DNA of 64,000 nt, from contig JAUCBJ010002196.1 in NCBI GenBank assembly GCA_032718475.1, forward strand, positions 1-64,000, in the 5' to 3' direction. The stretch comes from Nemertoderma westbladi (lineage: Eukaryota > Animalia > Xenacoelomorpha). The notes under the pieces were generated by a model. That model was not told the origin of the DNA. It did no database searches and saw only the letters and a list, made by a program, of their open reading frames with translations. The position numbers were made by a program, and so were the translations under genes. Of the stretch, positions 1 through 64,000 are shown in pieces; position 1 is the first letter of the stretch; each line of letters begins with the position of its first letter.

Positions 1-147
1 CAGCTTTTCAGTCTTTTTCACGACCGGTAAGATAACTCATTTCCAATACTTACTGGAGATTTTGAATTTCCCTCTCAAAATAATAATAACTACAAAATTC
101 ATTAAACGCCCAGTACAGTACACATGTGTTTATCATCGCTCTTAACA
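1..147 (-). repeat. 3' LTR (partial; only its first 147 nt are in the window)
   Basis: Identical to 10666-10812 except A46 vs G10711. Ends ...cttaaca on + (TGTTAAG on -). Confidence 0.93.
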
Positions 148-159
148 CCGCTCTCCATT
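148..159 (-). promoter_or_regulatory. Polypurine tract (AATGGAGAGCGG) abutting the 3' LTR
   Basis: Purine-rich run on the minus strand immediately before the TGT start of the 3' LTR. Confidence 0.7.
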
Positions 160-786
160 ATACATTTATGTATAATGTTATTTAATAAATCGCATGTGTC
201 CACTAGAATAGACGTAAGCTTGTAACCAGTAATACACAAATAATATAGATATAAAGTACATGATAAAATATAATTTCAAATCAAAATCAATGCTAACTCT
301 ATTCCTTAAAATATCACAAACCACAAAAAATAATTTCGACTGCTTTCCTGTTCTGTACTTGCCACAACAATCTTATTACAGATTGAAACAATACAACATC
401 AATATATATAAAACTGACATACTGTACACAATAATTTTCAATAATATCTATGTTTCGCTTTACAAATGGAATTAAATATTTAACTATTATACACAAGGTG
501 GCTAACGTAACTCGATAATCCACATACTTTTTGATTCCATTAACAAGAACCTGACTCTATTTATAATTATGAGCACTAGCGGCTAATGCTCATAATGTAT
601 TATTTAATAATATACTGTAATACTGACAATTGCAACAGTCAAGAGTTCATATTACACGGTTTATCGCACCATTAATAATAAAAAATAAAATTCAGTTTTA
701 TTCACCATAGTTGGGAATTTATTTACCTATGGTAAGTAAGCCTTCAACCGCTCTCATGGCCAAATTATACCTTTACACCTTTTAAG

Positions 787-885
787 GTTTTTTTTTTTTT
801 ATTTTTTATTTTTTTTTTTTTTTTTTTTTATTTTTTTTTATTTTTATTTTTTATTTATTTATTTATTTTTATTTTATTTATTTTT
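787..885. repeat. T-rich low-complexity tract (A-rich on the element's sense strand) in the retrotransposon 3' non-coding region
   Basis: Runs of T interrupted by single A, including (TTTA)n. Confidence 0.85.
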
Positions 886-1168
886 AAGCTCAAGTGCATT
901 GCATAGTTGCACACACTAATATTTCCGCTCTCAAAATGTGTGCAGAGGGTCGGCAGTCAGTGATACACATACATATGTATTTTAGTAATATATCTACTAA
1001 CCTACCACTGATAAAGACAACATACATACATTCGTAAGGTAACTTACATATAGAAAGAACAATCCATAATCCTAGATAAGTAAATGTTCTAGAATAAAAG
1101 TTAATTAATAATTCCTTAATAATAAAATATTGTCAACAACAAAAAAACAAATATCTATCTAAGAAAGT

Positions 1169-4006
1169 TTATTTGTTGAATGGTAAAACGTTAGCCTGTG
1201 GATTCTCAGGGAACTGACCATAGTTACCGCTTCGATCTCGAGGACATTCCAGTAGAACAAGAGACTGGATCGGTCTCTTTAAGATGGAACCATTGGAGAG
1301 TTTAAGTAAAACAGAACGTATAAGACCATCGTCCCCAGGATATACTTCCAATACTCGGGCAAGAAGCCACCTGCGTCGTGGGACTTTAGGGTCATTGACG
1401 ATTACAATGTCATCAACCTGTACATTTTTGAGTTCCCTAAACCATTTGGTTCTTGTAGACAAAGTGGGCAGATACTGCGTTTTCCACTGGCCCCAGAAGT
1501 TATCAACATGAAGGATGACAGCTTCATATAAATTTCGCAAGTAGTAACCTGATGTATCATCCTGCTCATGATCCTTCTGAACTAAGATAGAGATAGGACG
1601 CTGGAGAAGGAAATGAGCTGGTGTAAGTGCTTCCATAGATTCAGGGTCATGGTTCACATGTACTAATGGTCGATTATTCAGGACACAAGAAATTTCTGTT
1701 AATAGAGTTCTAAACATTTCATCCGTAAAATCTCTGGGTGCAGGCATAATCAAAGATAGAGATGACTTGATGGAGCGAATCAGGCGCTCATAGGCTCCAC
1801 CATACCATGGTGAGTGAGGAGGGTTGAACTTCCATGTCTGCAAAGGTATTCCATAGTTACCCAGAAATTTGGACACTGCAACATTATTCCAATCCTCAAT
1901 CATTATCAAAAGATCAGATGCAGCAGCAATGAAGTTTGATCCACAGTCAGAGCGGTACTTAATGGCTCCACCAGTCATTGCAATAAATCTCCGGAGACAA
2001 AGCATGAAACTGTTGAGATCAGGGCGATCCACCATGTCTAGATATACTGCTCTTGTGGTTAAGCATGTATAGATTATTCCCCAACGTTTGATCATTGTAT
2101 ATCCTCGTCTAATATTGAAGGGACCAAACATATCAACTCCAGCATTATAAAAGGATGGCTTATATTCTTGAAGACGTTCAATGGGAAGAGGCCCTTCCAG
2201 CTGTTGACAAGCTCGTCCAAAGACTCTCTTACATGGAATACAACTGTCAAGAATATCACGAAGCGGCTTCCAGGGTTTAATAAAGAAATATTTGCGCCGT
2301 ATAATGTTGAGGATTTGCTCTTGACCAACATGGAGATAATGTATATGTATGTCATAAATAATAGAGCGTTGGAGATCCTGATTGGCCATAATGATAGGGA
2401 AGCGCTCATTGTAAGACATAGGTGTATTTATATTACGATTTCCAAGGCGCATGATGCCAGAATGCATTACACAGTGGAAACGATCTGGTATGAAAGTTTG
2501 TTGCAAAGTGGCTAGACGTTCATACTTCTCTGGAACTGTGGAACATTGAGCAAATCGAATAATTTGTCGTTCAGTTTTGGCACGTTCAATCTCAGTGAAG
2601 GCAAGAGATTCTGGGAGATGATTTAATGGGTCAGCAATGTTAGAATGAGTGGTAGCAGGAAGCTTCTTTTTGAAGTACCAATTTGCTAGCTTTTTGTACC
2701 AACTTATGGCAAATATCAAACATCCAAATGAACGATAATGATTAAATAATCGATGCAGGATCGTCGATCCTATGTCGGTGATCTTCGGGAATAACTCATT
2801 CCTATCTGCAGGAGGGGCAACAATAAATTCGAGGGTTTCATAAGAAGATACATGTATAACCAGAGAATCTTCAATGGCTGTGTGGTCACCATGAAAGGAA
2901 TCCCCAGTTTGAATGTGCAGGATATTTTCACTGGGTTGTTTGAAGATCAATGTTGACTTCCGCCTTCGAATTTCAGCCTTTGAGCTGAGCTGTAAATCAT
3001 TGAGGGGCTCAGGCCAATGTTCTCGTCCTTCTTGCAAATATAAAGGGCCATGCATCCAAAGAACATTCTCCAGAAGCTTTTCACCTTCACATCCTCGGGA
3101 TGCAATATCTGCTGGATTAATCTTTCCGGGCACATGAAACCACTGATCAACAGTCGAGTATTGACTAATAGTGTTAACACGATTTGTGACATAAACAACA
3201 AACTCTGCTTGCTGGTTATGTAAATACTGCAAAACCAGAGCCGCATCTGTCCAATAATAAAAAGTCATATTTTCTAAATTCAATTCTTGCTTCAATGTTT
3301 GACCAATTTCAATGGAAAAAACTGCGGCCTGAAGTTCAGCTCGAGGAATAGTCAATGACTTTGCAGGCATTATATGAGTCTTACTTCCAAGCAAACTAGT
3401 TGAGAAAATTTTACCCATCTGGACAGCTAGATAGGCTACAGTAGCCATACCAACATCACTAGCATCGCTGAAGATATGGATATCAACAGGGGTATCTACT
3501 GATAGATCAGGGAAGTAACTACGAGATAACTTAAAGTTGTTAAGGGCAATGAGAGAAGCCTCCCAACTTGCCCATGATTTTAAGAGGGTTTCAGATAAAG
3601 CTTGGTCCCATTCAATACCTTCCTTCCAAATATCTTTAAGAAGACACTTGCCTTTCATAATGACAGGTGAAACAAAACCTACTGGGTCATAGGTAGTTGC
3701 TAAAATTGATAAGCAAGAGCGTTTAGTTCGTGCAACCATCTCAAATGATTTCACCTTATAAAATAGACCATCCTGTACAGGATCCCAATGGATACCCAAT
3801 GCCTTTGTTGATGGCATAGGATCAACCCCTAATTCATAATTAGCATGCTGGCGTTGCTCGGGCAAGAAAGATTCTAAAAGCCTAACACTGTTACTAGCAA
3901 ACTTAACTAAGTTGAAGCCTCCTAGTGATAATGTGTTCCTTACTCCATGTGCAACTTTTATTGCTTGGTCTTCTGTCTCCTGTGAATTCATGACATCATC
4001 CATGTA
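1169..4006 (-). pseudogene. pol: pol C-terminal part: RT from YMDD onward, RNase H (Pao-type), integrase (HHCC, DDE, C-terminal domain)
   Basis: ORF 1169..4033. Its first residues (MQTSYLDGP) come from the MITE TIR, then YMDD, GGFNLVKF, KALGIHWD, FSDAS, H..YLH...CIPC, GVDMFGP, SDCGSNF, ERLIR, W.LARVLEVYPG.DG.IR. Confidence 0.93.
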
Positions 4007-4383
4007 GGGGCCGTCCAAGTATGACGTCTGCACTTTTCCCCAAAATGTTGACCCCCTCCCTCCCCTAAATCAGATGTCATCAGATAGGCGTTGACCCCCC
4101 CCCCCCCCCCTAATCAGATTAAAAAAAATTTTCGCGTCCTAATCACTGAAACATGGTGACTGGTAACTGAAACAGAAGGTCGTGCTACGGGCCTTCGGGG
4201 TCTTCGAACAATTAAAATGGGCAAGCTATTTACTCTTCTGCTATATCTCTTCTAGCACCTATAAATGAACATGCTGACGTCAGATTTTGGCTGACCCCCT
4301 CCCCTCCCCTCATCAGCACGTCATCAGATTTTCCCAACCCCCCTCCCCCCCCTAAAGTGCTGACGTCATACTTGGACGGCCCC
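4007..4383. mobile_element. 377-bp MITE, PIF/Harbinger (Tourist-like) type
   Basis: 30-bp TIRs GGGGCCGTCCAAGTATGACGTC(T/A)GCACTTT at 4007-4036 and 4354-4383 (1 mismatch). 3-bp TSD GTA at 4004-4006 and 4384-4386. No coding capacity; internal C-rich direct repeats. Confidence 0.93.
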
Positions 4384-4386
4384 GTA

Positions 4387-5451
4387 TATGTCATTTGTGA
4401 GCACAGGAATAACTTCTGGAAGCACTAAAGGAATACCATGTTCATCAACTCGTCCTTCATTATCTTCTACAGTAGCAACAACACAACAGCCTGCATTTGA
4501 TGGTGAAGACACTATACCAAAGGCTTGAACAAGGAAATGAAACTCAACAGGGTTTCCTTCCATCTTATCATTATCCCACCAGAGATAACGAAGTGAATCA
4601 CGATCAGGGGGAGTTACCCGAACCTGCATAAACATAGCTTCAATATCAGCTATATACACAAATTTGAAGCGCCGAAAACGTAAGATAATTCCGATAATAT
4701 TTCTGAGATAATTTGGGCCTGCCATGAGCTGACTGTTTAGTGACACACCATGGTATACTGCAGCACCATCTGTGACTACTCTTACTTTATCAGGTTTACT
4801 AGGGTGGACTACAAAGAAGTGTGGTAAATAGTATGTTCTAGAAGAAGGTGCAAGGAGATCATCTGGAACTCTCTGTGCCCAACCATTCGCTATCAGTTTG
4901 TCCATTTCTTGTTTATACTTCTTATATACCCGGGGTCTATCAAAAAGACGCTTACGCAGTGAATTAAGACGTTTCTCTGCTAATGGTTTATTATTTATCA
5001 TAGTTGGTTCTAGTTTCCTCCATAATAATCCCATTTCGTAATGCCCATCTGGAAGAAGTTTACGAGTGGTTCGTTGAATTTCCTTAGCTCTAACCTCTTC
5101 AACTGAACTTGCCTTCTCATATTCTAATGCTAACATCTTTTGACCATCTATCCATTGGGCTACTCGTAAGTGTAATTCTTGCAAGAGATACTTTTCATCG
5201 TCACATTGAAGTTCTAGTTTAGTATTTACTTTAGACTCAGTCTTGAAGATCATCTCATCTGGGGAATCCTGGTCATCTGATTCTGTAACTGCCACTAAAC
5301 CTTTCATTATTTCACTAGGCCTAGAACCAGGATCCTGAAACATCTCCCACAGGTCTTCAGCGAGAAAGGACTCCTCTTCATCATCCATTAGATCTGCATT
5401 CTGAAAAAGAATCAATGTCTTTACAGCTTCATCTAACTGAATATCACAAGT
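4387..5451 (-). pseudogene. pol: pol N-terminal part (acidic linker + RT up to YMDD)
   Basis: ORF 4366..5415 (GHYEMGLLW, YYLPHFFV, VSLNSQLMAGP, ADIEAMFMQV, FGIVSSP). The same frame is open upstream to the TAA at 5452-5454. It joins the 1169..4006 part in frame when the MITE plus one TSD (380 bp) is removed. Confidence 0.92.
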
Positions 5452-8400
5452 TTAAGCAAAGTTGACCAGTTCTGGACTAGCTTCGATATACTTTGCCTTA
5501 CCTTCTTCAGGAGGCGGCCATTCCCTCTCAGCACAAGTCTTCCTTGATGGGCCTGTAAAATACCATCCTAAGACACATTTAGTAGCTATAGGCTGATACG
5601 GTAGTGGATTCCGGGGAACCTGCTCTAGACAGGCTCGAACTTCAGTACAATTACCCCCAATAATCATTGAAATGCTTGATTCCTTGAGAACTTGAACTGT
5701 AAAACCATACTTGATAATGAAAGGATCCTGAGACCAATCATAGACTTTACTGCATGACTTGGCAAACATCGGTAAGCTAAGAATACGAACATTCTTTAAT
5801 GTTGCTGGAAAGTTAATATCCACTGAGGAAATTTCACCTTTACTTTTCTGAATTTCACGGTGCGTAACCCCACTGATACCCTTAAGGTCAATAGTTTCCA
5901 CATCAAAGTCAGAGAATATGGTTGAGAAAAGATCTCCATCCAGAAATGTTGCAGTACTTCCAGTATCGATTAAGGCATTGCATTCACAGGATGATCCACT
6001 TTTACTAATGACTTTAACTGGAAGAACAGGATATTCTCTAATAGCTTTCTTAGACTTAAGTATAGCTCTTGATTGAAAGGCATGTAAAAGTTCATCAATT
6101 ACATATGTCTCATCTGTTTCTTCAGTAGAAGCCTCATTATCTGAATCAAAAATATTCTTGTCATGTGCCAGGAACTGTGAAATCTTAGTGGCTGCCTTAG
6201 GATTAGGACATAATAATGTATGATGACGCTCTTTACAAATATGACAATTGGAGTGACTGGGACATACATCCTTTACATGGTCTGCACGAAGACAGTTTGA
6301 ACAAATAGAAACTCTATTTACTATTGATTTTCTCATAGGAAGATCATCATTAAGGAACTTATCACACTTATGTAATCGATGATTTCCTTTACATCTTGCA
6401 CAAATATCTTCATGATGTGAAATTGTAGGTTTCAATTTTGGAGAAGGATATAACTTCTTGACAGGTTTTCTAGAAGCTACACATGCTGTCTCTTCTGAGT
6501 CAGAATTTGCAAGATCACCTTCTGAGTCAGAGCAACCTTCGGGGATGGTTGAAAATGCATTAACTGAAGGATCATAATCTTTACTACTAGGTCGAATTCT
6601 CCATTTTCGAGAAGGAAGTAATTCAACTTTAGCTTCTTTTGTATTTTTCTGCATCGAGCTAGAATATGGAGCTCCCCGACACTGGGCAAGATCAACCTCA
6701 GACTCTATAAATTCCATAAAATCAGCAAGATTCTCACAACGAGGAATGTTTCGCTCTGATTTTGGATTTACTATACTCCTAATCGTTTTTATCCATCGAC
6801 CCTTTGCAGATGGGTCCAACTTATCTGAAAGGATATTAAGAGCTGCTGCATTATCCAACTGATTTAGTTGACCAATATCCTTCATTTGTTTTACTATTCT
6901 TTGTAAGTGATCAAAATACTGGACAACCTTTTGAGGATGCTTAAATGAAGGATACTCAATGGCTTGCTTGTATAAAATTTGAGCTATCCATCGTGGATTT
7001 CCATAACGTTTTTGTAGTGTCTTCCAAGCTACTTGAAATCCTCCTACAACTCCAATATGCTGTTGCACCATTGTATGAGGTGGTCCTTCAGTTGCAGATA
7101 AAAGATAATTTAGATTCTCAATAGGTGATAAGTTCTTACTCAAGACTGTAGAAATAAAATATTGGTAAAAAACTGGCCAGGTTTCAGGTTCTCCTTTGAA
7201 AGTCACAAACTTCGGTTGGGGTAAATATTTATTTATTTCAGAATGCGAAAGCAGTTTAAGGCTAGTTTGTTCCAAACTAGTATTATGTGCTGAGAGGTTT
7301 GAATTGGGCTGCCTGGTTCTAGAATAAGACTGATGGCCTGCACCTTCTCCGAAAAATTCCCTCTGGGGCTGAGGTACATTGTTAGGCCTCCATCCATAGC
7401 TATACTCATCGCCTTGAGGCAGTGGACTACGATGATCTGAATAAACAGTAGGATTTTCAGAATGAATGATAGAGTTAGGAGGAATCTGATTTCTTCTGTG
7501 ATCCCGACCACCTACAGTATTACCAGAAAATTCATTACCGAATCCATATTCAAATTCCATAGGAGGACCTGATGCAAGATAATTATCCTGTGGGGAATGA
7601 AGATTATGGTCTGGAGGTCTTCTATAATAACGATCAGATTCATAAGTGTGTCTAGGATCTCTACGGGCATCCTGACTCTGAGCTGCATATTGTGGTACGA
7701 ATAAACTAGGAGAGAAGTTGTCTACATTAGATGCACCATACGATTGTGTACGTGTTATATGGGATATCTGAGATCGTGTAGCTTCCATATGGACGGGTTG
7801 CTGCCCATGAGGGTGATATCCATGAATAATAGGATGCTGCTGCATTTCAAAGGTAGATAATTGTGGTAGATTAGACTGTCTATGATTAACTCCCGGTCTG
7901 GAAGGCATCCCATTGTGTGCACTTACCGTATAAGTAGATCTTCCAGTATTCAGAGGAATATTGCTAACCCCACTTACAGGTGTATTAATTTCCCTAGTTT
8001 CTCCAGTAACTATTATGTGTCTAGCACGATCTGTAATATATGGTTCCTGGACACGATAATTCGGCCTGGTTTTCTTCCTAGCACCCATAGCAACCGGTGT
8101 GATGGGTGCACATACTTCAACGTTAGTAGAATGTGGATTCAAACTTATACCCTCTAATTGAGAAACAGGAACATCTAGGGCCCCTTGAGTGTATGTAACA
8201 ATCCTAGGCATATTGAGAGCTGATATACTACTAGAAGCAGCTGGAATAGTTGCAGCAACCCAATCAGTTACCATTGATTTAGTGGACACAGGTACTGGTA
8301 ATACTGGGCTTTGCGCAGCTAAACTAAATGAAACTGGTTCTGGTATCCCCATGCTTGTAACATTAGGTCTGGGAATTTGTGTTGATGATAATAAAGGGTC

Positions 8401-9315
8401 TGGGCACAAGTTTTGATTTGCATTTGTTTTACCTCTAGTACTGTTTCGGCTGGCAGCACTTGAACAAGGTGAGTCCAACTGGCGTTGCAGTCTAGCAACT
8501 TCTCTGTTGTTTACATCATTCTTGACCTCATTTAGTTGAACTTGAGCCTGATATTGTACTTGAGCAAGCTCTGAGTCAGCCTTTAACTTTGCTGCCTTAA
8601 TGTTTAATTCAGTTAATTCCTTTGCCCGTTCAATTCGTTTCTTATCAGCTTCTTCTTCTGCTGCATCTAACTTTTCCCTAATTACTGAACTCCGTTGACT
8701 TGGTTGTGAACTCTTAGAAGATCGAGAATGAGAAACCTGAGAAATACTATCCTGTGGGACAACATAAACACTCTCTCCTGGTTCAATATTGAACGGCCTC
8801 TTTACTATTGTTCGTAACTCTGAATGTACTTTACAAGCTAATTGTAAAAATGTAGCATTGCGACTTTCAATGTCTTGCTTTAGGAGGGGATTTTGAGATA
8901 ATTCAGCAAATTGTAAAATTAATTTACTTAATAATTCGCGATCCTTAATAAGGTTAACACATTTCACCCATAATTCATTATGTTTCTCCACTGGCAAAGA
9001 AAGTTGCCATCCAGGTTTAAGCAAGGACAAAATATAATTAAATTCTCGTGTAAAACGACTAAAACGACCACTGACACTTCGACGCCAATTTAAATCCTCT
9101 AAAGATTCTATTGTCACCCCCAATGACATTAATTTAATCTTGGTGTCCTCTATACCTACCGGTATATCACTTATTCCTTCCCCTCCTGCGGCACCTGGAG
9201 GTTGATATAGGAACGGCATTACCAATTCAGGTTCAACCACATCAATTACAGTAATGTCTAGCACACTACTAGAACTATCAGGACGACTAGATTTTTTATC
9301 ATAATCTAGGGACAT
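5452..9315 (-). CDS. gag: BEL/Pao Gag + aspartic protease (1287 aa)
   Basis: Coiled-coil/low-complexity N-terminus; FKGEPETWPVFYQYF...AWKTLQKRYGNP capsid-like region; knuckles CARCKGNHRLHKC, CSNCLRADHVKDVC, CHICKERHHTLLC; protease ALIDTGS. Confidence 0.92.
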   Translation of the reverse strand: MSLDYDKKSSRPDSSSSVLDITVIDVVEPELVMPFLYQPPGAAGGEGISDIPVGIEDTKIKLMSLGVTIESLEDLNWRRSVSGRFSRFTREFNYILSLLKPGWQLSLPVEKHNELWVKCVNLIKDRELLSKLILQFAELSQNPLLKQDIESRNATFLQLACKVHSELRTIVKRPFNIEPGESVYVVPQDSISQVSHSRSSKSSQPSQRSSVIREKLDAAEEEADKKRIERAKELTELNIKAAKLKADSELAQVQYQAQVQLNEVKNDVNNREVARLQRQLDSPCSSAASRNSTRGKTNANQNLCPDPLLSSTQIPRPNVTSMGIPEPVSFSLAAQSPVLPVPVSTKSMVTDWVAATIPAASSSISALNMPRIVTYTQGALDVPVSQLEGISLNPHSTNVEVCAPITPVAMGARKKTRPNYRVQEPYITDRARHIIVTGETREINTPVSGVSNIPLNTGRSTYTVSAHNGMPSRPGVNHRQSNLPQLSTFEMQQHPIIHGYHPHGQQPVHMEATRSQISHITRTQSYGASNVDNFSPSLFVPQYAAQSQDARRDPRHTYESDRYYRRPPDHNLHSPQDNYLASGPPMEFEYGFGNEFSGNTVGGRDHRRNQIPPNSIIHSENPTVYSDHRSPLPQGDEYSYGWRPNNVPQPQREFFGEGAGHQSYSRTRQPNSNLSAHNTSLEQTSLKLLSHSEINKYLPQPKFVTFKGEPETWPVFYQYFISTVLSKNLSPIENLNYLLSATEGPPHTMVQQHIGVVGGFQVAWKTLQKRYGNPRWIAQILYKQAIEYPSFKHPQKVVQYFDHLQRIVKQMKDIGQLNQLDNAAALNILSDKLDPSAKGRWIKTIRSIVNPKSERNIPRCENLADFMEFIESEVDLAQCRGAPYSSSMQKNTKEAKVELLPSRKWRIRPSSKDYDPSVNAFSTIPEGCSDSEGDLANSDSEETACVASRKPVKKLYPSPKLKPTISHHEDICARCKGNHRLHKCDKFLNDDLPMRKSIVNRVSICSNCLRADHVKDVCPSHSNCHICKERHHTLLCPNPKAATKISQFLAHDKNIFDSDNEASTEETDETYVIDELLHAFQSRAILKSKKAIREYPVLPVKVISKSGSSCECNALIDTGSTATFLDGDLFSTIFSDFDVETIDLKGISGVTHREIQKSKGEISSVDINFPATLKNVRILSLPMFAKSCSKVYDWSQDPFIIKYGFTVQVLKESSISMIIGGNCTEVRACLEQVPRNPLPYQPIATKCVLGWYFTGPSRKTCAEREWPPPEEGKAKYIEASPELVNFA

Positions 9316-9850
9316 TTTTTAATTTTTAGAATTAAACTTTATAGAGTATATGTGTATAAAACACTTACTAGACGTTGTCTGGAATGGACTATAATACCCT
9401 AATATTTAATTATTAATTTATTATAATCATAAATTATAAAAAATTATGTATTTATAATAAATAATATATATATATATATACCGGTACTATACCGGTACTT
9501 ATATAACAAAGGTATAGTTTAACTATGAAAACCAATTACCGGTATACTGCTCCGGTAAAGAAGGCACAAACAGCTTTACACCCTTCATGGGGTGCAACAG
9601 TATAACATTTGTGATTATTAAAAGCGATTTTAAATTATACCGGAAGTGAGCGAAATTTAATGATTTATTTAACTTCCGGCGGTTAATTTTAAGGAAGCCG
9701 AACTGAGACGCTTTTAATTAGGAAGGCCAGAGGCTGTTTGCCCAAGCAGGGTTTATTCTTTGTAATACTTTATAATGCGTTACCGCGTTAATCAGACGCT
9801 CGACTATTACAAATGTTTAGTTATTACAATGTATGTAAGGCCGACAAATT

Positions 9851-10812
9851 TGTTGAATAAATAAATTGGTAAAGGAGGGGATTATCAAGCTGATACACCA
9901 TTTAATATTACTTAACTAGTCAATAAGTAGATATATAAATATTTACAAGAGAAACATTCATCACTTTACCACTAGAAACTATATTACGGCAATCCCATAA
10001 GGCCGTACAGACAGAATTGGCAGTCTATACACGGATACGGTATATTCAAGGTGTACTAAATTATTAGTACCGGTACACCTTGGGTATATTACACTAACCA
10101 AAGAATAAAAAGAAGAAGAGGGCACAAAGTAAACTCAATAATGCAATAATATTGTACATCGAAAAACACTAGGCCTAGTGCTGAAAAACAAAGGATTAAA
10201 GTTCAACTTTGCACTGACAAAACACACTATAAAACACGATCACAAATGAAAATCTCTCCAGCTCTCAGTACGGCTGTAGGATAGATATTATTAAGATAGA
10301 TTATAACTATTTACTAAATTTAAGATAAACTATATACTAAATCGGTTATCCGCATGGGGTTATTATATAAGGTTGTTATTAGTAAATTTAGATTGGCCCA
10401 AGGTTGTAGCGTCTTGCTTCGTTTGTAATAATGGGATGAACAGTACCTTAAACCAATGTATATATTAGGTGTAGAGCTTCTAACCCGATACGAATCAACG
10501 AGCTGATCACCTGTCAACCGAAGACGCACGGAGATGAGTCATAACCATTACTGCATTAGGTTAGGCCTATTCGGTAGAATCCCTGACAGTTACATAACGA
10601 ACAATTAATATGCTATATAATATCAACCATGGAACCGGTACACTGCAGCACTGTACACAGCAGTACAGCTTTTCAGTCTTTTTCACGACCGGTAAGATAA
10701 CTCATTTCCAGTACTTACTGGAGATTTTGAATTTCCCTCTCAAAATAATAATAACTACAAAATTCATTAAACGCCCAGTACAGTACACATGTGTTTATCA
10801 TCGCTCTTAACA
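9851..10812 (-). repeat. 5' LTR (10666-10812 confirmed; inner boundary tentative)
   Basis: 10666-10812 matches 1-147. The inner end is guessed at TGTTGAA (9851), which gives TGTT...AACA termini. It cannot be verified because the other LTR is truncated. Confidence 0.6.
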
Positions 10813-13800
10813 AATTAATACTCAATGCCTGTGTCACACAATACTATCAGCTTGTGTCACACAATACTCTCTGAGTGTGTGACTCAATACTCTCTGCCTG
10901 TGTCACACAATACTCTCTGCTTGTGTCACACAAGACGCTCTGCTTGTGTCACACAATACTCTCTGTCTGTGTCACACAATACGTTCTGCTTGTGTCACAC
11001 AATACGTTCTGCTTGTGTCACACAATACTCTCTACCTGTGTCACAGAATACTCTCTACCTGTGTCACACAATACTCTCTGTCTGTGTCACTCAATACTCT
11101 CTGCCTGTGTCACACAATACTCTCTGCCTGTGTCACACAATACTATCAGCTTGTGTCACACAATACTATCTGCCTGTGTCACACAATACTCACTGATTGT
11201 GTCGCACAATACTCTCTGCCTGTGTCACACAATACTCTCTGCTGGTGTCACACAATACTATCTGCCTGCGTCACACAATACTCCTGCTTGTGTCACACAA
11301 TACGCTCTGCTTGTGTCACACAATACTCTCAGTCTGTGTCACACAAGACGCTCTGAGTGTGTGACTCAATACTCTCTGCCTGTGTCACACAATACTATCA
11401 GCTTCTGTCACACAATACACTCTGCCTGTGTCACACAATACTCTCTGAGTGTGTGACTCAATACTCTCTGCCTGTGTCACACAATACTCTCTGAGTGTGT
11501 GACTCAATACTCTCTGCCTGTGTCACACAATACTATCAGCTTGTGTCACACAATACTCTCTGCCTGTGTCACACAATACTCTCTGATTGTGTCACACAAT
11601 ACTCTCTGTCTGTGTCAAACAATACTCTCTGCTTGTGTCACACAATACTCTCTGCCCGTGTCACGCAATACTCTCTGAGTGTGTGAATTAATACTCACTG
11701 CCTGTGTCACACAATACTATCAGCTTGTGTCATACAATAATCTCTGCCTGTGTCACACAATACTATCAGCTTGTGTCATACAATACTCTCTGCCTGTGTC
11801 ACACAATACTCTCTGATTGTGTCACACAATACTCTCTGTCTGTGTCACACAATAATCTCTGCTTGTGTCACACAATACTCTCTGCCTGTGTCACACAATA
11901 CTATCAGCTTGTGCACACAATACTCTCTGTCTGTGTCACACAATACTCTCTGAGTGTGTGACTCAATACTCTCTGCCTGTGTCACACAATACTATCAGCT
12001 TGTGTCATACAATACTCTCTGCCTGTGTCACACAATACTATCAGCTTGTGTCATACAATACTCTCTGCCTGTGTCACACAATACTCTCTGATTGTGTCAC
12101 ACAATACTCTCTGTCTGTGTCACACAATACTCTCTGCTTGTGTCACACAATACTCTCTGCCTGTGTCACACAATACTATCAGCTTGTGTCACACAATACT
12201 CTCTGTCTGTGTCACACAATACTCTCTGCCTGTGTCACACAATACTCCTGCTTGTGTCACACAAGACGCTCTGCTTGTGTCACACAATATTCTCTGTCTG
12301 TGTCACACAATACTATCAGCTTGTGTCACACAATACTCTCTGCCTGTGTCACACAATACTCTATGTCTGTGTCACACAATACTATCAGCTTGTGTCACAC
12401 AATACTCTCTACCTGTGTCACACAATACTCTCTGAGTGTGTGAATTAATACTCACTGCCTGTGTCACACAATACTATCAGCTTGTGTCACACAATACTCT
12501 CTGAGTGTGTGACTCAATACTCTCTGCCTGTGTCACACAATACTCTCTGCTTGTGTCACACAAGACGCTCTGCTTGTGTCACACAATATTCTCTGTCTGT
12601 GTCACACAATACGTTCTGCTTGTGTCACACAATACGTACTGCTTGTGTCACACAATACTCTCTACCTGTGTCACAGAATACTCTCTACCTGTGTCACACA
12701 ATACTCTCTGTCTGTGTCACACAATACTCTCTGCCTGTGTCACACAATACTCTCTGCCTGTGTCACACAATACTATCAGCTTGTGTCACACAATACTATC
12801 TGCCTGTGTAACACAATACTCACTGATTGTGTCGCACAATACTCTCTGCCTGTGTCACACAATACTCTCTGCTGGTGTCACACAATGCTCTCTGCCTGCG
12901 TCACAGAATACTCTCTACCTGTGTCACACAATACTCTCTGTCTGTGTCACACAATACTCTCTGCCTGTGTCACACAATACTCTCTGCCTGTGTCACACAA
13001 TACTATCAGCTTGTGTCACACAATACTATCTGCCTGTGTAACACAATACTCACTGATTGTGTCGCACAATACTCTCTGCCTGTGTCATACAATACTCTCT
13101 GCTTGTGTCACACAATACTCTCTGCCCTTGTCACGCAATACTCTCTGAGTGTGTGAATTAATACTCACTGCCTGTGTCACACAATACTATCAGCTTGTGT
13201 CATACAATACTCTCTGCCTGTGTCATACAATACTATCAGCTTGTGTCATACAATACTCTCTGCCTGTGTCACACAATACTCTCTGCTTGTGTCACACAAT
13301 ACTCTCTGCCCTTGTCACACAATACTCTCTGAGTGTGTGAATTAATACTCACTGCCTGTGTCACACAATACTATCAGCTTGTGTCACACAATACTCTCTG
13401 AGTGTGTGAATTAATACTCACTGCCTGTGTCACACAATACTATCAGCTTGTGTCACACAATACTCTCTGAGTGTGTGAATTAATACTCACTGCCTGTGTC
13501 ACACAATACTATCAGCTTGTGTCATACAATACTCTCTGCCTGTGTCACACAATACTATCAGCTTGTGTCACACAATACTCTCTGAGTGTGTGAATTAATA
13601 CTCACTGCCTGTGTCACACAATACTATCAGCTTGTGTCATACAATACTCTCTGCCTGTGTCACACAATACTATCAGCTTGTGTCATACAATACTCTCTGC
13701 CTGTGTCACACAATACTATCAGCTTGTGTCATACAATACTCTCTGTCTGTGTCACACAATACTCTCTGCTTGTGTCACACAATACTCTCTGCCCTTGTCA

Positions 13801-16800
13801 CGCAATACTCTCTGAGTGTGTGAATTAATACTCACTGCCTGTGTCACACAATACTATCAGCTTGTGTCATACAATACTCTCTGTCTGTGTCACACAATAC
13901 TCTCTGCTTGTGTCACACAATACTCTCTGCCCTTGTCACGCAATACTCTCTGAGTGTGTGAATTAATACTCACTGCCTGTGTCACACAATACTATCAGCT
14001 TGTGTCATACAATACTCTCTGCCTGTGTCACACAATACTATCAGCTTGTGTCATACAATACTCTCTGCCTGTGTCACACAATACTATCAGCTTGTGTCAT
14101 ACAATACTCTCTGCCTGTGTCACACAATACTATCAGCTTGTGTCATACAATACTCTCTGCCTGTGTCACACAATACTATCAGCTTGTGTCACACAATACT
14201 CTCTGAGTGTGTGAATTAATACTCACTGCCTGTGTCACACAATACTATCAGCTTGTGTCATACAATACTCTCTGCCTGTGTCACACAATACTATCAGCTT
14301 GTGTCACACAATACTCTCTGAGTGTGTGAATTAATACTCACTGCCTGTGTCACACAATACTATCAGCTTGTGTCATACAATACTCTCTGCCTGTGTCACA
14401 CAATACTATCAGCTTGTGTCACACAATACTCTCTGAGTGTGTGAATTAATACTCACTGCCTGTGTCACACAATACTATCAGCTTGTGTCATACAATACTC
14501 TCTGCTTGTGTCACACAATACTCTCTGCCCTTGTCACGCAATACTCTCTGAGTGTGTGAATTAATACTCACTGCCTGTGTCACACAATACTATCAGCTTG
14601 TGTCATACAATACTCTCTGCCTGTGTCACACAATACTATCAGCTTGTGTCATACAATACTCTCTGCCTGTGTCACACAATACTATCAGCTTGTGTCATAC
14701 AATACTCTCTGCCTGTGTCACACAATACTCTCTGATTGTGTCACACAATACTCTCTGTCTGTGTCACACAATAATCTCTGCTTGTGTCACACAATACTCT
14801 CTGCCTGTGTCACACAATACTATCAGCTTGTGTCACACAATACTCTCTGCCTGTGCCACACAATACTATCAGCTTGTGTCATACAATACTCTCTGCTTGT
14901 GTCACACAATACTCTCTGCCTGTGTCACACAATACTCTCTGATTGTGTCACACAATACTCTCTGCCTGTGTCACACAATACTCTCTGAGTGTGTGACTCA
15001 ATACTCTCTGCCTGTGTCACACAATACTATCAGCTTGTGTCACACAATACTCTCTGCCTGTGCCACACAATACTATCAGCTTGTGTCATACAATACTCTC
15101 TGCCTGTGTCACACAATACTATCAGCTTGTGTCACACAATACTCTCTGCCTGTGCCACACAATACTATCAGCTTGTGTCATACAATACTCTCTGCCTGTG
15201 CCACACAATACTATCAGCTTGTGTCATACAATACTCTCTGCCTGTGCCACACAATACTCTCTGTCTGTGTCACACAATACTCTCTGCCTGTGTCACACAA
15301 TACTCTCTGCCTGTGTCACACAATACTATCAGCTTGTCTCACACAATACTATCAGCTTGTGTCACACAATACTCTCTGCCTGTGCCACACAATACTCTCT
15401 GCCTGTGTCACACAATACTATCAGCTTGTCTCACACAATACTATCAGCTTGTGTCACACAATACTCTCTGCCTGTGCCACACAATACTATCAGCTTGTGT
15501 CATACAATACTCTCTGCCTGTGTCACACAATACTATCAGCTTGTGTCACACAATACTCTCTGCCTGTGCCACACAATACTATCAGCTTGTGTCATACAAT
15601 ACTCTCTGCCTGTGCCACACAATACTCTCTGTCTGTGTCACACAATACTCTCTGCCTGTGTCACACAATACTCTCTGCCTGTGTCACACAATACTATCAG
15701 CTTGTCTCACACAATACTATCAGCTTGTGTCACACAATACTCTCTGCCTGTGCCACACAATACTATCAGCTTGTGTCATACAATACTCTCTGCCTGTGTC
15801 ACACAATACTATCAGCTTGTGTCACACAATACTCTCTGCCTGTGCCACACAATACTATCAGCTTGTGTCATACAATACTCTCTGCCTGTGCCACACAATA
15901 CTCTCTGTCTGTGTCACACAATACTCTCTGCCTGTGTCACACAATACTCTCTGCCTGTGTCACACAATACTATCAGCTTGTCTCACACAATACTATCAGC
16001 TTGTGTCACACAATACTCTCTGCCTGTGCCACACAATACTATCAGCTTGTGTCATACAATACTCTCTGCCTGTGTCACACAATACTATCAGCTTGTGTCA
16101 CACAATACTCTCTGCCTGTGTCACACAATACTCTCTGCCTGTGTCACACAATACTCTCTGCCTGTGTCACACAATACTCTCTGCCTGTGTCACACAATAC
16201 TCTCTACCTGTGTCACACAATAATCTCTGCTTGTGTCACACAATACTATCAGCTTGTGTCACACAATATTCTCTGAGTGTGTGACTCAATACTCTCTGCC
16301 TGTGTCACACAATACTATCAGCTTGTGTCACACAATACTCTCTGCCTGTGCCACACAATACTATCAGCTTGTGTCATACAATACTCTCTGCCTGTGTCAC
16401 ACAATACTATCAGCTTGTGTCACACAATACTCTCTGCCTGTGTCACACAATACTCTCTGCCTGTGTCACACAATACTCTCTACCTGTGTCACACAATAAT
16501 CTCTGCTTGTGTCACACAATACTCACTGCCTGTGTCACACAATACTATCAGCTTGTGTCATACAATACTCTCTGCCTGTGTCACACAATACTATCAGCTT
16601 GTGTCATACAATACTCTCTGCCTGTGTCACACAATACTCTCTGATTGTGTCACACAATACTCTCTGTCTGTGTCACACAATAATCTCTGCTTGTGTCACA
16701 CAATACTCTCTGCCTGTGTCACACAATACTCTCTGCCTGTGTCACACAATACTATCAGCTTGTGTCATACAATACTCTCTGCCTGTGTCACACAATACTC

Positions 16801-19800
16801 TCTGCCTGTGACACACAATACTCTCTGCCTGTGACACACAATACTCTCTGCCTGTGACACACAATACTCTCTGCCTGTGTCACACAATACTCTCTGATTG
16901 TGTCACACAATACTCTCTGCCTGTGCCACACAATACTATCAGCCTGTGTCACACAATAATCTCTGCTTGTGTCACACAATACTCTCTGCCTGTGTCACAC
17001 AATACTCTCTGCCCTTGTCACACAATACTCTCTGTCTGTGTCACACAATAATCTCTGCTTGTGTCACACAATACTCTCTGATTGTGTCACACAATACTCT
17101 CTGCCTGTGTCACACAATACTATCAGCTTGTGTCATACAATACTCTCTGCCTGTGTCACACAATACTCTCTGCCTGTGTCACACAATACTCTCTGATTGT
17201 GTCACACAATACTCTCTGTCTGTGTCACACAATAATCTCTGCTTGTGTCACACAATACTCTCTGCCTGTGTCACACAATACTCTCTGATTGTGTCACACA
17301 ATACTCTCTGTCTGTGTCACACAATAATCTCTGCTTGTGTCACACAATACTCTCTGCCTGTGTCACACAATACTATCAGCTTGTGTCATACAATACTCTC
17401 TGCCTGTGTCACACAATACTCTCTGCCTGTGTCACACAATACTCTCTGTCTGTGTCACACAATAATCTCTGCTTGTGTCACACAATACTCTCTGCCTGTG
17501 TCACACAATACTATCAGCTTGTGTACACAATACTCTCTGTCTGTGTCACACAATACTCTCTGAGTGTGTGACTCAATACTCTCTGCCTGTGTCACACAAT
17601 ACTATCAGCTTGTGTCATACAATACTCTCTGCCTGTGTCACACAATACTATCAGCTTGTGTCATACAATACTCTCTGCCTGTGTCACACAATACTCTCTG
17701 ATTGTGTCACACAATACTCTCTGTCTGTGTCACACAATACTCTCTGCTTGTGTCACACAATACTCTCTGCCTGTGTCACACAATACTCTCTGATTGTGTC
17801 ACACAATACTCTCTGCCTGTGTCACACAATACTATCAGCTTGTGTCATACAATACTCTCTGCCTGTGTCACACAATACTCTCTGCCTGTGTCACACAATA
17901 CTCTCTGATTGTGTCACACAATACTCTCTGTCTGTGTCACACAATAATCTCTGCTTGTGTCACACAATACTCTCTGCCTGTGTCACACAATACTCTCTGA
18001 TTGTGTCACACAATACTCTCTGTCTGTGTCACACAATAATCTCTGCTTGTGTCACACAATACTCTCTGCCTGTGTCACACAATACTATCAGCTTGTGTCA
18101 TACAATACTCTCTGCCTGTGTCACACAATACTCTCTGCCTGTGTCACACAATACTCTCTGTCTGTGTCACACAATAATCTCTGCTTGTGTCACACAATAC
18201 TCTCTGCCTGTGTCACACAATACTATCAGCTTGTGTACACAATACTCTCTGTCTGTGTCACACAATACTCTCTGAGTGTGTGACTCAATACTCTCTGCCT
18301 GTGTCACACAATACTATCAGCTTGTGTCATACAATACTCTCTGCCTGTGTCACACAATACTATCAGCTTGTGTCATACAATACTCTCTGCCTGTGTCACA
18401 CAATACTCTCTGATTGTGTCACACAATACTCTCTGTCTGTGTCACACAATACTCTCTGCTTGTGTCACACAATACTCTCTGCCTGTGTCACACAATACTA
18501 TCAGCTTGTGTCACACAATACTCTCTGTCTGTGTCACACAATACTCTCTGCCTGTGTCACACAATACTCTCTGCCTGTGTCACACAATACTCCTGCTTGT
18601 GTCACACAAGACGCTCTGATTGTGTCACACAATATTCTCTGTCTGTGTCACACAATACTATCAGCTTGTGTCACACAATACTCTCTGCCTGTGTCACACA
18701 ATACTCTATGTCTGTGTCACACAATACTATCAGCTTGTGTCACACAATACTCTCTACCTGTGTCACACAATACTCTCTGAGTGTGTGAATTAATACTCAC
18801 TGCCTGTGTCACACAATACTATCAGCTTGTGTCACACAATACTCTCTGAGTGTGTGACTCAATACTCTCTGCCTGTGTCACACAATACTCTCTGCTTGTG
18901 TCACACAAGACGCTCTGCTTGTGTCACACAATACTCTCTGTCTGTGTCACACAATACGTTCTGCTTGTGTCACACAATACGTACTGCTTGTGTCACACAA
19001 TACTCTCTACCTGTGTCACAGAATACTCTCTACCTGTGTCACACAATACTCTCTGTCTGTGTCACACAATACTCTCTGCCTGTGTCACACAATACTCTCT
19101 GCCTGTGTCACACAATACTATCAGCTTGTGTCACACAATACTATCTGCCTGTGTAACACAATACTCACTGATTGTGTCGCACAATACTCTCTGCCTGTGT
19201 CACACAATACTCTCTGCTGGTGTCACACAATGCTCTCTGCCTGCGTCACACAATACTCCTGCTTGTGTCACACAATACGCTCTGCTTGTGTCACACAATA
19301 CTCTCAGTCTGTATCACACAAGACGCTCTGAGTGTGTGACTCAATACTCTCTGCCTGTGTCACACAATACTATCAGCTTCTGTCACACAATACTCTCTGC
19401 CTGTGTCACACAATACTCTCTGAGCGTGTGATTCAATACTCTCTGCCTGTGTCACACAATACTCTCTGAGTGTGTGACTCAATACTCTCTGCCTGTGTCA
19501 CACAATACTATCAGCTTGTGTCACACAATACTCTCTGCCTGTGTGACACAATACTCTCTGAGTGTGTGAATTAATACTCAATGCCTGTGTCACACAATAC
19601 TATCAGCTTGTGTCACACAATACTCTCTGAGTGTGTGACTCAATACTCTCTGCCTGTGTCACACAATACTCTCTACTTGTGTCACACAAGACGCTCTGCT
19701 TGTGTCACACAATACTCTCTGTCTGTGTCACACAATACGTTCTGCTTGTGTCACACAATACGTTCTGCTTGTGTCACACAATACTCTCTACCTGTGTCAC

Positions 19801-22800
19801 AGAATACTCTCTACCTGTGTCACACAATACTCTCTGTCTGTGTCACTCAATACTCTCTGCCTGTGTCACACAATACTCTCTGCCTGTGTCACACAATACT
19901 ATCAGCTTGTGTCACACAATACTATCTGCCTGTGTCACACAATACTCACTGATTGTGTCGCACAATACTCTCTGCCTGTGTCACACAATACTCTCTGCTG
20001 GTGTCACACAATACTATCTGCCTGCGTCACACAATACTCCTGCTTGTGTCACACAATACGCTCTGCTTGTGTCACACAATACTCTCAGTCTGTGTCACAC
20101 AAGACGCTCTGAGTGTGTGACTCAATACTCTCTGCCTGTGTCACACAATACTATCAGCTTCTGTCACACAATACACTCTGCCTGTGTCACACAATACTCT
20201 CTGAGTGTGTGACTCAATACTCTCTGCCTGTGTCACACAATACTCTCTGAGTGTGTGACTCAATACTCTCTGCCTGTGTCACACAATACTATCAGCTTGT
20301 GTCACACAATACTCTCTGCCTGTGTCACACAATACTCTCTGATTGTGTCACACAATACTCTCTGTCTGTGTCAAACAATACTCTCTGCTTGTGTCACACA
20401 ATACTCTCTGCCCGTGTCACGCAATACTCTCTGAGTGTGTGAATTAATACTCACTGCCTGTGTCACACAATACTATCAGCTTGTGTCATACAATACTCTC
20501 TGCCTGTGTCACACAATACTATCAGCTTGTGTCATACAATACTCTCTGCCTGTGTCACACAATACTCTCTGATTGTGTCACACAATACTCTCTGTCTGTG
20601 TCACACAATAATCTCTGCTTGTGTCACACAATACTCTCTGCCTGTGTCACACAATACTATCAGCTTGTGTACACAATACTCTCTGTCTGTGTCACACAAT
20701 ACTCTCTGAGTGTGTGACTCAATACTCTCTGCCTGTGTCACACAATACTATCAGCTTGTGTCATACAATACTCTCTGCCTGTGTCACACAATACTATCAG
20801 CTTGTGTCATACAATACTCTCTGCCTGTGTCACACAATACTCTCTGATTGTGTCACACAATACTCTCTGTCTGTGTCACACAATACTCTCTGCTTGTGTC
20901 ACACAATACTCTCTGCCTGTGTCACACAATACTATCAGCTTGTGTCACACAATACTCTCTGTCTGTGTCACACAATACTCTCTGCCTGTGTCACACAATA
21001 CTCCTGCTTGTGTCACACAAGACGCTCTGCTTGTGTCACACAATATTCTCTGTCTGTGTCACACAATACTATCAGCTTGTGTCACACAATACTCTCTGCC
21101 TGTGTCACACAATACTCTATGTCTGTGTCACACAATACTATCAGCTTGTGTCACACAATACTCTCTACCTGTGTCACACAATACTCTCTGAGTGTGTGAA
21201 TTAATACTCACTGCCTGTGTCACACAATACTATCAGCTTGTGTCACACAATACTCTCTGAGTGTGTGACTCAATACTCTCTGCCTGTGTCACACAATACT
21301 CTCTGCTTGTGTCACACAAGACGCTCTGCTTGTGTCACACAATACTCTCTGTCTGTGTCACACAATACGTTCTGCTTGTGTCACACAATACGTACTGCTT
21401 GTGTCACACAATACTCTCTACCTGTGTCACAGAATACTCTCTACCTGTGTCACACAATACTCTCTGTCTGTGTCACACAATACTCTCTGCCTGTGTCACA
21501 CAATACTCTCTGCCTGTGTCACACAATACTATCAGCTTGTGTCACACAATACTATCTGCCTGTGTAACACAATACTCACTGATTGTGTCGCACAATACTC
21601 TCTGCCTGTGTCACACAATACTCTCTGCTGGTGTCACACAATGCTCTCTGCCTGCGTCACACAATACTCCTGCTTGTGTCACACAATACGCTCTGCTTGT
21701 GTCACACAATACTCTCTGCTGGTGTCACACAATGCTCTCTGCCTGCGTCACACAATACTATCAGCTTGTGTCACACAATACTCTCTGAGTGTGTGAATTA
21801 ATACTCACTGCCTGTGTCACACAATACTATCAGCTTGTGTCATACAATACTCTCTGCCTGTGTCACACAATACTATCAGCTTGTGTCATACAATACTCTC
21901 TGCCTGTGTCACACAATACTATCAGCTTGTGTCATACAATACTCTCTGCTTGTGTCACACAATACTTTCTGCCCTTGTCACGCAATACTCTCTGAGTGTG
22001 TGAATTAATACTCACTGCCTGTGTCACACAATACTATCAGCTTGTGTCATACAATACTCTCTGCCTGTGTCACACAATACTATCAGCTTGTGTCATACAA
22101 TACTCTCTGCCTGTGTCACACAATACTATCAGCTTGTGTCATACAATACTCTCTGCTTGTGTCACACAATACTCTCTGCCCTTGTCACGCAATACTCTCT
22201 GAGTGTGTGAATTAATACTCACTGCCTGTGTCACACAATACTATCAGCTTGTGTCATACAATACTCTCTGCCTGTGTCACACAATACTATCAGCTTGTGT
22301 CATACAATACTCTCTGCCTGTGTCACACAATACTATCAGCTTGTGTCATACAATACTCTCTGCCTGTGTCACACAATACTCTCTGATTGTGTCACACAAT
22401 ACTCTCTGTCTGTGTCACACAATAATCTCTGCTTGTGTCACACAATACTCTCTGCCTGTGTCACACAATACTATCAGCTTGTGTCACACAATACTCTCTG
22501 CCTGTGCCACACAATACTATCAGCTTGTGTCATACAATACTCTCTGCTTGTGTCACACAATACTCTCTGCCTGTGTCACACAATGCTCTCTGATTGTGTC
22601 ACACAATACTCTCTGCCTGTGTCACACAATACTCTCTGAGTGTGTGACTCAATACTCTCTGCCTGTGTCACACAATACTATCAGCTTGTGTCACACAATA
22701 CTCTCTGCCTGTGCCACACAATACTATCAGCTTGTGTCATACAATACTCTCTGCCTGTGTCACACAATACTATCAGCTTGTGTCACACAATACTCTCTGC

Positions 22801-25800
22801 CTGTGCCACACAATACTATCAGCTTGTGTCATACAATACTCTCTGCCTGTGCCACACAATACTATCAGCTTGTGTCATACAATACTCTCTGCCTGTGCCA
22901 CACAATACTCTCTGTCTGTGTCACACAATACTCTCTGCCTGTGTCACACAATACTCTCTGCCTGTGTCACACAATACTATCAGCTTGTCTCACACAATAC
23001 TATCAGCTTGTGTCACACAATACTCTCTGCCTGTGCCACACAATACTATCAGCTTGTGTCATACAATACTCTCTGCCTGTGTCACACAATACTATCAGCT
23101 TGTGTCACACAATACTCTCTGCCTGTGCCACACAATACTATCAGCTTGTGTCATACAATACTCTCTGCCTGTGCCACACAATACTCTCTGTCTGTGTCAC
23201 ACAATACTCTCTGCCTGTGTCACACAATACTCTCTGCCTGTGTCACACAATACTATCAGCTTGTCTCACACAATACTATCAGCTTGTGTCACACAATACT
23301 CTCTGCCTGTGCCACACAATACTATCAGCTTGTGTCATACAATACTCTCTGCCTGTGTCACACAATACTATCAGCTTGTGTCACACAATACTCTCTGCCT
23401 GTGCCACACAATACTATCAGCTTGTGTCATACAATACTCTCTGCCTGTGCCACACAATACTCTCTGTCTGTGTCACACAATACTCTCTGCCTGTGTCACA
23501 CAATACTCTCTGCCTGTGTCACACAATACTATCAGCTTGTCTCACACAATACTATCAGCTTGTGTCACACAATACTCTCTGCCTGTGCCACACAATACTA
23601 TCAGCTTGTGTCATACAATACTCTCTGCCTGTGTCACACAATACTATCAGCTTGTGTCACACAATACTCTCTGCCTGTGTCACACAATACTCTCTGCCTG
23701 TGTCACACAATACTCTCTGCCTGTGTCACACAATACTCTCTGCCTGTGTCACACAATACTCTCTACCTGTGTCACACAATAATCTCTGCTTGTGTCACAC
23801 AATACTATCAGCTTGTGTCACACAATACTCTCTGAGTGTGTGACTCAATACTCTCTGCCTGTGTCACACAATACTATCAGCTTGTGTCACACAATACTCT
23901 CTGCCTGTGCCACACAATACTATCAGCTTGTGTCATACAATACTCTCTGCCTGTGTCACACAATACTATCAGCTTGTGTCACACAATACTCTCTGCCTGT
24001 GTCACACAATACTCTCTGCCTGTGTCACACAATACTCTCTACCTGTGTCACACAATAATCTCTGCTTGTGTCACACAATACTCACTGCCTGTGTCACACA
24101 ATACTATCAGCTTGTGTCATACAATACTCTCTGCCTGTGTCACACAATACTATCAGCTTGTGTCATACAATACTCTCTGCCTGTGTCACACAATACTCTC
24201 TGATTGTGTCACACAATACTCTCTGTCTGTGTCACACAATAATCTCTGCTTGTGTCACACAATACTCTCTGCCTGTGTCACACAATACTCTCTGCCTGTG
24301 TCACACAATACTATCAGCTTGTGTCATACAATAATCTCTGCCTGTGTCACACAATACTCTCTGCCTGTGTCACACAATACTATCAGCTTGTCTCACACAA
24401 TACTATCAGCTTGTGTCACACAATACTCTCTGCCTGTGCCACACAATACTATCAGCTTGTGTCATACAATACTCTCTGCCTGTGTCACACAATACTATCA
24501 GCTTGTGTCACACAATACTCTCTGCCTGTGTCACACAATACTCTCTGCCTGTGTCACACAATACTCTCTGCCTGTGTCACACAATACTCTCTGCCTGTGT
24601 CACACAATACTCTCTACCTGTGTCATACAATAATCTCTGCTTGTGTCACACAATACTATCAGCTTGTGTCACACAATACTCTCTGAGTGTGTGACTCAAT
24701 ACTCTCTGCCTGTGTCACACAATACTATCAGCTTGTGTCACACAATACTCTCTGCCTGTGCCACACAATACTATCAGCTTGTGTCATACAATACTCTCTG
24801 CCTGTGTCACACAATACTATCAGCTTGTGTCACACAATACTCTCTGCCTGTGTCACACAATACTCTCTGCCTGTGTCACACAATACTCTCTACCTGTGTC
24901 ACACAATAATCTCTGCTTGTGTCACACAATACTCACTGCCTGTGTCACACAATACTATCAGCTTGTGTCATACAATACTCTCTGCCTGTGTCACACAATA
25001 CTATCAGCTTGTGTCATACAATACTCTCTGCCTGTGTCACACAATACTCTCTGATTGTGTCACACAATACTCTCTGTCTGTGTCACACAATAATCTCTGC
25101 TTGTGTCACACAATACTCTCTGCCTGTGTCACACAATACTCTCTGCCTGTGTCACACAATACTATCAGCTTGTGTCATACAATACTCTCTGCCTGTGTCA
25201 CACAATACTCTCTGCCTGTGACACACAATACTCTCTGCCTGTGACACACAATACTCTCTGCCTGTGACACACAATACTCTCTGCCTGTGTCACACAATAC
25301 TCTCTGATTGTGTCACACAATACTCTCTGCCTGTGCCACACAATACTATCAGCCTGTGTCACACAATAATCTCTGCTTGTGTCACACAATACTCTCTGCC
25401 TGTGTCACACAATACTCTCTGCCCTTGTCACACAATACTCTCTGTCTGTGTCACACAATAATCTCTGCTTGTGTCACACAATACTCTCTGCTTGTGTCAC
25501 ACAATACTATCAGCTTCTGTCACACAATACTCTCTGCCTGTGTCACACAATACTCTCTGAGCGTGTGATTCAATACTCTCTGCCTGTGTCACACAATACT
25601 CTCTGAGTGTGTGACTCAATACTCTCTGCCTGTGTCACACAATACTATCAGCTTGTGTCACACAATACTCTCTGCCTGTGTGACACAATACTCTCTGAGT
25701 GTGTGAATTAATACTCAATGCCTGTGTCACACAATACTATCAGCTTGTGTCACACAATACTCTCTGAGTGTGTGACTCAATACTCTCTGCCTGTGTCACA

Positions 25801-28800
25801 CAATACTCTCTACTTGTGTCACACAAGACGCTCTGCTTGTGTCACACAATACTCTCTGTCTGTGTCACACAATACGTTCTGCTTGTGTCACACAATACGT
25901 TCTGCTTGTGTCACACAATACTCTCTACCTGTGTCACAGAATACTCTCTACCTGTGTCACACAATACTCTCTGTCTGTGTCACTCAATACTCTCTGCCTG
26001 TGTCACACAATAGTCTCTGCCTGTGTCACACAATACTATCAGCTTGTGTCACACAATACTATCTGCCTGTGTCACACAATACTCACTGATTGTGTCGCAC
26101 AATACTCTCTGCCTGTGTCACACAATACTCTCTGCTGGTGTCACACAATACTATCTGCCTGCGTCACACAATACTCCTGCTTGTGTCACACAATACGCTC
26201 TGCTTGTGTCACACAATACTCTCAGTCTGTGTCACACAAGACGCTCTGAGTGTGTGACTCAATACTCTCTGCCTGTGTCACACAATACTATCAGCTTCTG
26301 TCACACAATACACTCTGCCTGTGTCACACAATACTCTCTGAGTGTGTGACTCAATACTCTCTGCCTGTGTCACACAATACTCTCTGAGTGTGTGACTCAA
26401 TACTCTCTGCCTGTGTCACACAATACTATCAGCTTGTGTCACACAATACTCTCTGCCTGTGTCACACAATACTCTCTGATTGTGTCACACAATACTCTCT
26501 GTCTGTGTCAAACAATACTCTCTGCTTGTGTCACACAATACTCTCTGCCCGTGTCACGCAATACTCTCTGAGTGTGTGAATTAATACTCACTGCCTGTGT
26601 CACACAATACTATCAGCTTGTGTCATACAATACTCTCTGCCTGTGTCACACAATACTATCAGCTTGTGTCATACAATACTCTCTGCCTGTGTCACACAAT
26701 ACTCTCTGATTGTGTCACACAATACTCTCTGTCTGTGTCACACAATAATCTCTGCTTGTGTCACACAATACTCTCTGCCTGTGTCACACAATACTATCAG
26801 CTTGTGTACACAATACTCTCTGTCTGTGTCACACAATACTCTCTGAGTGTGTGACTCAATACTCTCTGCCTGTGTCACACAATACTATCAGCTTGTGTCA
26901 TACAATACTCTCTGCCTGTGTCACACAATACTATCAGCTTGTGTCATACAATACTCTCTGCCTGTGTCACACAATACTCTCTGATTGTGTCACACAATAC
27001 TCTCTGTCTGTGTCACACAATACTCTCTGCTTGTGTCACACAATACTCTCTGCCTGTGTCACACAATACTATCAGCTTGTGTCACACAATACTCTCTGTC
27101 TGTGTCACACAATACTCTCTGCCTGTGTCACACAATACTCCTGCTTGTGTCACACAAGACGCTCTGCTTGTGTCACACAATATTCTCTGTCTGTGTCACA
27201 CAATACTATCAGCTTGTGTCACACAATACTCTCTGCCTGTGTCACACAATACTCTATGTCTGTGTCACACAATACTATCAGCTTGTGTCACACAATACTC
27301 TCTACCTGTGTCACACAATACTCTCTGAGTGTGTGAATTAATACTCACTGCCTGTGTCACACAATACTATCAGCTTGTGTCACACAATACTCTCTGAGTG
27401 TGTGACTCAATACTCTCTGCCTGTGTCACACAATACTCTCTGCTTGTGTCACACAAGACGCTCTGCTTGTGTCACACAATACTCTCTGTCTGTGTCACAC
27501 AATACGTTCTGCTTGTGTCACACAATACGTACTGCTTGTGTCACACAATACTCTCTACCTGTGTCACAGAATACTCTCTACCTGTGTCACACAATACTCT
27601 CTGTCTGTGTCACACAATACTCTCTGCCTGTGTCACACAATACTCTCTGCCTGTGTCACACAATACTATCAGCTTGTGTCACACAATACTATCTGCCTGT
27701 GTAACACAATACTCACTGATTGTGTCGCACAATACTCTCTGCCTGTGTCACACAATACTCTCTGCTGGTGTCACACAATGCTCTCTGCCTGCGTCACACA
27801 ATACTCCTGCTTGTGTCACACAATACGCTCTGCTTGTGTCACACAATACTCTCTGCTGGTGTCACACAATGCTCTCTGCCTGCGTCACACAATACTATCA
27901 GCTTGTGTCACACAATACTCTCTGAGTGTGTGAATTAATACTCACTGCCTGTGTCACACAATACTATCAGCTTGTGTCATACAATACTCTCTGCCTGTGT
28001 CACACAATACTATCAGCTTGTGTCATACAATACTCTCTGCCTGTGTCACACAATACTATCAGCTTGTGTCATACAATACTCTCTGCTTGTGTCACACAAT
28101 ACTTTCTGCCCTTGTCACGCAATACTCTCTGAGTGTGTGAATTAATACTCACTGCCTGTGTCACACAATACTATCAGCTTGTGTCATACAATACTCTCTG
28201 CCTGTGTCACACAATACTATCAGCTTGTGTCATACAATACTCTCTGCCTGTGTCACACAATACTATCAGCTTGTGTCATACAATACTCTCTGCTTGTGTC
28301 ACACAATACTCTCTGCCCTTGTCACGCAATACTCTCTGAGTGTGTGAATTAATACTCACTGCCTGTGTCACACAATACTATCAGCTTGTGTCATACAATA
28401 CTCTCTGCCTGTGTCACACAATACTATCAGCTTGTGTCATACAATACTCTCTGCCTGTGTCACACAATACTATCAGCTTGTGTCATACAATACTCTCTGC
28501 CTGTGTCACACAATACTCTCTGATTGTGTCACACAATACTCTCTGTCTGTGTCACACAATAATCTCTGCTTGTGTCACACAATACTCTCTGCCTGTGTCA
28601 CACAATACTATCAGCTTGTGTCACACAATACTCTCTGCCTGTGCCACACAATACTATCAGCTTGTGTCATACAATACTCTCTGCTTGTGTCACACAATAC
28701 TCTCTGCCTGTGTCACACAATACTCTCTGATTGTGTCACACAATACTCTCTGCCTGTGTCACACAATACTCTCTGAGTGTGTGACTCAATACTCTCTGCC

Positions 28801-31800
28801 TGTGTCACACAATACTATCAGCTTGTGTCACACAATACTCTCTGCCTGTGCCACACAATACTATCAGCTTGTGTCATACAATACTCTCTGCCTGTGTCAC
28901 ACAATACTATCAGCTTGTGTCACACAATACTCTCTGCCTGTGCCACACAATACTATCAGCTTGTGTCATACAATACTCTCTGCCTGTGCCACACAATACT
29001 ATCAGCTTGTGTCATACAATACTCTCTGCCTGTGCCACACAATACTCTCTGTCTGTGTCACACAATACTCTCTGCCTGTGTCACACAATACTCTCTGCCT
29101 GTGTCACACAATACTATCAGCTTGTCTCACACAATACTATCAGCTTGTGTCACACAATACTCTCTGCCTGTGCCACACAATACTATCAGCTTGTGTCATA
29201 CAATACTCTCTGCCTGTGTCACACAATACTATCAGCTTGTGTCACACAATACTCTCTGCCTGTGCCACACAATACTATCAGCTTGTGTCATACAATACTC
29301 TCTGCCTGTGCCACACAATACTCTCTGTCTGTGTCACACAATACTCTCTGCCTGTGTCACACAATACTCTCTGCCTGTGTCACACAATACTATCAGCTTG
29401 TCTCACACAATACTATCAGCTTGTGTCACACAATACTCTCTGCCTGTGCCACACAATACTATCAGCTTGTGTCATACAATACTCTCTGCCTGTGTCACAC
29501 AATACTATCAGCTTGTGTCACACAATACTCTCTGCCTGTGCCACACAATACTATCAGCTTGTGTCATACAATACTCTCTGCCTGTGCCACACAATACTCT
29601 CTGTCTGTGTCACACAATACTCTCTGCCTGTGTCACACAATACTCTCTGCCTGTGTCACACAATACTATCAGCTTGTCTCACACAATACTATCAGCTTGT
29701 GTCACACAATACTCTCTGCCTGTGCCACACAATACTATCAGCTTGTGTCATACAATACTCTCTGCCTGTGTCACACAATACTATCAGCTTGTGTCACACA
29801 ATACTCTCTGCCTGTGTCACACAATACTCTCTGCCTGTGTCACACAATACTCTCTGCCTGTGTCACACAATACTCTCTGCCTGTGTCACACAATAATCTC
29901 TGCTTGTGTCACACAATACTATCAGCTTGTGTCACACAATACTCTCTGAGTGTGTGACTCAATACTCTCTGCCTGTGTCACACAATACTATCAGCTTGTG
30001 TCACACAATACTCTCTGCCTGTGCCACACAATACTATCAGCTTGTGTCATACAATACTCTCTGCCTGTGTCACACAATACTATCAGCTTGTGTCACACAA
30101 TACTCTCTGCCTGTGTCACACAATACTCTCTGCCTGTGTCACACAATACTCTCTACCTGTGTCACACAATAATCTCTGCTTGTGTCACACAATACTCACT
30201 GCCTGTGTCACACAATACTATCAGCTTGTGTCATACAATACTCTCTGCCTGTGTCACACAATACTATCAGCTTGTGTCATACAATACTCTCTGCCTGTGT
30301 CACACAATACTCTCTGATTGTGTCACACAATACTCTCTGTCTGTGTCACACAATAATCTCTGCTTGTGTCACACAATACTCTCTGCCTGTGTCACACAAT
30401 ACTCTCTGCCTGTGTCACACAATACTATCAGCTTGTGTCATACAATAATCTCTGCCTGTGTCACACAATACTCTCTGCCTGTGTCACACAATACTATCAG
30501 CTTGTCTCACACAATACTATCAGCTTGTGTCACACAATACTCTCTGCCTGTGCCACACAATACTATCAGCTTGTGTCATACAATACTCTCTGCCTGTGTC
30601 ACACAATACTATCAGCTTGTGTCACACAATACTCTCTGCCTGTGTCACACAATACTCTCTGCCTGTGTCACACAATACTCTCTGCCTGTGTCACACAATA
30701 CTCTCTGCCTGTGTCACACAATACTCTCTACCTGTGTCACACAATAATCTCTGCTTGTGTCACACAATACTATCAGCTTGTGTCACACAATACTCTCTGA
30801 GTGTGTGACTCAATACTCTCTGCCTGTGTCACACAATACTATCAGCTTGTGTCACACAATACTCTCTGCCTGTGCCACACAATACTATCAGCTTGTGTCA
30901 TACAATACTCTCTGCCTGTGTCACACAATACTATCAGCTTGTGTCACACAATACTCTCTGCCTGTGTCACACAATACTCTCTGCCTGTGTCACACAATAC
31001 TCTCTACCTGTGTCACACAATAATCTCTGCTTGTGTCACACAATACTCACTGCCTGTGTCACACAATACTATCAGCTTGTGTCATACAATACTCTCTGCC
31101 TGTGTCACACAATACTATCAGCTTGTGTCATACAATACTCTCTGCCTGTGTCACACAATACTCTCTGATTGTGTCACACAATACTCTCTGTCTGTGTCAC
31201 ACAATAATCTCTGCTTGTGTCACACAATACTCTCTGCCTGTGTCACACAATACTCTCTGCCTGTGTCACACAATACTATCAGCTTGTGTCATACAATACT
31301 CTCTGCCTGTGTCACACAATACTCTCTGCCTGTGACACACAATACTCTCTGCCTGTGACACACAATACTCTCTGCCTGTGACACACAATACTCTCTGCCT
31401 GTGTCACACAATACTCTCTGATTGTGTCACACAATACTCTCTGCCTGTGCCACACAATACTATCAGCCTGTGTCACACAATAATCTCTGCTTGTGTCACA
31501 CAATACTCTCTGCCTGTGTCACACAATACTCTCTGCCCTTGTCACACAATACTCTCTGTCTGTGTCACACAATAATCTCTGCTTGTGTCACACAATACTC
31601 TCTGCTTGTGTCACACAATACTCTCTGCCCTTGTCACACAATACTCTCTGATTGTGTCACACAATACTCTCTGCCTGTGTCACACAATACTATCAGCTTG
31701 TGTCATACAATGCTCTCTGCCTGTGTCACACAATACTCTCTGCCTGTGTCACACAATACTCTCTGATTGTGTCACACAATACTCTCTGTCTGTGTCACAC

Positions 31801-34800
31801 AATAATCTCTGCTTGTGTCACACAATACTCTCTGCCTGTGTCACACAATACTCTCTGATTGTGTCACACAATACTCTCTGTCTGTGTCACACAATAATCT
31901 CTGCTTGTGTCACACAATACTCTCTGCCTGTGTCACACAATACTATCAGCTTGTGTCATACAATACTCTCTGCCTGTGTCACACAATACTCTCTGCCTGT
32001 GTCACACAATACTCTCTGTCTGTGTCACACAATAATCTCTGCTTGTGTCACACAATACTCTCTGCCTGTGTCACACAATACTATCAGCTTGTGTACACAA
32101 TACTCTCTGTCTGTGTCACACAATACTCTCTGAGTGTGTGACTCAATACTCTCTGCCTGTGTCACACAATACTATCAGCTTGTGTCATACAATACTCTCT
32201 GCCTGTGTCACACAATACTATCAGCTTGTGTCATACAATACTCTCTGCCTGTGTCACACAATACTCTCTGATTGTGTCACACAATACTCTCTGTCTGTGT
32301 CACACAATACTCTCTGCTTGTGTCACACAATACTCTCTGCCTGTGTCACACAATACTCTCTGATTGTGTCACACAATACTCTCTGCCTGTGTCACACAAT
32401 ACTATCAGCTTGTGTCATACAATACTCTCTGCCTGTGTCACACAATACTCTCTGCCTGTGTCACACAATACTCTCTGATTGTGTCACACAATACTCTCTG
32501 TCTGTGTCACACAATAATCTCTGCTTGTGTCACACAATACTCTCTGCCTGTGTCACACAATACTCTCTGATTGTGTCACACAATACTCTCTGTCTGTGTC
32601 ACACAATAATCTCTGCTTGTGTCACACAATACTCTCTGCCTGTGTCACACAATACTATCAGCTTGTGTCATACAATACTCTCTGCCTGTGTCACACAATA
32701 CTCTCTGCCTGTGTCACACAATACTCTCTGTCTGTGTCACACAATAATCTCTGCTTGTGTCACACAATACTCTCTGCCTGTGTCACACAATACTATCAGC
32801 TTGTGTACACAATACTCTCTGTCTGTGTCACACAATACTCTCTGAGTGTGTGACTCAATACTCTCTGCCTGTGTCACACAATACTATCAGCTTGTGTCAT
32901 ACAATACTCTCTGCCTGTGTCACACAATACTATCAGCTTGTGTCATACAATACTCTCTGCCTGTGTCACACAATACTCTCTGATTGTGTCACACAATACT
33001 CTCTGTCTGTGTCACACAATACTCTCTGCTTGTGTCACACAATACTCTCTGCCTGTGTCACACAATACTATCAGCTTGTGTCACACAATACTCTCTGTCT
33101 GTGTCACACAATACTCTCTGCCTGTGTCACACAATACTCCTGCTTGTGTCACACAAGACGCTCTGATTGTGTCACACAATATTCTCTGTCTGTGTCACAC
33201 AATACTATCAGCTTGTGTCACACAATACTCTCTGCCTGTGTCACACAATACTCTATGTCTGTGTCACACAATACTATCAGCTTGTGTCACACAATACTCT
33301 CTACCTGTGTCACACAATACTCTCTGAGTGTGTGAATTAATACTCACTGCCTGTGTCACACAATACTATCAGCTTGTGTCACACAATACTCTCTGAGTGT
33401 GTGACTCAATACTCTCTGCCTGTGTCACACAATACTCTCTGCTTGTGTCACACAAGACGCTCTGCTTGTGTCACACAATACTCTCTGTCTGTGTCACACA
33501 ATACGTTCTGCTTGTGTCACACAATACGTACTGCTTGTGTCACACAATACTCTCTACCTGTGTCACAGAATACTCTCTACCTGTGTCACACAATACTCTC
33601 TGTCTGTGTCACACAATACTCTCTGCCTGTGTCACACAATACTCTCTGCCTGTGTCACACAATACTATCAGCTTGTGTCACACAATACTATCTGCCTGTG
33701 TAACACAATACTCACTGATTGTGTCGCACAATACTCTCTGCCTGTGTCACACAATACTCTCTGCTGGTGTCACACAATGCTCTCTGCCTGCGTCACACAA
33801 TACTCCTGCTTGTGTCACACAATACGCTCTGCTTGTGTCACACAATACTCTCAGTCTGTATCACACAAGACGCTCTGAGTGTGTGACTCAATACTCTCTG
33901 CCTGTGTCACACAATACTATCAGCTTCTGTCACACAATACTCTCTGCCTGTGTCACACAATACTCTCTGAGCGTGTGATTCAATACTCTCTGCCTGTGTC
34001 ACACAATACTCTCTGAGTGTGTGACTCAATACTCTCTGCCTGTGTCACACAATACTATCAGCTTGTGTCACACAATACTCTCTGCCTGTGTGACACAATA
34101 CTCTCTGAGTGTGTGAATTAATACTCAATGCCTGTGTCACACAATACTATCAGCTTGTGTCACACAATACTCTCTGAGTGTGTGACTCAATACTCTCTGC
34201 CTGTGTCACACAATACTCTCTACTTGTGTCACACAAGACGCTCTGCTTGTGTCACACAATACTCTCTGTCTGTGTCACACAATACGTTCTGCTTGTGTCA
34301 CACAATACGTTCTGCTTGTGTCACACAATACTCTCTACCTGTGTCACAGAATACTCTCTACCTGTGTCACACAATACTCTCTGTCTGTGTCACTCAATAC
34401 TCTCTGCCTGTGTCACACAATAGTCTCTGCCTGTGTCACACAATACTATCAGCTTGTGTCACACAATACTATCTGCCTGTGTCACACAATACTCACTGAT
34501 TGTGTCGCACAATACTCTCTGCCTGTGTCACACAATACTCTCTGCTGGTGTCACACAATACTATCTGCCTGCGTCACACAATACTCCTGCTTGTGTCACA
34601 CAATACGCTCTGCTTGTGTCACACAATACTCTCAGTCTGTGTCACACAAGACGCTCTGAGTGTGTGACTCAATACTCTCTGCCTGTGTCACACAATACTA
34701 TCAGCTTCTGTCACACAATACACTCTGCCTGTGTCACACAATACTCTCTGAGTGTGTGACTCAATACTCTCTGCCTGTGTCACACAATACTCTCTGAGTG

Positions 34801-37800
34801 TGTGACTCAATACTCTCTGCCTGTGTCACACAATACTATCAGCTTGTGTCACACAATACTCTCTGCCTGTGTCACACAATACTCTCTGATTGTGTCACAC
34901 AATACTCTCTGTCTGTGTCAAACAATACTCTCTGCTTGTGTCACACAATACTCTCTGCCCGTGTCACGCAATACTCTCTGAGTGTGTGAATTAATACTCA
35001 CTGCCTGTGTCACACAATACTATCAGCTTGTGTCATACAATACTCTCTGCCTGTGTCACACAATACTATCAGCTTGTGTCATACAATACTCTCTGCCTGT
35101 GTCACACAATACTCTCTGATTGTGTCACACAATACTCTCTGTCTGTGTCACACAATAATCTCTGCTTGTGTCACACAATACTCTCTGCCTGTGTCACACA
35201 ATACTATCAGCTTGTGTACACAATACTCTCTGTCTGTGTCACACAATACTCTCTGAGTGTGTGACTCAATACTCTCTGCCTGTGTCACACAATACTATCA
35301 GCTTGTGTCATACAATACTCTCTGCCTGTGTCACACAATACTATCAGCTTGTGTCATACAATACTCTCTGCCTGTGTCACACAATACTCTCTGATTGTGT
35401 CACACAATACTCTCTGTCTGTGTCACACAATACTCTCTGCTTGTGTCACACAATACTCTCTGCCTGTGTCACACAATACTATCAGCTTGTGTCACACAAT
35501 ACTCTCTGTCTGTGTCACACAATACTCTCTGCCTGTGTCACACAATACTCCTGCTTGTGTCACACAAGACGCTCTGCTTGTGTCACACAATATTCTCTGT
35601 CTGTGTCACACAATACTATCAGCTTGTGTCACACAATACTCTCTGCCTGTGTCACACAATACTCTATGTCTGTGTCACACAATACTATCAGCTTGTGTCA
35701 CACAATACTCTCTACCTGTGTCACACAATACTCTCTGAGTGTGTGAATTAATACTCACTGCCTGTGTCACACAATACTATCAGCTTGTGTCACACAATAC
35801 TCTCTGAGTGTGTGACTCAATACTCTCTGCCTGTGTCACACAATACTCTCTGCTTGTGTCACACAAGACGCTCTGCTTGTGTCACACAATACTCTCTGTC
35901 TGTGTCACACAATACGTTCTGCTTGTGTCACACAATACGTACTGCTTGTGTCACACAATACTCTCTACCTGTGTCACAGAATACTCTCTACCTGTGTCAC
36001 ACAATACTCTCTGTCTGTGTCACACAATACTCTCTGCCTGTGTCACACAATACTCTCTGCCTGTGTCACACAATACTATCAGCTTGTGTCACACAATACT
36101 ATCTGCCTGTGTAACACAATACTCACTGATTGTGTCGCACAATACTCTCTGCCTGTGTCACACAATACTCTCTGCTGGTGTCACACAATGCTCTCTGCCT
36201 GCGTCACACAATACTCCTGCTTGTGTCACACAATACGCTCTGCTTGTGTCACACAATACTCTCAGTCTGTATCACACAAGACGCTCTGAGTGTGTGACTC
36301 AATACTCTCTGCCTGTGTCACACAATACTATCAGCTTCTGTCACACAATACTCTCTGCCTGTGTCACACAATACTCTCTGAGTGTGTGACTCAATACTCT
36401 CTGCCTGTGTCACACAATACTATCAGCTTGTGTCACACAATACTCTCTGCCTGTGTCACACAATACTCTCTGATTGTGTCACACAATACTCTCTGTCTGT
36501 GTCACACAATACTCTCTGCTTGTGTCACACAATACTCTCTGCCCGTGTCACGCAATACTCTCTGAGTGTGTGAATTAATACTCACTGCCTGTGTCACACA
36601 ATACTATCAGCTTGTGTCATACAATACTCTCTGCCTGTGTCACACAATACTATCAGCTTGTGTCATACAATACTCTCTGCCTGTGTCACACAATACTCTC
36701 TGATTGTGTCACACAATACTCTCTGTCTGTGTCACACAATAAGCTCTGCTTGTGTCACACAATGCTCTCTGCCTGTGTCACACAATACTATCAGCTTGTG
36801 TCACACAATACTCTCTGTCTGTGTCACACAATACTCTCTGAGTGTGTGACTCAATACTCTCTGCCTGTGTCACACAATACTATCAGCTTGTGTCATACAA
36901 TACTCTCTGCCTGTGTCACACAATACTATCAGCTTGTGTCATACAATACTCTCTGCCTGTGTCACACAATACTCTCTGATTGTGTCACACAATACTCTCT
37001 GTCTGTGTCACACAATACTCTCTGCTTGTGTCACACAATACTCTCTGCCTGTGTCACACAATACTATCAGCTTGTGTCACACAATACTCTCTGTCTGTGT
37101 CACACAATACTCTCTGCCTGTGTCACACAATACTCCTGCTTGTGTCACACAAGACGCTCTGCTTGTGTCACACAATACTCTCTGTCTGTGTCTCACAATA
37201 CTATCAGCTTGTGTCACACAATACTCTCTGCCTGTGTCACACAATACTCTATGTCTGTGTCACACAATACTATCAGCTTGTGTCACACAATACTCTCTAC
37301 CTGTGTCACACAATACTCTCTGAGTGTGTGAATTAATACTCACTGCCTGTGTCACACAATACTATCAGCTTGTGTCACACAATACTCTCTGAGTGTGTGA
37401 CTCAATACTCTCTGCCTGTGTCACACAATACTATCAGCTTGTGTCACACAATTCTCTCTGAGTGTGTGACTCAATACTCTCTGCCTGTGTCACACAATAC
37501 TCTCTGCTTGTGTCACACAAGACGCTCTGCTTGTGTCACACAATACTCTCTGTCTGTGTCACACAATACGTTTTGCTTGTGTCACACAATACGTTATGCT
37601 TGTGTCACACAATACTCTCCTCCTGTGTCACAGAATACTCTATACCTGTGTCACACAATACTCTCTGCCTGTGTCACACAATATTCTCTGCCTGTGTCAC
37701 ACAATACTCTCTGCTTGTGTCACACAATACTCTCTGCCTGTGTCACACAATATTCTCTGCATGTGTCACACAATACTATCAGCTTGTGTCATACAATACT

Positions 37801-38976
37801 CTCTGCCTGTGTCACACAATACTCTCTGCCTGTGTCAAACAATACTATCAGCTTGTGTCATACAATACACTCTGCCTGTGTCACACAATACTCACTGATT
37901 GTGTCGCACAATACTCTCTGCCTGTGTCACACAATAATCTCTGCTTGTGACACACAATACTATCTGCCTGTGTCACACAATACTCCTGCTTGTGTCACAC
38001 AATACTCTCTGTCTGTGTCATACAAGACGCTCTGCTTGGGTCACACAATAACCCCTGTATGTTTCACACAATACTATCAGCTTGTGTCACACAATACTCT
38101 CTGCCTGTGTCACACAATACTCTCTGAGTGTGTGACTCAATACTCTCTGCATGTGTCACACAATAGTATCAGCTTGTGTCACACAATACTATCTGCCTGT
38201 GTCACACAATACTATCAGCTTGTGTCACACAATACTCTCTGAGTGTGTGACTCAATACTCTCTGTCTGTGTCACACAATACTCTCTGCTCGTGTCACACA
38301 ATACACTCTGCTTGTGTCACACAATACTCTCTGTCTGTGTCACACAATACGTTTTGCTTGCGTCACACAATACGTTCTGCTTGTGTAACACAATACTCTC
38401 TTCCTGTGTCACAGAATACTCTCTACCTGTATCACACAATACTCTCTGCCTGTGTCACACAATATTATCTGCCTGTGTCACCCAATACTATCAGCTTGTG
38501 TCATACTATACTCTCTGCCTGTGTCACACAATACTCTCTGAATGTGTGACTCAATACTCTATGCATGTGTCACACAATAGTATCAGCTTGTGTCACACAA
38601 TACTATCTGCCTGTGTCACACAATACTATCAGCTTGTGTCACACAATACTCTCTGAGTGTGTGACTCAATACTCTCTGTCTGTGTCACACAATACTCTCT
38701 GCTCGTGTCACACAATACACTCTGCTTGTGTCACACAATACTCTCTGTCTGTGTCACACAATACGTTTTGCTTGTGTCACACAATATTATCTGCCTGTGT
38801 CACCCAATACTATCAGCTTGTGTCATACTATACTCTCTGCCTGTGTCATACAATACTCTCTGCCTGTGTCACACAATACTCACTGATTGTGTCGCACAAT
38901 ACTCTCTGCCTGTGTCACACAATACTGTCTGCTTGTGTCACACAATACTATCTGTCTGTGTCACACAAGACGGTCT
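10813..38976. repeat. 23-bp minisatellite/satellite array, consensus GCCTGTGTCACACAATACTCTCT, with variant units and higher-order duplications
   Basis: Continuous 23-bp periodicity for ~28 kb. Recurring variants (…ACTATCAGCTTG…, …GAGTGTGTGACTC…, …GAGTGTGTGAATTAAT…, …AAGACGCTC…) appear in repeating order. Confidence 0.98.
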
Positions 38977-39505
38977 ATATTGTATTTATTCCAAGCCACG
39001 GGGGCCCATAGTAAAATAGTAGATACATAAACAAAAAGGACATAAACAAAAAGGACATAAACAAACAAATACTTTACAAACAAATACTTTACAAAATACA
39101 CATAGCACACTAGTAATTAATAATAAACACCGAAACTCTAATAGCAATTACGTAGTTAAACGAAAAAGGCTAGTGCTGGTGCAAACTAAATATAACAGAG
39201 TAAGGTCTACATAAATTGTATACACCACCTAAGATAGTGTTGTAAGAATGAGTATTCTATTTAATAGGCTTTGTGAGGATCTATAAGTTATGTGAAAAAA
39301 CATTGGCAAACGTAGTTCGCCAAAAGAAAGTGACATACTTGTAGGTTCTTCACCGGTGAGCCTAGGGATATTAAACAGTAGCCTAGCACAATTATTGTAA
39401 GCTACCCTAATCTTATCGTACGCACGATGTGAGTAGTTCTTACTAGCCCATAGGCTGTTGCAGTATATTGGGGTACAGTAAGCACGAAAAAGTGCAGTTT
39501 TAACA
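38977..39505 (-). mobile_element. 5'-truncated non-LTR retrotransposon (LINE) 3' end: ORF2 C-terminus + 3' UTR; CR1/L2 group, possibly Daphne-like
   Basis: ORF 39229..39510 VKTALFRAYCTPIYCNSLW...IRVAYNNCARLLFNIPR resembles the post-RT C-terminal region of L2-group LINEs. It ends in AATAAATACAATAT on the minus strand. The clade call is from memory of motifs only. Confidence 0.75.
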
Positions 39506-39695
39506 TACATTTATTATAGGAAGGGATCTAGGGGTCTTAACCTCGAATGATAAGTTTATTTTACCGAAAATAACTTATCTTTTATTGGCGCAATTGTAGG
39601 ACTAATCCCATCACATGCGTACTTTTTAACCGGGTAGTGTACAAATTTAAGAATCGCGTAATTTTTCTTGAAATTAATATCTCATATCTCTCCAA

Positions 39696-39738
39696 ACCAC
39701 GTACGCGTTTCGACCTTACTGGGTCTCATCAGCGTGGT
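39696..39738 (-). ncRNA. Minimal type I hammerhead ribozyme, copy 1
   Basis: Minus strand: ACCACG-CTGATGA-GACC-cagtaa-GGTC-GAAA-CGC-GTA^-CGTGGT. Helix I is 6 bp, helix II 4 bp, helix III is the palindrome ACGCGT. Predicted cleavage between 39702 and 39701. Confidence 0.9.
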
Positions 39739-39797
39739 GTCGGATTCGAACCTGGGACCTCGAGGTGGAAGCCGAGACTACAACCACTAGGCCACAG
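39739..39797 (-). promoter_or_regulatory. tRNA-derived internal Pol III promoter (A and B boxes); repeated at 40151-40209, 40563-40621, 40975-41033
   Basis: Minus strand CCTG-TGGCCTAGTGG(A box, 39794-39784)-TTGTAGT-CTCGG-CTTCCAC-CTCGAG-GTCCCA-GGTTCGAATCC(B box, 39752-39742)-GAC. The anticodon-like loop is CTTCCAC. T and acceptor stems are degenerate, so this is not a functional tRNA. Confidence 0.8.
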
Positions 39798-40107
39798 GTT
39801 CTTGAGATATGGAGTATTAATTTCAAAGCCAGCTGCCATTTTATTAGCCCCTGAGTTTTTGATTATTGATAGTAACAATGTGTTGGCAAGCTGTATTTTT
39901 CGAGGTGTTTGTTATTCTACATTTATTATAGGAAGGGATCTAGGGGTCTTAACCTCGAATGATAAGTTTATTTTACCGAAAATAACTTATCTTTTATTGG
40001 CGCAATTGTAGGACTAATCCCATCACATGCGTACTTTTTAACCGGGTAGTGTACAAATTTAAGAATCGCGTAATTTTTCTTGAAATTAATATCTCATATC
40101 TCTCCAA

Positions 40108-40150
40108 ACCACGTACGCGTTTCGACCTTACTGGGTCTCATCAGCGTGGT
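40108..40150 (-). ncRNA. Minimal type I hammerhead ribozyme, copy 2
   Basis: Same sequence as 39696-39738 (+412). Confidence 0.9.
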
Positions 40151-40519
40151 GTCGGATTCGAACCTGGGACCTCGAGGTGGAAGCCGAGACTACAACCACT
40201 AGGCCACAGGTTCTTGAGATATGGAGTATTAATTTCAAAGCCAGCTGCCATTTTATTAGCCCCTGAGTTTTTGATTATTGATAGTAACAATGTGTTGGCA
40301 AGCTGTATTTTTCGAGGTGTTTGTTATTCTACATTTATTATAGGAAGGGATCTAGGGGTCTTAACCTCGAATGATAAGTTTATTTTACCGAAAATAACTT
40401 ATCTTTTATTGGCGCAATTGTAGGACTAATCCCATCACATGCGTACTTTTTAACCGGGTAGTGTACAAATTTAAGAATCGCGTAATTTTTCTTGAAATTA
40501 ATATCTCATATCTCTCCAA

Positions 40520-40562
40520 ACCACGTACGCGTTTCGACCTTACTGGGTCTCATCAGCGTGGT
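40520..40562 (-). ncRNA. Minimal type I hammerhead ribozyme, copy 3
   Basis: Same sequence as 39696-39738 (+824). Confidence 0.9.
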
Positions 40563-40931
40563 GTCGGATTCGAACCTGGGACCTCGAGGTGGAAGCCGAG
40601 ACTACAACCACTAGGCCACAGGTTCTTGAGATATGGAGTATTAATTTCAAAGCCAGCTGCCATTTTATTAGCCCCTGAGTTTTTGATTATTGATAGTAAC
40701 AATGTGTTGGCAAGCTGTATTTTTCGAGGTGTTTGTTATTCTACATTTATTATAGGAAGGGATCTAGGGGTCTTAACCTCGAATGATAAGTTTATTTTAC
40801 CGAAAATAACTTATCTTTTATTGGCGCAATTGTAGGACTAATCCCATCACATGCGTACTTTTTAACCGGGTAGTGTACAAATTTAAGAATCGCGTAATTT
40901 TTCTTGAAATTAATATCTCATATCTCTCCAA

Positions 40932-40974
40932 ACCACGTACGCGTTTCGACCTTACTGGGTCTCATCAGCGTGGT
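40932..40974 (-). ncRNA. Minimal type I hammerhead ribozyme, copy 4
   Basis: Same sequence as 39696-39738 (+1236). Confidence 0.9.
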
Positions 40975-41079
40975 GTCGGATTCGAACCTGGGACCTCGAG
41001 GTGGAAGCCGAGACTACAACCACTAGGCCACAGGTTCTTGAGATATGGAGTATTAATTTCAAAGCCAGCTGCCATTTTA

Positions 41080-42481
41080 TGTCACACAAGACGCTCTGCT
41101 TGTGTCACACAATACTCTATGTCTGTGTCACACAATACGTTCTGCTTGTGTTACACAATACTGTCTACCTGTGTGACACAATACTCTCTGAGTGTGTGAA
41201 TTAATACTCACTGCCTGTGTCACACAATACTCTCGGAGTGTGTGACTCAACACTCTCTGCCTGTGTCACACAATACTATCAGCTTGTGTCACACAATACT
41301 CTCTGTCTGTGTCACACAATACTATTACCTTGTGTCACACAATACTCTCTGCCTGTGTGACACAATACTCTCTGAGTGTGTGAATTAATACTCACTGCCT
41401 GTGTCACACAATACTATCAGCTTGTGTCACACAATACTCTCTGAGTGTGTGACTCAATACTCTCTGCCTGTGTCACACAATACTCTCTGCTTGTGTCACA
41501 CAAGACGCTCTGCTTGTGTCACACAATACTCTATGTCTGTGTCACACAATACGTTCTGCTTGTGTCACACAATACTTTCTACCTGTGTCACAGAATACTC
41601 TCTGCCTGTGTCACACAATACTCTCTGTCTGTGTCACACAATACTCTCTGCCTGTGTCACACAATACTCTCTGCCTGTGTCACACAATACTATCAGCTTG
41701 TGTCTGCGGGTGTCACACAATACTCTCTGCCTGCGTCACACAATACTCCTGCTTCTGTCACACAATACGCTCTGCTTGTGTCACACAATACTCTCAGTCT
41801 GTGTCACACAAGACGCTCTGCTTGGGTCACACAATCCTCCCTGTATGTGTCATACAATACTATCAGCTTCTGTCACGCAATACTCTCTGCCTGTGTCACA
41901 CAATACTCTCTGAGTGTGTGACTCAATACTCTCTGCCTGTGTCACAATACTATCAGCTTGTGTCATACAATACTCTCTGCCTGTGTCACACAATACTCTC
42001 TGCTTGTGTCACACAATACTCTCTGCCTGTGTCACACAATACTCCTGCTTGTGTCACACAAGACGCTCTGCTTGTGTCACACAATACTCTCTGTCTATGT
42101 CACACAATACTATCAGCTTGTGTCACACAATACTCTCTGTCTGTGTCACACAATACTCTCGGAGTGTGTGACTCAACACTCTCTGCCTGTGTCACACAAT
42201 ACTATCAGCTTGTGTCACACAATACTCTCTGTCTGTGTCACACAATACTCTCTACCTGTGTCACAGAATACTCTCTACCTGTGTCACGCAATACTCTCTG
42301 CCTGTGTCACACAATACTCTCTGCCTCTGCCACACAATACTCTCTGCTTGTGTCACACAATACTATCTGCCTGTGACACACAATACTCTCTGCTTGTGCC
42401 ACACAATACTCTCTACCTGTGTCACGCAATATTCTCTGCCTGTGTCACACAATACACTCTGCCTGTGTCACACAATACTCT
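41080..42481. repeat. Continuation of the 23-bp satellite (more diverged edge)
   Basis: Same TGTGTCACACAATACTCTCTGC units with more private substitutions and indels. Confidence 0.96.
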
Positions 42482-42676
42482 GACATCCCCATTGGTGATA
42501 TAACATTCCAAGAGGTCTTGTCTGCTTCAAAGCTCATTAAAACCAATAGGGCATTCGGGGTTGATGATGATTTAAGAGAATGAATTTTTTCACTTGTTTT
42601 GGGCTTTATCAACAAGATACTTATTTTCTACAAACTCCCGAGTATACCAAGGGTGTGGAAAAGAATTTGTGTGATC
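42482..42676 (+). pseudogene. Decayed LINE reverse transcriptase N-terminal fragment (RTE-like)
   Basis: Manual translation from 42482: DIPIGDITFQEVLSASKLIKTNRAFGVDDDLRE*IFSLVLGFINKIL...PSIPRVWKRICVI. This matches the non-LTR RT pattern IT..EV..A.K.LK.NKA.G.D...L...N......P..WK...I. Confidence 0.65.
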
Positions 42677-43011
42677 AGATACATCAACTGGAATTTGATT
42701 GGACTCATAACTATTTGTAGCACATTAGGGCACAGAATCTGACGGATTCTTTGCGAATTTCGCACGTTTCCGAAAAATGCGCAATATTTTGAATAATTAT
42801 ATAATTTAATTTTTTCTCCTATTTTATTCCCTTCGGGACGCTGTTTTTAACCCTTTGCGTACCAAAGAGAAATTACATAAATTTTTACTTCCAAGGACCA
42901 AAAAAATTATATTTGATACGACCAAGGTTTATTTTCTTGCCGTACCAGAGATTTTTATATAAAGAGGATAAGGGCAATTCCATAGGTTTGGAGTCGTTTC
43001 ATAATCGGTTG

Positions 43012-43141
43012 GAATTTATGTCTCCTATAACCCAAATTTACTGAATTTTTGTCTCCTATAACCCAAATTTACTGAATTTATGTCTCCTATAACCCAAATT
43101 TACTGAATTTATGTCTCCTATAACCCAAATTTACTGAATTT
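43012..43141. repeat. 31-bp tandem repeat (~4.2 copies) GAATTTATGTCTCCTATAACCCAAATTTACT
   Basis: Direct inspection. Confidence 0.92.
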
Positions 43142-43467
43142 TTCAAAACTGGCAAAAAATTCAAGTTTGGGGTAAAATAACATCACTAAAATATGTAAGA
43201 CTTACTCGAGTTATAAAAATGAGAAGACAAAAGTGAATTATTTAAAATATACCCTTCTTTGTAAATTGTTCCCTATTGCCACAAAACTAGATAGCCAGTA
43301 AGCTGGCTTTAAACGAACCTGCCCCTCAAACCAGTACCCTGAGTGAGCAAAAATGGAACACGATAATTGCCATCAACTCAACGATAGAAACACCAGCTGC
43401 TGGTACTCATGAGGGCCTAGTAAGCTACTACTATTGATTGAATGGATAGGCCCAAACTGCATAGAAG

Positions 43468-43750
43468 TAATAATAATAATAATAATAATAATTCAAATTT
43501 ATATAGCATCTTTCTGGGCATTTTTCAAGGTGCTTAAAAACGGACATAATATGTACAGTAAAAACAATATACAATGAAATAAAATTATTGATAGAGTTAG
43601 ATACATATTAATAATTATATTCTTTAGTAAAAAAGTGCGTTTTCAGTTTTGATTAAAAGATGTTAATGATGGGGCTAACCGCACCTCCCGAGGTAACGCG
43701 TTCCACAATCGAGGGGCCGCCACTGAAAAATCACGTCTGCCGTAATTTTC
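43468..43750 (-). mobile_element. L2-clade LINE 3' fragment with (TTA)n tail
   Basis: Minus strand encodes YGRRDFSVAAPRLWNALPREVRLAPSLTSF, then after a frameshift SKLKTHFF, the typical L2 C-terminus. It is followed by ...GCTATATAAAT and a (TTA)n microsatellite tail at 43468-43491. Confidence 0.82.
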
Positions 43751-43822
43751 CAAGGAATTATAAATATATATATATGACGAGTAAGGGTCTTGAGCCACGG
43801 CTAATATAATATAATGTTAGTT

Positions 43823-43865
43823 TACCATATAGCTATTTCACGCTTCCCGAGCGTCTTCACTGGTA
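43823..43865 (-). ncRNA. Hammerhead-like motif with non-canonical core (Penelope-like-element type)
   Basis: Minus strand: TACCA-GTGAAGA-CGCT-cggga-AGCG-T-GAAA-TAGCTA-TA-TGGTA. All three helices are present and helix III is palindromic (ATAGCTAT), but C3 is G and there is an extra T before GAAA. Confidence 0.5.
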
Positions 43866-44014
43866 TATTATTTTAAACACAATATTAATAAAATTTAACT
43901 AAAAAAACCAGTTCAAAGCCTAAAAAGATATATACAAAACCGATACCGTTATGATACTGTACAGTAGTTATGACTATTTTAATAAATTTGGATTTAATTT
44001 GGAATTTATTTCAA

Positions 44015-44369
44015 TTTGGATACTAATACCTAACGATGGGAGGTTAAGCGGGACCGTTTGGACACTAATACCTAACGATGGGAGGTTACGCGGGACCGTT
44101 TGGACACTAATACCTAACGATGGGAGGTTAAGCGGGACCGTTTGGACACTAATACCTAACGATGGGAGGTTACGCGGGACCGTTTGGACACTAATACCTA
44201 AAGGATGGGAGGTTACGCGGGACCGTTTGGACACTAATACCTAACGATGGGAGGTTACGCGGGACCGTTTGGACACTAATACCTAACGATGGGAGGTTAC
44301 GCGGGACCGTTTGGACACTAATACCTAACGATGGGAGGTTACGCGGGACCGTTTGGACACTAATACCTA
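44015..44369. repeat. 42-bp tandem repeat (~8.4 copies) TGGACACTAATACCTAACGATGGGAGGTTACGCGGGACCGTT
   Basis: Direct inspection; one copy has a 1-nt insertion near 44201. Confidence 0.95.
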
Positions 44370-45106
44370 GCGAACGCAAGTCAGCATTATATTTGCGGAT
44401 AACGGGTGCTAGGACAGGCAGGAACTGAGGGGTCGTAGGGAGATATATAGAGGTGTATTTTGGCCCACTCGATGTAGTCTTTTTTAAATTTTGGGGCGCT
44501 GATGGACCATCCATCCATCCGATTTACTCAATTCTAGAATAATCTGGAAGCGCCACGGCCAAACTAACCGTCATATCGTCGCACCTACAACCGCCCACGG
44601 TATCCACTTTAAAATATGTGAAAACTTTCCACTGCCTCACCGACTGCAGCTGTAAATATAAAACATAAATTTGTATAGATTGACATCTTTATTAGGTTGT
44701 GCTACTAAAAAATGCACGTCGTTTGGAGTGATCCAGAAGTAGCTATATAGTAGGGCATAAATCAACGTATGTGGGTTACTTGCATTATTGATCCTCACTA
44801 CCTAGAGTAGAGAAAGTTGTGAAAGCTGGAAGAAATTATTTCATAAACTCCCTTCAGAGGGCCACTAAAGTTGTTTTCCAATTGCAGAGCATTTTGGTAA
44901 CTAACTAACTATAAACAAATCGCTGACCGAGGGGCAAACCAATTGCTTGGCAGAAAATGGATTCATTAGCCAAGTGTCGTCCATCAGTTCAGATAATCAA
45001 AATGTTTTCTATGTTATGTTAGAATGCTAAGAAAATTATTAGGAAACAATTTCATATCATCCTCGAATGTAAGCCTTACCGTGCAACTGTGATCCTTACT
45101 TTTACG

Positions 45107-46008
45107 TCAACCGATTAGCCAATGATAGAGCAGAAATCAGTTGGCTAAGGGGTCTTGATAAAGTGCCATGTAGGGGCAAACCAAGTGCTTGGAAGGGAAT
45201 GGATTCAGTCGCCAAATAACATCCGATCGGTTCATATCTAAACATTTTTATCGTGTATAACTATAAAAAAGAATTATCTTCCCATTGCAGAATGAAATCG
45301 ATATCTTGGATGTTACTTCGTTTTACATCAACCGATTAGCCAATGACAGAGCAGAAATCAGTTGGCTAAGGGGTCTTGATAAAGTGCCATGTAGGGGCAA
45401 ACCAAGTGCTTGGAAGGGAATGGATTCAGTCGCCAAATAACATCCGATCGGTTCATATCTAAACATTTTTATCGTGTATAACTATAAAAAAGAATTATAT
45501 TCCCATTGCAGAATGAAATCGAGATCTTGGATGTTACTTAGTTTTACATCAACCGATTAGCCAATGACAGAGCAGAAATCAGTTGGCTAAGGGGTCTTGA
45601 TAAAGTGCCATGTAGGGGCAAACCAAGTGCTTGGAAGGGAATGGATTCAGTCGCCAAATAACATCCGATCGGTTCATATCTAAACATTTTTATCAGTGTA
45701 TAACTATAAAAAAGAATTATCTTCCCATTGCAGAATGAAATCGATATCTTGGATGTTACTTCGTTTTACATCGACCGATTAGCCAATGACAGAGCAGAAA
45801 TCAGTTGGCTAAGGGGTCTTGATAAAGTGCCATGTAGGGGCAAACCAAGTGCTTGGAAGGGAATGGATTCAGTCGCCAAATAACATCCGATCGGTTCATA
45901 TCTAAACATTTTTATCCTGTATAACTATAAAAAAGAATTATCTTCCCATTGCAGAATGAAATCGAGATCTTGGATGTTACTTCGTTTTACATCAACCGAT
46001 TAGCCAAT
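45107..46008. repeat. ~221-bp tandem repeat (4 copies, plus a degenerate upstream copy from ~44930)
   Basis: TCAACCGATTAGCCAAT recurs at 45107, 45328, 45549, 45771, 45992. Each unit has the inverted pair TTAGCCAA...TTGGCTAA. Confidence 0.93.
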
Positions 46009-46197
46009 CAGAGATCAGGTTGTTTAATGATGGTCCTAGAGTACATTTCGTAGCCAACACCCTCCCTACAACGGTCATCCATCTTCACTGCGTGTTTGCA
46101 ACGACAAATTATTTGAAATGTGCAGAAATTTTGTGGGATTTGATAGAATAGAATGAATCCCGGATGTGTTGTATGAGAAGGACTTCACGGATAGTCA

Positions 46198-48272
46198 GTC
46201 AGTCACAGGAGGGGCGATGGAGCGCGGTTGGAATAGCTGGTGTATCCCGGACTCAATGGACAGTCACAGGAGGGGCGATGGACTGCGGTTGGAATAGTTG
46301 GTGTATCCCGGACTCCACGGACAGTCACAGGAGGGGCGATGGTCCGCGGTTGGATTATTTGGTGTATCCCTGACTCAATGGACAGTCACGGGAGGGGCGA
46401 TGGACCGCGGTTGGAATAGTTGGTGTATCCCGGACTCCACGGACAGTAACGGGAGGGGCGATGGACCACGGTTGTAATAGTTGGTGTATCCCGGACTCCA
46501 CAGACAGTAACGGGAGGGGCGATGGACCGCGGTTGGAATAGTTGGTGTATCCCGGACTCCACGGACAGTAACGGGAGGGGCGATGGACCGCGGTTGGAAT
46601 AGTTGGTGTATCCCGGACTCCACGGACAGTCACAGGAGGGGCGATGGACCGCGGTTGGAATAGTTGGTGTATCCCGGACTAAATGGACAGTCACAGGAGG
46701 GGCAATGGACCGCGGTTGGAATAGTTGGTGCATCCCGGACTCCATGGACAGTCACAGGAGGGGCGATGGACCGCGGTTGGAATAGTTGGTGTATCCCGGA
46801 CTCCATGGACAGTCACAGGAGGGGCGATGGACCACGGTTGGAATAGTTAGTGTATCCCTGACTCAATGGAGAGTCACAGGAGGGGCGATGGACCGCGGTT
46901 GGAATAGTTGGTGTATTCCGGACTCAATGGAGAGTCACGGAAGGGGCGATGGACCGCGGTTGGAATAGTTGGTGTATCCCGGACTCCACGGACAGTCACA
47001 GGAGGGGCGATGGACCGCGGTTGGAATAGTTGGTGTATCCCGGATTCAATGGAGAGTCACGGGAGGGGCGATTGACCGCGGTTGGAATAGTTGGTGTATC
47101 CCGGACTCAATGGAAAGTCACGGGAGGGGCGATGGACTGCGGTTGGAATAGTTGGTGTATCCCAGACTCCACGGACAGTCACAGGAGGGGCGATGGACCG
47201 CGGTTGGAATAGTTGGTGTATCCCGGACTCAATGGAGAGTCACGGGAGGGGCGATGGACCGCGGTTGGAATAGTTGGTGTATCCCGGACTCAATGGAGAG
47301 TCATGGGGGGGGGGGGGGGGGCGATGGACCAAGGTTGGAATATTTGGTGTATCCCGGACTCAATGGAGAGTCACGGGAGGGGCGATGGACCGCGGTTGGA
47401 ATAGTTGGTGTATCCCGGACTCAATGGAGAGTCACGGGGGGGGGGGGGGGCGATGGACCGCGGTTGGAATATTTGGTGTATCCCGGACTCAATTGAGAGT
47501 CACGGGAGGGCGATGGACCGCGGTTGGAATAGTTGGTGTATTCCGGACTCCATGGACAGTCACTGGAGGGGCGATGGTCCGCGGTTGGAATAGTTGGTGT
47601 ATCCCGGACTCCACGGACAGTCACATGTGGGCCGATGGACCGCGGTTGGGATGGTTGGTGTATCCCAGACTCCACAGACAGTCACATGTGGGCCGATGGA
47701 CCGCGGTTGGGATGGTTGGTGTATCCCGGACTCAATGGACAGTCACAGGAGGGGCAATTTACCGCGGTTCGAATAGTTGGTGTATCCCGGACTCCACGGA
47801 CAGTCACATGTGGGCCGATGGACCGCGGTTGGGATGGTTGGTGTATCCCAGACTCCACGGACAGTCACATGTGGGCCGATGGACCGCGGTTGGGATGGTT
47901 GGTGTATCCCGGACTCAATGGACAGTCACAGGAGGGGCAATGGACCGCGGTTGGAATAGTTGGTGTATCCCGGACTCAATGGAGAGTCACGGGGGGGCGA
48001 TGGACCGCGGTTGGAATAGTTGGTGTATTCCGGACTCCACGGACAGTCACAGGAGGGGCGATGGTCCGCGGTTGGAATAGTTGGTGTATCCCAGACTCCA
48101 CGGACAGTCACATGTGGGCCGATGGACCGCGGTTGGGATGGTTGGTGTATCCCAGACTCCACGGACAGTCACATGTGGGCAGATGGACCGCGGTTGGGAT
48201 GGTTGGTGTATCCCGGACTCAATGGACAGTCACAGGAGGGGCGATGGACCGCGGTTGGAATAGTTGGTGTAT
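46198..48272. repeat. 61-bp GC-rich minisatellite (~34 copies) GACAGTCACAGGAGGGGCGATGGACCGCGGTTGGAATAGTTGGTGTATCCCGGACTCCACG
   Basis: Direct inspection; poly-G expansions near 47305-47321 and 47436-47450. Confidence 0.96.
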
Positions 48273-48699
48273 CTCAGTAAAGCGGTTAAGAGGAAAGTCA
48301 TACATGACATGACCGGGATAATTTAACTAAACCTGTAACGGCTCATTCCATGAAAAGGTCAACCTCCCCACTAATTTCGAAAAATGAGATGTAGCTTTTA
48401 ATTTATACTTATTTTAGGTCGAAATTTATCGTACTTCATGAATTCAGTGCTAAAAATTGTATCAACACAGGTGGTTTCTCAAAAATAGTCGAATTAAAAA
48501 TTATGCACGTGCTCTGCACAAAATGTGAATAAAAGTGTGCAAAAGTTTCCTTTCCTGTAGGCACTTCCCATGAGCAATAAATTAACATTTCTGAGCATGT
48601 ACCAAATCAAAAACAAACCCATTTTCGAATTTTTTTGGTTTCATTTAATTTCACCAGTGTTTCATTCCTCTGTAATGAAATCGATAAAGTTAATCATGT

Positions 48700-50235
48700 G
48701 ATGTCCCATACTTTACCTAAAATAGTGAAATTTTTAGTTTATTCACAGAGATGTAACTCAGCCTAATCACCCAGTGGAATGCAAAGCACGTTTGTGTTGC
48801 GTCATCGTATAAAACAATTAGTTTCATCTTCACTTCCTCAGAAATATCATGGGGGCCAATTGAAAATTGTCCCATACTTTACCATTAAAATGGCGATTAT
48901 ATTAGTGCACTGTATTAATCTAATATGTGAAGCCAGGAGTGTTATAATACTCTAAGGTCATAGTCGGTCGTAAGAATATGAGTCTATATTTTAACTGAGA
49001 ATCATTCCTCGGTCAAGAAATCTTTGGGTTTGTGCATGTAAAGTCCCGTACATTGTTAATGGTACCCATATGCTGACTTCTTTGCTCAGATTGTGGTTAA
49101 GCACTGTCCCATACTTTACCAACAATAGTTAAATTTTTAATTTATACACAGAGAAGAAGTCTAACTCAGCCCAATCACCCAGTGGAATGCAAACCTCATT
49201 TGTGATGCGTCATCTTAAGAAACAATTACCTGTAGTTTCATAATCTACTCCCTAGAAACGTCATGACGGCCAATTGAAAATTGTCCCATACTTTACCATT
49301 ATAATGGCGATTACATTTTTGTGCACTCTATTAATGTAATATATGAAACCTGGAGGGCAGGAGTGTAATAATGCTTTAGGGTGATAGTAGGGGGAAGCAT
49401 AGAAGTATGTATTTGAACTAAGAATCATTCCTCAGTTAACTAATCTTTGAGTTTATGCATGTAAAGTCCCGTACTTTACAACAAATTTCAAAAAATGTAG
49501 TTTTTTAGCAGATAAGAAGATCGGTACGTACAGTAATTGATACATTTTCAGAAAAATGGAAACAATTTCTAAACTTTTCACAGAATACATGTGTGCCAAG
49601 TTTGGTTATATTTCATCAATGATTGGCGGACTTATTTCGGTTTTTACCAAAATTTTGAAACTATCGGTACCAACAGACAGACTGTCTGATATGTGACCTT
49701 TGATTCATTAAACCTCAGATTCTTTCCAAACTTTTGACAGACTTCATACAGTACGTACCAAGTTTGGTTTAATTTCATATATAAATGACCGAGTTATACA
49801 GTATTAGCGATCAAAAATTAGACAGATGACAGACAACTCCTCAACGGCACCCATATGCTAAGACTTCGGGTCAATTTGAGGGTCGCCCCACATTTTACAT
49901 CCATATCTTGGTTGGAAATACTTAGTTGCACTTTATTATCACTAATTATCCAGAAATTACTGTTATGTTAAGTGTAAGAGACCATTTTGACAATAAAATT
50001 CGTACAGGTCCCGTACTTTACCTAGCAATGTCCCATACTTTACCACACACACCACACTGTAAAAAATTAGCCATGTAGCAATTCGTCTGATATTTATATT
50101 TTTATTGAAGCTTAATAATACAGTTTTATCCTAAACATTAACTCAACACCGTACCTGCGCACAATTCGCTAAACTTTAGAATTGAAATCATAAAATAAAA
50201 AAAACCATTTCGTACGAATCCGTACTTTACCTTAA
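48700..50235. repeat. Region with dispersed 14-bp motif GTCCC(A/G)TACTTTAC and a diverged ~410-bp duplication; probable non-autonomous DNA transposon interior
   Basis: Motif at ~48703, 48869, 49106, 49283, 49466, 50008, 50030, with partial copies at 49043 and 50218. 48700-49050 aligns by eye with 49105-49475. Confidence 0.55.
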
Positions 50236-50653
50236 TTAGACAAGTTGGTGTTTTCTCAAAAGTGTCCAAGACCCGCCATAAGCTTCGCGAGATTTCATTT
50301 TGGCGTGAATGCTTTAAAGAGACTAGTTACTGTAGCTAAATAGCTAAATGAGTTATTTTTATTCGCAAAGTTTATATCATCTTAGTCTATTCTATACAAT
50401 ATTTATCCTAAAACACTAAAACAATTTATTTAAATTTGACAATTTATTTTATTAAGTCAGCAGTAAATGCATTATGCAATTTACATTTTAGTTTCATAGA
50501 AATTATTATTCTATCCAGATCCATTTGTTAATTGGTAATTGATCTATATGGAAATAAATACTGTAGAATGAAGATGCCATACAACTACTCTACAGTAATT
50601 AATTGTACCTTATTAGGTCCACTCTATGTAATATTAATAGTAATAAAGTACAG

Positions 50654-53600
50654 TAGGTGGTTAGCGTAATTGGTCTTCCCGGCCAGCCACCGCCTGTACA
50701 CCATTGTACTAACTAGGTGGTTGGCGTAATTGGTCTTCCCGGCCAGCCACCGCCTGTACACCATTGTACTAACAAACTAGGTGGTTAGCGTAATTGTTCT
50801 TCACGGCCAGCCACCGTCTGTACACCATTGTACTAACTAGGTGGTTAGCGTAATTGGTCTTCCCGGCCAGCCACCGCCTGTACACCATTGTACTAACAAA
50901 CTAGGTGGTTAGCGTAATTGGTCTTCACGGCCAGCCACCGTCTGTACACCATTGTACTAACTAGGTGGTTAGCGTAATTGGTCTTCCCGGCCAGCCACCG
51001 CCTGTACACCATTGTACTAACAAACTAGGTGGTTAGCGTAATTGGTCTTCACGGCCAGCCACCGTCTGTACACCATTGTACTAACTAGGTGGTTAGCGTA
51101 ATTGGTCTTCCCGGCCAGCCACCGCCTGTACACCATTGTACTAACAAACTAGGTGGTTAGCGTAATTGGTCTTCACGGCCAGCCACCGTCTGTACACCAT
51201 TGTACTAACTAGGTGGTTAGCGTAATTGGTCTTCCCGGCCAGCCACCGCCTGTACACCATTGTACTAACAAACTAGGTGGTTAGCGTAATTGGTCTTCAC
51301 GGCCAGCCACCGTCTGTACACCATTGTACTAACTAGGTGGTTGGCGTAATTGGTCTTCACGGCCAGCCACCGTCTGTACACCATTGTACTAACTAGGTGG
51401 TTGGCGTAATTGGTCTTCCCGGCCAGCCACCGCCTGTACACCATTGTACTAACTAGGTGGTTAGCGTAATTGGTCTTCCCGGCCAGCCACCGCCTGTACA
51501 CCATTGTACTAACAAACTAGGTGGTTAGCGTAATTGGTCTTCACGGCCAGCCACCGTCTGTACACCATTGTACTAACTAGGTGGTTGGCGTAATTGGTCT
51601 TCACGGCCAGCCACCGTCTGGACACCATTGTACTAACTAGGTGGTTGGCGTAATTGGTCTTCCCGGCCAGCCACCGCCTGTACACCATTGTACTAACTAA
51701 CTAGGTAGTTGGCGTAATTGGTCTTCCCGGCCAGCCACCGTCTGTACACCATTGTACTATCTAGGTGGTTGGCGTAATTGGTCTTCACGGCCAGCCACCG
51801 TCTGTACACCATTGTACTAACTAACTAGGTGGTTAGCGTAATTGGTCTTCACGGCCAGCTACTACCTGTACACCATTGTACTAACTAACTAGGTGGTTAG
51901 GGTAACTGGTCTTCACGGCCAGCCACCGCCTCTACACCATTGTACTAACTAACCAGGTGGTTAGCGTAATTGGTCTTCCCGGCCTGCCATCGCCTGTACA
52001 CCATTATACTAAATAGGTGGTTGGCATAATTGGAGTTCCCGGCCAGCCACCGCCTGTACACCATAGTACTAACTAACTAGGTGGTTAGCGTAATTGGTCT
52101 TCCCGGCCTGCCATCGCCTGTACACCATTATACTAACTAGGTGGTTGGCATAATTGGAGTTCCCGGCCAGCCACCGCCTGTACACCATAGTACTAACTAA
52201 CTAGGTGGTTAGCGTAATTAGTCTTCCCGGCCAGCCACCGCCTGTACACCATAGTACTAACTAACTAGGTGGTTAGCGTAATTGGTCTTCCCGGCCTGCC
52301 ATCGCCTGTACACCATTGTACTAACTAGGTGGTTGGCATAATTGGTCTTCCTGGCCAGCCACCGCCTGTACACCATTGTACTAACTGACTAGGTGGTTGG
52401 TGTAATTGGTCTCCCTGGACAGCCACAGTCTGTACACCATTGTACTAACTAACTAGGTGGTTAGCGTAATTGGTCTTCCCGGCCTTCCATCGCCTGTACA
52501 CCATTGTACTAACTAGGTGGTTGGTATAATTGGTCTTCCCGGCCAGCCACCGCCTGTACACCATAGTACTAACTAACTAGGTGGTTAGCGTAATTGGTCT
52601 CCCTGGCCAGCCACCGACTGTATGTACACCATTGTACTAACTGACTAGTTGGTTGGCGTAATTGGTCTCCCTGGCCAGCCACCGTCTGTACACCATTGTA
52701 CTAACTAACTAGGTGGTTAGCGTAATTGGTCTTCCCGGCCAGCCACCGCCTGTACACCATTGTACTAACTAACTAGGTGGTTGGCGTAATTGGTCTTTCC
52801 GGCCAGCCACCGTCTGTACACCATTGTACATACTAACGAGGTGGTTGGCGTAATTGGTCTTCCCGGCCTGCCATCGCCTGTACACCATTGTACTAACTAG
52901 GTGGTTGGCATAATTGGTCTTCCCAGCCAGCCACCGCCTGTACACCATAGTACTAACTAACTAGGTGGTTAGCGTAATTGGTCTTCCCGGACAGCCACCA
53001 CCTGTACACCATAGTACTAACTAACTAGGTGGTTAGCGTAATTGGTCTTCCCGGCCTGCCATCGCCTGTACACCATTGTACTAACTAGGTGGTTGGCATA
53101 ATTGGTCTTCCCGGCCAGCCACCGCCTGTACACCATTGTACTAACTGACTAGGTGGTTGGCGTAATTGGTCTCCCTGGCCAGCCACCATCTGTACACCAT
53201 TGTACTAACTAACTATGAGGTTAGCGTAATTGGTCTTCCCGGCCAGCCACCGCCTGTACACCATTGTACTAACTAACTAGGTGGTTGGCGTAATTGGTCT
53301 TTCCGGCCAGCCACCGTCTGTACACCATTGTACTAACTAACTAGGTGGTTGGCATAATTGGTCTTCCCGGCCAGCCAGCGTCTGTACACCATTGTACTAA
53401 CTAACTAGGTGGTTGGCGTAATTGGTCTTCCCGGCCAGCCACCACCTGTACACCATTGTACTAACTAGGTGGTTGGCGTAAATGGTCTTCCCGGCCAGCC
53501 ACCGTCTGTACACCATTGTACTAACTAACTAGGTAGTTGGCGTAATTGGTCTTCCCGGCCAGCCACCGTCTGTACACCATTGTACTAACTAGGTGGTTGG

Positions 53601-56600
53601 CGTAATTGGTCTTCCTGGCCAGCCACCGTCTGTACACATTGTACTAACTAACTAGGTTGTTGGCATAATTGGTCTTCCCGGGCAGCCACCGCCTCTACAC
53701 CATTGTACTAACTAACCAGGTGGTTAGCGTAATTGGTCTTCCCGGCCTGCCATCGCCTGTACAACATTATACTAACTAGGTGGTTGGCATAATTGGAATT
53801 CCCGGCCAGCCACCGCCTGTACACCATAGTACTACTAACTAGGTGGTTAGCGTAATTGGTCTTCCCGGCCTGCCATCGCCTGTACACCATTGTACTAACT
53901 AGGTGGTTGACATAATTGGTCTTCCCGGCAGGCCACCGCCTGTACACCATTGTACTAATTGACTAGGTGGTTGGCGTAATTGGTCTCCCCGGCCAACCAC
54001 CGTCTGTACACCATTGTACTAACTAGGTGGTTGGCATAATTGGTCTTCCCGGCCAGCCACCGCCTGTACACCATAGTACTAACTAACTAGGTGGTTAGCG
54101 TAATTAGTCTTCCCGGCCAGCCACAGCCTGTACACCATAGTACTAACTAACTAGGTGGTTAGCGTAATTGGTCTTCCCGGCCTGCCATCGCCTGTACACC
54201 ATTGTACTAACTAGGTGGTTGGCATAATTGGTCTTCCTGGCCAGCCACCGCCTGTACACCATTGTACTAACTGACTAGGTGGTTGGTGTAATTGGTCTCC
54301 CTGGCCAGCCACAGTCTGTACACCATTGTACTAACTAACTAGGTGGTTAGCGTAATTGGTCTTCCCGGCCTGCCATCGCCTGTACACCATTGTACTAACT
54401 AGGTGGTTGGCATAATTGGTCTTCCCGGCCAGCCACCGCCTGTACACCATAGTACTAACTAACTAGGTGGTTAGCGTAATTGGTCTCCCTGGCCAGCCAC
54501 CGACTGTACGTACACCATTGTACTAACTGACTAGGTGGTTGGCGTAATTGGTCTCCCTGGCCAGCCACCGTCTGTACACCATTGTACTAACTAACTAGGT
54601 AGTTAGCGTAATTGGTCTTCCCGGCCAGCCACCGCCTGTACACCATTGTACTAACTAACTAGGTGGTTGGCGTAATTGGTCTTTCCGGCCAGCCACCGTC
54701 TGTACACCATTGTACATACTAACGAGGTGGTTGGCGTAATTGGTCTTCCCGGCCTGCCATCGCCTGTACACCATTGTACTAACTAGGTGGTTGGCATAAT
54801 TGGTCTTCCCGGCCAGCCACCGCCTGTACACCATAGTACTAACTAACTAGGTGGTTAGCGTAATTGGTCTTCCCGGACAGCCACCGCCTGTACACCATAG
54901 TACTAACTAACTAGGTGGTTAGCGTAATTGGTCTTCCCGGCCTGCCATCGCCTGTACACCATTGTACTAACTAGGTGGTTGGCATAATTGGTCTTCCCGG
55001 CCAGCCACCGCCTGTACACCATTGTACTAACTGACTAGGTGGTTGGCGTAATTGGTCTCCCTGGCCAGCCACCATCTGTACACCATTGTACTAACTAACT
55101 ATGAGGTTAGCGTAATTGGCCTTCCCGGCCAGCCACCGCCTGTACACCATTGTACTAACTAACTAGGTGGTTGGCGTAATTGGTCTTTCCGGCCAGCCAC
55201 CGTCTGTACACCATTGTACTAACTAACTAGGTGGTTGGCGTAATTGGTCTTCCCGGCCAGCCAGCGTCTGTACACCATTGTACTAACTAACTAGGTGGTT
55301 GGCGTAATTGGTCTTCCCGGCCAGCCACCACCTGTACACCATTGTACTAACTAGGTGGTTGGCGTAAATGGTCTTCCCGGCCAGCCACCGTCTGTACACC
55401 ATTGTACTAACTAACTAGGTAGTTGGCGTAATTGGTCTTCCCGGCCAGCCACCGTCTGTACACCATTGTACTAACTAGGTGGTTGGCGTAATTGGTCTTC
55501 CTGGCCAGCCACCGTCTGTACACATTGTACTAACTAACTAGGTTGTTGGCATAATTGGTCTTCCCGGGCAGCCACCGCCTGTACATCATTGTACTAACTA
55601 ACTAGGTGGTTGGCGTAATTGGTCTTCCCGGCCAGCCACTGTCTGTACACCATTGTACTAACTAACTAGGTGGTTGGCGTAATTGGTCTTCCCAGCCAGC
55701 CACCGTCTGTACACCATTGTACTAACTAGGTGGTTAGCGTAATTGGTCTTCCCGGCCAGTCACCATCTGTACACCATTGTACTAACTAACTAGGTGGTTG
55801 GCGTAATTGGTCTTCCCAGCCAGCCACTGCCTGTACACCATTGTACTAACTAACTAGGTGGTTGGCGTAATTGGTCTTCCCAGCCAGCCAGCGTATGTAC
55901 ACCATTGTACTAACTAACTAGGTGGTTGGCATAATTGGTCTTCCTGGCCAGCCACCGTCTGTACACCATTGTACTAACTAACTAGGTGGTTAGCGTAATT
56001 GGTCTTCCCGGCCAGCCACCGTCTGTACACAATTGTACTAACTAACTAGGTGGTTAGCGTAATTGGTCTTCCCGGCCAGCCACCATCTGTACACCATTGT
56101 ACTAACTAACTAGGTGGTTAGCGTAATTGGTCTTCATGGCCAGCCACCGCCTGTACACCATTGTACTAACTAACTAGGTGGTTAGTGTAATTGGTCTTCC
56201 CGGCCAGCCACCGTCTGTACACCATTGTACTAACTAACTAGGTGGTTAGTGTAATTGGTCTTCCCGGCCTGCCACCGCCTGTACACCATTGTACTAACTA
56301 ACTAGGTGGTTAGCGTAATTGGTCTTCCCGGCCTGCCATCGCCTGTACACCATTGTACTAACTAGGTGGTTGGCATAATTGGTCTTCCCGGCCAGCCACC
56401 GCCTGTACACCATAGTACTAACTAACTAGGTGGTTAGCGTAATTGGTCTTCCCGGCCTGCCATCGCCTGTACACCATTGTACTAAACTAGGTGGTTGGCA
56501 TAATTCGTCTTCCCGGCCAGCCACCGCCTGTACACCATTGTACTAACTGACTAGGTGGTTGGTGTAATTGGTCTCCCCGGCCAGCCACCGTCTGTACACC

Positions 56601-59600
56601 ATTGTACTAACTAACTAGGTGGTTAGCGTAATTGGTCTTCGCGGCCTGCCATCGCCTGTACACCTTTGTACTAACTAGGTAGTTGGCATAATTGGTCTCC
56701 CCGTCCAGCCACCGTCTGTACACCATTGTACTAACAATCTAGGTGGTTAGCGTAATTGGTCTTCCCAGCCAGCCACCATCTGTACACCATTGTACTAACT
56801 AACTAGGTGGTTGGCGTAATTGGTCTCCCCAGCCAGCCACCGTCTGTACACCATTGTACTAACTAACTAGGTGGTTGGCATAATTGGTCTTCCTGGCCAG
56901 CCACCGTCTGTACACCATTGTACTAACTAACTAGGTGGTTAGCGTAATTGGTCTTCCCGGCCAGCCACCGTCTGTACACCATTGTACTAACTAACTAGGT
57001 GGTTAGCGTAATTGGTCTTCCCGGCCAGCCACCATCTGTACACCATTGTACTAACTAACTAGGTGGTTAGCGTAATTGGTCTTCATGGCCAGCCACCGCC
57101 TGTACACCATTGTACTAACTAACTAGGTGGTTAGTGTAATTGGTCATCCCGGCCAGCCACCGTCTGTACACCATTGTACTAACTAACTAGGTGGTTAGTG
57201 TAATTGGTCTTCCCGGCCTGCCACCGCCTGTACACCATTGTACTAACTAACTAGGTGGTTAGCGTAATTGGTCTTCCCGGCCTGCCATCGCCTGTACACC
57301 ATTGTACTAACAAGGTGGTTGGCATAATTGGTCTTCCCGGCCAGCCACCGCCTGTACACCATAGTACTAACTAACTAGGTGGTTAGCGTAATTGGTCTTC
57401 CCGGCCTGCCATCGCCTGTACACCATTGTACTAAACTAGGTGGTTGGCATAATTCGTCTTCCCGGCCAGCCACCGCCTGTACACCATTGTACTAACTGAC
57501 TAGGTGGTTGGTGTAATTGGTCTCCCCGGCCAGCCACCGTCTGTACACCATTGTACTAACTAACTAGGTGGTTAGCGTAATTGGTCTTCGCGGCCTGCCA
57601 TCGCCTGTACACCTTTGTACTAACTAGGTAGTTGGCATAATTGGTCTCCCCGTCCAGCCACCGTCTGTACACCATTGTACTAACAAACTAGGTGGTTAGC
57701 GTAATTGGTCTTCCCAGCCAGCCACCATCTGTACACCATTGTACTAACTAACTAGGTGGTTGGCGTAATTGGTCTCCCCAGCCAGCCACCGTCTGTACAC
57801 TATTGTACTAACTAACTAGGTGGTTAGAGTAATTGGTCTTCCTGGCCAGCCACTGCCTGTACACCATTGCACTAACTAGGTGGTTAGCGTAATTGGTCTT
57901 CCCGGCCAGCCACTGCCTGTACACCATAGTACTAACTAACTAGGTGGTTAGCATAATTGGTCTTCCCGGCCAGCCACCGCCTGTACACCATTATACTAAC
58001 TGACTAGGTGGTTGGCGTAATTGGTCTCCCAGGCCAGCCACCATCTGTACACCATTGTACTAACTAACTAGGTGGTTAGCGTAATTGGTCTTCCCGGCCA
58101 GCCACCGCCTGTACACCATTGTACTAACTATCTAGGTGGTTGGCGTAATTGGTCTTTCCGGCCAGCCACCGTCTGTACACCATTGTACTAACTAACTAGG
58201 TGGTTGGCGTAATTGATCTTCCCGGCCAGCCATCGCCTGTACACCATTGTACTAACTAGGTGGTTGGCATAATTGGTCTTCCTGGCCAGCCACCGCCTGT
58301 ACACCATTGTACTAACTGACTAGGTGGTTGGTGTAATTGGTCTCCCTGGCCAGCCACAGTCTGTACACCATTGTACTAACTAACTAGGTGGTTAGCGTAA
58401 TTGGTCTTCCCGGCCTGCCATCGCCTGTACACCATTGTACTAACTAGGTGGTTGGCATAATTGGTCTTCCCGGCCAGCCACCGCCTGTACACCATAGTAC
58501 TAACTAACTAGGTGGTTAGCGTAATTGGTCTCCCTGGCCAGCCACCGACTGTACGTACACCATTGTACTAACTGACTAGGTGGTTGGCGTAATTGGTCTC
58601 CCTGGCCAGCCACCGTCTGTACACCATTGTACTAACTAACTAGGTAGTTAGCGTAATTGGTCTTCCCGGCCAGCCACCGCCTGTACACCATTGTACTAAC
58701 TAACTAGGTGGTTGGCGTAATTGGTCTTTCCGGCCAGCCACCGTCTGTACACCATTGTACATACTAACGAGGTGGTTGGCGTAATTGGTCTTCCCGGCCT
58801 GCCATCGCCTGTACACCATTGTACTAACTAGGTGGTTGGCATAATTGGTCTTCCCGGCCAGCCACCGCCTGTACACCATAGTACTAACTAACTAGGTGGT
58901 TAGCGTAATTGGTCTTCCCGGACAGCCACCGCCTGTACACCATAGTACTAACTAACTAGGTGGTTAGCGTAATTGGTCTTCCCGGCCTGCCATCGCCTGT
59001 ACACCATTGTACTAACTAGGTGGTTGGCATAATTGGTCTTCCCGGCCAGCCACCGCCTGTACACCATTGTACTAACTGACTAGGTGGTTGGCGTAATTGG
59101 TCTCCCTGGCCAGCCACCATCTGTACACCATTGTACTAACTAACTATGAGGTTAGCGTAATTGGCCTTCCCGGCCAGCCACCGCCTGTACACCATTGTAC
59201 TAACTAACTAGGTGGTTGGCGTAATTGGTCTTTCCGGCCAGCCACCGTCTGTACACCATTGTACTAACTAACTAGGTGGTTGGCGTAATTGGTCTTCCCG
59301 GCCAGCCAGCGTCTGTACACCATTGTACTAACTAACTAGGTGGTTGGCGTAATTGGTCTTCCCGGCCAGCCACCACCTGTACACCATTGTACTAACTAGG
59401 TGGTTGGCGTAAATGGTCTTCCCGGCCAGCCACCGTCTGTACACCATTGTACTAACTAACTAGGTAGTTGGCGTAATTGGTCTTCCCGGCCAGCCACCGT
59501 CTGTACACCATTGTACTAACTAGGTGGTTGGCGTAATTGGTCTTCCTGGCCAGCCACCGTCTGTACACATTGTACTAACTAACTAGGTTGTTGGCATAAT

Positions 59601-62600
59601 TGGTCTTCCCGGGCAGCCACCGCCTGTACATCATTGTACTAACTAACTAGGTGGTTGGCGTAATTGGTCTTCCCGGCCAGCCACTGTCTGTACACCATTG
59701 TACTAACTAACTAGGTGGTTGGCGTAATTGGTCTTCCCAGCCAGCCACCGTCTGTACACCATTGTACTAACTAGGTGGTTAGCGTAATTGGTCTTCCCGG
59801 CCAGTCACCATCTGTACACCATTGTACTAACTAACTAGGTGGTTGGCGTAATTGGTCTTCCCAGCCAGCCACTGCCTGTACACCATTGTACTAACTAACT
59901 AGGTGGTTGGCGTAATTGGTCTTCCCAGCCAGCCAGCGTATGTACACCATTGTACTAACTAACTAGGTGGTTGGCATAATTGGTCTTCCTGGCCAGCCAC
60001 CGTCTGTACACCATTGTACTAACTAACTAGGTGGTTAGCGTAATTGGTCTTCCCGGCCAGCCACCGTCTGTACACAATTGTACTAACTAACTAGGTGGTT
60101 AGCGTAATTGGTCTTCCCGGCCAGCCACCATCTGTACACCATTGTACTAACTAACTAGGTGGTTAGCGTAATTGGTCTTCATGGCCAGCCACCGCCTGTA
60201 CACCATTGTACTAACTAACTAGGTGGTTAGTGTAATTGGTCTTCCCGGCCAGCCACCGTCTGTACACCATTGTACTAACTAACTAGGTGGTTAGTGTAAT
60301 TGGTCTTCCCGGCCTGCCACCGCCTGTACACCATTGTACTAACTAACTAGGTGGTTAGCGTAATTGGTCTTCCCGGCCTGCCATCGCCTGTACACCATTG
60401 TACTAACTAGGTGGTTGGCATAATTGGTCTTCCCGGCCAGCCACCGCCTGTACACCATAGTACTAACTAACTAGGTGGTTAGCGTAATTGGTCTTCCCGG
60501 CCTGCCATCGCCTGTACACCATTGTACTAAACTAGGTGGTTGGCATAATTCGTCTTCCCGGCCAGCCACCGCCTGTACACCATTGTACTAACTGACTAGG
60601 TGGTTGGTGTAATTGGTCTCCCCGGCCAGCCACCGTCTGTACACCATTGTACTAACTAACTAGGTGGTTAGCGTAATTGGTCTTCGCGGCCTGCCATCGC
60701 CTGTACACCTTTGTACTAACTAGGTAGTTGGCATAATTGGTCTCCCCGTCCAGCCACCGTCTGTACACCATTGTACTAACAATCTAGGTGGTTAGCGTAA
60801 TTGGTCTTCCCAGCCAGCCACCATCTGTACACCATTGTACTAACTAACTAGGTGGTTGGCGTAATTGGTCTCCCCAGCCAGCCACCGTCTGTACACCATT
60901 GTACTAACTAACTAGGTGGTTGGCATAATTGGTCTTCCTGGCCAGCCACCGTCTGTACACCATTGTACTAACTAACTAGGTGGTTAGCGTAATTGGTCTT
61001 CCCGGCCAGCCACCGTCTGTACACCATTGTACTAACTAACTAGGTGGTTAGCGTAATTGGTCTTCCCGGCCAGCCACCATCTGTACACCATTGTACTAAC
61101 TAACTAGGTGGTTAGCGTAATTGGTCTTCATGGCCAGCCACCGCCTGTACACCATTGTACTAACTAACTAGGTGGTTAGTGTAATTGGTCATCCCGGCCA
61201 GCCACCGTCTGTACACCATTGTACTAACTAACTAGGTGGTTAGTGTAATTGGTCTTCCCGGCCTGCCACCGCCTGTACACCATTGTACTAACTAACTAGG
61301 TGGTTAGCGTAATTGGTCTTCCCGGCCTGCCATCGCCTGTACACCATTGTACTAACAAGGTGGTTGGCATAATTGGTCTTCCCGGCCAGCCACCGCCTGT
61401 ACACCATAGTACTAACTAACTAGGTGGTTAGCGTAATTGGTCTTCCCGGCCTGCCATCGCCTGTACACCATTGTACTAAACTAGGTGGTTGGCATAATTC
61501 GTCTTCCCGGCCAGCCACCGCCTGTACACCATTGTACTAACTGACTAGGTGGTTGGTGTAATTGGTCTCCCCGGCCAGCCACCGTCTGTACACCATTGTA
61601 CTAACTAACTAGGTGGTTAGCGTAATTGGTCTTCGCGGCCTGCCATCGCCTGTACACCTTTGTACTAACTAGGTAGTTGGCATAATTGGTCTCCCCGTCC
61701 AGCCACCGTCTGTACACCATTGTACTAACAAACTAGGTGGTTAGCGTAATTGGTCTTCCCAGCCAGCCACCATCTGTACACCATTGTACTAACTAACTAG
61801 GTGGTTGGCGTAATTGGTCTCCCCAGCCAGCCACCGTCTGTACACTATTGTACTAACTAACTAGGTGGTTAGAGTAATTGGTCTTCCTGGCCAGCCACTG
61901 CCTGTACACCATTGCACTAACTAGGTGGTTAGCGTAATTGGTCTTCCCGGCCTGCCACTGCCTGTACACCATAGTACTAACTAACTAGGTGGTTAGCATA
62001 ATTGGTCTTCCCGGCCAGCCACCGCCTGTACACCATTATACTAACTGACTAGGTGGTTGGCGTAATTGGTCTCCCAGGCCAGCCACCATCTGTACACCAT
62101 TGTACTAACTAACTAGGTGGTTAGCGTAATTGGTCTTCCCGGCCAGCCACCGCCTGTACACCATTGTACTAACTATCTAGGTGGTTGGCGTAATTGGTCT
62201 TTCCGGCCAGCCACCGTCTGTACACCATTGTACTAACTAACTAGGTGGTTGGCGTAATTGATCTTCCCGGCCAGCCAGCGTCTGTACACCATTGTACTAA
62301 CTAACTAGGTGGTTGGCGTAATTGGTCTTCCCGGCCAGCCACCACCTGTACACCATTGTACTAACTAGGTGGTTGGCGTAAATGGTCTTCCCGGCCAGCC
62401 ACCGTCTGTACACCATTGTACTAACTAACTAGGTAGTTGGCGTAATTGGTCATCCCGGCCAGCCACCGTCTGTACACCATTGTACTAACTAGTTGGTTGG
62501 CGTAATTGGTCTTCCCGGCCAGCCACCGTCTGCACACCATTGTACTAACTAACTAGGTTGTTGGCATAATTGGTCTTCCCGGCCAGCCACCGCCTGTACA

Positions 62601-64000
62601 TCATTGTACTAACTAACTAGGTGGTTGGCGTAATTGGTCTTCCCGGCCAGCCACTGTCTGTACACCATTGTACTAACTAACTAGGTGGTTGGCGTAATTG
62701 GTCTTCCCAGCCAGCCACCGTCTGTACACCATTGTACTAACTAGGTGGTTAGCGTAATTGGTCTTCCCGGCCAGTCACCATCTGTACACCATTGTACTAA
62801 CTAACTAGGTGGTTGGCGTAATTGGTCTTCCCAGCCAGCCACTGCCTGTACACCATTGTACTAACTAACTAGGTGGTTGGCGTAATTGGTCTTCCCAGCC
62901 AGCCAGCATCTGTACACCAATGTACTAACTAACTAGGTGGTTGGCATAATTGGTCTTCCTGGCCAGCCACCGTCTGTACACCATTGTACTAACTAACTAG
63001 GTGGTTAGCATAATTGGTCTTCCCGGCCAGCCACCGTCTGTACACCATTGTACTAACTAACTAGGTGGTTAGCATAATTGGTCTTCCCGGCCAGCCACCA
63101 TCTGTACACCATTGTACTAACTAACTAGGTGGTTAGCGTAATTGGTCTTCACGGCCAGCCACCGCCTGTACACCATTGTACTAACTAACTAGGTGGTTAG
63201 CGTAATTGGTCTTCCCGGCCAGCCACCGTCTGTAAACCATTGTACTAACTAACTAGGTGGTTAGTGTAATTGGTCTTCCCGGCCTGCCACCGCCTGTACA
63301 CCATTGTACTAACTAACTAGGTGGTTAGCGTAATTGGTCTTCCCGGCCTGCCATCGCCTGTACACCATTGTACTAACTAGGTGGTTGGCATAATTGGTCT
63401 TCCTGGCCAGCCACCGCCTGTACACCATAGTACTAACTAACTAGGTGGTTAGCGTAATTGGTCTTCCCGGCCTGCCATCGCCTGTACACCATTGTACTAA
63501 ACTAGGTGGTTGGCATAATTCGTCTTCCCGGCCAGCCATCGCCTGTACACCATTGTACTAACTGACTAGGTGGTTGGTGTAATTGGTCTCCCCGGCCAGC
63601 CACCGTCTGTCTGTACACCATTGTACTAACTAACTAGGTGGTTAGCGTAATTGGTCTTCGCGGCCTGCCATCGCCTGTACAGCATTGTACTAACTAGGTA
63701 GTTGGCATAATTGGTCTCCCCGTCCAGCCACCGTCTGTACACCATTGTACTAACAAACTAGGTGGTTAGCGTAATTGGTCTTCCCAGCCAGCCACCATCT
63801 GTACACCATTGTACTAACTAACTAGGTGGTTGGCGTAATTGGTCTCCCCAGCCATCCACCGTCTGTACACTATTGTACTAACTAACTAGGTGGTTAGAGT
63901 AATTGGTCTTCCCGGCCAGCCACTGCCTGTACACCATAGCACTAACTAGGTGGTTAGCGTAATTGGTCTTCCCGGCCAGCCACTGCCTGTACACCTGTAC
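50654..64000. repeat. 60/64-bp satellite CTAGGTGGTTRGCGTAATTGGTCTTCCCGGCCAGCCACCGYCTGTACACCATTGTACTAA(CTAA), running off the window
   Basis: Continuous periodicity; length polymorphism comes from one extra CTAA. Nested higher-order repeats of 124, 949, 1886 and 4045 bp. Confidence 0.98.

Follow-up and report, generated by a model that had tools for sequence, protein, structure and literature searches.

Animal non-LTR retrozymes are tandem repeats with units some hundreds of bp in length, each with one type I hammerhead, a GC content of 40% and strong self-pairing, and rolling-circle reverse transcription into multimers is predicted for them (Cervera and de la Pena 2020, PMC7229834; PMC7761336). 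As to the enzyme that returns animal retrozyme circles to the genome, no demonstrated mobilising partner is named in PMC7229834 or PMC7761336. Penelope-like elements, which likewise carry hammerheads in tandem, are the partners favoured in the available parts of the literature, where the partnership is inferred from co-occurrence and homology and no integration product is shown (bioRxiv 10.64898/2026.07.22.740005; PMC11167929). For one Penelope-like reverse transcriptase (RT), initiation inside the RNA is described at an AC-rich position that it prefers, along with cutting of AT-rich DNA (same sources).

By the description in the available part of PMC2770079, the Schistosoma Sm-alpha and Sj-alpha repeats are tRNA-related, SINE-like and hammerhead-bearing, in tens of thousands of copies. 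Sense copies of non-LINE RNAs placed 5' of a truncated LINE, in the same sense and order and inside one duplication, are described as U6/L1, 28S/L1, Alu/L1 and WEIRD/MGL chimeras (PMC11838501, PMC6789731 and PMC2104539), and the word 'circular' occurs 0 times in the main text of PMC11838501. The term circRNA-derived pseudogenes covers copies of circular RNA in genomes, of which most lack poly(A); these come from back-spliced exon circles, with no attached LINE tail described in the available portion of PMC5345220.

The window analysed here is a stretch of 64,000 nucleotides of Nemertoderma westbladi (contig JAUCBJ010002196.1), in which a hammerhead array runs into the 3' end of a LINE (Table 1). 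The array shares the retrozyme features listed above and differs from retrozymes, which seem promoterless according to the review PMC7761336, in having tRNA-like A/B boxes and in its physical fusion with a LINE tail, the two lying within a duplication. That the tail comes from an APE-RT LINE also sets the locus apart from Penelope-like elements, and the attached tail distinguishes it from circRNA-derived pseudogenes. Pol III boxes are said to have been described for these Schistosoma repeats by Ferbeyre in 1998, and we know of no LINE fusion for Sm-alpha or Sj-alpha. Unlike the chimeric retrogenes, the partner here is a multimer that does not stop where an RNA would naturally end, so that the U6/L1 route, RtcB ligation of a ribozyme end, is unfit for this locus; ligation of a ribozyme-made end was ruled out by the distance from the junction to the cleavage site.

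Table 1. Positions of the array, the LINE part and their surroundings in the window
Feature	Position	Strand	Remark
23-bp satellite array hosting the insertion	10817..42481 (10817-38968 and 41080-42481)	.	repeat analysis
Target-site duplication, 5' copy	41080..41097	.	exact part 41080-41093
Retrozyme array, 3 full 412-bp units	41080-40669, 40668-40257, 40256-39845	-	all identical
Array partial unit, 339 bp	39844-39506	-	identical to full units
Internal promoter in unit 1, tRNA-like	A box 41030-41020, B box 40988-40978	-	recurs each 412 bp
Type I hammerhead 1	40933..40973	-	predicted cleavage after 40938
Hammerhead 2	40521..40561	-	predicted cleavage after 40526
Hammerhead 3	40109..40149	-	predicted cleavage after 40114
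Hammerhead 4	39697..39737	-	predicted cleavage after 39702
CAATAAT, the only one in the unit	39862..39868	-	where visible 3' loose ends of the family cluster most
Array/LINE junction	39506..39507	-	2-base microhomology (TA)
APE-RT LINE 3' end, 530 bp	38978..39507	-	run-contig alignments
5 bases between LINE tail and exact duplication	38973..38977	-	extra, or tail plus mismatched part of the 18-bp duplication
Target-site duplication, 3' copy	38959..38976	.	exact part 38959-38972

The hammerhead array and its family

The retrozyme array comprises 1575 bp on the minus strand (41080 to 39506) with a period of 412. The initial annotation had described ~3.8 identical hammerhead units running into a LINE 3' end, and the array indeed holds 3.82 copies with 0 mismatches in a self-comparison at lag 412 (0/1163 compared bases differ between units). 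All 4 units share an allele at 39650 that accounts for ~2-6% of the summed depth in three DNA runs, and their identity together with this minority allele points to one template unit. Neither end of the array coincides with ribozyme cleavage, as had also been noted: the array starts 142 nt ahead of the first predicted site and ends, at the LINE junction, 196 nt beyond the last. The unit has a GC content of 0.396, one hammerhead and no LTR/PBS/PPT layout, as in animal non-LTR retrozymes, whose tandem units typically measure about 150-450 bp with GC below 45%.

Each of the four hammerhead cores has the type I elements CUGAnGA, GAAA and UH with helices I and II; helix III of hammerhead 1 is just 2 bp, around a palindromic CGCG. 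Rfam HH9 matched at 26.6 bits (E 1.6e-4), short of its gathering score of 52, a low value in keeping with a short helix III that departs from the Rfam model, and no Rfam family reached its gathering score in the window. Folded as a circle, the unit reaches -103.1 kcal/mol (z -4.5 vs 40 shuffles), with pair probabilities in the predicted circle of 0.76-0.97 for helix I and 0.99-1.0 for helix II. The A/B boxes lie just 5' of each hammerhead and were called with what we take to be the tRNA-like promoter consensus; neither ARAGORN nor Rfam called a tRNA in this region. A scarcity of T runs on the sense strand of the unit (1 vs 7 A runs) lay within shuffles (P 0.51) and was dropped. A self-closing contig of 441 nt (X4, an RNA run by guess, under another organism label) was left unused, since tandem DNA closes likewise.

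Contigs of the DNA runs show many dispersed copies of the unit, as expected of a retrozyme: 1447-3718 contigs per run aligned to the unit-plus-LINE stretch, ~360 per run lying only partly on it. The family is heterogeneous (in run X1, 1817 of 3718 aligned contigs at 99% or more), and depth on the unit is ~1000 times that on the LINE tail, so nearly all unit copies are without this tail. Given this depth gap, the position of the largest visible cluster of family 3' ends away from the junction and the literature preference for Penelope-like elements, the original statement that the fusion directly identifies the autonomous partner is not supported. Random circular permutations had also been named as a sign in favour of the model; the visible 3' ends of the family cluster instead, most of all at CAATAAT (20, 22 and 21 contigs in the three DNA runs), and an internal start like that of the Penelope-like RT would fit such clustering. 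Ordinary 3' ends of the family also form a lesser cluster, 6-8 nt away from the array/LINE junction. Copies of a SINE partner would share the LINE 3' tail, which the unit does not: blastn found no match between unit and LINE part, a 7-base motif alone being in common. A strict hammerhead pattern scan returned 0 loci, and among the 73 + 2 + 27 loci of a looser scan 0/102 match beyond the 34-nt hammerhead core or hold LINE homology.

The LINE part and the insertion site

The LINE fragment contains the last ~110 codons of ORF2 (stop at 39172-39170), then the 3' UTR and the start of a (TAA)n-type tail. Contigs pass 39507 into upstream ORF2 in all three DNA runs that hold the LINE (3/3), and the array is therefore foreign to it. 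Compared with the run contigs the LINE part carries 6 differences, 5 of them without any supporting contig and four within 53 nt; one base is missing at 39250/39251, which gives a frameshift.

Protein homologues of the fragment numbered 211 at E<=0.001. The top-ranked matches P0002 and P0004 are not LINE proteins and were set aside. RVT_1 together with Exo_endo_phos families occurred in 9/10 long homologues scanned, as in an APE-type LINE, while Pfam gave 0 families for the 85-aa fragment itself and a word-indexed protein search with it gave 24 candidates, none passing. In the RT of the long homologues, not of this element itself, the motif G-x-R-Q-G-(G/S)-x-x-S-(P/T) was found in 16/18 and GVPQGS-x-LGP in 0/18. 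We take the first to be typical of RTE/RTEX, not CR1/L2, and the second of CR1/L2; judged by these motifs, together with a duplication of 14-18 bp, the LINE looks RTE/RTEX-like, and under the same rule the homologues do not support the CR1/L2 group given by the initial annotation.

The insertion sits in satellite DNA, where the flank duplication is 14 bp exact, or 18 bp with one mismatch, as first reported, and carries the rare AAGACG variant on both sides. That variant is isolated, as had been claimed: it occurs 31 times in ~1285 satellite units, never <250 bp apart. Any overlap >=14 is common in the satellite (8.6% of random position pairs), so the evidence for a duplication rests on the rare variant; exact overlap >=14 with the observed flank was found at 97 of 29,450 satellite positions (0.33%). 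Base 41080 is common to the duplication and the array, a 1-base microhomology, and TA stands at both array ends, with a chance of 0.09. The satellite of the window held no exact empty-site paralogue, the best flank match to the variant units being 126/138. Contigs across either junction were absent from X1, X2 and X3, and no contig of X5 aligned; contigs drop rare variants, and this was weighed neither way.

Origin of the fusion

We tentatively favour one LINE integration with a template switch to retrozyme RNA, probably a circle, ahead of the alternatives discussed below. The LINE endonuclease would have nicked satellite DNA, priming would have occurred on the LINE tail, and the LINE reverse transcriptase would have started on LINE RNA; after 530 bases it would have switched to retrozyme RNA, the predicted 412-nt circle, and copied round it 3.8 times before 5' joining, with the 1-base microhomology seen at that array end, completed the insertion. 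The array is in sense with the LINE, the tail is at the 3' end and one 14-18 bp duplication surrounds both, which is the arrangement of the known 5'-RNA/3'-LINE chimeras; in the available literature, RTE elements are reported with 16-18 bp duplications, matching the length here, and related animal retrozymes are abundant as circular RNAs. The template switch proposed in the initial annotation is supported by the anatomy of a single LINE-made insertion and by a LINE found without the array. Two steps are to be weighed against one because, of the two parts, the LINE seems the older and the array the younger. There are 5-6 differences in the former against none in 1575 bp of the latter (chance 0.001 for parts of equal age and independent differences, 0.02-0.06 when these are taken as 2-3 clustered events), and a frameshift is unexpected in an active cis source, so that the switch calls for LINE RNA that was decayed or a variant. 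The differences without supporting contigs beside a clean array would suit a LINE of greater age that holds a young array. The mismatch in the 18-bp duplication, the junction near the lesser cluster of family 3' ends, homology of 2 bases only and the restriction to one locus also count against the switch, as does TA at both array ends, the pattern expected had the array been inserted later and duplicated 2 bp.

An alternative that we consider unlikely, although it accounts for an aged LINE part beside a pristine array, for the closeness of the junction to ordinary 3' ends of the family and for the single duplication around the whole, is that the array was inserted by the usual route of its family into an older LINE elsewhere, and that a read-through transcript was then retrotransposed in trans via the LINE tail and 5'-truncated within the array. 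It requires four uncut hammerheads in one linear RNA; in the literature, 8/9 Xenopus dimers showed no cleavage and uncut RNA is the main substrate of a Penelope-like RT, so ribozymes may stay uncut. RTE-type LINEs often occur in composites with tRNA-derived heads, according to the available text of the literature. The 8 runs of >=4 T on the sense strand of the LINE part argue against Pol III read-through from the unit promoter, and a Pol II transcript is therefore needed.

Slightly less likely again are two insertions at the present site, in which the 18-bp duplication came from an older, 5'-truncated LINE and a young array arrived later, exactly at the 5' edge of that LINE, duplicating 2 bp (TA). 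The LINE divergence, the duplication mismatch and the TA at both array ends would all follow, the unit family is very abundant, and a genome-wide scan selects rare coincidences; set against this is the need for a same-sense landing within ~2 bases of the LINE edge, roughly estimated, with array density guessed, at order 1e-5 per LINE copy.

Extra DNA can be captured at LINE 5' ends, and repair synthesis during 5' joining could have copied a homogeneous array in the genome or a circle of unit DNA, with no RNA circle involved at this step. The single duplication, the 1-2 base microhomologies and a very abundant donor DNA are in line with such capture, which we nevertheless regard as improbable: orientation would be random, the donor would have to contain four identical units with the minority allele although the family is heterogeneous, and the older-looking LINE part is left unexplained. 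An assembly artefact, a chimeric join or wrong copy number in the repeat-rich satellite region, could yield perfectly identical copies and is very improbable, as a mis-join is not expected to give a rare-variant duplication on both sides, polishing would favour majority alleles where the units have a minority allele, and variation is preserved in neighbouring arrays.

If the template switch took place, a circle seems a considerably more probable template than an uncleaved linear multimer. The latter is kept in play because, with a helix III of 2 bp, cleavage is expected to be poor in a circle with one ribozyme and better in a dimer within a multimer. Template jumping is known for R2 to occur to RNA 3' ends, which a circle does not offer, and this counts against the switch. 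That a LINE RT went round a circular RNA here we hold to be less likely than not. It is unlikely, in our estimate, that a LINE RT copied a ribozyme-made circular RNA by rolling circle in the germ line with this RTE/RTEX-like clade as a real partner of the family, normally priming inside the circle at the single CAAUAAU of the unit; that motif would then mimic the LINE tail, and this locus would be a capture after a start on LINE RNA. More generally the insertion would be an occasional capture and not the normal route of the retrozyme family, and a single site does not show how such repeats usually spread.

Were the two-step history true, the locus would represent an ordinary nested insertion, made by a retrozyme family that is new and has a tRNA-like promoter. 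The fusion addresses the return of animal retrozyme circles to the genome by supplying a specific enzyme family, RNA and junction. If it arose in one step, the physical joining of a multimer to a LINE tail within a single duplication would show directly, at the sequence level, that the enzyme of an APE-type LINE is able to copy such RNA in vivo, over at least 1575 nt without visible error, and with strand displacement too if the template was circular; the locus would then preserve a rare trace of the way in which such repeats spread.

The array, its unit and its setting

The array is 1575 bp long and carries 3.82 copies of the 412-bp hammerhead-bearing unit, with no mismatch at lag 412, inside a 23-bp satellite. 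Each unit contains one type I hammerhead, which Rfam HH9 matches at 26.6 bits (E 1.6e-4), short of its gathering score of 52. Helices I and II of this ribozyme are predicted to form in a circle of the unit, and its helix III has just 2 bp, flanking a palindromic CGCG. tRNA-like A and B boxes, matched to a consensus, lie 42 nt apart immediately 5′ of every ribozyme in the array; ARAGORN called no tRNA in the unit. The unit folds better than its shuffles, both linear (z -4.8, 0 of 100 as good) and circular (z -4.5, 40 shuffles). By sequence it fits what PMC7229834 defines as animal non-LTR retrozymes, and it departs in its promoter-like boxes from retrozymes, which seem to lack promoters according to a review (PMC7761336); the boxes recall Sm-alpha as outlined in PMC2770079.

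Features of the window
Feature	Position	Strand	Content
BEL/Pao LTR retrotransposon	1-10812	-	DUF1759, Peptidase_A17, integrase, DUF5641
MITE-like small element	about 4004-4386		~26-bp terminal inverted repeats; within BEL/Pao pol region
23-bp satellite	10817-38968		higher-order repeats
LINE part	38978-39507	-	530-bp LINE 3′ end, fused to array
Array	41080->39506	-	period 412
L2-like LINE 3′ end	about 43470-43760	-	
Penelope-type hammerhead	43822-43872	-	minimal, decayed
Tandem array	44015-44373		42 bp
Tandem array	45100-46008		221 bp
Tandem array	46200-48273		61 bp
Tandem array	50654-63995		64 bp

At position 39650 all four array copies share an allele with about 2-6% of the depth in three DNA sequencing runs (X1, X2, X3). 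Because the family, the unit's copies at large in the runs, is heterogeneous and this minority allele is in every copy, a single unit was the source of the array, whether rolling-circle copying made the array directly or had earlier made the multimer from which it derives; such an origin fits three of the four real histories considered below.

Neither array end lies at a predicted cleavage site: the first such site is 142 nt inside the start, and the end lies 196 nt beyond the last. Among the loose ends listed for the family (18 of 668), 3′ ends cluster at 39862 (20, 22 and 21 contigs). Smaller groups of 3′ ends stand at 39512 (5, X2) and 39514 (11, X3), and another stands at the query edge, to which it is partly due; the ends listed show no 5′ cluster other than at that edge. 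The clustering argues that the family's ends are not the random circular permutations that the initial annotation named as support for its model. Position 39862 is the sole CAATAAT of the unit, and the same motif starts the LINE tail. Since a Penelope-like reverse transcriptase is described in PMC11167929 as using an AC-rich internal start and an AT-rich target in vitro, the site picks no partner. Unit-length variants were also seen in X1-X3 on 39506-39917 (joints going back 398, 400 and 412), and another joint skips about 84 nt (39509-39592), which would shorten the unit to about 328 nt. A further run, X4, whose organism label differs and which is RNA by guess, yielded just one contig of the unit (about 411 nt) on 39505-39916, 441 nt long and closing on itself.

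The flanks of the block (array plus LINE part) have 14 exact bases in common, or 18 with one mismatch. Any overlap of at least 14 arises in 8.6% of random pairs of satellite positions, so the case for a duplication rests on the rare AAGACG variant, of which about 1285 units hold 31 instances, no two in adjacent units; an exact overlap of at least 14 with the observed flank is found at 97 of 29,450 positions. We accept on this variant the proposed 14-18 bp target-site duplication. RTE elements have reported duplications of 16-18 bp (PMC7245038). The satellite around the insertion lies outside recent higher-order blocks, in which variant spacings of 413, 918, 299 and 368 recur; 41383-41600 matches the start of the satellite array, 10813-11030, at 97%.

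Elsewhere, the BEL/Pao LTR ends are identical at 146/147 positions and its coding region is interrupted by a stop near 5452 and an insertion near 4000-4385. The Penelope-type hammerhead has its first core base changed, lies in AT-rich surroundings and is likely inactive. It is closely followed, in the same sense, by the LINE end labelled L2-like from its motif, a second instance of hammerhead sequence ahead of a LINE tail. A pattern scan of the 221-, 42-, 61- and 64-bp arrays did not find the canonical core. One 51.7-kb viral contig (L080, L081, L093, L094) has several hammerhead-core matches spaced 1.2-1.9 kb, and is otherwise unrelated to the unit.

Identity and abundance of the LINE

The 85-aa LINE fragment had 211 matches at E<=0.001, and nine of the ten long matches scanned were proteins of 816-956 aa with both an endonuclease and a reverse transcriptase. 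G-x-R-Q-G-(G/S)-x-x-S-(P/T), which we take to mark the RTE group (RTEX), occurs in 16 of the 18 long homologues (>=400 aa) among the 150 matches listed, the remaining two being unrelated. CR1/L2 LINEs carry GVPQGS-x-LGP, and the earlier CR1/L2 assignment is not supported by these homologues; labelled reference sequences were sought for the clade and not found, so the RTE/RTEX placement is a lead.

Of eight sequencing runs, none recorded as RNA, X1 and X3 come from one sample and X2 from another study. In each of these three the LINE forms a single main contig. Its alignment ends at 39507, beyond which the contig leaves the array aside and reads in frame as the RKF-type motif that homologues have immediately upstream. 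The LINE therefore exists without the array, and their junction has two common bases. In X2 its tail goes on as TAA repeats. The LINE had a depth of 149-396 on its ORF and up to about 3.4 times as much on its tail, against 1.8e5-8.7e5 on the unit, summed contig depth not being copy number. From this gap of three orders, nearly all units lack this tail, and on abundance the earlier claim that the locus identifies the family's partner does not hold. The LINE would have about 17-34 copies if a 1706-nt contig (depth 4.4 in X2, 21.9 in X3) is single-copy.

Histories of the block

A single LINE integration with a template switch to retrozyme RNA is the likeliest history, at somewhat under even chances, all such gradings being order-of-magnitude guesses rather than measured rates; the mechanism first put forward thus leads the field and is not established. 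A nick within the satellite would be followed by priming on the LINE tail and copying of 530 nt, a switch to retrozyme RNA at the 2-base match, copying of 3.8 units and a 5′ join at a 1-base match. As template we would prefer a circle to a linear multimer by about three to one, since with helix III only 2 bp long, cleavage should be more efficient in the dimer; PMC7229834 states that amphibian retrozymes act as dimers. The block resembles 5′-RNA/3′-LINE chimeras (PMC11838501; PMC2104539) and circRNA pseudogenes (PMC5345220). Among titles and abstract openings in the non-subscription literature, none described a LINE joined to a multimer of retrozyme units. The U6/L1 route of PMC6789731, in which a ribozyme end is ligated, does not fit the array/LINE junction.

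A copied composite, in which the array first inserted into an older LINE copy elsewhere and read-through RNA was then retrotransposed, is unlikely. Slightly less probable still are two insertions, the array arriving later at the 5′ edge of an older LINE, which suits the TA at both array ends (chance 0.09) and the mismatch in the 18-bp duplication. Relative age tells against a single integration: the LINE part differs from run contigs at 39056, 39099, 39244, 39250, 39289 and 39296, the first matching part of the X1 depth and the other five having no supporting contig; the loss of one base at 39250/39251 causes a frameshift, and the array has zero differences. Were both parts equally old, the chance of five independent changes all falling in the 530-bp part would be 0.001, or 0.06 or 0.016 if the four within 53 nt are counted so as to give two or three events. 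Since contigs lose rare variants and the runs may stem from another individual than the one assembled, the source RNA may have been a variant or decayed one. DNA capture, the repair copying of unit DNA, is improbable, and an assembly artefact very improbable.

The locus is real and unusual. Penelope-like partners are favoured by a 2026 bioRxiv preprint (10.64898/2026.07.22.740005) and by PMC7229834, and that the array is a rolling-circle product of some enzyme is likelier than that this LINE is the enzyme.
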